From the NCBI GenBank assembly GCA_036172245.1, contig JAYWIR010000011.1, forward strand, positions 1,984,001 to 2,048,000: DNA of 64,000 nucleotides. Reading direction: 5' to 3'. The notes beneath the pieces were generated by a model that had not been told where the DNA came from, made no database searches, and saw only the letters and a list, made by a program, of their open reading frames with translations. The stretch comes from Raillietiella orientalis. Its lineage: Eukaryota. How positions within the stretch are numbered: position 1 is the stretch's first letter; every line of letters starts with the position of its first letter. Positions 1 to 64,000 of the stretch are shown one piece after another. The position numbers and the translations under genes are program-made.

Positions 1-954
1 AGGCCTCGCCAACGCGGCACGGGAGACCTGAGGCGGAAGCCCAGAGGGTGGAAGCGCCTCCCGGGAACCATGGGGGGGATGGGGGGAAGGGCCGAGCGCA
101 AGGGGTCTCCGCCGGATGGCCTTCCTCAGGTTCTCCCCTCCAGGCGCCTGCAGACCCGAGGAGGCAACGCTCAGGGAAAGCGGCTCCGCGCGTCCAAACC
201 TGCCTGCCGTCAGCTGCCCCGGGGGCGGCCTGCGGGCCACAGCCGGAAGCAGCTACTGCCAGGTGAACCGCTGCAGGGGGCGCGAGAGCATCCAGTGGCC
301 GCGCCGCGGCGACAGAGGTCCTCCGCCTCTCTCCCACCCCCACCCCGACCGCCGCCTCCGGGGTTCCGATGCGAAGAGATCCCCTTTCTTTTCCGGCCTC
401 TCCCCCCCCCGCACCCCTCCCTCCCGAAAAAATCGATGGGGCAAAGCCAGTGGGACTGCGCCGGATAAAGGGGCCAATTACCGCCGGCGTCCCCGGGGAA
501 CGCAGCCGTCCCGGACCCGCGAATCCCGCTGATGGCCACAAATTACGGCGCCTCCTCTTTGACGTTTCCCTGTTTTTCACGCGAGGGGAAGCGCGCGTCC
601 GGGCGCTCCACCCCCGGACGGGGTCTTCGAGCCGTGTGCGGGAGAGGGCGTCACCGTCACCGCGAGGACTCTCGTGATGGCGCATCCTCGCCTCCCGAGG
701 TCTCTCGCTCTTCGGGTTCGGGAAAGGGCGGCGACGGAAAGGAAGGGAAGGGGAAGAAAGGAGGGGTCGCTCACTCGCTCTCTCCCGGAGGCACGCAGCG
801 ATCGACAGGCCGACCGTCTCCGAGAGACGGTGCCACCCACCCGTCCCCTGCCCCTTACTTCGACCCCGAACGGACGGCTCCATCCTCGACGGCGACGAAG
901 GTGAAGCGCCCCTTCGCTTGCGCGGCTTCTTTTTGCCTGTTTTTTTTTTTTTTT

Positions 955-960
955 TTTATT
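955..960 (-). promoter_or_regulatory. candidate polyadenylation signal of caudal
   Basis: AATAAA on the minus strand ~400 nt after the stop codon. It abuts a genomic A-run, so it may be coincidental. Confidence 0.35.
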
Positions 961-1296
961 CTGAATCTGATTGGCTGTCGCCACTCCGTTGCTCAGAGTC
1001 GGCGTCGTCAGCGCCGCCGTGGTGGCTGCTGGCAGCATCGGCGGCGGCTCAGCTGAGTATTCCACAGCCGTCCGTCTCCCCTCGTGGGGTCGACGGTCGG
1101 AAGGAGGCGTTTCACCTGGTCGTGCCGAGGGGGCAGCGGGCTCGCCCTGGAGGGAAGGGGCGGGTGCCCCCAGTCGAACCCTCGGCGCTCGCGGCGGCTT
1201 CTCAGGCCAGCCTTCCCGAGGACCGACCCCCGGCGCGCGCCTGCGCGGGGTCGGTGGCGCGCGCGCGGGGCGGAGGGGCGAGGTGGGATAGCGGCA

Positions 1297-1300
<4 letters not shown>

Positions 1301-1345
<45 letters not shown>
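1301..1345. repeat. (AG)n microsatellite just 3' of the caudal stop codon
   Basis: Uninterrupted AG dinucleotide run. Confidence 0.95.
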
Positions 1346-1347
<2 letters not shown>

Positions 1348-1362
1348 CGCTCTCTCCTCCCT

Positions 1363-1581
1363 TCACTCGGACGACAGGCAGATGAGGTTCGGTTCCATCT
1401 TGATGCCGGAGATGCGGCCCGGGTGAGAGGATGGCAGGTGCATGGCGCCGTCCAGCTGCTGCATCGGGATGGTGGCGCCCGGCACGCTGTTCGAGTCGGC
1501 CTTGTCCTTGGGCGCCAGCTCGTCCCGTTTCTTCGCCTGCTTGCGCTCCTTCGCCCGCCTGTTTTGAAACCAAATCTTGAT
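1363..1581 (-). CDS. cad: caudal/Cdx coding exon 3 (helix 3 and C-terminus)
   Basis: Acceptor CAG at 1584-1582; [15 protein letters not shown]...LSSE then TGA at 1365-1363. The intron between ERQ and (V/I)KIWFQN is the usual Cdx position. Confidence 0.95.
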
Positions 1582-1704
1582 CTGGGGGAGCATCATCATC
1601 TCAGTGGAGCCCTCTGCCGGTGCGCGCGCATCCCGGAGCCCGCCCGCGCGCCGGGGGGGGGGGGGGGGGAGGAAGGGAGGGGAGAAGAGGGCGTCCTTCC
1701 TTAC

Positions 1705-1850
1705 CTGGCGCTCAGTGAGGCCCAGGAGCGTCGCCAGCTCCGTCTTGCGCCGGATGGTGATGTACCTGGTGTACCGAAACTCTTTCTCCAGCTCCAGCCG
1801 CTGGTGGTCGCTGTACACCACCCGGTACTTGTCCTTGGTACGGGTCTTCC
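1705..1850 (-). CDS. cad: caudal/Cdx coding exon 2 (homeodomain helices 1-2)
   Basis: Acceptor CAG at 1853-1851; encodes (G)[48 protein letters not shown], diagnostic of Cdx; donor CAG|GTAAGG. Confidence 0.97.
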
Positions 1851-4800
1851 CTGGCGTACAAGAGAAAGTCAGAAAGACCTGTTCATCACGTCCCCGCGCT
1901 TCTCGGAGGTTCCAGGGCGGCAGGGTCGGGAGGAAGCGGACGAAGCAACCCCTGAGCGCCCTGCGGCGCGGAAGCGCGCGCGCGTCCGTTTCACCTCGGG
2001 CAGTCCTCGAGGAGCAGAACTCCCGGCGCGCTGGTCAGCCTTCCTCCCAGCTCCCTCTTCTCGGGGAAGCGCGGGGCGAGAGCGACGGGGCTGCGCTTGG
2101 TTTCCGCCGCCGACTGCATCAGCGCGTCAGGTAGCGGCTCCCCCCTCCCCCCTCCTTTTCCCCACCTAACTCGCGCGGATCGCGCAGGAGGACAGGGTGA
2201 GCAAGGTGCCAAGAGAGCGGCGGCGCGCGCATTCGGGATGGCTTAGAGCCAGTAGGCATCGTCCAATCCCGTTCGATCGGCCAGAGGCTCGCAGCACCGA
2301 TTGGTCAGCTGGTCAAAGAAGGGAAACTCCCCTTCCGGCTCGCGGGAGATGCTTTTGCGCCGCGTCCTCCTTCCCGAGCCTGGAGGAAAAGCGCGAAGAC
2401 CCACCTCCCCCTGGTCCACGGAGGGAAGGTTTCCTGAAAGGCGCCTGACCGTGGGGGCGCCAGGTGGACGGACCCCTCGAACGCGTCGGAGCGAAGGGGG
2501 AGGTGAGAAGGGGATCTCCTGTGCGCCCTTTTCCCATAAAGATGGGGAGGGAAGGTGGTGGAGGAGGCTGCACTGGGGACCACGAGCGCGCGCGCTCCGC
2601 GTCCGAGCCGCAGTTGAGGAGGGCAGGAAAGGAAGAGGAAAAAGGGAAGCAGGGAGGAGGGAGAAGGAGAGGAGGAGGAGGAGGAGGGGAGAAGAAAAGG
2701 GAAAACAAGGAGGAGGAGGGACCGTTCTATCCTTCCCCATTCCCACTCCACCCCGAAGCGAGTCCGGGGAGCTCGTTTTCCGCAAAGGAAGAGAGCGAGG
2801 AAGGTTCGTCCCTCCCGGTGGGGACAACCCTTCCTCCTCCCGTGGGACGGGAGGGGAAAGAAAAAGGGGGTGCAAGAAGGAAGCGCTCGTCATCACCATC
2901 GCCCCTAGTTCCGGGAAGGCGAGAGTCTCCCTCCTTTTCTGGAGGAGGGGCGGCCCTGCTTTCCTGAGGGTTTCCTAGGCGGCCTCTTCTGTGCCTGCCA
3001 TCCGCGCGCTCGGGAGGGGTTAGGGCGAGCCCCCGTGCGCCCGCGGACGCGCGCCCACCTTCCTCTGGCGCCCGACGTGTGCCCTCTTCCCGCACCCAGG
3101 AGGCCCGGACCCGCTCCGTCGCCTTCCAGGAGGAAAGGTCCTCCGGAAAAACCGCCCCCCTCCTTTCTGCCCGTGGGCATGGGAACCGCTCCGTCAGACG
3201 AGAGAGACTGTCCGGGCGCACAGGCCGCCGGGCACGCGGCGAGACTCCGTACCTCTGGAATGGGGAGAGCAGGAGAGGAGCCCTCCTCGTCGTCCGTACG
3301 CGCTGCACGCAGCCGCCTGTCGCGGTCGTTCGAGCGGAGGCCGCCCGCTGCTCCCGGCGAAGCGCTCGCGGCCGCCTGAGCTCACCGGACCAACGGAAGC
3401 AGGGAGGGCACAGTAGGGACGGTGTCTTGGAATGGGGGGAGGGAAGAGGAAAGAAATGGGGACCCTTGAAAGCGAGAAATGACTCGAGGCTGACTACCCT
3501 TTCCACGGGTCGCCCCTTAGGGGAAAGGAGGGGAGGGGAAGACGCATGCGGAGAGAGTTTCGGAGGACGGCTAGACTCCCGAGGAAGGCGTTCCTGGAAG
3601 GAGTAGGGCGCTCTCCTCACCCCTGCCCCTTTGCAGGGGCGCCAACCTCCCGGCAAGCCCTCTCGGTCACCCGAGCCGGCCGCTTCCGACGTTGTGCAGC
3701 ACGAGACGGTACGGAAGCTGCTCCAGACTCATCACCCTGGTGCGGCAGCAGCCGTGCCGCGCCCCCACTCCCTCGCCAGCGCGCTCCCGGAGCCTCTATG
3801 GCGAGCGGACAGGACTCTCCCTTTCTCCGCCCTACCCACAAGCTATCCCGGCTGCCAGAGCGCTGATCCCGGTCAGCCGAAGGGATCACGAGGCTGCCGG
3901 TCCAGGGACACAATCCCCCCCTCCTCTCCCGCGAAGGAGGCGGTGCAGGGGCTGCGCCTCGTGTGGTCCCCTCCTCCCGGGGAAACGAGCAATAACCGGG
4001 AATCCCTCGTCGGCGATCGAGGAGGGGGTCCCGGCACGCGAAGTAAGGTGGGGATCAACCTCCGGAAACAGGCGCGAAGCCCGGAGGGGAGCGCAGGTGC
4101 GGTCGGTTTCCAGACCGAACCAGGAAGGGGGCCGCTTGCCCTCGCGGCAAGTCCGTGGCTCGTCAGCACGGGGAGAGCGGCTCCTGGAAGAGGGAAGGGA
4201 GGGAAGGAAGAAGAGGAGGAGGGGGAGAGCTCGTCGTCTATCCCTGTAGGGAGGGCTTCCGGCCTGACGGAGCGTCTGCGCCGCAGACCACCCTCGCCTT
4301 CTCGGATGGGGAAGAGGCTGCACGCCGATCCACCGAGGGCCAGAGGGCCACTCTGCTACCGAATTTTACGGGGGCACCCCCTGCTGCTCCAAGGCGCGAC
4401 TGCACGCGATTCCGGACTCAGAGGACACTCCGCAGAGACCGACAGGGGACGCCCCCCAAGGAGCCGGGAAGCGCAAGGGATGCTCCGCAGCAGCATCTCT
4501 GTTCTCGGGAAGAAGAATCCGGTCTTTCCCTTTTTTCCTCCTCCTCAACCTCTTCCTTTCTCGCTTCTTTTTCCTTCCCTCTCCCTTCATTCCTACCGCT
4601 CCTCAGAGCCTCCTCCCGCCAGTGCCGCCGGTTCTTTGGGCTCTGTTCCCTCCCGACGGGGACGGAAGCGGATCGTCCGAGGCGCCTTCCCTCGCCAGTG
4701 GTTCCCTACCACCCTTGCGCGGCGCCGTCCCTTCCAGCCAGCCAGCCCGCGCCCGGTGCACCCTGCTTGGCTCCCCGTGCGTCCTTCGCATCCCTGCACC

Positions 4801-7800
4801 CGAAACGAACTCCCGTTCTTCTCCACCTCTCAGTTCCTGTCCTTTTCTTTTCCCCGCTCCCGTTGCCGCCGGGTGCTCCTCGCTGCTGGTCGCCGCTTTC
4901 CCGGTCCTTCCCGCTCCCCTCTTCCCTTTCACTTTCAACCTGCTGCTGTCCCTCTCCTGTTCCTGCTGCTGACTACCCGGATGGCGGGAGCAGGCGGGGG
5001 GGTCGCAGCAGCAGCGACGGCCTCACCCGTGACGACGAAGGGAGAAGGAAGCGAGGGACAGGAGCGCGTGGGGGAGGGGGACAAATAGAGAGAGAGATCT
5101 GCCTTGATCTTGCCGCCGTTCCCGCTTCCGTCGACGGTGCGAACCCGCCGGATTTTCCCGGGACTCGAGCTCCTCCTGGAATCCTCCGGGAAAGGAAGCG
5201 GGACGAGGAGGAAGACTCCAGGGGAAGGAGGCCGAGGAGGTAACCGGGAAGAGGTTCCCCTGGAGGAGCGGGAGAAAGTTGTCGGCTCCACGGCGACTGC
5301 CCCGGCGTCCCATTTCCCGGAGAACCAACCCGTCTCTGCCACTCGACGAAGGGCGTTCTCGGGATCGGACAGCCTCGTCTCTCCCTCTCCCCCCCTCCTT
5401 CCGCCCTCTCCTTCGTCGGGGTCTCTCCAGGGAGGTCCGGAAGGGGAGGTCGCCCTCCTGACCGCGGGACGGCGGCCACGGAAGCCGGGAAGGAGCTCGG
5501 GAGGAAAGGGGGGAAGGGGAGGAGGGAGCACGGATGGCCCCCGGCACCCTTGTGACAGCCCCCTGGCACCCCCTCCCCCCTTCTTGCTCACTGCTGATCT
5601 CCCTCGGAAGGCGGGAAACACGAATTTCCTGCCGGGGTGCGAAGATTCGCCCTCGCGAGGGAGCGTCTTTTTGTTTGTCCTGTCGTCCGGGATAGGGAAG
5701 GAATTTATGGCCACCCCATCTGGCCGTTTCCGCGTGGAGGCCCGCCGCCCCCTCCCTCGCGCGGACCTCCATTCACTCCGGAAGGCGCGCGCGCGAGCGC
5801 GCGCCCACGTCGCCTCAGGGGTCCTCGAGAGGAGCGAGCCGAGGTTGAGCGCAGGCGGCAGGATCCGAGCGAAGGGGAAGGGGAGGGGGAAGAGGGGAGA
5901 GAGAGATAAAAAAGGTCGGGTTCAGAAGTTCGAGGGCCCCGCCGTCCTGGCCGCGAGGGCCGTAAAAGCCACGTGGGGAGACTCGGATCGCCTCGCGCGG
6001 ACGCGCGCGCGCACGCACGCCTTCGCATCCTCCGCAGGTGCTTCTTCCCGCGCGCCCGTGACACGAACACACTCCCCTCCAAGTGGACTGTCCCCAAGGC
6101 AAGAGGCCGCGGCGGAGGGGGGCCGCGGTCGCGTCCATAGCCGCGGATCGCCTGAGCGACCGACGGCGTTCAGGCAATCCGCGGCTGCAGGCGGGAGGGC
6201 GGGCGGGGTCGAACGAGCGAAGAGCGGGCGCCCTGTGAAGGGGATGGAGGGGGTAGGGGGGAGATGGGGGAGAAGGCGGCTCCCTTTTAGGGCCGCACCC
6301 CTGGGAATCGCGCGCGCTGGCGCAAAGCAGCCGCTGGTTCATTAGGGAAGCTTCGAACCCGCCGGAGCCGAAAGTCGCGGCAGGATGGCGCTGCGGGGAA
6401 GCGCCGCCGCCTCCAATGAGGCTTCCACCAGACCCCCCATGGCCCGCGCAAAGCAGAGGGAAGGGGGAGGAGGAGGGGAGAATTCAGGAAGCAGGAGCGG
6501 CGGTCGAGGCGCCCCGCCGCGACGGAAGGCGAGCCTTCGCGGGCTGGCCGCCCTTCGGGATGGGCAGATCCCCCGTCCACGTGACTGGTCTCACCGGCAC
6601 CCGACCCCGCGCAGGCTTCCGTTCCTCTCGGCGCCGGAAGCGGGCATCAGCAGGTGCTGACACGATCTGCCTCGCGCGCCCCGAGCGGGAATCTCCTCTT
6701 CTTCCCAGTTTCCCTCTGCAGCAGCGGGGCGGCCAGTGAGCGGCGGTGGCCCACCTGGGAGGCCCTCCGGTAGACGGGGCCTTCCAGGTTCCTTCGAGTG
6801 CGTGGATCCAAGCTGTGGGGATCGTTCCGGGGGCAGAGGGAGGAACCTTGACGAACCGATTCCCCGGTGACCTCCTCTGCCCTTTCTGGATTCCCGGTCT
6901 CCCTCCCCTCACACGGGAATCGCAGAGGGGGACCGCGGAGTTCCTGGCGCGGGGCCGGTTCATTCCCAGCCTCGTCCGTCTTTCCCATGCTGGGCTGCAT
7001 GGGACGGGATGGGAGCGGCTCTGGGAAAAAGGGTAAGGGGAGAGGGAGACTTCCCGGGTCCTCCCCACAGAAGAGGAGGCGGGTCCACGCTTTCCGGGAC
7101 GCAGGAGCTCGCGGGAGCAAACCAGGGAGCTCCTTCAAGCGCCTGCTCGTCGTCGGGACTCCTCCTCTCCCGCCACCTCCCTCCAGGAATCAGAAGCAGG
7201 TCACGTAGGAGCCGGAGGCTGCTTAAGGGGGGGATACGAAGGAGACGGAGGGGGATGCTCCCGTAGGTCAGGGGTCAGGTCAAGCCGGCAGACGAAGCAA
7301 TTGCGAGGACACCAGGAGCAACGGTTTCGCTCCCCACTTACCCCACTACGTTCCATCGGGGATGGGAAAAGCGCTGGAGCAGGATGGGGTCACCCGACTG
7401 GGCACTCCTTTCCTCTTCGCTCCCCCGCGAAGACGAGGAGCGGACCCTCCGGGGCTGCGCGCGTACCGCGCTTCCCTTCCCGGCTGACACAGGACGATCC
7501 CGGGCGCTGCGGCACGCGCCTGCGGGAGGAGAAAGGGAGGAGTCTGGGGGCACACTCGTCTCCCCCATCTTCAGAGGGAGGCCGCCTGCGCCCACTTGCG
7601 GAAGGACCAAGGGAGCGTCCCCGCGCCTCGGGCAGGGAGCTCCCTGGCTGGAGTCGGGCCGGCTCGTGGGACGCGGGTGAGACGAGGGTGGGGAAGTTGG
7701 CACGTCCGGGAAGGCGGGTACTGACGCTGCCGATCGATCCTCCGGGAAGGGAGGCTGGGGACCGACTGCCTACGCCTCCACTCACTCCCTCCCCCTGCCG

Positions 7801-7873
7801 GTAAGTGCGCGCGGGTCGCCGTTCCCCTCGCCGCAGTCGCTCCCCCGGGAACGCGAGGGCCCGTCGAGCTTAC

Positions 7874-8681
7874 CGGAGGACTGTTGGTTTTGGTAGGAAG
7901 GCTTCTTAATCCACTCGAAGGGGCTGCGGTTCTGCTGCGGGCGGTTGGAGGTCACCTGAGGAGGATTCCTGGACGGGATGCCACCGTGAGGGGACACCGA
8001 GTTCGTCGGGATGCCGCCATCCCCGGCGATCCTCATCCTGGGGTCGGGAGATTTGTTGGCGGAGGAGGAGGAGGCCGCGTCCAGCTCTTGGTGGGGGATT
8101 GGCGCGTACTCGGCGCCGCCGCTGGACCCCGCCGCAAGGGTGCACGGGACCAGAGAGGGGAGTCCGGAGATGTGGTACTTGAACCCGGCGAAGCCGGAGG
8201 GACTAGGGATGCCGGCGGAGTTGGGCTGGGAGTTCAGGGAAACGGACGCCGCCGCCGCCGCCGCCGCCGCCGCTGCTGCTGTTCCTCCTCCTCCTCCCGC
8301 CGCGGCGCCGCCACCGCCGCCTCCTTGGGACAGAGAGCTCGGGGAGTGCGTCCATTCTTCGTAGAGACCGCCCATCCCGGCCGACCTCGAGCAGGAGGAA
8401 GGAGGGATGTGGGAGTACTGGTACACGGGGGCGGGCCACGGCTGGTGCTGGCCGCTGTCGTTCTCGATGGTGCTCCCTGCGTACTGGTGGGACACGGGGA
8501 ACATCTGGTTTCCGTTGAAGTCGGGCATGCCCACGGGCTGCATGTACTGGGACGCCCCCTGCGGCTGGTGGTGGTAGCCATATCCGAAGTAGGCGTTCTG
8601 GGCAGGAACGGCGGCCGGGTAGCGGTTGGAGTGAGGGTGTCCGGGGTACATGGTTCCGTATGAGTCGTACAACGAGATCAT
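7874..8681 (-). CDS. cad: caudal/Cdx homeobox protein, coding exon 1 (N-terminus, poly-Gly/poly-Ala tract, hexapeptide)
   Basis: Starts MISLYDSY (cf. MVSYY of arthropod Caudal) at ATG 8681 and ends SPFEWIKKPSYQNQQSS-G, the Caudal-type hexapeptide. Donor G|GTAAGC is phase 1, matching exon 2. Confidence 0.92.
8246..8324 (-). repeat. coding trinucleotide repeats (poly-Gly / poly-Ala) in Caudal
   Basis: (GCC)n, (GCT)n and (CCT)n on + encode GGGGGGAAAGGGGGTAAAAAAAAAAA. Confidence 0.9.
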
Positions 8682-8683
8682 GG

Positions 8684-8707
8684 TCACTTCCCGACGGTGG
8701 CGCACAT
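8684..8707 (-). other. upstream ORF (MCATVGK*) ending 2 nt before the caudal ATG
   Basis: Minus strand reads ATG TGC GCC ACC GTC GGG AAG TGA CC ATG. Confidence 0.55.
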
Positions 8708-10677
8708 GCTCCCGCGGGACGGGGTCCGGAGACAGGGCGCAGGAAGAGAGAGAGAGAGGCAGCGGGGAGCTCAGGCGCCGGGTGTGTGCCGACTGCCGGG
8801 GCTGCCGCAGTGAGCGCGCGGACGGACTCGGCTCGGTAGCCAAGGCGCGGACGCTGCGAGGGCGGCGCTCTGCGCGCGGCGGAGGGCGTTCATTGGCGCC
8901 CTCTGCCGCGCGCGCGAGAGCGAGCGAACGGGGAGCGCGCCGGCGACGACTCGCTCTCTCCTCTCCCTCCCTCCGTCCTCCGCGGAGATGCGGCGGAGGA
9001 TGATGCGCGGCTCTCGCCGCCGCCTCCGCCGTGTGGCGCCGGCACCACCACACGCTCCGCGCACTTCGCAGGGCACGCGCAAAAGGGGGGCCTCAAGCCA
9101 CCTGCGTCGGATACGTCCCCCCCCCCCCACACCACCACCACCACCACCACCACCACCATGCGGGGAGGGGGAGCGTCTTCCCCCATCCTGCGCTGGGACC
9201 TCCACTTCACCCCCCACTCCACCCCCTTGCGCTCCGACGACTCCACCCAGGGGGATCCGGCAAAGGCCCGCAGCGGCGCGCTGACTTGACGTCAGGAGAA
9301 AGGGCGGCGGCGGGGTCGACGTGCGTTTTCGTCAGGGTGATTCATGGCGTGGGCGGAAAGGGAGCGGAGGAGGGAGGGGGGGAGAGCGGCGTGGGTGATC
9401 GTCCGGGGAACGGGAGAAAGGAGGGGGGGAGCAGGGGGAATGGGTGCAGGGGAGATCAAGCTCGAATTGAGGAGGTGGTGGTTGAGTCCTCCGAGAATTC
9501 CATCCCCACCCCCCCCGGCCTCCTCCCCCAGCACGCGGCGTGCCCCCCCTTCACACTCTCTTCTGACGATGCTCACCAACTCAGTGGAGTCGGGAAGAGG
9601 AGGAAAGGAGGAGAGGGAGAGGGTCGATCCCTCGAGGACACGCGCGCTTTCGCGTGCGACATGCCTCTCCGTCGCCACGGAGACCTCCGGCCAGAGAAGC
9701 GCGGGCTCCTCCTCCGCGAATCCTGGAGGAGGAAGGCTCACGCGACGGGAGAGGAGGGAACGAGAGAAGACGGGAGGGGGGGGGGGGAAGGGGCTCGACG
9801 CTGCTCCTCCGGGAAGGAAACGCCGCCGAGGGAGCCCCGAGAAGGGGCCCCGAGTTCCCGCAAGCAGCAGGGAACAGCGGATGTGGACGGTCGTCCTCGG
9901 GAGGTGGGGAGGAGGGAGCAGTGTCAGATCCCCGGCACACGCCGCGGTTGCCCCTACAAAGGGAAGGGGTGGGGCATGCCATGGAGATCGTCCCATCACG
10001 CGGCGAGAGAGCGCAACTCCGTCCTCACTAGGGGGTTAGCGAGAGGGACTACAGAGGGGACCGGCGTCAGGCGAGGCCCTTTCTTGTCTCCCACCTGCCC
10101 TTTTCCGCTTCCCCTCCCTTTCCACCCATATCCCTGTCTTCCCCCACCCCTTCTTTTAAACCCTTTCCTGCGGTGGACTTACGTGGAACGAGGAGGCTGC
10201 TGACTGCTCACGAAGGGGGTCGCAAGGGGAGTCGCGGAGTCTCGCAAGAGCAGCACAGGCAGAAGGGCCTCCCTGCCTCCCGAAGAGGGAGCGGGGTCAG
10301 GAGGGGCCGTCGCCACCTGGAGCGGGAGGCTGCGCCCCTCTCTCCTCCTTGGGACTTCCTTTCTGCCTGCAAGAGGGCGTCCGTGCTCCCTCCGCCCGTT
10401 GTTTCTCCTCCCCCCCTGTTCCTTCCACCGCTTCCCAGGACCCAGCCGCTGCGGCCCTCGAAATCACTGGGAACAGCAGACGAATCCCTGACTGAGAGAG
10501 CCCTGCACGGGGGAGAACTGTGCTCTTCCGTGGACGCGGGGAAGCCCCGAGCATCATCCCGTAGCCGGTCGTTTGAGAATAATCGGCGGCTCATCGGGGG
10601 ATGCTGCGGCGGCACGGAAAATGAGACTGATCGGGCGGGGCAGGGGGACGGATGCTCTCTCCGTCTAATCGCCATCA

Positions 10678-10872
10678 TCCTCTTTCCCCTCTCCCCCTCC
10701 CCCTCTCTTCATCCCCCTCTCTTCCTCCTCCTCCTCTTCCTCCTCCTTTCCTTTTCCTCCTCCTTACCTCTTCTTCCTCCTTCCCTCTTCTTTCTCCTCC
10801 TCCTCCTTTCTTCCCCCTCTTCCTCCTTTCCCCTTCCTCCTGTCCTCTTTCTTTCCTCTTCCTCCTCCTCCT
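10678..10872. repeat. ~190-bp polypyrimidine/polypurine tract ((CCT)n/(CT)n-derived)
   Basis: Almost only C and T on the + strand. Confidence 0.9.
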
Positions 10873-13800
10873 ACACACCCTCAGAGCCGCCGTCATCCAC
10901 CTCTCTTCCATTTCCAGCCGGCTCCCCTCTTCCTGCCTAGAACGCTGCCTTCCTGATACACCCTGTCTCGTGGTCTCGGGCTCGCCGCCGGGACAGCACT
11001 GCGCCTCCTTGCCGTGGAGCGTCTGGGGGAGGAGACGGGAGTGCGGAAAGCGGGCGAGAGGCGCGCCGCAGGAGGCGGGCAGGTGGGTGTGGGTGGATAA
11101 AGGAGCCTGAGGAGGAGGGACTCCCGGAGCGTCTTCTCGGGCCTTAGCAGGAGAAGCAGCGCGGATGTCCCTTTCTCCCCTTCCTTCCTCCTCTTTCTCA
11201 TCCTCTCTCGCAGGTCTCGAGCTCCCGCAGATCCTCTCCCGAGCAGATATGGAGACTGGAACACCAGCCTCCCGGAAGCGGTGAAGGAGAGCTTCCTGGG
11301 AACCTTCTCTCGCCGATACCCCTCCCTTCCTCGGGAGAACCTGAGGGGAGGTCAGCGGCGGACCTCGTCTTCTCCGTGAATGAAACAGGCGCTCTCGACA
11401 GTGCCGAAACAGGGAGGGCGAGAGGGTTCCGTGGGAGCATCGGGGGCACCTTCCTCCTGTACCTGGGGTGGGACGCAAGTGGTGACCCCCGGGGGCCTTC
11501 CAGCGTCTCGGAAGAACCTTTCTTCCACCGACAGTCCGCTCCCAAAAATCCTGGAAGGCGCTCCCTGCGCTGCGCCCAGGGTCTCTGTAGGGAAACGTTC
11601 CTCCCTTCCCCCTCCCCTCTGCTTTCGGGAGCAGCAGACCGCACGAAACTCCCTCCCCGGCTCGGTGGGAAGGAGGATCAGCATCAGGATCAGTGGTTCA
11701 AGGGGAGAGGGGAGGCGATGCCGGGACCCACCTTCACCTCGGTGTGACGCGAGCGTCCCCAGGGACCGAGGGAGGGGAGGGAGGAGGGCGCGGCGCCGTC
11801 CCCGACCGGACGCCTTTACGCGGAGTCGGATCTGTGTCCTCCCCGGGAAGGGGAGGGTCATCCCTTCCCCCTTTCTCACCTTGAGGCGTGCCGTCTTGCG
11901 ACTGACGAGCGGTCTCTCGTCGAGCAGGCTACTCCCCTCGGGGGAGGCGGACCGAGGCGGGGCCGGAGCGGTGGAGGGCGCAGGAGAAACGCCCCCGCTC
12001 ACCTCTCTCGGGAGGTGCGTCCGCTCTTCCCCGCTCCCAGTCGGAGATCCCCGGTCCCTCGCTTTAGGGAACCCGCGGGACGTACAGGTTTGAAAGGGGA
12101 TGGGGATGGGGGAGCCTCCAGCCAGGGTGCACCCCTGCGACCGCTTCTCGCGCCCTCGTTCCAGCCGGGATGGGAAACTTGAAGGAAGAGGGGGAGAAGG
12201 GCTCGTGAGTCCAGCCGACCCCGCTCACCCCCTCCCTTTTCTTCCCTCCCCCGTTCCGCTTTTCCCAGCGCGCCGCTTCTGCTCTTCCCAGGGGATGCTA
12301 GTCGCTGTGGGGAGTAGGCGGAGCAAATGGGACGCGGGGGAGCGCGCAAGCGGCAGAGCTCCAAGTTCCCGTAGTGTTGCCGTAGATACTGCTCTCGCTT
12401 CCTCGCGACTGCTGCGACGGACGTGGGGCAGGGGCCCGCGTGATGGAGGCGATAGCGGACAAAGCCTCCCCTGCGCTTTCCCCCTTCCCATCTGCCCAGA
12501 GGGAGTGCAGGGAACTCCGTTCTCCGGGACGGGGGGGTTCTCGGGAAACCAAAGGATGACGACTCCAGGATCCTCGCGCCCCCCCCCCTTCCCCTATTTT
12601 TCCCTACCTCCCCCCCCTGCGGCACCAGCCAGCCCTGTGCCTCTCCCCGGTTGTCCATTCCCAAACGAGACAGGCGGCGGCGCTGCCTCTTCGGGCAGAT
12701 CGGCGGCGCGACGCTGCGCCCCGCGGGCGCGGAAGGCGGCCGCGGATGACGGCGGCGGCGGCGGCAGTTGCAGGGGAAGGGCGAAGGCGATCAGATGGAA
12801 CGGGCGCTCCGGCCACCGCCTATTGGTCCAGGCTCGTCCGCTGACCAATGCGAGCGGAGGAAACGCTAGAGGGTTCACCCCAACGGGCACAGCCCTTGGA
12901 CGGACCCGCCCACACCCACCCGCACGAGAGCATTCCGAAGGGGGAGAAGGAAGGGAGCGGTGGTCAGGAGAGGGAAGGGGGAGGGACTGGAAGGGACGCA
13001 GAGGGCGGTCCAAAGAGCCGAGGGAAACGCACGCGCGACAGCTCGCTCGCGCAGTGACGACAGAGGGGAGTACCCCCTCCTTCCGAAAAGAGAAAAAATA
13101 ATAAAAGAGGGAGGGGAGGGGGGGAAAGAAGAGGCGACCGCCCCAGGCATCTTCTTTGCATCACTGTGCGTAGCGAGAGATGCCTGCAGGGCGTTCGCCC
13201 TCGCTGCGGATCGCCGACCCGAGGACTTTCTCGCGACCGACCCAGGGAGAGATCTCCGCCACGGATGCTGCGAGGCTCCGCATCTTCGGGAGAGAGCCGC
13301 GCCAGAAGCGATCGTCTCCCGAGGACGACCTCGACCTGGAGGATGGAAGCGAAGGTCTTCTGCCTCGTCGGACCTCAGGGAAGACAACCCATACGGTCAT
13401 TTCCGCAGTCTCCTCTCCACCCGGTGTCCAAAGGCAAGGCAGAGGTCACGCTCGACCGAAACCTCCACTCTCCCCTCACATCCCGCTGGGTCATGTTGCA
13501 GGGAGTCGAGGGCGCTCCTCCTTGGTCCAAGATGACTTCTTCGCAGAAGCGGACGCCCCCTCGCGTGGGAATCGCCCAGATACACTGGGTGCTCCCGCGA
13601 ACTGGCTTTCAGGGCGCTGCTTCGCTCGCCCAGAGACGCGCAGAGGGGGTGGAGAGGAGGAAAAGGAGCTTCAGATATACAGACCCCTGGAGAAACGAGG
13701 ACGTCATCGCCGAGCACTTGACATCCTCACCAGCATCTGGACAGAAAATGGATGACCAGACAGAGCGGATTGTGCTCCCCCCTCCCCGAAGACGTGCCTC

Positions 13801-14350
13801 TGAGGGCCTCATCAGTTCGAAGCGAGCTCTCCCTGGGGGCGAACGCAGCAGGTGAAGCTGGTGGCGAGCGGCACGGGAAGTCGGCCCCGACAAAAGAGAA
13901 GAACGACTGACGGCGGTACTTGGCCCCGCAGCATTCCCTTCCGATCACGTGCCGGCCCTTCCGCTTGCGACCACAGAGGGCCAGCAGAGGCGCTCCGAAT
14001 CACTGCAGCCCCTACCACTCGACCGATCTTCCACCTTGCACCACCACCTACCGCACCGGGAGACGCCCTGCGGGCACCGCCACCTCCCTCTGTTCCCTCC
14101 ACCCTCCCGGTTTGCAAACGAAGGCAGCACCAGATGTGTGCCATTAGTTGCGATCCAAACTACCGAGCGAGCCCCACAACGCGCGAGGCCCTCCTCTATA
14201 TTTCGGAGGCACGCGTACGGACCCTCGACGGGTAAACACCGCGAAGCGACCGGATACGTCTGGGCTCACACGTCTAGAAGGGATGGCTCATGGGTGAGGT
14301 GCTGCAGGACGGCAACCCTCGATCACGATGTGCTCGGAAATAGGGGTGAC

Positions 14351-14763
14351 GGTCCCGAAGGAGGCGCCTTCTGCGGGCGCGAGGACATGGGGCGTCGCCA
14401 CCCTCCTCCCCTCCCTGAAATTCCAAGAGGACGGAGAGGGAGGCACGCGGCGGCGGCACCTTTTCTCGTGGAGGTCGCCGCGTTCCCGAGGGAGATGCAG
14501 CCGCCGAAACGGAGGAGGCAGTCCTGAGTATGGACCCTCCAGCTGCAGGAGGAGCTCGCATAGGGTCCTTCGAGCAAGGCACCGAGTTGCCGAAAGCGGT
14601 GGGTCTCTCTTTCGCATCGGAGCGCCGTGATCCGTCGGCGTCCCATCGTCAGGAGAGATGATAGCTCTTTTCCTCCTGCTCTCGCTGAAGCCTTGGAGGG
14701 ATGGATGCCAGCATCAAAGCGAAGCGGTGAGGCGTCACGCCCCAAGAGGCACAGACATCCCGA
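14351..14763 (+). repeat. direct repeat, copy 1 (copy 2 at 45690-46103)
   Basis: The core gaaattccaagaggacggagagggaggcacgc...gaggcgtcacgc is shared with few mismatches. Confidence 0.92.
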
Positions 14764-14879
14764 GTTCCTCCTCCTTAGTGAGCCGTGGCAGACCGCGCGG
14801 TGATCCCGGAGGAGGAGAGGGGCGTTTGGGTGACCACGAACTTCTGGATGCTGCAGGTCTTTCTGGCTTGGGGCCTCGC

Positions 14880-15130
14880 TAGGACATAAGGACCGCCTGT
14901 CACCGCGTGCGCTCCCAGGCATCCAAGGTGGCTCCTGGGTCGGGGACAGCGCCGTGCTGGACGCGTCGTCCCTCGTCTTTTCCAAGTGGAGGGATGGCAA
15001 CATTCTCAGGGGCTCTATTCCAGAAACGGGAGAAGCGGACCGACGGCGCCCTCGTGCAGCGACTGCAGCCGTGCCTACGAAGGGAACTCGAACAGCTAGG
15101 AAGGATGATGGCCACAGTCCACCCTCCGCC
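14880..15130 (+). mobile_element. decayed non-LTR retrotransposon RT (domains 0-1)
   Basis: Frame-switching motifs KVAPGSG (~KAPGPDG), WRDGNIL (~WRDATIV), LFQKREKRTD (~LFKKGDRSD), QLGRMMATV (~GKILARI). Confidence 0.4.
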
Positions 15131-15221
15131 GTTGTTGCGTTGCGCTTCGAAATAGGTTGCCCGAAATGGGATGCGGATTCCGCTGTCCCCGATACTCTGT
15201 GGGTCCACACTCGAGATCGTC

Positions 15222-17177
15222 GCGCAAGTCACTCCGGGAGAGACGCGCGGCGGGCACCGCCGACACCTCCCTCCGTGCCCTCAGCCTGCCCGGCTTGCAG
15301 ACGCAGGGAGTGCCAGATGCACTCCAGCAGTTGCGATCGAAACTTCCGAGCGAGCCCCATCCCATCACCCTATTTCCGAGCACATCGTGATCGAGGGTTG
15401 CCATCCTGCAGCACCTCACCCATGAGCCTCCCTTCGAGACGTGTGCGCCCAGACCCCGTTCGATTCCTCGCAAGATTCGGGGCAAGGATTGCCCGCAGCC
15501 TGCGACGCTTCCTCCACCCGTCCTGGTTGCCCGGGGACTGGTCCGCGAAGGGCGCTCAAGAATGAGGGGAAGGAAGGGTGGAAATGGCATCCCGCGTCGA
15601 GGCGAGCTCTTTAGCGACGTTCGAACCACCTCAGCATTTCCCCTCGGCGCCAGCTGGCTTCCTCCGTTGCGCCAGGGCTGCGCGCTTGAGGTCCAGCGTT
15701 GCCCGCCGGGGCCGAACGCAGCTCGCCTCCGCCCAAAGTCACGGCTGGGTAGGTGCGTACCCGGTAGCTTCGAGGTGTCCACCCGTCGAGGGCCCGTAGA
15801 CGCCCCGGCAGCGCCGGAGGCCCCATCCTCTCCGGCAGTTGGCTCCGAGCGTCTTCCTCCGACCGCCGACTCTCGCGGAACGCCGTCGCCCTCGCCGCAC
15901 CGAAGAGCCGATGGCGGCCGCGCGCGACGGCGCCCGGCCTCTTCCTGAGGGTGAGGGAGAAAGCGCACGGTGGGCCGGCCATCTCCCGCTCCTGTTGACG
16001 TCGCGCGCGCGCGCCGGTGCGCCTTCGAGCCACGCTGCCGGTGCGCCTTCGAGCGGACGGCGGCGCGCGCACAGTCGGCGTCGTTCTCGCGGTTGCCGCT
16101 GGCGCATGCATCCCCTCTTCGGCTCACTGACACGCACCCCCGGCTGGCAGCCACCTGAGCACGTGCGTGCCGCCCTCTGCAGGCAACTTTCTTCCGCTCC
16201 TTCTTCCGCGGGTTTCGTGGCCTCCTTCGCAACCTCCTTCGCAAGAAGGGGCGGGAAGCTGCGAGCACGTTCTGCGACTCGGTCCGTCCGCCTGCCTGCG
16301 CCTCGGCTCAGTACGGGGGTCGATCGACTCCCGTCCAGGAACGAAGCGCCGTCTTCGCGTTTCCGGAAGGGGGAGGGCGAGTTCCAATGTGGCTGGTGCC
16401 GTGCGCTCGCGCGCTTCGCAGGGTGCTCGCACCGTCGGTGCCGTGCGTGCGCCCACGGAACAGCGCTGCGTGCAGCAGCGGCAAGTGAGCTCGCTGGTGC
16501 CGCGCAGGCGCGCGCAGAGGGAATCGTCCTCCGAGAAGGTCTGCTTCCTTCGGTGTCAGCTGGAAGAAGCGGGAGCTCGAAAGGGTGCGACTTTGCCATG
16601 CCTCACCCGACCTTTCCAGACAAACCTTCAGCGGCTCTCGCCGTTGCGAAGCTCCAGCGAGTGCCGCTAGGGACGCCTCCCCCGATCGTAGCTTCCGCTG
16701 CTGCATCTTCGCGGAGTGCTCGGTTTCTCCTCGCTCCCGCGGGTGGAGGGACCGCGAGCTGGTCCGACTCTTGCCACCGCATCTCCCTTCCCTTGCCAAC
16801 CGGCTCAACTGTCGAAAGTCTTCTTCCGGCCCTGCGTGTGCGTGCGTTTGCGGCAGCGGTGGACAGCCGGAGAAGGCAAGCGGTCAGCAGGAGTGCCGTC
16901 AGGCAATCTGTGTTTTATTGCAACGCGTCCTGTTGCTCTGCTTTGCGAGGCGGTGTCCGGGAGAAGTCTCCAGCAGCCTTGCCGTCGAGTGGGGGAGGGT
17001 GGGAACACGTTTCGTGGTGTTTCGCGTGCGGACCCCGCGGCCAACACCCGCTCCTATGCTCGCCGGAAAGAAAGCTGCTAGGTCTCTCCGGCGACGCGCC
17101 TCGAGGGAGCTGCTGACTTTCGTACGCCCCCGACCTTTCGATCCGTGCTCCTGCTGGCTGTTTGCCTTGCAAGAATG
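15222..17177. repeat. long inverted repeat, left arm
   Basis: Reverse complement of 43731-45686. The 425-aa and 286-aa ORFs are identical in both arms; I found only two substitutions outside the outer ~40 bp. Confidence 0.97.
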
Positions 17178-17479
17178 GTTTCTTGTTGTGCTTTGCTGGA
17201 GCTTACTGAATGGAGCTGTGATGGCTGATAAAGGTGCTCTCATGAAACTGGCCCACAAGATGCAAGGGGTGGTCTAATGGAAAAGAAGTATTTGGAACTG
17301 GGTACTGGAGAGGAGATCGCGTCTTCTTGGGAGCATCTCCCCCCTCCCCTCCCCGATTCTAAAGGCTTAAAACGGGAAGTTTCATTCGCTTAGCCGTCGA
17401 GGCTGCGGTAGCAACTTTTACCTCTCCTGAAGAACCTCTCACGGGGGCGAGGGGAAGATGAAGACGTGCTCGCAGGCCC

Positions 17480-18200
17480 CCACTGACTGAGACCCGGGTG
17501 ATGATGGAGCAGCAGCAGTAAGTGCAAACCTGAGATTGGATGCGTGTGGTGTCTGCAGAGTGCCCGGAACAGGACGCAAGGTCCCCGCTCCCCAATGGGG
17601 CCGTGAAGCACGCATGTTGTTCCCGATTCCATAAAACACAGGGCCAGACCACAGACCTCATTTGGAGGGGTCCCACACGCCTTCTTCTTAAGCAACGGTT
17701 GAATGCGTCTTTTGGGGACCCCTGAGAGTCCAGTCACCTTTTCCGCCCCTTCCGTGTAGGACGATTCCTTTGGGTTGCCATTGCGCGTTTCTCTAAGGAA
17801 AAAAAACTCTGCGGGTGCCACAAACTACGCTTCTTTCCCCCACTTGGAGGTGGTGACTTTATCGAAAGATGCGGGCGCTGCACACGCACGCGCGCATCTG
17901 CAGAGACGTTGGAAGGGAACCGCAGCCGCCGCCCGCGGGCTGGGGGAAGCCCATTGAGAATCGACGGCTCCACGGGCAGGTCGCATGGCCCCGACTCGCT
18001 CCCGCGCTCTCCGTCAGGTGGGCCTTCCCGATCAAGGGAAACGAAGAAACAACCCTGGTGCCCCACTCCACGCCGACGGGACCGCCTGCTCGAATCGGGG
18101 ACAGCTCGTTCTGGCAGGAGGAGCAGAGATATTCCATACTCCGCAACCTCCCTCGCTCTCCCCTCACTGCGAAACTGGGAGATCGAATCACTCGGTTCCT
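17480..18200 (+). mobile_element. decayed LINE RT (domains 0-3)
   Basis: RSPLPNG (~KSPGPDG), LKQRLNASF (~L..LFN), VSLRKKNSAGATNYASFPHLEVV (~VPLHKKG...NYRPISLL.V). Confidence 0.45.
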
Positions 18201-18259
18201 GCTCTCCGAAAAAAGATGCTTCTTCACCTTCTCGGAGCACGCAGCAGTCCTCTCTTTAA

Positions 18260-18506
18260 GTCATCTTCACGGGTATCACTGATTCATTGTGATCCTCATG
18301 GTTGCCGTATTCACTGTCGTCACCTTCGTTGTTATCTGCAGGGCTATCGTATGCTCGCTGCCATGTTCATGGCTATCATATCCATCGCTGTCATCTTCAC
18401 TGCTATCTGCATGGTTGTCATATTCATGGTCATGGCTGTCGTCTTCATTGTCATCTTCACTATTGCCATATTCCTCCCTGTCGTGTGCATTGCTGTCCTC
18501 ACTGCC
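18260..18506 (-). repeat. triplet-periodic repeat reading as an Asp/Glu/Ser/His-rich peptide, with one frameshift
   Basis: GSEDSNAHDREEYGNSEDDNEDDSHDHEYDNHADSSEDDSDGYDSHEHGSEH / YDSPADNNEGDDSEYGNHEDHNES; recurrent tcatcttcac unit on +. Confidence 0.65.
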
Positions 18507-20829
18507 TCACCGGTTGCCGGGTAGCAGCGTGTTGCGCCGTTCAGCGACGTCCCGCAGCGTCGATCCCGTGCATTCGCGCGGCACCACCGAGGCAGCTCCC
18601 ACGCGCACACATGAAACTGCTGATCCGCGCAACCGGAGGGCCTTCTGCGCGGCAGGGTCGACGCCGGCTGCCATCTGCGACATGAGCGTCATGTGGCATC
18701 GGCTTTTGCAGCGGGTGATCTCCATTGCAGGAAGGAACTGTAGCTCTTTCGCGAGAAGAGCCGTTTGGAGCGAGAGAACGGCGTGCGCACCGTTCCGAGG
18801 CGGGGATGAACGGGGATGAAGGGTCCGGGAAAAGCGCACCTTCAACGGTTGCTCGCCCACGCGACCTCCTCGCAGCCCTGAGGAGCTGAGGCTCCAAGGA
18901 TCGAAAAAACAGTAGCGACGAGAGAGAAACGGTGAGGACAACAAAAAGAATGCGAAGAGGAAGGAACGGATTCTTAGGGAGTGCAGCTCGCCGGGAGCCA
19001 CGGAGGAATCGGGGGAAAGGCGGAGCAGTGCGATTCCTGAGGTATCTTCTTTCGTTCCTTGTCTCCCTGCAAGCTGCACTCGCACGAGCGACTACGCTCT
19101 TGTGAGTGGCGGCAGGAACTCCAAGCGCGCTCGGCGATCCATGAGGATGTTGATGACTTTTTCTCCCTGCCTCTCCTAAGCGTTGCGACTGGCTCTGCTG
19201 GCATGCTTGCGGAGGAGGAGTTTCGCCGAAGATCCCTTGCATTCCCGATCCCTCAGCCAGTCAGCTTGGAAGGACGGCCTTCTTGACGACCTCCGCCCTA
19301 CTACTCAGGCACCTCGGTCGCTGCCGTCCAAACGCACCCTGCTTCCTGTATCTGGAAGAAGCTGCGTGTTAGGACGCTCACCAAAAGGTCATGTTGTTCG
19401 TATTGCTCTCAGCGCAAGCGCAAAGCCTGCTTATAAAGGCTACCAGGTCCGCCTTTGGGGATGGGAGCTTTCCCGTGATTTCCTGGTAACGCGCTCTCCG
19501 CGAGTTTCAAGGATGAGGGAAGGCAGAATCTGAAGGCTGGAAAGAACGTTCCAGAACCTGAGACCAGATTCGGTCACAAGAAAGAAAGAACGAGATGAGT
19601 CATCTTTTCAGATGCAGCGGTTTCGCAGCAAAGGAAGAGCGGAGGGTGGAAACTCCCCGAAGCATCGTCGGATTAATGACGACGCGACTGAATGGGATGG
19701 GGGCTCGGGAAAGAGATCGTTGGCTAGGCGTCAAGAAGATGAGAGGGCGGAAGTGCGTGCGCCGCTGTCCGCGCGATGGGCAGCTTCCTTTAGGAATGGA
19801 CCCGATGACCGCCGCCGCCACCACCTTTCCAGTGACTGCGGTCGAACGGTGACCTCCATTCAACGATCCCGCCGCCTCTGGAGGCGTCGGTCCAGACCTC
19901 GCACCAGGCTCTTCGGGAAGCCGACCCGTTCCGAAAGTCGGCGCGAAAAGATTTTTTCATTCCTCCTGCATCCCTGAGGTTTCCAGGCGAACTTTGCCCG
20001 TGACCTCGGTTCGCCAAGGCGGCAGACCTCGCATGCCGGCCGAAGCAGGGCTGGGCACGCCGGGGCACGGCGACCTACGGCGAGAGCTCTACGGGTGACG
20101 GATGCTAACGGATGACGTAAGTGAGGCTGGCACAGGGAGATTCACCTGGCAGGCTGCCGAACACGGCTGTCGTTGAGGGAACGCCGCCTCCAAGGAATCG
20201 AAACGATAGCGGCGGTATTTTGGGGGCAACCAAGAGACGAAAACACCTCATCCCCTCAGGGCAAAGAACGATCAAGGGCGCCGGACCACGAAAGCAATCA
20301 GAAGCCGGGCGATCAAAGTGCGCGGAAACAAAACAGACTCCCGGAATCCCCCCGATGACCACGTGGAAGAGGTCGATGCCGACTGTGCGAAGGCGGGGCT
20401 CCCCCCCGCTTACAGGGCATCCACACCCGGAAGTTCCCTGCAGGAAGCGGCCCCACGTCTCGGAGCGGCATTCCCATTTCGCTCGGAAGGAGGCGGACCC
20501 AGGGGGACTCTCCGACGACCCAGTACACCCCGACCGCCGCAGCTCTTGGCCTCCCTAGGCCTCTCACAGACTTCAAAGTTGCCTCCGGCGCATGCGCGCC
20601 GTCGGCACTCGCGTGTGGCGGCGCGCGTCGAGGTCGCATCCCGGCTCTCTGAATCGAGGGGGAGGGCACCTCGGAAGCAGCGGGCCACTGAGGGGGAGGA
20701 GCGCTTCGAGGAAGCCGAGGTCGCTCTGGAAGTCTCTCCTCGACGGTCCGGTCTTTCCCTCCCCTTCCTCCCCCTTCCAGATTCCCTTCGGGCGCGCCAG
20801 AAACGAACCAGAAGAACTGTTTCCGAAGC

Positions 20830-21070
20830 GGAGTGCCCGCAACTGCCAGCCAGGACAGGGTTGCGCGGATCCTTTCTGACCCCCGATGCTGGAGCTCTCG
20901 CCGATTTCCCGTTCGGCTTTGCCTCAGGGAAGGGCAGACAGGTGTGAGAGTGCTGCGAGGGGGGGGAGGGTCCGAGCGCTTTGGCCGGTGCAGGGGATAC
21001 GGGTGGAGGGAGAGGAAGGAGCGATTCCTTCCCGCTTGTCCAGAGTCGGGTTCCCGGAACTGCGAAACGA
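20830..21070 (+). mobile_element. possible decayed LINE C-terminal CCHC region
   Basis: QLPARTGLRGSF (~QLRTGH..F) and RCRGYGWRERKERFLPACP (~CR.CG...E...H.L..CP). Confidence 0.3.
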
Positions 21071-24000
21071 TCCGGGTGGGCGCCATGACGACCGTCCGCA
21101 GCCTGTGAGGATCCTCCCTCCTGCGTGCTCCCTGCTCCCCCTTCCTCGTGAGGGACCACCACCGCCCAGGAGGCGAGGAGCAGATTCTCCACCACTCTTC
21201 GCCGACCGCGTCCGTTGCCAGGGCGACTCATCCTACTCCGTCACTGAGGTTATCTCTCGGTGCCTGGCCGCTGCTCGCTTCTTTCCATTGGTCGTAAAAC
21301 ATAAAAAAAAAAAAGCCTCCCAGGCGATTTCATTGAGCAGTCGGAGGCTGCGAGAGATCGACAGCTTCCGCATCTCCTGTCATCAGCACCCTCACGAGAA
21401 CGCGCGCCACGCGGAAGCCACCCCCGCCAGCCCCGCATCTGCGAAGGAGCTCCGCGCAAGGAGGAGGGGAAGGGGAGGAGCCCGCAAAGGGAGGACCCTC
21501 GCGCGGAAAGGGAGAAAACTTATAGATGTTCTGCGGCCCCCGGGTTTCGGGAGCACCTCGAGACGTCGTCGTCTGCGTGCGGCAGGATTTAGGCGGGTTC
21601 CTTCCTTCCCCTCCCCTGTCTTCCCCTGCCCCACCTCACTCCCCCTCCTCCTCGCCCCTTGCGCGCGCGCCCTGCCCGGTGCCGTCCATTCTTTCATGGA
21701 AACGTCGCCGCGCGGCGGCACGCTCGCGCGAGCGCGCCTAGGAGCCCCGCACGACCAGTCCGCGAGAGGGCGCGCGCGCGGCAAAACGCACGCGCAGGTA
21801 GCTGCCTCGCTGCGCTCGCAGCTGCGTGCACTCCGAGTCGTCCGGTCACACCAAAGCGATCCCCTTTTCCGTTCCCATCCCCGGGGAATCACGCCCGTGG
21901 ACAAGTAGGTCCTGCTCGACCGGTGGAGCGACCGCACCCCGAATTCAGCCCTTGCGCGCGCGCTTCGTGGACCCGTCGGTTCCACGCCCTTTTCTCGGAG
22001 GACAGGAACCGGGGAAATGAGTAGTTCCCCTTTCTCACGGAGCCAAGCCGGTGTGAAAGACAGCGCTCCGGGGGATTTCCGGGCGGTCCAGATGCTGACC
22101 GCTCCCGAGAGCGCTGCTCGGCCTCGCCGATCGGACGAGAGAGGGAGAGGCAGGCGCAGCCGCGAGCAGCAAACGAAGAGGGGCGAAGGGGGGGATGTGC
22201 CTTTTTTTTGTCAGCCGCAGATCGATGCTCCTTCGGGGCTCTTTGCGCCGTGCCGCGCAAGCTTCCTGGTTTTCTCTTTTCCGAAAGCCCCCAGCTGCTC
22301 TTCGCTGCAGACCGCTTTGAAGCAGAGGTCTCTGGAGGATTGGCTCCCCGAGTGGATCGGTCTTTAATGGAGGTGCGGAGCGGCTATGAAGAGATGAGTC
22401 TGAAACAAAGGGGTCCGGATGCCGCTCGTTCGGCGAGGATGCCACGGAACTCTTTTCTCGCATCCCCACCCTCACGGACCGAAGAAGCACCGGAGGAGGC
22501 TTCGGCTTCTTCTTTGTTGCCGCCTCGGTGCTGTTGCGTGGCTTCCGGGGGGACTGACCGCGCTCCCCTCCCCCTTCCTCATGCGCTCCGCATTACTCAC
22601 CGAAGGCGCCAGTTTGCCAGCGGTAGAGAGGGAGACCCTTCAACGACCCCGAACTGAGCACCAAAATGCCCGCCCCCCCCCCCCCTTTGCATACATGTAC
22701 AATGGTACTTCGGTACTCGCCGATAATTCGTTCCGGGTAACTCGCGACGAGTGCCGAGACCGACGAGTACCGAGCGAGTTCCTTCCTGGGATTCGTGGTA
22801 TCACTTCTAACCATTTTAGGACCTATGATTTACGATTAGAGTGCACGGAAAGCACACAAAAAGGAACGATTTGGGAGGAACTCCATGGAAGTGTGCGGCA
22901 CTGCTCGCGAGCTACCATGGAGACGGAAGCGTTCTCTTGTTTCATCACAAGAGTGGGATGTCGAGTTCCGAGCACGTGCCGAGTGTCGACACTTTTTTCT
23001 TTCCAGGCAAAACGAGACGAGCACTACTGCTTTTGGCGACGCCGACGAGCGCCGAGGCATTTGGAAAACGAGGAACGGCTCGAAAGCTCCTGCAAAAGAT
23101 GACAGGCACGCCGCGGTCCATTTTGTCTCGAGATGTTGAAGCGCGTCCGGCATCCAGGCTGAACCGAAGAAACCCGGCTCTCCGTGCGCGCGCCGCACCA
23201 GACGCGACCGCTTGAAAGACTCCCGCGGTTTCCCCTGAAGACCCTCCGGCGCTTGCGGCCCTGCCGTTCGCGGGATGGCGCGGACCACGAGTTTTCGAAA
23301 GAACGGTGCGCGCAAAAGAAGGGGTCGGCGCCCATCGGGCCACCGTCAACGAACCACCACCGTTTTCTGGAAGGTACGAGGTGCGAGTGGGGTTTTCGAA
23401 GCGTCGCGGAGCGAGGATTCATCCAGGTCGCAAGGACTGGGACGAGGCGAACTCGATCCGAGCACGCGGAACGAACCTCCCGCTCGAAAAATCCCCTGAA
23501 GGTCCCCACGCGGATCAGCGGTCCAACTTTCGACCCGGAACTGCCGGACGGGGGGGGGGGGGGGAGGGGACAATCCCTTGCTCCATCCGCCGCGAAACGG
23601 TCGGGTCGCAGGCTGCAGGGGACGAAGGTCGAGGAGGCGGAAACGACCCCGATCTGGGCGAAGCGCCCGGTCGGAAGTCCTCTCGAGTGAGGAAAGGAAG
23701 GGGGGGGGGGGGGGAATCGCGAAAACACGGAGCCATTCAGCATGTCAGAGATGTCCTCATCCGGCGATCCGGAGCCGGAGCCGGAGCCTCATCCCGCGGA
23801 GACGAGCGTCGGGGGTTCCTACTTCATCTTCTTGTCCCTTTTCTCCCGTCGCCCCTTCCGCAGTCGCCAACCGGGACTCTTCGGGAGCACGCCGAGCTCC
23901 CCCCCCCCCCTCCTTTCCGAGGAAGCAAACGGATTCTCTCATCCGAAGGCTGCAGCGAGAGTTCGGGATGACCCCGCTGAGAACGCTTTCCCTGGCGCAC

Positions 24001-24679
24001 GCGATCTCGCGAGGAGGCGTGCGGAGGCGGCGCGCCACCGCGGCCCTCTCTGGCGATCTTCCACTTGCGACGTTTGCGCGCGCGTCGGGACCAGGGATGC
24101 CGGAGGCCGTCCTACACGGCGCTCGCGCTTCCTCCGCGCTCCCGGAAAGCCGCTCGCGGGACCCGGCGCGCGCGGAGGGGCGCTGCCAAGACGCCCGCGG
24201 GAGCGAGACGGTCACACTCCGTCCTTGCCGGGCCTCCGCCGCACCAGCAGCCACCGGACCGATCGAAGCGCACCGGCGGCGGATTCGGATGCGCCCGCCT
24301 TCGCGGCGGGGCTGGCGGAAGTGGCACGCTTCTTCCTCCCTCTGAGCACCCGGCGGAAATGGACAAGCCGCTTCCGTTCCCTCCGCATCTTGAAGGACCG
24401 CGAGGCGCATCCTCGCTGTTGGCGTCGATAGCAGGTCGACGCGGTCCTCCCGCCCGCGTGCGTGCGTGCCAGAGTGCTCGCGTGCGTGCGTGCGTGCGTG
24501 CGTGCTCACGTCCGTGCGTGTCGCGGATCTCCTTCGAGCAAACACGGGGCAAAGTCCGGAGCAAAACCCAAAAAAAAAAAAAAAAAAAAGGGGGGGGGGG
24601 GGTCGGCGGGAAAATGGCCGCGGAAACTTTCCGAGAGACGACGCGTGGAAACAAAAAGAGGAGCGACTCGGTTGCGTCT

Positions 24680-26900
24680 CTTATTAATTTGTCAGGAATT
24701 AGCGTACGTTAAACAATCACTGGGTGGAGAAGACACTCGGATGGAAAACAAGGGTAAACAAGTTATCAACCTTTCAGCTGAAAGATGACGAAAATTTATT
24801 GGGCTTCCTTGGTTCCTTCTTCCTTGTCAATTTTCGTTCTTGGAGGGTCGTGTTTTTGATGTTCCGCCTCGTAACAGGTAAACGGCTTGTAAATCACTCG
24901 AGCGAGCGCGTCTCTTCCGAAGTATCCATTCACGGGGTTTTCCTGCAGGCCGAAAGATGTGGAACATCGAACTGTCTCCCTGCCTCCTCCTCCTCCAGCA
25001 GCGCCGAACCTTCCTCTGGATCTCGGGCGAGAATAAATCAAAGAAACTCGGGAGGAGATGGAGGAGGAGAAGAAGAAGAAGAAGAAGAAAGGAACAAGAG
25101 GACCATTCTTCTCCACAACACGTCGGAGGATTCTTCGTTTCTCCTTTTTTTCTTTCTTTCTTTCTTTCTTTCTTTCTCCCCGCCCCCTCGAAGGGAGGGG
25201 GCGGGGCGAGGGGGGGGGGGCGAGGGGGGGGGGGAAAAACAAAACAAAACAAAACAAGAGCGGAACCGGGCGGCAGCAGCGCGCCCTGCTTCTCTTTTCT
25301 GCTCCTCTTCCTCGGAGCGCCGCGTGGTATATCTTTTCCGTGTCCTTCCATCCGTCGGCTGCTCCGTGCCGTGCGCGCGCGCGCGCGCTCGGAGGTATTG
25401 CCACAACTCGCACTTTTTTCCTTTCCTTTCCCTCTCTCTGCCGCAGTCCACAAGGAAGAACGCGCCGTCGGAAAGAATACGCGAGGGCGGTACGGAACGT
25501 CCACACGGAGGGAGGAAAGCCGAGAGCAAAGGGAGAACGAGACGCACCACCACCACGGATATCGCACTTGTCTTCGCGGCCAACTCGTGCCATCTGATTC
25601 GAAGAGGACGGCACAGCGTTTCCATGCGAAGTAATAATTGTCATAAAAATCGGACGGTTATTTTTATGCGTGCAATTCAGGTAGGCTGCTGCAATCATCA
25701 CGCGCGGGACGCTACCAATGGTAGCAATTAGCACCGTACAGTAACCGTAAACTTTACGCGCGTCAGCCACCGCTTCATCATCTTCGTCCAGCAGGGAACG
25801 GTCGGAGGGGGAGGGAAGAGGCGAGGCGGGCGGCGAACCACTCGAAAGGCGGGGGAGCGGGGGAAGGACTTTCTTCAGGACGAGGAGAGGGGCGCTGGGT
25901 GGGGGGGGCCTGCGGACGTTCCCCGTGGTCGTCGCCGCCGTCTGCCGCGACACCTTGCGCGCGCGCCGGGGGGCAGCGAGCGAGCGCTGCGGGGAAGGGT
26001 TCGCCCTGGAGGAGAGGGAGAGTACTCCCTTCCCGTTCCGCAGTGCGTCGCCGTCCCGGTGTCCCGTCTCCCTCCTCGTTCCTTCGCCCCCGTCCCGCGG
26101 AGCGAGGGAGAAGAAGGAGAGAGAACGTACCCGAAGCCATGGGGCAACACCTCAGCGTGGAAGAGGAAAGAAGGAAAAGAGAGAGAGAGAGAAAAAAAAA
26201 ATACAAAGAATTCCTGATACCATCTTCGGTCGGGAAAAAATTTTCAACGGTAATAAAATTAGCAACAAATAGCAAGGAGGACGGGACGTTTTATGACGTG
26301 GGCATAAAAACCGGGAGACTGAGATGTCACTACAGTTAGGGCGAAGAATTCGGCAGAACCAGAAAACAAGGCGGACAAAGACAATCTCTTTCCCTTGCCG
26401 CCAGGCACACAGATAGAAACATCCACGCTTTGATTGTCCGATGCGCCTGGGTGTGGGGGGAGGAAGGAAAGGGAGGGAAGGGATGTCGGACGGGAGGAGG
26501 AGGAGGTGGCGGCGACGGCGGCGGCGGTGGGCGGGATGAGTCGCGAAACAACAGGACGCGAAGAGGACGGAGCCTGCTGTAAAACGAGGGAGGAAGGGAG
26601 GGGGGGGGGGGACGGAAAGAAAGGATTGTCAGTTTCCAGGCTACCGAAGTAAATCGGGCGTAAAGGAAAACACGGAGCACAGGTCGCCCGAGAGCTCTTC
26701 CCGCCCGTGACAGATGAGCTCCCCCGGCAGGCTCCATACATCAACAGATGCACTCGCCGAGGCAGCGCCGAAGTCAGTAGCCGGATCGACGCGCCGTAAA
26801 AACCGGCGCGATGGGATTTTTGTTTAATGTGTGGATACAAATGTCAAGCCTTTTGTGGGGACGGGAAGGAGGGAGGAGGAGACCGCGTAAATCTCCAAGG
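24680..26900. promoter_or_regulatory. candidate caudal enhancer region (Cdx/posterior-Hox and TCF motifs)
   Basis: TTTATTG 24795, ATCAAAG 25037, GTCATAAA 25640, TTTTATG 25662, TAATAAA 26251, TTTATGAC 26290, GGCATAAA 26301, GCCGTAAA ~26793, all in AT-rich islands within GC-rich DNA. Confidence 0.45.
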
Positions 26901-27012
26901 GAGATGTGCAGAGCGGCGGCGGCGGCGGCAATCGGGCCGACGCGGGGAGGGAGAAAAATCCGTCGGTGAGGACACCGCGCGCGCAGAATTCCTAGGCTTT
27001 TTCTCTCCTCCT

Positions 27013-27044
<32 letters not shown>

Positions 27045-28769
27045 GAGTGGGAGGAAGGCGCGGGCACTGGGGAACAGCCCGGATCCCACGAGTGCGTAAT
27101 GCGCCGTGACCGGCGAGACGACGCTACTCAGGGAAACGCCGCCGCGTTGCCACGGTGGCCGGCGGGCCACTCCCGGGGCTCCCTCGAGGGCACGCGGGAG
27201 GAGGGGGGGCGGCGAGGGGTGACAATTAGAGAGTTGCCCGGAAGCGTGCGCGCGCGCACACATGCTGACGCGGGGAACGGAACGGACCACCGCTCTGTCC
27301 CGACGAGCGACGACCCTCCGTCCGAGGGCACGCCGGAGGAGGATCGAGAGCGAAAGAAGTTCTTCGCCGCTCTCCGAGAGGCTCCCGAAAGACGGGGGCG
27401 TGGAGGAGACACCGCGAGAACCCGCGACCTCCCACTGGTCTCTCCCGCTCTCGGGACGGGGGAGACACAGACGCGAGACGCCGAAGGTCCCTCGGTGCCA
27501 ACGGCGGCGCCTTCGAGACGTGCGCGCGCGCGCCTCTGCCGGGGAGGCGGGTCGGAGAGAGATCAGAGCGGCTGCCGCGCGAAAGGGTAAGAGCGCGCGC
27601 GAAGCGGGCGGGAGGCGAGGGTGGGACCGTCCGCGGCGGCGAGTTCTCGCCCCTTGCCGAAGGGAGTGCTGCAGGAAAGCCGGGGCACCGGACCGCGGGC
27701 GGGCGAGGGCGGGCGCGTGACCTCCTCGGAGGCGAAAGAGGATGCTCCCGGACGATCCGCTTGCGAGAGCCTCCCCGCTCGAGGAGAGCAGCCCGTCCGT
27801 TTGTCACTCCCCCTGAAGGAGGGGAGGGGTTTCTCGGTTACCGGCGAAGGGAAGGGAAGGGGAGGGGGGGAGGGTAAGGGAACCTGGGCTCGCGCGGAAA
27901 TGGCCGTGAAGGATTCTCCGAGGAAAGAAAAGGGTTGACCCGCAAAGGCGGATTCAAGAGGAACGCCAAAAAAGCGGGGAGGCGGCGCGGAACATTCACG
28001 CGGGAAAGGACGGACCCAGTCCCTCCCTCCAGGGAAAGGCGGTTTCTTGGAGATGAGCGGCGGAGCCTCGTCCGTTCCTCCTCGGCGGCCATCCGAAGAC
28101 AGCGCTCTCGAAACCTCCGCCACCACTCCGCCAGCAGATTCCCGGGACGGCGCCCTTCCTTCGGCTCAAAGGTAAATTTGAGCCGAAGGAAGGGGGGAGA
28201 GGCACCTCCCTTTCCTTCTTCCTTCAGCGGAGGCAGCCGTCTGCTTCTGCCTCCCCCATCCCCCCCCCCAAAACAGGTGACCTGCCCGCCTGCGGCCGTA
28301 GCGGGCCGAGTGCTGGCCGAGGCCATCTGCCTAAATTGGGGAAAGGCAAGGAGGAAAGGACAGGACAGCTCCTTCTTTTCATCCGCCCGGGCGTCGGCCT
28401 GAACACGCACGCGCAATGGACACGAGCGGCGCTCAAGCCGGTGCGGCGGCGCTCTTCCCTCTCGCTCGATTCCGGGACCTCAGGAAAGCTTCCTCCTTCT
28501 CCCGAGACGAGCAGGCCCCTTTCCTCTTCCACGTAGGAACGGAATCCACACAATGGGAAAACCAAAACTGCCTTTTCTTCTTTTTCCTCCTTTTTAGATG
28601 ACGATGATGGCGACGGTCATGTCCACGTGACTCTCTTCGTTCCTGGCGAGGCGGCTCCGAAGCTATGCCAGAGGGTGGTGTCCCGCCGCGAACTGGAACT
28701 CCGACGGGTGGCCATCGCTGACCAGGACCAACAACTGGATCTCCTTCCGGCCCACGAACGGTAGCGCCT

Positions 28770-29627
28770 GGTTTGCAGGAAACCGTCCGCAAGTGGGCCA
28801 AGATCAACGGAGCGAGTGCAGCAGCAGCGACTGCTGCACCCCTTCTATCACAACCGCTCGCTGCAGGACGTCACCGTGCAGCCCACCACGTGTGCGTAAG
28901 CGCAACGAACCTCCCTAGCAGAGGCACTGCACTTCTTCAGGAAGCACTTGGGCAGTAACCAGCTGGACAAATGGGAGGAGGTCGGTTGCGAAATCAATCG
29001 GAAGACGAGCGAACTAGGTGCTTGGACCACAAACCAGCTCATCAACTCTGCAACCCCAGCTGCCCCACCGAAAGGACTATTGCTCTGAGGGGAGCTGCTG
29101 GGAATCCCACAAGAAGACCTCGAGTGGCCTCCAACGCTGAAGAACAACCGGACCCTCCACCTGAAGTGGCAGAAGTCGGCACTTCTGCTGTTGCACCGGG
29201 GTATCCCGTGCAACGCCCGCCAATCTCACTGGATCCGGGGGGCTGTGGACCCTGACTGTTGCAGGTACGGGAAACAGGAATCCCTCCCACATCTCCTCAT
29301 AAACTCTGTTGCCCTCTGGCTCCTGTGGCAACTGCGATAAGCAACGGTCCTTGGCGCACCGACGGACAATCCCAGGCACGTGACGAAGCGCATCTTCGTG
29401 CGCGATCCCTTTCGCCTGCCGCATCCCTAGCATCTTTTTGCTGCCTACGCGGGATTGTGAGGGCCTGGTGCTACACGAGAGAAAGAGGACGGCGCGATAG
29501 GGACTCCATCTGCTTCTCCCTGCGCTTCCTGCGGACAGCAGCAATATGGTCCCACCTGGGACATACTCGGATGGAACTTGTGGGCACCCTGGAAAGGATG
29601 CAGAGGACGCCCTCCAGCGGACTGTGA
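28770..29627 (+). mobile_element. decayed CR1/L2-like LINE, C-terminal half of RT
   Basis: RKWAKINGAS (~R.Q.V.ING..S), QLDKWEEVGCEINRKT (~L..W...L.IN..KT), LGIPQEDLEWPPTLKN (~LGI.ID.DL.W..HI), AAIWSHLGHTRMELVGTLERMQR (~VWSP......LERVQR), in the expected order. Confidence 0.55.
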
Positions 29628-30589
29628 TCCCTTCCCTAACCCTCCCAGAGTGTTTTTTTTTTTACTATTGACTTTTATTTTTTATTTTTATTTGCCCCCC
29701 CCCCCCCTCTTCGCTTCCGAGGCGAACCTCGCCTGCTTGCGTGCCGGTGACTCGGCAGGTTCCGAATTTCGGACATTGTAAGGCCAACGGCCCTACACCT
29801 GTATGTCTAGTTTATAGTAAACGTCCCGGCGCTACCGGGCGATAATCCACGTGGAGTTCGAGGTGGCAGGTTTGCTGAATCTTCCCCTCTGGCGCGTTGC
29901 CCCAGAATTGCGTTGGGGTCTTCGTGACGCGCCAGGACGCCGACGGTCGCGTTCCGTTCGCGGTGCGCGGAGAGAGTGCCCGAGGGTGGATGAGCCACCG
30001 GGAGGTGGAATCAAGAAGCCAGAAACAACGCGGGAAACGCATGCCCGGAAGATGCTTTGTTGGTCTGGGAAGTCCACGAAATAGGAAAGGTCTCTCCTTT
30101 AAACCAGGGTCTGGAACCCCTCTCCCTTCGGCGTCGCCACGAGGGCACGTGACGCATCGTCCGCGGGACACGGGGAAGGAAGAGGTGGAGTCGTGGGCAG
30201 CCTCGTGAATTCCGCTGCGCCGTCTCCTAAGGGACGCGCGCGTATCCCGACCGGCCCGGATCCCAGCCCGACGTCTCCCCTCCAGAGGGGGAGCCTGCTT
30301 CTCTGCGGGGCGCCGGTCTTGACATCCCTTGGGGATTCCGAGGTGACCAAGGAGGCTCAGAGCCAACGCTCGGCGTTCGACCCGACGTGTTGGATCCATC
30401 GATCGGGACATAGGAAGATCGCAGCTTCGTTCCCCTGGACCAGGAGACTGAAAAGACCGGCATGCGCACTTCGGTCCGGCGACCTCAATCTCATCTGGAG
30501 AAACGCTTGGGCTTCCGCGGAACGATCTCGGTGCGCCTCTACGAAGAGGTCAAGGGATCGGGAGCGCGCGCGCCTCGCGTCCTGAAAGA

Positions 30590-30960
30590 TTCGGCTCGTA
30601 GGTTCACCTCGGACAGCGCCTACTCGAATGACGGGGCCACCGCATTCGGGGCTGCTGTAGGAAACGCTCGCCATTTTCCCTTCCTCCCTCCGCCCGTCGG
30701 CTTTCACTCCGCACAGATCGCCGGCTGCTGAGCAGCAGCGCCTCTGGCCCTCTCCCGTGACTGCAGTTCTAGCCAGCATCCCTAGCTCTCCCCTTCGATC
30801 CCCTCTTTCCCGCTGCTCTGGAGGCGTTCGCGTCACGTGCACGCCGTGTAAACACGAGGACGGTCGCGGATGCAGATGCAAGCGGCATGCTCGTCGCGCT
30901 GCGTGGGCATCTGCATCTTTCCTCCTCGCGCGGCCATCTTGAAAACGAGAAGGGAGCTAC
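30590..30960 (+). mobile_element. decayed LINE RNase H-like segment
   Basis: RFTSDSAYSNDGATAFG (~IYTDGS...G.TG.G), FHSAQIAG (~F.AEL.AI), GHLENEK (~G..GNE). Confidence 0.35.
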
Positions 30961-33479
30961 TCGTGCGAGCGTCGTCGCCTCGGGAAACGGGCATTTCCTC
31001 GTTTCCCAAGTTCTCTTCAGCCCAATCTTGGATTAAACCCACTCGGACGGGGGTGCCGCTGATTTAGAATCTGGTGACAGGATGCGGTCCAAGATTTGGA
31101 GGAGTGATTGGGTCATTATAAAACCATCCCATCTGCGCTCACCCTGCGAACACAATAAAATAAAAACGCCCACGCTCAGCTGATCGCCACATGTGATCTC
31201 CAGTCGTCTTGGAAACACAAGGAAGATGGAATGAAGCCGGCACGGGAGGCAGCTTTATCCCTCCCCCCCTCCTGCCGCACGCACTTTCCTCCGTTCAGGA
31301 AGAATGGGACGCAGCCAGGTTTTTGTCCTCGCAGTTTCGATTCGTCCTTCTCCAGCGTCTTCCCGAGACCATCGTTATCGAGAAGGATGAAGGAGAGCGG
31401 CCAAGAACGTGAAAGAGGATGAAGAGCCGGACGAGGAGGGGACCGCGTTTGCTACCGCGAGATGTCGAGGCGGCCAGTGAACGGAAAGAACGACGTTTCG
31501 GTAGGACCGACGGAGGAAAGCGCGCAACTGTCGCTGGTCTACCCGGAAGATCACTCGAAGGAGAGGGGCGATTTCACCGGCGAGCTTCGCATCCACGAGA
31601 TCAGGGAGGTGAGATCAGATCTCGAAAGAAGCAACACCTTCCACGTAAAACAACCTCTTCGGCACCGCCTCTCATCGAGGTGAAATCATTGTTCACACCT
31701 CCGCCCTGTTTGCTGTCATTTGCTGTCACGTTAAGATGGAAGAGGGGACACAAACCCACACGAAGAAGAAGAAAGGAAGGAGGGAAGTTTCTGCCATTTT
31801 CGTAGCCTGGACGGCTTCCTCAGCTCGTCCTCGCTGTAAAGCTGCAGTTCTTGAGGGTGTTTTCACGGAGTGGCTGAAAAGACAAAGACAGGAACATGCG
31901 CAAGAAACGGCCACCGGGCGGCGGAGCCTAATGGTTGCCCGGAAGCAGAACCCGTCGGCACGGATCCGACTTCGTAGGCAGGATTATCCCCAAGGATGTC
32001 CCCCAGAGACGAACCCACACTTTCCAGCTGTTCCGTCTGAACCGTAATGAGGATGCTGGGATCACACCCACTCCGAGGATGACCTTCATCAGAATGATGC
32101 AGCGAAGAAACAAGCAACCAGTCCGGCACTGGACAGGGAGGCAGCAGCAGCAGCACCTCCTGGCTCAAGCACCGCAGAAGAACCGGAGGGCAGCGAGCGA
32201 GCGCCTCGAAGCCACTGGAGCGGGAACCCCCCCTTCGGCCTCTTCCTGGCGGCGTCGATCTCCCAAACATTGGGCCGGCAATCTCGTCCAATGGAGAGAT
32301 CTCCAGTTCACCCGAGTCTGCTCGGCTTCTCGGGAAGTGGGACCGCCTTCTGGAGAGATCTGGGAGCTCGCGGAAACGGAAAGCAGGGGTTGTCCGAGGA
32401 GGAATTTGGAACGGGAAAGCGAAAATTCGGGCACGTAGGGGAGGAGGAGAAGCAGACGGCACGAAGTTTTCCCGAAGCAGGTGCGGGTGCTCCCGAGCTG
32501 CTGACACGCTGCGTTGCCTCCCGTGATTCGGGACCCATAAAATGAACCAGGCGACGATCGCGATTAGTGGAGGAAGATGTTGAAAATGCGACTCACCTTT
32601 ACGTCTAGCCCGGAGGAAGGAATGCCTACGAGGAGAAGACGAGCCGGATGAAAAACGGGAAAAGAGGCGAAAACAACACACGTGTGAATGGTAGTGTAAA
32701 TGCAGCGGTGGACGACTTTCTGCCGCAACGGGCCGCAGGCGGGTGCACCGCCCACCGCGAGTGCCAGCAGCAGTTCCGGTAGTCTTTGAAAGGGCACACC
32801 ACCAGCTTTGAATCCTTCCAAGGGGAAGCAGAGGCGTATACAACGTCTGCTTGTTGTCAGCCCATAGGATTCAAAGACCTCGTTATCGCGATGTTCTTTT
32901 AGGCGAACCGCCCGCAAGAAGCCCAAATGAACGAAGCGGATGGCCATCGCAAACATAAATGCAATCAGCTTCAAATGCACCTGTAAGTACGCGCTCATTT
33001 ACTATGTAGGGATGCAAACAATTTTTTTTTTTTGCATTACGTGATGCTTCCAATGGAGTGAGGCACCGTCATCAACGATCAAAATCATCAGTACGATCAG
33101 AAATCGAACACTCAGTTCGCTTTAACGCAAGCCAGGCTAAAAATTTCAAATGGTTTCCACGGGGGGATCACCACCCGAACCTATTTGTTGGTCCTTTTCG
33201 CCCTGGTAAGCGCTTCTACCCTGGATGACCCAGACGGCGCTCGCTCCACGAAGCAGGACGTTCCGGGGTCCATCGGCAGGCAGCCCTTTTGTCTCGGCGG
33301 GCCGCAGGTCAGTTGTGTTCGGAGGCGTGCACTGGAAAAGGGGATGGCTAATTCGAAAGAGGGGAAGGAAAGAGGACGATTAGAAAAAGGGACAGTAACT
33401 GGGCGGCGTGCTCAGACCGGAGCAGAAAATGATCTGAGATGCGGTAGGCGTCGGCAGAAGTGGTCCCCGACTGATTCCG

Positions 33480-33890
33480 TACGTGCATCTATTGCAGTTG
33501 CGTAGTGATCAGGCAAATGAGCCGCAACCTCGTCTTCCTGAGCTGGGAAACTGCCACTGCTGAATCCAACTGTAGCTGCAAAACTGAAAGCACTTTTCTG
33601 CTTCCAACCAAGATGGAGGAAGCGCGAGGAGTTCCAGGTTTCTCCGCACGGGAGCTGAAGAGTTCAGACTTCATGAAATGATGATGCAACTCCGAAACTG
33701 AGCAAAGGAACGCGCGCAAGAAGCGCACGGTGGTTGTCGAATAATTCGAGAGCAGTTCCCCGGAACGAGCTGGAGAGATGCTTGAAAATCTGAATCAGAT
33801 GACGGCGGTGACTCTAGAAGCGTTCCAAATCTCTCCTGGGTCCCGAGGCACGCAGCACCAAGTGGGAAATCAAATAAGAATATCCAGATA
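33480..33890 (+). mobile_element. decayed LINE RNase H-like segment
   Basis: LSWVPRHAAPSGK (~L.WVPGH.GI.GNE), preceded by an HFSA motif. Confidence 0.35.
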
Positions 33891-34058
33891 TCAGCTCCCT
33901 TTGATGGATGCTTGGATGGTTTTTGAAAAAACCTGTAACATGGTGGAAACGAAAGAGTGATGAGCCAAGAATCTTTTTTTTTTTTTTTTTTTTTCGGGTG
34001 TGTGTGTGGGGGGGGGGGGGAATCTTTTGCTCAGGATCTTCAGCTTGAATTCGGGGAT

Positions 34059-34095
<37 letters not shown>

Positions 34096-35960
34096 TTTCA
34101 GTATGTATTTTACAGCAATCTGCGAAAAGAGCGGATTCCTCTTAGAAGCTCTTGTTTGCATAAAAGCGTTACCTTCAAGTTCGTGCTTCTTGTTCAAGAA
34201 ATCGGGGCCTAATTCTCTGTGCTCTTTGGCCGTTTTATTCTTTTTTTGCCGCTCGCCATCAGATTGCGCCATCGCCCCAAGAAGAGAGCAAGATAAATGC
34301 GGAACCGAGTCCCAAAAAGGCCATCTTCGGAACACATTAATCTCCCTGATGATGACCTTTATCTGTTTTTATTGAGAACGCTCCGTGCACGCACCAAAAA
34401 AGAACCTGCAAAGGGAACCGTATGGATCTCTTCCTTGCCATCCCCATTTCAGATGAAATGTCAAAAGAAGATAAAAAGGAAAAAGGAAAAGCAAGCACTA
34501 ATCATGCGAAATCGCCACCGAACTGCAGCTCTGAATTGCTCTTAATTATTACGTCGTTACTCCCATCTTGAGGATTAATTACAGCGCACGAAATGGTTTC
34601 CTTCCGCTGCGGTCTTTGCTGCGAATCCGCGCGCTTTCTTCAGCTGCTGCGCGTCGGCTCGCGGTGGCCACCACCGCAGCCGCGCTTCCAGGAACCGACA
34701 GGATTCCTCTGGAAGCAGCTGCGGCGCTTTGCGGGGAGGGGGAGGAAAGGAAAAAAAAAAAAAAAAAAAAACTGCTCAGCATTTGTCAAAGTCCTCTCTG
34801 TGCAACTGACACGATCCGCGGGCCTCGATTCTTAACCGCTGAAGTCACCCGATTCGGTACGGGGTTACCCTTTCCCTAATACCTCAATATTTGGGGAAGG
34901 AGGGGGGAGGGGAAGGACCGTCCTTCACTGTGCGTGTGTTTATGACTCAATAGCTTCAATTACTCGTCACGGTCAGGGGAAGCATATGGTGGTGTGCTGC
35001 GCTGGTCAGCAAACACGCGGCACCTTTGCATCACGCCTGGCGACGAACGCTCTCTCGCTCGGTGGTGGGAAGCTCCGGGAAGTTTCCGTTCTGGAGCATT
35101 CTAATGGAAATGCTTTTAAGGCCGGCTTGCGATCCGGAGGACGGCGGTCCGCTTCGCTGCCCTATAGGCGGAGCGCGAAGGCAGGGTGGGTCGCAGCAGT
35201 TCTCTCTGTTGCCCTTTCTTCGGGAGCGGAAGGCCAGCGCAAGCAAGGGGAGAAAGTCCGAAGACACTTGGAGGAGAGGGAAGGGGAAGAGGGAGCGCGG
35301 AGATGGGTGGGAAACTCATCCCCACACGAGGTCGGCGAGACGAAAAGGGGGAAACGCTTCGGGAATCCGGGGCGTTCCTCTCCCGAGGGGCCACTTCGCC
35401 CCTCCCCCCCATAGTCCAGATGCTTTCTGACGTCATAAGTACTTGGACGGAGCTGCCGCCTCCTTTCCCAGGAGGAAGCACGCCACCGTCCGCACGTGGC
35501 AGACCGACTGCACGTACCGCCCCCGGGCGTGGTTGGCTCCCACCCTTGAGCCGCCGGGTCATCTCCTAGTCAACTGCGAGCACCTTCCTTCTGCAGGCTG
35601 CGGATTTGCCCGTCCGACCTTCCCTCCTGCAAGGGCGTCTCCCGCCTGAGCGGCGCTGATCGCCCGCGCGGAAGAGGCAGCAGGATCGCTGGGTAGTCAC
35701 AGGCTCGAAAGATGCGCCAGCAGACAGAGGGTGACTCACGGAGAGATGTGTCAGGCTAGTGACCCAGCCCGAGAGTGCCACCTCCAAGCGTGGGGGGAGG
35801 CGGGCATCTTCCGTTCCACACTGCCGGGGGGGGAAGAGAAGGCCGAAGCAGGGCCTGCTGTTCGAGGGCGAAGGAAGGTGCTCACGCCGGCCGGCCGGGC
35901 TTAGCCCATGCCCGTGAATTCTTGGTGGCGGCGCTTGAAGAGGCACGGCGAAAGAAATCA

Positions 35961-36033
35961 GGAGTTGGCGTCCGAATGGCTATGGTCTCCGCACATGGCA
36001 CCGAGCGTCGTGGGTTCGAATCCCACCCGGGAA
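35961..36033 (+). pseudogene. tRNA-derived sequence (SINE head or tRNA pseudogene)
   Basis: Perfect B-box GGTTCGAATCC in a GTGGG/CCCAC T-stem (36010-36026) and an A-box-like TGGCGTCCGAATGG. No pairing acceptor stem. A diverged second T-arm copy lies at ~36041-36066. Confidence 0.6.
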
Positions 36034-36099
36034 ATGGAGGGCGCGTCGTGGGTTTGGAGTTCCCCTCGCAGGATGACACTGGTTGGCCCATGGGCTCCA

Positions 36100-37400
36100 G
36101 GTGCGGCACCGGTGGAAACCGGATGCCCCCTTCGACTGGCCGTGATTGGAAGTCGGCCCTCCGGGATCTTTTCAGCAATCAGGGAGCCTTTCGGGGTTCA
36201 CCCTTCTGGTTACGAAGATGGAACTGGTTGATACCCCCTCCAGAATGTAAGACGGGAATACTGCTCGCTTTGGGGGCGCCCTTCAGAAAAATTGGGAAGC
36301 AAACGCGGGATTCTCTTCAGGAGAGCAAACCAAGAGCGATCCCCTTTGAGTGTCCCTCAAGAGAAGAAATAATGAAGCGGTCCTTTCCGGGGATCCCTCT
36401 GGAAAGAAAAAGGAAGAGATTCTCTTGGGGGTTCTCCCCCAAGCGTAAGAGAAGAGGACTTCTCCCTTCAGAGTCTTCCTGGATTCATAGGGCGGTCCCC
36501 TCCAGGGGTCACCCACCCTCGGGTAGCGTGGACAGCTCCAAAGAGCCTCGCGAGCCCCTAAGCGAACGATTCTTGAGTGCTTGGCGAAGGAAGGCAAGGA
36601 GGAGGAGGTGGAGGACCGCCGCCGAAGATGCACCCTCCTTCGCGAGGGAGGTCGTCCGGAAGCGATGGAGTGCTGAGGGAACGGAGGATGCGCGGGAAGG
36701 GAGTCGGTGTGTCCACAGTGCTGTTCGGATGTCCAGCGGAAGCGCCAGCCGGATCGGCGCTGGGGATGGAAGAAGAACAAGGGAAAGAGTTGGAGGAGAA
36801 GAAGATGGCGAAACCCACCTGCCTTCGTCTGTCCCACATCACCCTTTTTTTTACATTATTGGATCCACTAAATATGACCTGATCGGGTTTGCCACGCGCG
36901 CGGCAATGGTTCTCTGCCACGGAGGTCAGAACCTATCAGAACGAGCCGGGCTGGGCAGTCCACATGGAAGGAGAGCTGGCGGAATGGGAGAGCGCGAGTG
37001 TCGCTGGCAGGAAGCCGCGCCAGCATAGGGAGAGGACGCCCTCGTTCCTCCGAGCAGGAGGGAGGGAGACCTGCGCTCTGCTCTCACCAGCCTCCTATTG
37101 CTCTGCCTCACCCGTCCCTGCAGTCCTCGATGGCTCGGAAAACTCTTCGCAAACTGCCGCTGAAGATATCGCAGGGTTGCAACGAGGGCAAACGGGAAGA
37201 TCCCAGCTCCCCTTGCGGATCTCGCAGTCGAACGGAGGACTCCAGCAAAGTGCAGGAAAATTTCCTTGCCCTCAGGAGCTTTTCGCAACTTCCCTTCACC
37301 ATGTCTTTCCTCTTCGGGGTGGTGATTCTTCCTTGCCTACTTGCAGATGATCTCTGAATACTCCACTTGGATCCAAGAGTTAGTGTCGATTCTTTTTCCA
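36100..37400 (+). mobile_element. decayed LINE RT (possibly two tandem relics)
   Basis: SALRDLFSN, WLIPPPECKTGILL (~IPPEWKTAII), WGFSPKR (~FGFRP.R), VDSSKE (~D.SKAFD), LFFTLLDPL, SNGGLQQ (~NGVRQG), LLADDL (~YADD). Confidence 0.5.
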
Positions 37401-40400
37401 AGCGGTGGTCCAGGCGGTGTCGCCTTCTTCACTTCTTCGAGCTCTGCAGAGTTGCAGGGAGGAAAGTATTTTGAGAGAGGCCAGAGCTGGAGACCAGGAG
37501 AGCCTTCCATCAGTGAGAGAGACCGCGACCTCTTCCGCACTCTGAAACGAGGATTCCGCCTCACGCTCTTCCGGGTTCCGAAAGCTGAGCTTCCGGAAGG
37601 CTTCGCTCGGACCTTGCCGCCCCATCAGAGGAGCTGGAGCTGGGAGCAGCTCGGACAGCTCGCAAATGGAACTGCGCTGACCCCGGTAGCGAGAGAGAGA
37701 GGGCTTTGGACCAGAGGGGGGCGAACCTCGAGACGAGACTGTGCCCTCCAGGAACGCAGGTCCACATCACGGAAGGACATGGTGATCTCGAGGCCGTTTC
37801 TTCGCGATAGTAACCCATCGGACGTCATAGAAACAGAGATGGGAACAGGAGAAAAGGGGAGGAGGGGGGGCATGGCAACGCTCGTCAGCGGGGCGTCGAC
37901 GTTTCCTTCCGATCATGGCGCAAGAGAACCCCCGGATAGTGGGAGGGCACGGCCAGATTCCGAAACCGCCGAGTTTCTCCTTCACTCCAGCCACCCACTG
38001 CTCGGATTTTCTCTTTTTTTTTCTTCTTCTTCTTCCCGTGTCGTCGTCGTTTTCCTCTTGTTCGATGGGGGAATCGCCCAGAGACTTCCTGTCTCGGGCG
38101 GCGTGCCCTCTCGCTCCTCGTTTGGAAAAGGACCGAGCGAAGGTGGTCCCGTTTTCCAGATTCGCAGATTGCATGTGAAGCATGGAAGGTGAGGGCCCCG
38201 TGAGGGTCCGATGATGCTCCGGACGCTTTCCGTAGCTGTCGCATATTCCGAACGCCCCTTTTCACCCCCACTTTCGAAAATTCGAAGGCTTGCAGGTCGC
38301 TGGTGGAACCGTGGAGTCCCATCCTCCTGCGGGACGAACTTTTCCTCTCTCCTGGCACCTGGAGAGCTCGCGCCCGATCGCGAGTTGCGCTCCGTCCACC
38401 GGGCGTTGCTACCCGTGGTGACGAAAGACAAACAGCCACCAATTTCCCATGAATACCAACTTGAGGTCTCGGGGGCGTCACAGCGATTCCGCTCGGCCGC
38501 TGCTGCTTGCCGCGACCCACAACCTTCCTCCGTTTTATGGAGATCGAAGGAACGTTGCATGGGATCGTTTAATAAGTCGTTACACTTATTCAATGAGGGA
38601 GGGATTTCGCATAGGCTCTTTCGTATGGGATCCGCAGCCTGGAAGTCTGCCGTGTCTGGCTGGAAACCTGGCGTCCACCTAATTAAGTCCACTTTCAACG
38701 AGCGAGCAACGCCAACGTTCCTCTAGAATGTGGCAAATTGCATCCAGCGCTTTATTATCGTGTTCCAGACTCAAGTACACCCAAAACTTGGAATGATTAA
38801 GACTATATTTTCGAGCAATAAAACAATTATCTTTTCAGTTCACTGTTTCCCTTTGTTACATAAGGTGCGTTTCCTTGGAAAATAGATGTCGTCCACAAAT
38901 TACGTACTCTTCTCTTTCATGAGATTACGCAGGCAGAGGAAAACATTCCTCCGTCTTCGCAGTGTACCCCTGGACAATCCAAGCCCTCAGCTGATCTCGG
39001 AATTTCCAAAGATCAAAATCGAAATCTATTTTTCTTTTTTTCTTCCTTTTTTTCGAAAGTGTAGCGGCAGAGGTCGTTTTGCCATCGATTCATGGATTCC
39101 GGAACCCGTGGTGGGAGATCGGATTAGTTGGTCACGCGTGATCGCGGCGACGATCCTGGCTCTTTTCCTTTTCCTGGAAACCCACCCGGTGGGTTGCTGC
39201 GATGCGTCCCACGGTCGCTCGCGGAAACGAGCCCGAAACTCTCAGCGGCGGCTCCACCACCCGTCGTTCGCGGCCGCTGGAAAGTGGCCGCTGCCGGCTG
39301 AGAGGTACGGAGCTGCCCCTCTCAACCTCCAGCCGCGCCATTGCTTCCACGCGGGGCGGCGGCCACCCCGCCCCGGCGAGCGACCGCGGTACCGAAAGCC
39401 AACGGAACCAACCATTCGCTCGGGAATGAGCATTTCCTTGCTGGTGCGTCGCCATGCATACGTGCGAGTGATGCAATGCCACCGAGGACGCTGCTGCTCC
39501 GGAGAATTCCGATTTCCTCCGGGGACCCCTCGGTTCTTGGGTTTCCAACGGCGCAGCTTCGGAAGGAGGAGGAAGAGGGGAGGGAAGGAGCCCGAAACGC
39601 AAGCAAGCGGCAAAGAAGCCGAACGAATTTCGAGATGCCCTCGAAATTCCACATTTCGACGTCCACGACGTGGTCTCGAAGCGCACCCTGCCGTGGGAAT
39701 TTCCGATTCTGAAATCCGTGAACGCCTCTTCACACCACCGCCAAGTCGTGCCCTCGGATGAATCGCCCTCAACCGCCTTCCGGATGCAAAAGGCTCCACG
39801 CGCTTTGCCAAAGAGCTTGTACTCTCTCCCTCGCAATCTTGAACTCCTCCGCCCACCCACTCGCAACTGGCGGTTCCTCCTTGTCTTCCGGGAGTCGCGC
39901 AACACCCCCCGCGGAATCGAGCAGGCCGCGTCCAAGAGGAAACCTCAAAAAGCATCCTCTAAAACGCTGTGCTTCCCAACGACTTTTCCTAAGACGGAAC
40001 ACTTCACAAGTCCTGAAATTATCAGCCTAATGCCTTGGTTATTTCATAGGGTAGTAGATATGAATAATAAATAAATTAATCAAGCGAATATAAGAGCCAA
40101 GAAAACAAAGCAAACATTTATTCTCAGATTTCAATTACGTAAAATTTTGACAATTTTTCCCGGAACACTTATCGGCTTTCCGGGGAGCACAGTTTGGGAA
40201 ACGCTGCTCTAAGGAGCTGGCAGAGGCTTCAGAGGGTGTTCGATGAAGTCCGTGCACCCGATGTGCTGGAACCTGGTCCCGACACCCCGGCATAGGCACC
40301 CCGGCGGATTCTGCCTGCCTCCGCGCGCTCGCCGACCACTGCGGAGACTGAAATTCCTGGCGCGTCGTCTGAAGAGCTTAGGGTTACTCGCAGCAGCCTC

Positions 40401-41069
40401 TGCTGCCCGTCCAAGGGAACGAAGCGTTGGTTTCCGAGAACCCTGCATCCTCCCATCGCCCGCCCAAAAATTCCTTCTCAAAAAGCAGCGCAAGAGCGAT
40501 GTCATTGGACCTCTCGGTGCGAAGCAAACAGCCGTCTGCGAGAAAAAGCGAACAGAATTCCGCTGAATTCTTAAAGTATACAAAAAAAGAAAGAATACGT
40601 ATGATATTCACGTCTGACGTCTTTGAAGTCTGCGCTGACGTCGTATCTCAGAGATGTCCTTTTTAGTCTTGTTGCTTGATTACTTTAAGAACCACTGATG
40701 ACTTCAAGTTTGTTTAACGAAGATTCAGCGTCCGAAAGGAAAAGAAGGGGGGAGGGGGAAAGGTTAGCATCCAAGCAACTAAAGAAAACTGAGGTGACGA
40801 AATGTGGGGATCATTTTTCCGTTGTCCACGATTGGGCAATGGACAGCCTGCGAGCACCGAGTGACGCATTTTTTTCTCCTTGTTCCCGAAAGAATCTTGC
40901 ATATCGCAGCGTTCCTCACACAGGAATTCACGGGGCGAAAGAATGCAAAAGCATGCCGGAGGGAGCAGGATGAGGTCACAAGGGAACTGGACGCCTCTCT
41001 CCGCAATACGGTCTCAGACCCGGAGACCCTCACAAGACGGGCGCAGGAGCGTGGGCCGCAGAGCGCTCA

Positions 41070-41800
41070 CGCTTTCGCCTCTTCGTGTGCCTTTCCGCCA
41101 GACCCGGTCCAAGCACTGAGCAGCCCCCACGTTTACAAGGGGTCCCCCAACCCTCCAATCACAAAGACAACCGCAGCTCTATGGGAACCGCGCGTTCACC
41201 GGACTGTGGGGGTCATCTGCCGATGGCTGTTCTCACGGCACGTTCTTCGTAGTTGAAAACGCCGTTTCGAGCGAAGCTCCGATGAGTGACGGCAAGGGAT
41301 TCTCACGCCTGATCTCTGAAAATGGGAGGAGTCTTCACATCCCTCCAAGCAACGCACGTCTTCGGGAAACCGGAGACGAGAGTGGCTCACCGGCCACCTG
41401 ACGAAGGCCGTAATTGCAGCAAACGGTAGAGGAATCGGACTTCATTCCACTCTCCTGTGGCTTCTGCGCCGTTCGCGGCTTACCCAGCGGAGCCACCATT
41501 TCCCATCCGTTGCTCCGTCGAAGAGCGGGAACCGTGGCGGCAGCAGGATAGTGGATGGAGTGGCGGCAACTGGCCGATGGATTCCTCGCCTCTCGGCGTG
41601 CGTGTGGCACAGCAGCCGCTTGCGCATGAGTCAGCCCCTTGGAGCTCCTGCAGGAAAGCCCTCGTTTCCTAAGCAACGCAGCCGAATAACTTCTCCGCGT
41701 TCGAAGTCTTTCCCTCCACGACGAGACCACACACCATCTGCGCGGATCGTTCCCGAAAGTTCAAGAGCCCTCAGATGATCATTAGAAATCAGTGATATAA
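41070..41800 (+). mobile_element. decayed LINE RT (domains 1-5)
   Basis: AFPPDPVQALSSPHVYKGS (~FPD.WK.A.V.PVYK.G), TVGVICRWL (~VGKIFE.L), SSDE*RQG (~SDEQ.GF), HLTKAV (~DLTKAFD), GAPAG (~GVPQG), ICADR (~YADD). Confidence 0.55.
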
Positions 41801-42559
41801 TAATTAAATGATGGATATCGATTGCTGAATGTTGTCCGCCGCATCTCTGCAGGAGCAATGTGACCACTGTAGGAGGGATCCATCCCTCCGAAGGAGTTAT
41901 CGCGAATCGCAACAGTGAAATCCTCTCCCTTGAAGGTAAGGCGGACCCTTGGTGGAATTTCTGCTTCCTGTTAAGCGAACAGGTGAACTTGACTGAGGCA
42001 TCCCCCCGAGCTTGGCCTTTCCCCGAGGCGCCGCGCGCGCGCGGCTATGGAGTGGCGGAAGAAGGAGACGGAAAGCGGAGTCGCGAGGTCAACCCACAGG
42101 CGGCAGCCTTCTTCGTCCCGTCCTCCACCCAGCCTCAGATGTCGAGTAGAGGGGAGTTTCGCTTTCTGAACCGAACTCGGACATCCCGCTGACAGCCCTG
42201 ACGAGGAAGCCTTCGGACGCCTCGTGGTCCCCACCATCGGCGCTTCCCATGCCGGGGCTCCTCACCCATCTGCCTTCTGGTGCGCTGGACTGGAAGCCCT
42301 CGCACTGGATCCTCCGAAAAGACCGAGGGGGCTCCGCAGAAATGGCGAGGAAACCGCCTGTGAGAGCGGGGAGCACTGGGAGTATCTCCAGGCTAGGCGT
42401 CGGGCAGCACCGAATGAGGTCCCTGAAACCGGCGTCTTCGCTCCTTCGACACTCCTCGCAATAGACGGTGCCGGCATCGCCTCGGGAGAGGCGAGAGTGA
42501 CCAGCAAATAATGGCGACATGGAGACTTGGGCTCGCGCTCCCGTGGCGGAGAAACCTCC

Positions 42560-43730
42560 AAAGGTCGGGAGAGCTGCAGCTCAGAAGGACGGCAAAGCGA
42601 GGGGGAAAGAGGAGGAGGAGGAAGGAACGACGCGAGTGGACCAAGCGTCCCCCGTCCCTGCGATTCGCCATTCGTGTCCTGGGCAACATCCTACGGGAGC
42701 TCGACGAGCAGAAGAGGGAAGGGGAGCGGATGGCAGCGTCGGCCCCAAGATCGTCGGCAAGTCGAGTTCCGCCGAGGTCGAGGCAAAGAGGTGCTTTTTG
42801 CCAGCCCTGGGAGGGAAGAGAGACGTCTGCGCGCGCGCCGACCCCCATCGCGCCCTCGAAAGCCGCGCACTCGACTCCACTTACCGGGGGAGTCGCTCGC
42901 TCTCGATGGCAGTGGTTGCCAGGGGCTACTGTAGCCTGAGAACCTCCACAAGCCACCAGTGCGGCTGATCTCCGGAGAGCGCCCACCGCAGGTGGCTCCC
43001 ACATGTTTCTCATCAGCAAGCTGGCTCGGCTTCTCCTGAGGGCTCATCCAAAATCGAAATGGATATCTGCAGCAAAGATTCTCGCCCGCCTTCGAGAGGG
43101 TTGCCTAGCAAAGTTTGAAGGATTCACACACTCTCCCGATGGTCGCCTCGGATGACGGCATACGGGAAGGCTCAGCCGTCCGGTCTCCCACAAGAGAATT
43201 CTTCCAGGCCTCTCACCAAATTCCCACCGGACCCAGTTCCCAGAGAAGGCGCTGCTCGGTAGGTCCTCTTCTTCCCCACCTTTCCCGCTCCTCCGGTTCC
43301 ACATCCGTCTCCAGGCGGAGCACTCTCGGACCGGAGATCTAAGAGCCGCCCCATGCGACGGATCCTGCGCACTCGATCCCTTTGGCCTCTCCCAGGCTGT
43401 TTTGTGTGCAGACGGAAGAGCACGATGGACCTCCGCATGAGCAGCAGAAGCTTTCCTGGGCCTCCTGCTCCACCACCCTCGCAATATATTCACCTGGAAG
43501 GCGAACAGAGGCGGGAGAAGTTTCGCAATACTTTGCGTCCCAATCTCATCAGCTGCCTTCCTCCCAAGATCCTAGAGAGAAGCCCCGACACCCTGTGGCA
43601 GGTCGATCCGCGCCTGCACGTGGGCGCGCAGTGCGTCACCACGCCAGGCATGCCGGCTCCGCGCTAAGAGGCGCGGACGGTGCCTCGACTGGCCTCCGCG
43701 AGGAGGCATGCACCGAGGTGGAAATGCAAA
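42560..43730 (+). mobile_element. decayed RTE-like LINE RT, ending at the inverted-repeat arm
   Basis: RVLGNILRE, QRGAF, ADLRRA..SHMFLISKLAR, KILARLREGCLAKF (~KILAKFGCP.KF), CSVGPLL, PAPPPSQYIHLEGEQRREKF (~PAP....I...G..L..V.KF). Confidence 0.55.
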
Positions 43731-45686
43731 CATTCTTGCAAGGCAAACAGCCAGCAGGAGCACGGATCGAAAGGTCGGGGGCGTACGAAAGTCAGCAGCT
43801 CCCTCGAGGCGCGTCGCCGGAGAGACCTAGCAGCTTTCTTTCCGGCGAGCATAGGAGCGGGTGTTGGCCGCGGGGTCCGCACGCGAAACACCACGAAACG
43901 TGTTCCCACCCTCCCCCACTCGACGGCAAGGCTGCTGGAGACTTCTCCCGGACACCGCCTCGCAGAGCAGAGCAACAGGACGCGTTGCAATAAAACACAG
44001 ATTGCCTGACGGCACTCCTGCTGACCGCTTGCCTTCTCCGGCTGTCCACCGCTGCCGCAAACGCACGCACACGCAGGGCCGGAAGAAGACTTTCGACAGT
44101 TGAGCCGGTTGGCAAGGGAAGGGAGATGCGGTGGCAAGAGTCGGACCAGCTCGCGGTCCCTCCACCCGCGGGAGCGAGGAGAAACCGAGCACTCCGCGAA
44201 GATGCAGCAGCGGAAGCTACGATCGGGGGAGGCGTCCCTAGCGGCACTCGCTGGAGCTTCGCAACGGCGAGAGCCGCTGAAGGTTTGTCTGGAAAGGTCG
44301 GGTGAGGCATGGCAAAGTCGCACCCTTTCGAGCTCCCGCTTCTTCCAGCTGACACCGAAGGAAGCAGACCTTCTCGGAGGACGATTCCCTCTGCGCGCGC
44401 CTGCGCGGCACCAGCGAGCTCACTTGCCGCTGCTGCACGCAGCGCTGTTCCGTGGGCGCACGCACGGCACCGACGGTGCGAGCACCCTGCGAAGCGCGCG
44501 AGCGCACGGCACCAGCCACATTGGAACTCGCCCTCCCCCTTCCGGAAACGCGAAGACGGCGCTTCGTTCCTGGACGGGAGTCGATCGACCCCCGTACTGA
44601 GCCGAGGCGCAGGCAGGCGGACGGACCGAGTCGCAGAACGTGCTCGCAGCTTCCCGCCCCTTCTTGCGAAGGAGGTTGCGAAGGAGGCCACGAAACCCGC
44701 GGAAGAAGGAGCGGAAGAAAGTTGCCTGCAGAGGGCGGCACGCACGTGCTCAGGTGGCTGCCAGCCGGGGGTGCGTGTCAGTGAGCCGAAGAGGGGATGC
44801 ATGCGCCAGCGGCAACCGCGAGAACGACGCCGACTGTGCGCGCGCCGCCGTCCGCTCGAAGGCGCACCGGCAGCGTGGCTCGAAGGCGCACCGGCGCGCG
44901 CGCGCGACGTCAACAGGAGCGGGAGATGGCCGGCCCACCGTGCGCTTTCTCCCTCACCCTCAGGAAGAGGCCGGGCGCCGTCGCGCGCGGCCGCCATCGG
45001 CTCTTCGGTGCGGCGAGGGCGACGGCGTTCCGCGAGAGTCGGCGGTCGGAGGAAGACGCTCGGAGCCAACTGCCGGAGAGGATGGGGCCTCCGGCGCTGC
45101 CGGGGCGTCTACGGGCCCTCGACGGGTGGACACCTCGAAGCTACCGGGTACGCACCTACCCAGCCGTGACTTTGGGCGGAGGCGAGCTGCGTTCGGCCCC
45201 GGCGGGCAACGCTGGACCTCAAGCGCGCAGCCCTGGCGCAACGGAGGAAGCCAGCTGGCGCCGAGGGGAAATGCTGAGGTGGTTCGAACGTCGCTAAAGA
45301 GCTCGCCTCGACGCGGGATGCCATTTCCACCCTTCCTTCCCCTCATTCTTGAGCGCCCTTCGCGGACCAGTCCCCGGGCAACCAGGACGGGTGGAGGAAG
45401 CGTCGCAGGCTGCGGGCAATCCTTGCCCCGAATCTTGCGAGGAATCGAACGGGGTCTGGGCGCACACGTCTCGAAGGGAGGCTCATGGGTGAGGTGCTGC
45501 AGGATGGCAACCCTCGATCACGATGTGCTCGGAAATAGGGTGATGGGATGGGGCTCGCTCGGAAGTTTCGATCGCAACCGCTGGAGTGCATCTGGCACTC
45601 CCTGCGTCTGCAAGCCGGGCAGGCTGAGGGCACGGAGGGAGGTGTCGTCGGCGCCAGCCGCGCGTTTCTCCCGGGGTGACCTGCGC
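43731..45686. repeat. long inverted repeat, right arm
   Basis: Reverse complement of 15222-17177, with a sharp inner boundary at cattcttgcaaggcaaac. Weak APE-endonuclease-like words on + (LLGGRF, SWTGVD). Confidence 0.97.
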
Positions 45687-45689
45687 TCC

Positions 45690-46103
45690 GGTCCCAAAAG
45701 AAGCGCCTTTTGCTGGCGCGAGGACGTGGGGCGTCGCCGCCACCGCGCCACCCCCCCGAAATTCCAAGAGGACGGAGAGGGAGGCACGCGGCGGCGGCAC
45801 CTTTTCTCGTGGAGGTCGCCGCGTTCCCGAGGGAGATGCAGCCGCCGAAACGGAGGAGGCAGTCCTGAGTATGGACCCTCCAGCTGCAGGAGGAGCTCGC
45901 ATAGGGTCCTTCGAGCAAGGCACTGAGTTGCCGAAAGCGGTGGGTCTCTCTTTCGCATCGGGGCTCCGTGATCCGTCGGCGTCCCATCGTCGGGAGAGAT
46001 GATAGCTCTTTTCCTCCTGCTCTCGCTGAAGCCTTGGAGGGATGGATGCCAGCATCAAAGCGAAGCGGTGAGGCGTCACGCCTCAAGTGGCGAAGACATC
46101 CCG
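45690..46103 (+). repeat. direct repeat, copy 2 (of 14351-14763)
   Basis: The identical translated segment MIALFLLLSLKPWRDGCQHQSEAVRRHA occurs in both copies. Confidence 0.92.
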
Positions 46104-46189
46104 ATGTCTTTCTCGGTAGAGATGTCGGAAAGGAGAGAAGCAGACCTACGGGCGCTCCCAACGTTTAGGACCTTTCGAACGATCCATTC

Positions 46190-46850
46190 TCATTCCATCT
46201 CCAACTTTTTTTCCCAGCCGGGATGGGGCTCCGAGACCACAGCGGAACGTTGCAGGCGTGGTCTCTCCTCGCAGCTGCGAGATGGTCAGGAACGGCGTAT
46301 GCAGCTTCCCGTTTTCGCCTCGCCTCAGCTCTCCAGCGCTGCCCCGAGCAGATGGAAGCATTCGCGATCTGCCAACGGCTGGCGCGGCTGTCGGTACACG
46401 AACACAGAATCCACGTTCTCTTGATATCTTGGTTTCCGTGCTTTGGATGATAAGATCGGTGCCGAAACTGCGGCGACTGGGCTGGTCCGCTGCTACTGGA
46501 GGCGGCGATAGCAGCAGCGTACTATACGATCTCTCATTGCCTTGGAGGCAGTCCTTCCTTTTGTTCTAAACTGACATCCGATCGATTCTTGAGGAGGCAA
46601 AGTATGACAAAGTATTCTTCATCCGATCATGGAAGCTTTGTGAGTCACCAGCGCAGCAAGGGGTGCTCCTTATCCGGAGAGGACGAAAATTGGATCCAAC
46701 ACAGAAGATGACGATTATCCTTTGTGTTTTTCGGCGGCGTCTCGGAGAAGGCACGTGTTTGTAGAATCGAACACGTTTGAGAGAAGAAAGGGGAATCTCC
46801 TCTGGTCCCAGATGCTGTTGAGCCCTCATCTTAATGATGCAACCTTAAGA
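46190..46850 (+). mobile_element. decayed RTE-like LINE RT (domains 1-4)
   Basis: RDHSGTLQAWSLLAAAR (~RSDCGNYRGISLLA.AG), CPEQMEAF (~LPE.Q.GF), EAL*VTS / QQGVLL (~EAF.VT.GV.QG). Confidence 0.45.
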
Positions 46851-49800
46851 GTGAAGGAAATGCAGCGTGACTGAGACGCTGCATTTTCCTTCTGTTAGAG
46901 TTATTTTATTTATTTTTTTGCAGCAGCAGCAGATTCATTGGGAAACGAAAAAGAATGGCCAAGGCACACTCTCGCAAGGAGGATTGAAGCCCGAAAGGAA
47001 TTCATATCTTGGTCGATGCCCTAAAACTTTCCGCTCTGAATCGACAAGAACACTTCGATCATTGAGAGCTACACTACACCACCGGCTCATCGAATCATTT
47101 CGTATTATCCCTTTTGGTCCGTCATCTCCATGAGTTTCCACGAGCAAGAGGTTAAAAGAGAGGATGCCTCCGCGAATCGTTCTACACATGTTGACATCAG
47201 CAGTTTGAAGGAAAAAAAAAAAAAAAAGAGTAGACAGTGCTGCAAAATAGTAGCAACAAAAAACAACAAGAAGAACAAACAAACAAGCAAAAGCCAAAAA
47301 CAAAAAAAAAAATCCTTCTGCTTTCCATCTTGTTATGGCGACATTCCGATTTTTTGGTTCGAAGTTTAGCGAAGGTCTGAAGAAAGGAAACGACCACCAC
47401 TCTCCTCTCCCCATTAGCATGACATCTCACTCACTTGACCTGTGTCACACTCCACACCTGCGAAATTAGTGCACTGCACGCTCACCTCAAGCAAAGCAAA
47501 GCAAAAAACAGAAGAGGAGCCGGAAACCGGAAGAGGAACTGGATTGCTGCGTCTTGTCTTCTGGGAACTCAGCAGATGCTCGTGAAAGTTTCGGTATTGA
47601 AAAGTTTGTTTGTTTGTTTGTTTGTTTTAATTTTTGCACCGAGTGTTGAGCCCAACCTCCCTTGTGCAACGTGTAGTACTCATCTACATCTGCATTTAAA
47701 ATTGCTGTTTTTCCTTCTGGTAATACCTCATAAAACAACCTTTTCTTAGCCTCAAAATATTTGTTGGTGTCTCCATGATGATCCAGATGATCTTGTGAGA
47801 AATGAGTAAGAGACGCAACAGTCAGCCTGAGTCCACGGATTCTGTACGGACCAATTCCGTGGCTGGCTTGGGACTTCCAATGCTAAGTGCTCCACGTTCT
47901 TATCATTTAGATGACGCATTGTGGAATAAAGGTCGTCTGCCCGTAAGACTGTTATCCTTTCTATTCATCATTGATGCACATTCCAAGCGTTCCAACAGAC
48001 GCAGCATTGTAGGTGGTGTTTCGGCGGTTTCACCACCGAAGTTTTACCGTTTCCACCTCCCACAGCAAAAACATACTCGGGCTGTTCGAATTGACAAAAC
48101 CTGCTGACTACCTCACTGTTTATTTCTTGGGGGGTTCTTTTTTGTCATCCAAGTAGCATGGCACTGGGATCCAGTAAGAAGGATATGGATTCCATTACCA
48201 CATGTTGCGTACTCTTCACTCCTTTCCAGCACACAAACAAAAGGAATTTCTTGCTCGCTTGCTCTTCCCTGTCGACGAAATGGTACATCATGGTGGAAGG
48301 AAAAAAAGTCGCTGGTTCACCATCTGAATAATCTGCGTCGGCATGTCGGTCGCTTGAGGCACTGATGATTTATCGCTTGGTTATGGCGTGTTTGTTTGGT
48401 TGATTGACCCACTGACATGGTTGTTTGTTTATAGCAGTATCAAATGTTGAACGTTCAAATGATGTGTTCACATCAGTTGCCGTGCGCTCCCACCGAGAAG
48501 CAATCACCCTGCAGTGCAGGCAGGGAACACGCGCGAACCTGGATTTTTCTTCCTTTTTTTCTTTCGAAAGCTCGACCTCGAATCTTCCGGTAAACAGAGA
48601 GAGCTCCGCCGGAGAAAACACCGTGCGCACCGTGGAGACCCACGATTTTGCCACGTCGGGGTCGACGTCCGAAGAATGCCGGGGTACTCCTCCAGACGAC
48701 TGGGAAAAACGCTAAGAAAAAGCTAAGATGCGAACGAGGAGCACGGGTCAGCTTCCGCTCTCGATTGAAAGGAAGTCATTTTGACACTCTATCCATTGAA
48801 AACTTTTCCGCAGCAACCGAGCCTAGGTGTTAAATTAAAGCTTTATATGTAACAAACATCATTCGGCTGGCAGCGGTCGGTGAAGCCAAGGGAAAACATC
48901 GTTATTGCCAAATTATCACGAATAGTGTTCCTGGAGCCGAGAGCATAAGATGACACAAGAGAAGCGTCTGATCTAGCCCAAGAGCTCAGTCGTCAGCAGC
49001 AGGCGTCGGTGGACAAAGAAAGAACGGCTGATGGAAAGAAAAGTATAGACACGAAGCCACGGATCCGGAAGCTGGATGGATCTGAAACACCAACCGCATT
49101 CTCTCACAAGGGCTGTACCGACCCTGATAGAAAAACTCGCACTTCGGTTTCATCCAAACGCAGTTCTCGAAGAGGAATGAACGGGAAAATCTATAAGAGC
49201 TTCGAAACCTTCGGCTTAAAGACGAACGAACTCTTCCAAGATCTGTGACTGCTTCCAAGAGTCTTGCTCTCCTCCTCATAGATGAAAGCGTGGGGGAACT
49301 GGCCAGTGCTTTCAGTTGTGTCCAAAATTCCGCCCAGGTACGGTTTTGGATCTCGCAGAGATTTGGACAGTCTGAATAGGTGCTGTAGCATTCCTCAGTT
49401 CTCGGAACTCTGGTCAGAGTCGTGCACGCTGCAACGAATAGTGCAATGACATAAGTGACCACATAATTATAGACACCGTGTGCGTTTTGAAGAGGGATAT
49501 CTCGAAGTCCACATTTTCAACTTTAATATAACAATAAATAACTAATTAGTAATGGCTAATGGGAAATGGCTGGAAATTCGACAAACCACTCCAAACAGGA
49601 AAGCCGAAATTTTGGAAAGTCCGATAGAAAGTACGCCGGCGGATTCGATTTCGGAAACGGACTGCGATCGGTTCGATCAAAAAACCATCCAAGGAAGGAA
49701 AAGGCACGAAGGACATGCCCCTCGAAAAGAAGCAGATCTCGATCGTCCTTTTGGATTCGGGAGACTCTGGGACTCTTGGGAGTTGAACGGAATGTTGTGT

Positions 49801-52332
49801 TCCGTGAGCCTTCCACACCCTTAGAAAGCCAACCGGCAGAGTGAATGCAACCCGAAAAGCGTCTGACCTTTTTTCCTTTCCAATGGAATCTCAAGGTACG
49901 AAGCCAGGACTTCGTGGAGAGGGACTTTGGCGCGGTGGATTTGAAACTCTGAGGACGGGCGCGCCCCGCAGACGTCGGTCGACGCAGACGGAAAAGCGTT
50001 TGGATGCTTCACGTTGCCTTCCGCAGGATCAGGATTGCCAAGGTCTGAAGAAAAGGAGCACAGGAACGGCGCCCACGCGTGTTCTCGAGAGCGGGAAAGC
50101 GCGCTCGAAATTCGCTCCGAACGAAAACGGGAAAAGGGGGGGGAGGGGGAAAAAGGAAGCGAAGAACGCGCCTTGCTTGGCAGCCGGAGGAAGCGAACTT
50201 CAGCGACGTCCTCATGGATTAGAATGTAATGAGGAGGGATGAGAACTTCTTCCACCGTTGCAGGATTCCGTCTTTTCCTTTGCGATGGAGGTAACCTTGC
50301 CGGATGAAGCCGAGGAAACACGAAACGGGGATACGAAGCTGGCTGCGAACTCACTGGGGAAGCTGACTACCAATCTGAAGGATGAATCCATTGGCCCCAT
50401 CGTTCACTTGGCAAACCGTGCCACCAGGCTGCACGACCCCATCGGGAGAGCTGGAGACGTCGTGATGCTTGGATTAAGCTGCAGCGCTGGCGAGAGGTGA
50501 ACAGCAATCGAAAGGCATGAAGTTGCTCGTGGTTTCAAATTTGTCACTAAGGGGCCGTTTCCATCTCTTCTTGACAAACCATCCACGACGTGTAGATAAT
50601 GAATGGCTGCACTGTTCTGCGGAAACACGCAAAGCGATTCAGCACACCACGTGTTTTCGAGAATGCTTGTTGAGAAAAACAGCATCCCTCCGTCCCTATT
50701 CCAGATCTGTTTCTAGGGAGAAAGCGGTTTATTCCGGTGTGGATGCTCAGCTGTGATCTGGAGTCAGCTCCTGAAGAACCCAGCGTTGCGTGAATGGAAA
50801 TCAGCCCATAGGTACTAAATAGAGATAAGTGACTGGTGTAGGAGACGAAAGCTAGGGAAGTGTACATGAAGCGAACGTAAAAAAAAAAAAAAATAGTGAA
50901 AATGAGGATGAAAAAGCATCCTGTAAAACTTCAAACGAACACATTTAGAATGCTGGAAATCGAACCGAGATTTTGTGCAAAGTGTTGCGTGCTCCCGTCT
51001 TCAAGGATGCAACCCCGTCCAGGAAACAAATCCCTCCGTTCCGTATTGAAGTTCCAAGCATGTTTCAGTGGAATCTGCGGTTTAACGAGGATGCATCCCA
51101 AGGCACTCTGGAAAAGTGGACCTTAGATGCTCATTAAATTAATATGAGATTCCAATGCCACTGGTTTCTATCGATCGCTGGCAACAGCGATGTCCGTCGA
51201 TCAGGTGGCGAAGAGCAATTGAGACTGCCCGCCCATTTTTACTCGAATCGAAAAATGCTGACAAAAGAGGATCAGCGGGGGTCCAAATTCTGCAACAGCC
51301 TCCCTGTTTGACAGAACCTTCGAAAATAGAATGACGCAAGTTTAGCAGTTCCTTAAGAGAACTCATAAATCCTCGCCACATTTTTCATTGGCTGCACGAC
51401 TGCATACGATCCTTAGTATACACGAATGCGTGTACGTGTATGTGTGTGTGTGGAAACTGTTTACAAACATCAGCTGGCCCGCTTTGCACCATTTGAAATG
51501 AAAGTTGGAGCGACGGGGAGCGAGTGGGAACCTGGTGAAAGCAGCTGATTTTTTCCGACAACGGCAAAAGAAAACCGAAAGAGGCACGGAAGCAGCGGCC
51601 AGAACATCGTTTCGCTCTCAGATGGGGTAAATTGAAAAAGGAAAAAAGGGGTAAAGTGCGTTAACTGTGCACCCACAGATTCACAACAAACAGATCTGGC
51701 GAACTCGGAACGAATCGGACTCTCCCGTGACTGGGAGATCCGGCAGGAATCCCGAATTCCGTCTCCTGAGCAGCGCAAACAAAAGAGTATACGGTCGTCG
51801 GGATGCGGCACGAAGCCCCAGAACAGGAAGGAGACCGCAGGACACCAAACCAGATACGCGCGAGCTGAAGCTGGAATTTCACATGAGAACTCTCGGCATG
51901 CGATCATCGTGGGCGCAACCGCAGGTGCCACCCCACGGGATCCAGCAAGGAACTGCTCCGCATTCCCTGTGCATTTCCTCCTCGCTTCGGTCCTCCGCTC
52001 CCTGGAGAAGGAAACAGTCCCCCGGAACCCACAAGGAATTTGAGATCAACGCCGTGTTCCACGCCTGCAGGGTCATCATCTCCCACGACTCAACGTCTCT
52101 TACAAGAACAAAGTAAAAGGTCACCCTCTGAGACCTCAGCCGCAAAGTGGCACCTAATATGGAAGAAATGCACCTCTCTAAGGCAAGAACCAGTCCGAAA
52201 CCCTTCCCGGCGCAAAAAAGGCTTCTGGAAATTTCGCGTAGACGATCGCATTTCCAAAGAGGACAAAGGTTACATGCGATTGCTGTAAAACTTTATCACA
52301 CATGCCGCATACATCAAAATTGAGAACTTTCG

Positions 52333-52366
<34 letters not shown>

Positions 52367-55154
52367 AAAAGAAAAGAAAGCAAAAGAAATCGGATTTCTT
52401 TCTTTTTTTTTTTTTGCTTAAAAAAAAAAAAGCAGAAGGCCAAATCATCCCACGTTCATTCAGAACGAAAATAATCGTGCAGGACACATAGCTACGCACT
52501 CTTTGACCATCGAATGGCTGCTGGTTGTTGAACGGTGTAAGAATGACTCTCCGTAACTATTTTCAAGCATCTTTGGAGGCAGCCGGAAGAGAAGGAATCA
52601 CTCGCGTGTGCCATCTTCTTTCGCAGCGGAATACTACTTTCGGAATGCCCCTTCTTGTGCCGGTTTCCCGAACGCAACTTTCAGTGACAGCTAAATGGGA
52701 TGGAAACACGAAGAACGAAGAAGAAGAAGAAGAAGAAGAAAATGCTTCTGTACGTGATTTCGCTCGTTCAGTTCCGGTCACGGATGCTGATTCCCTAGCT
52801 GCCAAACGGAGGGGAAAAAACGGCCGATGCAGTTCCGCTTTTAAACGTCCTCGAAAACACGGATCGAAAAATTGTTAGGGCGTTGAGAGCGAAGAGTATT
52901 TGTGATTAAAATCGGTTGTTCAGGATGGAGATTTTGCAGCTGGAGCACAATGATGACGAAGGCGAAAACCACGCAGCCTGTGGATCTTGTAAGCAGGCGA
53001 TCCTGAGCCAGACAAAAGCATGCCTGGAGGATAAGCACGCTTTAAAACCAGTCACTGTAGGATTACCCATCTGTGAGTGAGGACCAAGCTGCAGACAGTA
53101 AATGTCCTTCTCGCATTGGGAAGACAGCGGGCATTTCCTAACAGTAATGTGTGGACATCCACAAGGTAGGATGCCGTGTAAGATGCAAGGAACCGAGACG
53201 TACGGATAGCTCCGAAATTCAGATTCGTTCCCCGTAGAGTGAAGCTGCAGCAGACGAAGAGGTCTTTAATCCCTTACGTCATGCCATGTCGGGAAACACA
53301 AGCACGTCGCTCCACGATCACGTCAGGCAATTGAAATTGGTACGTTCCCCGTGTGGAAGTAAGGAGAGGTCAAGAATGGAACGAAGTTGACTTCCTCGAG
53401 CAAACTGCAGTAACTTGTCGTTCCAGCAGAAGGGCGATGCGTCTCTCGAAGGTCCAGAAAAGGAGCGGAAGTAGATGGGAAGCAGCGTAAAAGTTTCACA
53501 GACAGAGGGACAGGTAAATCCCCCCTCCCCTCTCTCTCTCTCTCTCCATCTGCCTGTGAAGCAGCCAAGTTTGGAACACCGGATGATTCCTTGGCGAAAT
53601 AGGCAAGAAAGCTTCAAACGCCTTAGATCAGAAAACTAATAGAGTAGTTGGATTACTGACGATTTTCAACAGCGGCAGTCGATGCAACCGTGAGATTCCG
53701 TGTTCTAAATCTGTGCACTTGGCTAAGCTTCCGAGGACCTGCCTTTGAAGTAGGAGGCAGATCGAAAAGATCTGCCGTAGTGCTGCCTGCTAGGAGGAGC
53801 AAAGATCGGCTTCTCGAAAGGCACGAGACGTGCAGGCTGCAGCCGTGCAGGTGTGGAAGCTGGAGCAGGAGCAGATTCGTGGAACACGATGACGAAATCT
53901 CACGAAAGTGAAGGAATCGCGCTCCCTTCCACGCGGTGGGGTTGGTGGGGGAAGGGGTACACGAAAGGGCGAATCCCGATTTGGAGGTGCGATATGCTGG
54001 TGCTTTCGTGTCGTAGGAATCGCACGGTGAGCATCGCAAATTCGTCGGAAATCTCAACGTTCTCGAGAGCGGCGATCGGGAAACTGAGAGGTAACCATCC
54101 GTAACTTGAGGAAATCCAAGCAGAAGGAGAACTGAAAGGTAACGTCGAATGCTAGTAAGAGACACGTGAAACAGAAAACCAAGTGAGAAATTACCTGATT
54201 ACCAGTGCCAGGATTTTAGTGGCCTCTCTGGAACCAAGGTCACTGTGAAACAAGGCAGCACCATAAGCATGAACTAAGAACGCAAGATAAACTGATAACT
54301 TTGCACTGCATCCTTTTCAACTGCGAGATAAAAAAAAAAAAAAAAAAACCTGGAAGCAGGAAAAGAACTTCTAGATCAAACCCCAATACGCAGTAGAAGG
54401 CAAGCCGGGACACGGTCTCCATAACCGACTGCCGCAGAAATGATCCATAAGAGGCGGTTTATTGTAGAGATGAGGTGTTTGACGAGTATTTAATGAAATC
54501 AAAAGCTAACCAGTCAAGGATGCCTTTTTTTATTCTGGACGACCACCAAATTTGCTTTTATGATGATCGCAGCAAGGTATGTGTCCACTGTGTGGGAATC
54601 CGTGGATGACTTGACTGTGTACGTGGGGGCATTTCCGTCATTTTGGCCAACGGCTCAAAGCACGCCTTCTCCATCTTGAACAACTTGAAGTGAGGGAATT
54701 GGGGAAGCAATGAAGGGCGCAGTGGACGCTTCCTGACGGACTCTCTTGCAAATAGGAAAAAAAAAAATAAATACCGGTTGTAAAAACCGCGGCGTGGCCG
54801 CTGCACGAGCTTTCCTGGATGCTGCTCTTCGCCTGCCGGGAAAAGGCGCTCTCTCCCCTTTTCTAAATTCAGGGAAAATGAGGCTCGCGTTGTTTCTGGT
54901 TCTTTTCCTTTTGGCGACGCGTGGCCATTCGGTTGCGCCTCATCGCATGAGAAATTTGGGAGGGCAAGCAACGTGCCCTGCTACGTGTGTGGTTGTGCCA
55001 CCCAGCCGTAGGGAACACCCCAAAACTGAAAACGGGAAGCGAAGGCGCCGAGACTGAGCACCGAGCAGCCAGAAATCGAAAATGCGATTCCACCACTTCC
55101 ATTCCTCGCAAAAATTTTGCATATCTCTCAAAGTATTGTAATTGATGTTATACA

Positions 55155-55356
55155 TGAGTGAGGCGAGTCGGTAAGAGTCAAATGGGCTTGTTGATAGGGA
55201 AGTATTAGTTGTTGTTAGGGGGATGTTTATGATTTTTATTTTATATCAATGATTATGTAGATTTATAAATTTAGGTTTCATTATCTCAGAATCCTAATGG
55301 AATAAAATTTTTAATTTTCTGTTGAGTCATATCCCTGGGAATGTTGTAATTAGTAA
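55155..55356 (-). pseudogene. NUMT continuation (possible tRNA remnants and an atp6-like fragment)
   Basis: Same AT-rich skewed composition; PIWLLPTR resembles the ATP6 N-terminal WL.PSR motif. Confidence 0.35.
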
Positions 55357-55407
55357 GAGACGAATTTTAGGTTAGGTCGAAACTAATTGTGTTATCACTT
55401 TTGTCTA
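55357..55407 (-). pseudogene. trnR: NUMT: mitochondrial tRNA-Arg(UCG), apparently lacking the T-arm
   Basis: TAGACAA-AA-GTG ATAA CAC-A-ATTAG TTTCGAC CTAAC-CTAAAA-TTCGTCT directly abuts the nad3 incomplete stop. Confidence 0.65.
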
Positions 55408-55737
55408 AGAATATTCATGAGATGGAGCCGGTATGAAGTTCATATTTTAATCCTGAAATTAAAAAAAGAATGAATGACGTTAATGCAATGGCTGAGGGAA
55501 GTGTAAGGGATGGTGGTGGGAGTGGTAAAGGGAGGATAATAGCTAGTTCGATGTCGGAAATTAGGAAGATGATTGTAATTAGAAAAAATTGAATAGAGAA
55601 TGGGAAACGTTGTTTTTTGGGTCAAATCCGCATTCGAAGGGAGTTGAAGTATTGTAGTTAAATTGAGGTGTAATTTTAATGATTATTGCAAGAGAGATGA
55701 TGAGAATGATAACAAAAAGAGATGGTTAAAATAATAT
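55408..55737 (-). pseudogene. ND3: NUMT: mitochondrial NADH dehydrogenase subunit 3, frameshifted
   Basis: In the invertebrate mitochondrial code it reads STPFECGFDP / QRFPFSIQFFLITIIFLISDIELAIILPLP...LISGLKYELHTGSISWMF-T (TGA=Trp, incomplete stop). There is a frameshift in the A-run after DP, and a strong C/A strand skew. Confidence 0.92.
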
Positions 55738-56438
55738 TTCTTAATAGAAGAGACAAAATGGTATGCCTGCAGCCTAAGAGTTTCCAGACCTATGCCTTCC
55801 TCGAAAAAATACTTGCAGGACTGCCGTGACGACCTCTTTCTTACCACATTTTCTTCTTTCAATGCATTCCAAATGCCAGAATCTTTCGGTCCAAGAGTAC
55901 TTATCGTGAGTTACAGTGTGCTTTGATGTACCATACATGTCGAGAATGGTAACAAATACAATTTGCTATAGTAAGGAAAACAACAAAACGTTCGATAGTA
56001 AGGAATACAGCAAAAAAAAAAAGTGTGGTAATATAGTTGTAAGGAGCAGTTGAAAATACGTCGAAAATGTAGGATTTGCCAAACCACTCAAAATTTGGTT
56101 CCAACTTTTTAGAGTTCATATTTTTAAATGGTGCATGTATACATATATTATATTACGTAAGATAAAAAACACAGCTATATCACATACATGCGCGCACACA
56201 CACACACACATTCGGGAGCACGTTGGAACGCGAAATCGCCAAGTTGCTAGGCGTTTCCTGCAACACCAAATCCAGGAAGGGTTTGGTCCTGACCAAAGCC
56301 CTATGGGGGGCTGGACTGTGGCCCAACTTACAAATGGAACGAGCGGCACGCGTTCAGGAAATAATTTCATTTTACGAAAATTCCTGGCAGCCGCCCTTGG
56401 CATACCACTCAAGACAACTACTGCCCCGCGGCTAGTAC

Positions 56439-56677
56439 GGACAGGACGCCTGGCACGAAGTCCCCATCCCTGTCAAGGCAAGTTTTCGTCATCAACCACC
56501 TCCCCGCTTACTTTTTCTGAAGTCTGAGATTCGTGGGGCCCAGGAGCCCACGCGCGGCGCAGAGTCCGCTGATCTGTGCACACTTCTCCGGAAATGACAC
56601 AAACGCGGACGACATTCAGCAAACACGTCAGGCGGTCAGGCGCTCCCCCCCCCCCCCCCCCCACGTCCCTGCACGCC
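56439..56677 (-). pseudogene. diverged duplicate of ash1 61046-61271 (AWS/SET junction, including the 42-nt intron)
   Basis: Colinear match, e.g. ccccatccctgt, gcttactttttctgaagtc, ccaggagcccac, acattcagca. It has indels and has lost conserved residues. Confidence 0.93.
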
Positions 56678-58303
56678 CAACAAAAAGTACCACCACTTGG
56701 CGCGAAGAGAATTTACAAACCGAATGTTTGCAAATTCCACAGTGCGGTTCTGCTCGCTGCTTTGGTTGGAACAAACCTTTCCTGGATTCGGAGTTCCAGA
56801 AAACGCCTAATATCCTCCTACTATGTACTTCTTGCAGTTCCCTTTCCTGATGACGGTTGCAACAAAATCTCACGACTGCTTTAAATGTTGGTTCACTGAT
56901 TTCCCCTTGGGCCTTTCATAGATTCAGTCACCATGAAATTCTCAAGAGTTCCTTTTAATCCCCGGGCTGAAAAGTCTTCATAAGATCGCAAGTGGGAGAA
57001 GAAGACGAAAAAAAGAGAGAGAGAGAGAGAGAGTGACATTCCCTCCCCACTTATTCCTCTACCCTTGAGCAAGGGCAGTATCCTATTCAGAGAAGGAAAC
57101 TGAGACGGGATTATTGCTGGTTGAAAGCTCATTTCCAGACTTCTCTTGCCTTTCAACTCGCAAGCAATCAACGCTCTACTGTGTCTCATTCGTTCACTGC
57201 CTTCCACGCATGTACACGTGTATGTGAGTGTACGTGTGGAGAATGAGACGCGGTGACGTTTCGATGTCCAAGCACGCGCGTGGATACCTTTTTTCTTTGT
57301 CTTTTTTTCATATTCCCCTTTTCCTGCTGACGTCCCAGCTGGAAGGAAGTGTTCTCTTCGAATACACTAAAAACTATGCGATAGCGTTTCCAACTCCCCC
57401 CCCCCCTCGGGCGAGGCATCCGAGTGGGCGTCCACGGATGCTCATCTCGCTCATTCAGGTCCGCGGGTGTTCTTTCCCTGTTCGCATCCCAATGCATCAG
57501 ATGCAGGAAAAAACAAAACGACGGCCTTGCATTTCTTGTCCACGTCCCACGATCAAGTTATTGCAAAAAAATATCCTCAAAAAAATCCTGTGGGTTGACC
57601 GTTGCTGTGGTGTTCGCTTTTTGAACACCGAGGGTTCGATGCTGTTTGTACGGAGCTGCGAGTTTCGGATGGCGTGACCCTGCACGCGTGTCCATGCCCT
57701 CACTCTCTTCGTAAAGGAAAATCAATAATCTCGGAGCAATTTCTCAAAAGAAAAAAATACACAATAAGCAGCAATGCTGGGGAGAGCACTCCTTGCTAAG
57801 TTCCTGAAATCAGCAGAGTTTCAACAAGGTCATTTGCCACTAGGGATTTGTACAAGTTTATAGTATCAGGTCACATAAGATGAGCACGGCGCAAGAACCA
57901 CGTGATTCTTCTCGTCTCTGCCGGTACAAAAAAAAAAAAAAACTCCATGATGGAAATCCAACATCCACCGAGCATTGGCATACTTTCAAATTTAAGATGA
58001 CACAACAAAGATATTTACTCCCATTTTTCTTTCTTCTTTAAATAAGGGAAATGACACACAGCATTAATGGGTAATAATAATTGATCAAACATTCTGGCAA
58101 CGAACAACGTTTTCATTCACCTTGCTGAGGGACTCTCTTCAACATCCGCCATTAGTGTGAAACAAAACCACACATGCATCATATCTAACTTAATGACGGT
58201 CATCGATGGAGCTGAAAATCAAAACTCTTTTGTGCTGCTGATAATCTTTCGCAGGCGTAATCATTTCCTTATCTCAATTCCTCACTTGATTTTGCAAAAA
58301 TCT

Positions 58304-58309
58304 TTTATT
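58304..58309 (-). promoter_or_regulatory. candidate ash1 polyadenylation signal
   Basis: AATAAA on minus, ~155 nt after the stop codon. Confidence 0.45.
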
Positions 58310-58461
58310 CGTGATCAGTATGGAACGGTTTTGTTAAGCCAGAAGGTGAAAACAAAAAAAAAAAAAACAAAAAAAAAAAAACAAGTAGTAGTACTGTTGT
58401 ATTGCCAAAATTTGGCATCTACAAGGTTACAGTAGTAATCAGATTTACAGCTCCACATACA

Positions 58462-58758
58462 TCATTGAGTATCTCTGCAGGGCTTCGCACGGAAACGCCG
58501 ATTGTTCAAAAGATAGGAGAGATCAGCTTCAGGGTGTTCAGGCAAAAGTGACAAGAGCTTTTCCAAAATCCTATTCAGGCGTTGGCGTTTGGCCGGGTTC
58601 TGCAACTTGGGAAAAGTTGCATTTACAAGCAAATGCATCTTTACCTTCCCTGGCAAGACCTGGCTAACAGAAGTTGCTGGCTTCTTCTTCTGCCCATCAT
58701 GAGATTTGCGAGAATTCGAAACACATTTGGCACGGAATTCTTCAGGTACTTCATGAGG
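58462..58758 (-). CDS. ash1: ash1 last coding exon (may contain a 45-nt intron at 58600-58644)
   Basis: Acceptor TTAG; PHEVPEE...KRQRLNRILEKLL...DLSYLL...DTQ then TGA. Confidence 0.8.
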   Translation of the reverse strand, partial: PHEVPEEFRAKCVSNSRKSHDGQKKKPATSVSQVLPGKVKMHLLVNATFPKLQNPAKRQRLNRILEKLLSLLPEHPEADLSYLLNNRRFRAKPCRDTQ

Positions 58759-58804
58759 CTAACAAACAAATGCTTGCTTTCATTGAAGAACAATTCTTAC
58801 TTAC

Positions 58805-58877
58805 TGCATAGTTCCTGCATGGTCTCAGCCTCTCTGGAAAGCGTTCAAAAGCAAATGGCAAAGTGCAAATTGCATTT
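58805..58877 (-). CDS. ash1: ash1 exon (post-BAH)
   Basis: NAICTLPFAFERFPERLRPCRNYA; GT-AG flanks, phases consistent. Confidence 0.88.
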
Positions 58878-58929
58878 CTACATGTTAACAATAATATAAG
58901 CAATATGTATATCCATGCTCATCACCTAC

Positions 58930-59196
58930 TTGCTTTTCCCTATTTTGGCAAACATGCGGGCACAGCGATCCACTCTTAATTCACAAATGTAAACATGTTT
59001 CTCAATAGCACCAAGTGGACGACCTTTACAGAAGGTATTCAAATCCAGAACCCAGCAATGGCCAATTAATAATCTCAATGGGACAACTTCGTACAATGGA
59101 ACACGGACTACTTCTTGGTGAAAAAATTTTCTGGAGGGCTCATGAAATGTTTCATGTGGACGGAGGTAATGATGACCCAACGCAAATCGTTTACCT
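58930..59196 (-). CDS. ash1: ash1 exon (BAH domain)
   Basis: GKRFALGHHYLRPHETFHEPSRKFFHQEVVRVPLYEVVP...CWVLDLNTFCKGRP...YICELRVD. Confidence 0.95.
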
Positions 59197-59240
59197 CTGA
59201 TACATTTGATCACAAAAATTAATTAACAAATTCATTTTAC

Positions 59241-59385
59241 TGTTTTGTTATCCACAGCTTTTCTACACGATAAATATCAAAGTCGTTGGTATCCAAATCT
59301 CCTGTTTTATATCCCTCTCTAGCTTTTTCAACAGCAGCATCCAGCTGACTTGCAGGTGTATCTCGTAACACATACAAACAATCTC
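59241..59385 (-). CDS. ash1: ash1 exon (start of BAH)
   Basis: GDCLYVLRD...DIYRVEKLW; GT-AG flanks. Confidence 0.92.
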
Positions 59386-59427
59386 CTACAAACAGATGGG
59401 CTTATTGTTTATACAAAATTTTCAAAC

Positions 59428-59872
59428 CTTGGCAAATTTGCAATCCATCATCTCTGCACAGGCTTATGTGATAAAGAACATGTTCTGCTTCATGTGGTTC
59501 TTGACCTGGATATAATGGAGGAGATTCAGAAGGTTGTACAGGCATAAGAATGTCCAAATTGACACAGCGTGGGCTACATCTCTCACACACATATTTTTCT
59601 TCTGGATATGCTTGAGTATTGCCCCATATGCAAGAACAGTGCTGCCACACGTTACACTCATCGCACTGAATCATTAACCCATCTTCATGATATGAACGAC
59701 AGATACATCGGACTACATCCTTGGTACTGGTCACACTTCCTCGTTTGGCTGGATTCCATTCCCCAAAGGAAGGAGGAAACATGCCCAGAATTGTTTGCAA
59801 TGTCTCAGCATGTTCATTCCAAGATTCTTGGTAGACTTGTTTAAGAGATAAGAGATCAATACCAAGATGTAT
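59428..59872 (-). CDS. ash1: ash1 exon (PHD finger)
   Basis: DVVRCICRSYHEDGLMIQCDECNVWQHCSC...YVCERCSPR. Confidence 0.95.
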
Positions 59873-59913
59873 CTGCAGTAAAGGTGTAACAGGAAAATAT
59901 GCAACTGACTCAC

Positions 59914-60098
59914 CTGCCCACTGATAAATAGTCGGCACATATCCTTGTGAAACATATCCACAGAGAGATACTGACCAGTTAAAATGTTTTTTTCGATCGC
60001 CGTTAAAGTTATTGGCTCCAATTCTTTTTCATAGTATTGTGATGACGGCTTGGATATAGGTTGCATGAGACAAGCAGTGAGCAATGTTCCCTTTTCAT
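59914..60098 (-). CDS. ash1: ash1 exon (bromodomain)
   Basis: YYEKELEPITLTAIEKNILTGQYLSVDMFHKDMCRLF. Confidence 0.92.
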
Positions 60099-60141
60099 CT
60101 AATTCTTTTTAGAGATCTTCTAAAGAAATCTGCTAACTAAC

Positions 60142-60364
60142 CTTTAGCAGTGGCAATACATGAGTAAACCTTTTGGAGAATCTGGGCAAGCTTGGCAATT
60201 CTGCTCATTTCTGGATGATCCTCGGCTAAAGCCAATCTGCGAGTGCGTACAGACCGACTTGTATGCAAAGCATTGAAATGGATCAGAAAAGCTGCATCTC
60301 CATCTGGGGTACGTCCACTTGAAGGTGCCACTTGTTGATTAAGCCTCTTTCTCGCCAATTTCAC
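60142..60364 (-). CDS. ash1: ash1 exon (pre-bromodomain)
   Basis: RSVRTRRLALAEDHPEMSRIAKLAQIL, a conserved Ash1 segment. Confidence 0.9.
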
Positions 60365-60414
60365 CTGCCCAAACATACTGTCTTCTCTACTTGTATGTTT
60401 TCTCATCATCATAC

Positions 60415-60842
60415 CTTTTCCAAATTTCTTAAAAGAAAGCAGCATCTTTCCCTGACAAACAACAGCTGCTGTTGAGTCAAAGGACGCAATTTTGCATTTT
60501 TAGTTCCTTTGTCAAAACAATCACAACTTGACTTGCTACACTTTCCTTGCCTAGGAAGTTTAGGAGGAGGTTTCTCCTGATGCTTCACAATGGCATCTCT
60601 ATGGGAAGCTTTACCAGGACGCATTATTTGGGATTTGCCACCAATAACACCACGACAATTGGTGCTCCCACATTTGCAAACTTGTCCTTCTGCAGAATTA
60701 AATAAAGCAAAATTGTAATCATATCCTAGTTCAACACCAGCAGGAATATCTTCTTTGGCATATAAAACCATGCGGAAGAGGCCACCAACCATCCACTTTT
60801 GCATTTCACAATTGGGTTCACACGAATGATTAACAAACCTTG
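60415..60842 (-). CDS. ash1: ash1 exon (C-terminal half of SET, post-SET)
   Basis: [17 protein letters not shown]...ELGYDYNF...[17 protein letters not shown]. Confidence 0.97.
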
Positions 60843-60889
60843 CTGAAAGCAAGCACATGTACAACTCTTTCTCTAAACATAGTCACTAC

Positions 60890-61076
60890 CTTTCCCACCC
60901 ATGCGATGAGCATCGATAACCAAGCCACTATCCAACTGAAGACAATAATGATGATTGTCATGCAGGTACCTATCCTGCATACGATTCTTGAATTCTCGTT
61001 CGCTGATTACTTCCCCAACATATTCCATTATAAAATCCCCTGCTTGGATAGGACGCCTAGTACGAATTCCCCATCC
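60890..61076 (-). CDS. ash1: ash1 exon (N-terminal half of SET)
   Basis: [33 protein letters not shown]...[20 protein letters not shown]. Confidence 0.97.
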
Positions 61077-61118
61077 CTGTTAAGGTAATTTTTTGTGATC
61101 AACTACCTCATTGCTTAC

Positions 61119-61339
61119 TTTTTCTGAAGTCATAAATTTCTGGAGTCCAGGAGCCCACTCATGGCGCTGAATTCGCTGATTTGTGCACATTTCTCCAGAA
61201 GGACACAAATGTGGACAACATTCAGCATACATCAGGCGGTTCAGGCACTCTTCCCCACATCCCTGCATGCCTGAGTCTGGTTTTTTACAATTACATGCAT
61301 GCATTTCTTGGAGCACAGGCTTGACATCATAATATACAT
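61119..61339 (-). CDS. ash1: ash1 exon (AWS domain)
   Basis: NVYYDVKP...CNCKKP...CGEECLNRLMYAECCPHLCPSGEMCTNQRIQRHEW. Confidence 0.96.
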
Positions 61340-61383
61340 CTGACAAATGGTGAAATTAAGCACACCACTATCTGTGCACTTAC

Positions 61384-61589
61384 TTGTGCGTATTTTTTTG
61401 TAATTCCATGAAGGAACCACTTCAGGCCGATAGAGCATGCGGTTTTTCTGCAACCACCAGATATCATATGGTAAAACAAAATCCACACGCCTCTGACGAG
61501 CCCATCTGTTGCAATAACAAGGAGGAGGTAGGAGAGAAGACTGATTTGTTGGCAACACAAATTTATGGGTACACTGTTTTGTTCTTGAT
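61384..61589 (-). CDS. ash1: ash1 exon (pre-AWS, FxLP motif)
   Basis: LLPPPCYC..W.RQRRVDFVLPYDIWW...WNYKKIRT. Confidence 0.93.
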
Positions 61590-61639
61590 CTAAAAAAACA
61601 TAAATGTGCAAACTATGTAATTCTTTCCTAGATACCTAC

Positions 61640-61744
61640 TCCTCTTGCTTGAATGTATCTGACATAAGACCCGCTGACAAATACTTTTTGCGAGGAAGTT
61701 TTGACAGAATAAGTGCTGGTTCCTCATTATCTTCAGATGAAAAA
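61640..61744 (-). CDS. ash1: ash1 exon
   Basis: PRKKYLSAGLMSDTFK (Ash1 KKYL.AGL.S motif); phases consistent. Confidence 0.88.
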
Positions 61745-61848
61745 CTAAGAATCAAAATCTTAGAAAAAATACGCAAAAACTATTATCTACACCATTTAAT
61801 AAATGTATGATATCACAATATATTATGTTCTTTCATTTAACTGTTTAC

Positions 61849-62945
61849 CTCATCAATGACATCCTTTCATCTTCTGCTTCTACTTTGCTAAGAGATGAAT
61901 CTATTTCAATTTCAGAATTATTGCAATTCACTTCTGATGCTTTTTTATGAGTTCTGTTCCTTCGAACAGTAGGAAATCCTGTTCTGTTGATACGTTTTCG
62001 TCTCTTTGGTTTAACTTCTGCACCATTATTGGATAATGGCTTAATGGCACTTTTATTAGTTTCACAAGGTGCTTTTGCTAAGTTTTCATTATTCTGTACT
62101 ACAGAATCATTCACTTCTGATTTCTGATGCTTTTTTGCTTCTGATGAAATATTTTTTTGTACGTTTAGTTTTCTTTTCAGCTGATCTCGAAGCCTAAGTT
62201 TTTTATAAATTAACTTTTCTTCAACCAATTCCTCTTTGTCATCTTTAGAAATATCCATTTCATTGCTACTTTCCTTATTTGTTATCTTTGGCTTCAGGCA
62301 CACATCTTCTGATTTGATCGAGTTTTCGCAATTTCTCCATAAATTCTGATATGAATTAGAAAAACTAGAGAAATTAGGTGAGTGACTAGGTAAAAATCTA
62401 TGGTTTAAGTTAGAGACGTTGACTTTGTTTTCACTGATGAGAGGAGGTACAAGAGGTTGCGTAATTTTAGAATTTTGAGAATTGGACATCATAAAAGCAA
62501 AAGAGGACTGAATGAGGTTGACAGCAGGTAAGTTAAAAATTGTTGACTGCAACAGATTTCCTTGGTTTTTAAGACTCACTTGTTTCTGTGAATTGGAATG
62601 TAAAAATATAGTTGAAATAACAGTATCTGCTTTATTAGAGATAGATGAAATTTTAGAATCAAGAAAGCTTTGTTTGAAGTGAAACTTTTCTGGACGAATA
62701 TTCAAAGTTTTGTTTCGAGGAAATTTGTCATTGAAGCCTGCTTTGGAAAAATTTTTAGCATTTCGAATACGATGCTGCGCATCCAACTTTTCTCCATGTT
62801 CAGGATGCTGCTGACTAGAAATATTTTCAACAGATAAGTTGTTGATGAGAGCACCATTAACAAAAGTAGTACTCATGGAGTTGATATGTCTGTGTCTTTT
62901 CTTCAAAGGAAGCCTCTGTTCGATAACCTCAACTTTATCAATGCA
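61849..62945 (-). CDS. ash1: ash1 large exon; the gene probably continues 5' beyond the window
   Basis: Acceptor TTTTTTAG at 62947-62946; LPLKKRH and KRRKRINRTGFP motifs; donor AG|GTAAAC. All 13 exons join in frame to give 1292 aa. Confidence 0.88.
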
Positions 62946-64000
62946 CTAAAAAATGCGATTTTTACAGCATCATTTGCTATTCAAAGACTACTTGACATTT
63001 AATTAACATTCAATATTCAAGTAACTGATGGTAAATCACTACTTATACATTATCCAAAAAGATGCAATTATACTGAAAATTTAAGTACTAAAATAAACAC
63101 ATGGAGAAATATGATAAAAACTAAGAAATATTAATAATCATATAGTTTAAACACCAAACGTGAGAAAAATAAGCTTCTACATAGTAACATTACTTTATTT
63201 ATTTTATTAAAAAAAAAAAAGAACTTCCCGATTTTTATTTACCTCAAACTTAAACAAGATGTTTTGATATACAACTTCATAAAACAATATTTATGTCTGG
63301 CATTATTTATTATAAAAAAATAAGTACCTAATAACCAGACTTTAAATAAAAACTAAGATTTCAATATACCCAAATAAACTGGGCAAACAGTTATGTCTCG
63401 CACTACCGCAAATTAGTGAACAGATTCAGGCATGTATGGATGCAATAAACCAAATAAATTCTTGAAATTTATTCAATTAATTCTAAATAAATAAAGCAGT
63501 ACAAAAAATTTCATAATTTCAGTTCATGAATTATATGAAATGTCAATTCCACCTTGGATGAGTTTGCTTTCTTAAATGAACAATGAAGACATACAATACC
63601 AAGAAACCCCAACACTAATGGGCAATTATACTTAATGACTATCAGAGCAAGCTATGATTGATTCCTGAATGGATTCCTTGAAACTTGAACAAAACATTAA
63701 ACAAGTTTTGGGATTTTGGTTTAATGTCGGAAAATTATCAGCAAATATTGTATCACTTACAAAGACTACAAGAATATAGGGAAAAATTCAAATTATTTAA
63801 TCTATTCCGAATATGTAATGTAAATAATCATTCTGAATATTTGAAAAATTTACGCACAAATCATGAAAAACGAAATGCAAACATATATATAGCTTTAAAA
63901 TTCTTGCACAAAAATACCACTAAATCCCAAACCTTACAACATGAGCCCTAAATATGAAAAAAAAATAAAAAATATGTACATCTATATATACAGATGTGAC

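Follow-up and report, generated by a model that had tools for sequence, protein, structure and literature searches.

The window, that is, the whole 64-kb stretch of DNA that was analysed, carries the body of an ash1 (ASH1L) gene on its minus strand at positions 58808–62945. The gene was recognised by homology from its AWS, SET, post-SET, PHD and BAH domains, and could be traced from 61692 down to 58808 by tblastn with three full-length orthologues. About 2.1 kb past the last recognisable ash1 exon, and in the same orientation, lies an unprocessed ash1 pseudogene fragment of 239 bp (56439–56677, minus strand). BLASTN of the window against itself paired 56439–56651 with 61046–61256 (80.8% identity over 214 columns, E = 2e-50), and local alignment set the limits at 56439–56677 for the copy and at 61046–61271 (minus strand) for the parental segment, a distance of 4607 bp. 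The alignment contains 225 paired bases, of which 186 are identical and 39 different, together with 15 gap columns in four indels.

The parental segment consists of the end of the AWS exon (61271–61119), a 42-nt intron (61118–61077; GTAAGC...AACAG, with an in-frame stop inside) and the start of the SET exon (61076–61046), which begins GWGIRT. The parental AWS exon matched human ASH1L (PDB 3OPE) with E = 1.8e-22. All three parts are found in the copy, on the minus strand: 153 nt from the 3′ end of the AWS-domain exon at 56512–56677, the whole 42-nt intron (GTAAGC...ACAG) at 56470–56511, aligned to 61118–61077, and the first 31 nt of the SET exon at 56439–56469, where ten parental residues have become GWGLRARRPV. 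The frame of the AWS-derived part is destroyed by indels of +11, +2, +1 and −1. The copied intron has undergone eight changes from A/T (W) to G/C (S) and one GC-neutral change, and its GT and AG splice dinucleotides are both intact. A C18 homopolymer, which reads as G18 in the sense of the gene, occupies 56645–56662 on the plus strand. Its parental counterpart is ctcttcccc; this conversion, reported in the preliminary description, involved two T>C changes and 11 inserted bases. It is the sole G/C run of 12 or more in the window outside the GC-rich 1–35 kb part.

Because the intron was retained and poly(A) is absent, the copy is an unprocessed, DNA-level pseudogene fragment. A processed retropseudogene was considered and rejected, given the presence of the intron and the lack of both poly(A) and a flanking direct repeat (target-site duplication). 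In its exon–intron–exon structure, lack of poly(A), closeness to its source and destroyed frame, the copy resembles other unprocessed pseudogenes. It is non-functional, because the frame is broken and invariant cysteines are replaced: its ability to encode the source protein was lost through the four indels and the replacement of an N (present in 107/107 orthologues), an H (104/106) and an F (105/106).

Translations of eight ash1 exons, used as tblastn queries, and a sensitive blastn search revealed no further ash1-derived pieces in the window, and in the BLASTN self-comparison the 239-bp copy was the only match to the ash1 region elsewhere in the window. When the flanks (56100–56438 and 56678–57000) were compared with ash1 and with other sequences by transition-tolerant local alignment, the best scores of 48–56 fell within or barely above those of shuffled controls (43–57), and the top left-flank matches fell on a CA microsatellite.

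The copy is bracketed by an inverted repeat with a 52-nt left arm at 56248–56299 (plus strand) and a right arm at 56759–56809 (minus strand), identified by self-comparison. The arms are ≈85% identical (E = 4e-9), weaker similarity reaches inward to 56334 and 56727, and TA is present at both outer edges. No target-site duplication longer than this TA was seen at the outer edges, and neither the arms nor the interior had a second copy in the 64-kb window by BLASTN self-comparison. The resulting 562-bp unit (56248–56809) coincides with a peak of 52–62% GC, and its non-ash1 parts have 46–53% GC, similar to the surrounding 46–58 kb.

Base composition of the window

The window is divided into three regions of different composition. 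The ash1 body (58–64 kb) has 29–40% GC, a CpG observed/expected ratio (o/e) of 0.44–0.52, a TpG + CpA excess of 1.2–1.4, and a GC3 of 0.28–0.39 in five exon segments. CpG depletion with an excess of TpG and CpA is the usual signature of germline methylation, a link that PMC4406589 makes for honeybee genes, and the ash1 body is presumably germline-methylated. At ≈58 kb the CpG o/e steps from 0.9–1.0 to 0.44–0.52; the adjoining 46–58 kb has a mean of 47% GC and a CpG o/e of ≈0.96. The CpG o/e of the copy is 0.86, against 0.42 for the parental segment.

The remainder, 1–46 kb, has 53–70% GC and a CpG o/e of ≈0.7–1.24. It contains a caudal/CDX homeodomain (E = 3e-23 to CDX1, PDB 7Q3O), whose two exon parts have a GC3 of 0.91 and 0.90. 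There are 86 open reading frames of at least 200 aa in the window, 84 of them in 1–46.2 kb, and the sole Pfam match among these 84 was Homeodomain. A transposon nest as the source of the GC-rich 1–46 kb was rejected, as 0/84 had a transposon or reverse-transcriptase Pfam match.

On a finer scale, the copy sits on a narrow GC peak at 56200–56800 (52–62% GC). To the left of the peak is a 1.1-kb AT-rich block (55100–56200) with 27–38% GC, which ends ≈50 bp from the inverted repeat; to the right, the GC content is 42–53%.

Direction of the changes

Differences were scored in the direction from parent to copy, over 120 W and 105 S parental sites. The 39 differences comprise 33 W>S, one S>W and five GC-neutral changes, exactly the counts given in the preliminary description for the same coordinates, and the 33:1 skew is highly significant given the numbers of W and S sites (binomial p = 2e-8). 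On the plus strand, the W>S changes are T>C (19), A>G (9), T>G (4) and A>C (1), i.e., 28 transitions and 5 transversions, and 13/33 created a new CpG, in accord with the earlier remark that most were T>C or A>G and that many made CpGs. Animal pseudogenes usually drift AT-ward, whereas this copy gained 16 points of GC, having 62.8% against 46.5% in the parental segment.

Of these differences, 23 are nonsynonymous, comprising 18 W>S, the single S>W and four neutral changes. The seven synonymous ones are without exception W>S, and the nine in the intron include eight W>S changes and one neutral change. The distribution of the changes along the copy is even (variance/mean 0.56). TG/CA contexts were not significantly enriched among the changes (11/38 vs. 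17/82, p = 0.36). Read on the gene-sense strand, A>G (19/64) was more frequent than T>C (9/56), though not significantly so (p = 0.088); GC-biased gene conversion (gBGC) predicts symmetry in this respect.

To polarise the replacement differences, we aligned the 120 ASH1 orthologues listed among 224 matches; 107 of them could be placed on the AWS exon and 119 on the SET exon. The closest among those listed was 57% identical over the SET region, and the best named matches were from a mayfly and an amphipod. By this comparison, 19 of the 23 nonsynonymous differences could be attributed to the copy, namely 14 W>S, the only S>W and all four neutral changes. Ten of them (seven W>S, the S>W and two neutral) lie where 90% or more of the orthologues share the parental residue and none or one has that of the copy; at the remaining nine (seven W>S and two neutral), the parental residue is clearly commoner. 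The 14 W>S changes that arose in the copy are therefore a minimum, and the S>W change arose there too. The claim in the preliminary description that the changes had arisen in the copy therefore stands for these 19 but has to be relaxed for four W>S differences (61268, 61217, 61210 and 61190), where the copy residue is equally common or commoner among orthologues and the gene lineage itself may have changed.

The examples of destroyed conserved residues given for that claim were of unequal value. The His>Arg change in RHEW (61162, CAT>CGT) did replace a histidine found in 104/106 orthologues, but the Cys>Arg change in ECCP (61217) has to be withdrawn, since Cys occurs there in 0/106 orthologues and the residue is not conserved. 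Two other Cys>Arg changes, at 61259 and 61247 (TGT/TGC>CGT/CGC), replaced a cysteine found in 102/102 orthologues. Five copy-derived replacement changes created a CpG at a conserved residue, and on the orthologue evidence the invariant-Cys and RHEW-His changes are CpG gains in the copy, and not CpG losses in the gene.

Substitution rates and equilibrium GC

The 15 silent and intron W>S differences could be polarised only indirectly, because the best ASH1 among those listed was 57% identical. In the copy, 15/55 formerly nonsynonymous W sites had undergone a transition to S, compared with 7/37 of the synonymous sites and 6/28 of those in the intron, showing that the W>S rate is independent of former site function. 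With silent (synonymous plus intron) and replacement sites not differing (13/65 vs. 15/55, p = 0.39), i.e., with silent sites being no more different than replacement sites, little change is left to be ascribed to the gene's lineage.

A W>S change in the gene's own lineage would appear as a silent site with S in the parent and W in the copy. None of the ≈65 silent sites that were W in the ancestor shows this pattern, compared with a rate of 15/55 in the copy (p = 2.5e-6), and therefore the copy is not only biased but also accelerated. From the 95% bounds (upper limit 4.5% for the silent sites of the parent, lower limit 16% for the copy), the acceleration is at least ≈3.5-fold over ash1 silent sites, assuming that these are neutral. 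The suggestion in the preliminary description that the neighbouring gene body escapes the process is borne out by this comparison and by the low CpG o/e of ash1.

Per-site rates in the copy were 0.275 for W>S and 0.0095 for S>W, a 29-fold ratio, implying an equilibrium GC (GC*) of 0.97, with a lower bound of 0.78. If the ratio reflects a fixation bias acting on mutation that is 1–3-fold AT-biased, it corresponds to B ≈ 3.4–4.5.

Some of the silent sites of ash1 may themselves be under constraint, including those in the 42-nt intron, which would inflate the inferred acceleration.

A decayed Wolbachia-type insert

A second piece of dead DNA lies 8.5 kb from the ash1 copy. A Mur-ligase domain was detected at 47490–47882 on the minus strand (Pfam, E = 3.5e-14), whose best relatives in a collection of prokaryote genomes were Wolbachia and a Rickettsiales MAG, at 68–70% amino-acid identity. 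DNA alignment to five Wolbachia/Rickettsiales loci defined a decayed Wolbachia-type murE (Mur ligase) fragment at 47661–48136 (minus strand), with 67–76% DNA identity to the five loci and frameshifting indels. It adjoins a short scrap of a multi-copy Wolbachia repeat at 48132–48194. The fragment has 44.7% GC and the five relatives 35.8–39.4%. From these similarities it is identified as a decayed nuclear Wolbachia insert (nuwt) that was AT-rich at birth. In the 46000–59000 interval, only the murE piece and the repeat scrap matched Wolbachia genomes, and 1–47000 contained no other Wolbachia DNA when compared with three Wolbachia genomes; both were DNA-level searches, which very decayed pieces could escape. 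Being decayed, frameshifted and accompanied by repeat scrap, the murE piece is like other nuwts; it was used here only as a clock of direction.

At 311 sites that are invariant in the five relatives, the nuwt had 31 W>S, 9 S>W and 7 neutral changes, corresponding to 0.150 W>S against 0.087 S>W per site and a GC* of 0.63. Admitting all sites at which at least four of the five relatives agree gave 53 W>S and 12 S>W (GC* 0.69, p = 0.006). Nonsynonymous changes at the invariant sites numbered 22 W>S and 7 S>W, and these most likely post-date the transfer. As a control, the private changes of the five living relatives were pooled, which gave 35 W>S and 27 S>W (GC* 0.26–0.57; Fisher p = 0.035 vs. 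the nuwt). The preliminary description had proposed to examine whether other dead sequences in this genome decay AT-ward; this one further case had gone GC-ward, by 31 to 9, which leaves the proposed GC-ward process standing.

The bias of the nuwt is, however, much weaker than that of the ash1 copy. The W>S to S>W per-site ratio is 1.7–2.2-fold in the nuwt and 29-fold in the copy, and the difference is significant whether the invariant sites (p = 1.7e-5) or the 4-of-5 rule (p = 1.7e-4) is used, p being the probability of at least 33 W>S among 34 changes at the rate ratio of the nuwt. The GC-ward force is real but patchy. A force confined to hotspot-like patches would produce such a difference between the two recorders, which a mutational bias acting uniformly would not. 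A strong GC drive in intergenic DNA, as originally put forward, is upheld in that the nuwt also moved GC-ward, but with a GC* of 0.63–0.69 there against 0.97 in the copy, it is not a uniform intergenic property.

Some of the S>W changes scored in the nuwt may have arisen while the sequence was still in the donor bacterium; the gap between the two recorders would then be exaggerated.

Discussion

A 239-bp piece of ash1 was copied at the DNA level to a site 4.6 kb downstream, just outside the CpG-depleted gene body, and has since accumulated ≈39 substitutions, almost all of them W>S, while the silent sites of the parent barely moved. On balance, we consider it probable that the cause was strong local gBGC in an unmethylated, recombination-active interval beside ash1, bearing in mind that the evidence comes from two short sequences in one genome, and that mutation bias and fixation bias look alike in such data. 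According to this model, the copy would sit in a putative interval of unmethylated DNA in which recombination is active. gBGC, as a fixation bias for G/C alleles, would there multiply the fixation of W>S changes and suppress that of S>W changes. The ash1 body would escape, as methylated gene bodies would recombine less and lose CpG by deamination, and the nuwt 8.5 kb away would have been pushed GC-ward by the same force, acting more weakly or over a different time span. gBGC in a recombination-active interval predicts the combination seen here: an almost pure W>S spectrum that disregards site function, a raised rate, mostly transitions with many new CpGs, a CpG-depleted gene body that is spared and unevenness over less than 10 kb.

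It is plausible that the same force built the 60–70% GC domain that holds caudal, and that it explains the composition of the whole window, as the preliminary description had supposed. A simple consistency check favours the gBGC model: when the conversion fractions of the copy were applied in reverse, the surrounding DNA with 47–53% GC yielded a starting GC of 27–36%, like the AT-rich DNA at 62–64 kb. The same back-calculation for the 34% GC block at 55100–56200 gave an impossible 9%, and therefore the force must be very local, or the block is younger.

Several other explanations were weighed against gBGC. A compartment-specific A/T>G/C mutation or repair bias in unmethylated DNA, frequent and independent of meiotic recombination, with methylated gene bodies keeping the usual AT-biased spectrum, seems to us unlikely, though it is the alternative to be taken most seriously. 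Such a bias would produce the same pattern in all site classes, as seen, and the change in behaviour does coincide with the CpG o/e step at ≈58 kb. The nuwt, in the same compartment, also went GC-ward, the caudal exons in the GC-rich part have a GC3 of 0.90–0.91, and single-genome data do not separate mutation from fixation bias. Against it, the two recorders are only 8.5 kb apart and both CpG-normal, and yet they differ in ratio (29-fold vs. 1.7–2.2-fold, p = 2e-5 to 2e-4), and a block of 27–38% GC directly adjoins the GC peak. We know of no animal germline with a W>S-biased spontaneous mutation spectrum. In the honeybee, mutation is described as strongly AT-biased in the available part of PMC4406589. 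We regard as still less likely a more specific version, in which a targeted A:T>G:C mutational or repair process acts on unmethylated chromatin in very local patches, here perhaps seeded by the inverted repeat. If true, it would mean that a quarter of the A/T sites in a sequence can be rewritten while silent sites 4.6 kb away remain unchanged, and it would constitute an undescribed way of building 60–70% GC domes at developmental genes such as caudal in an AT-rich arthropod genome.

The inverted repeat raises the question of whether the fragment was captured by a TA-flanked TIR mobile element and gained its GC-ward changes elsewhere, for instance in a GC-rich hot region. The fragment does lie between 52-nt arms that are ≈85% identical (E = 4e-9) and have TA on their outer sides, the 52–62% GC peak matches the 562-bp unit and falls off on both sides, and the ash1 homology ends at 239 bp. 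We nevertheless find this improbable, as arms and interior are single in the 64-kb window, a mobile element would hardly be expected to land 4.6 kb from the source and in its orientation, and the non-ash1 parts of the unit (46–53% GC) resemble the surrounding 46–58 kb. It would in any case alter where the bias acted, and not whether it did. Quite improbable, in our estimation, is a one-off burst of hypermutation at the time of copying, either by error-prone repair synthesis at A:T pairs or through an ADAR A-to-I-edited RNA that was copied back. The absence of silent change in the parent would allow the copy to be young, A>G and T>C make up 28/39 changes, at 2:1 in favour of A>G on the sense strand, and the intron fits a pre-mRNA as well as DNA. 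However, both strands were hit, with 9 T>C changes in addition to 5 W>S transversions and 4 indels, poly(A) and a target-site duplication are absent, and a single event at the ash1 copy leaves the GC-ward nuwt 8.5 kb away unexplained. Changes at 27% of W sites are far above any known polymerase error rate. The ADAR-hyperedited, RNA-derived version was rejected, considering the 9 T>C changes, the 5 transversions and the lack of ADAR neighbour preference (5′ G not depleted, 4/17 vs. 15/47, p = 0.76; 3′ G not enriched, 2/15). Reversed polarity, in which the copy keeps an older GC- and CpG-rich state while the methylated gene decayed AT-ward, is the least credible of these alternatives, and as the main cause it is refuted by the 19/23 replacement differences that are derived in the copy. 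It would agree with the CpG o/e of 0.47 and TpG/CpA of 1.30 in the ash1 body, with the involvement of CpG in the copy at 5/15 silent W>S differences, and with the four replacement sites at which the copy residue is as common or commoner in orthologues. It conflicts with the five derived changes that create CpG at conserved residues, with silent sites being no more different than replacement sites (13/65 vs. 15/55), and with the lack of significant enrichment in TG/CA contexts (11/38 vs. 17/82).

Under the preferred explanation, gBGC, the locus is a further example of a known phenomenon, seen in the honeybee and at mouse Fxy, and not of a new kind. Fxy (Mid1) lies at the pseudoautosomal boundary, where the relocated sequence underwent a jump in rate that was almost purely W>S and ignored codon function; as given in the available part of PMC2631073, the relocated part had 28 replacement substitutions, all W>S, and the other part none. 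The ash1 copy is similar in having 33/39 W>S changes, equal replacement and silent rates, and no silent W>S changes in its source. However, Fxy is a working gene for which high recombination was measured, whereas the ash1 copy is a dead 239-bp arthropod fragment 4.6 kb from its source. The human genes and HARs with W>S hotspots (Berglund et al. 2009, PMC2631073), as far as covered by the accessible text, also show short, sub-kb to kb clusters of near-pure W>S change, while neighbours at a distance of a few kb are unaffected; these hotspots are in functional exons, where selection had to be argued away, an ambiguity from which a pseudogene fragment is free.

For the honeybee, the part of Wallberg et al. 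2015 (PMC4406589) that was available gives B = 5.71 and GC* ≈ 0.96, with W>S transitions and new CpGs favoured, and reports reduced crossover in germline-methylated, low-CpG genes. The corresponding values for the ash1 copy are B ≈ 3.4–4.5 and GC* 0.97, and the likeness to what is described there extends to the 28/33 W>S changes that are transitions, the 13/33 that make new CpGs and the escape of the CpG-depleted ash1. The honeybee result draws on an LD map and on the allele frequencies of 30 genomes; the present one draws on one polarised paralogue pair and one nuwt. CpG o/e outside genes is ≈1.0 here and 1.6 in the honeybee. The source organism is not a bee, as ASH1 was at most 57% identical among the 120 of 224 matches listed. 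The locus shows that a W>S drive of honeybee or Fxy strength can occur in a non-bee arthropod. gBGC has been discussed across 150 holometabolous insects in PMC10978632, the available part of which includes ‘runaway GC evolution in gerbils’ in its reference list.

What the locus adds is a recorder that is polarised, internally controlled and close to its source, together with a second recorder in the same window. The ash1 fragment started out AT-rich (46% GC), its source is adjacent, and its changes can be polarised. Both recorders represent AT-born, neutral DNA that was driven GC-ward, with a GC* ranging from 0.63 to 0.97 and unevenly over less than 10 kb. In such regions, divergence-based dating and dN/dS tests would be badly misled. 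Gene fragments, nuwts and snRNA pseudogenes are ready recorders for genome-wide mapping of the drive. A U4 snRNA-like element at 57061–57184 shows unpolarised differences (≈4 W>S, 2 S>W and 1 neutral) at highly conserved positions of the all-eukaryote Rfam consensus.

Composition steps between caudal and ash1

The caudal/CDX-type homeobox exons lie on the minus strand at 1366–2034, with parts of the homeodomain at about 1702–1836 and from 1578 downwards, and have CDX1 as their top PDB match (E = 3e-23). The homeodomain is interrupted by an intron of about 120 nt with a GC content of 74%. GC3 is 0.90–0.91 in the caudal exons, compared to 0.28–0.39 in ash1, some 57 kb away.

The arms of a 1959-bp inverted repeat (15222–17180 and 45686–43728; 99.5% identity) are separated by 26.5 kb, and adjoining it is a direct repeat of 434 bp (14350–14781 and 45689–46122; 93% identity). 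The GC content falls sharply, from 67% to 47%, where this duplicated block has its outer end, near 46.1 kb. Further along, a unique, AT-rich block of 1.1 kb (55100–56200; 27–38% GC), which has a G-rich skew in its left half, is flanked by DNA of 47–50% GC and by the GC peak that holds the dead ash1 copy. This block is possibly a younger insertion.

The CpG observed/expected ratio is 0.9–1.0 everywhere below 58 kb and drops to 0.44–0.52 in the ash1 body, where TpG and CpA are in excess (1.2–1.4). The step at about 58000 is likely to be the edge of germline gene-body methylation.

Dead sequences and homopolymer runs

A decayed fragment of a Wolbachia-type murE (Mur ligase) gene with frameshifting indels is found on the minus strand at 47661–48194, a span that also includes, adjoining the end of the fragment, a remnant of a Wolbachia repeat that is short and multi-copy. 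Together these make up a nuclear insert of Wolbachia DNA, located in the intergenic caudal–ash1 interval. The insert has a GC content of 44.7%, compared to 36–39% in living relatives.

The plus strand matches the U4 spliceosomal snRNA at 57061–57184 (Rfam RF00015; 54.8 bits against a gathering score of 46), at a distance of about 400 bp from the dead ash1 copy. The U-run of the Sm site has been lost by deletion and several stem pairs are disrupted, and the match is therefore probably a U4 pseudogene. Given a true U4 from the same species, the direction of base-composition change could be read from this match as well, making it a third recorder.

The GC-rich part of the window (1–35000) contains 11 homopolymer runs of at least 12 G or C, among them a G17 run in the caudal intron (1653–1669). 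Only one such run occurs outside it, the C18 run at 56645–56662, which arose inside the ash1 fragment. Long G/C runs may be a by-product of slippage together with the process driving A/T to G/C.

In ash1, the AWS exon is separated from the SET exon by an intron (61077–61118, minus strand) that contains an in-frame stop and measures only 42 nt, an unusually small length among animal introns.
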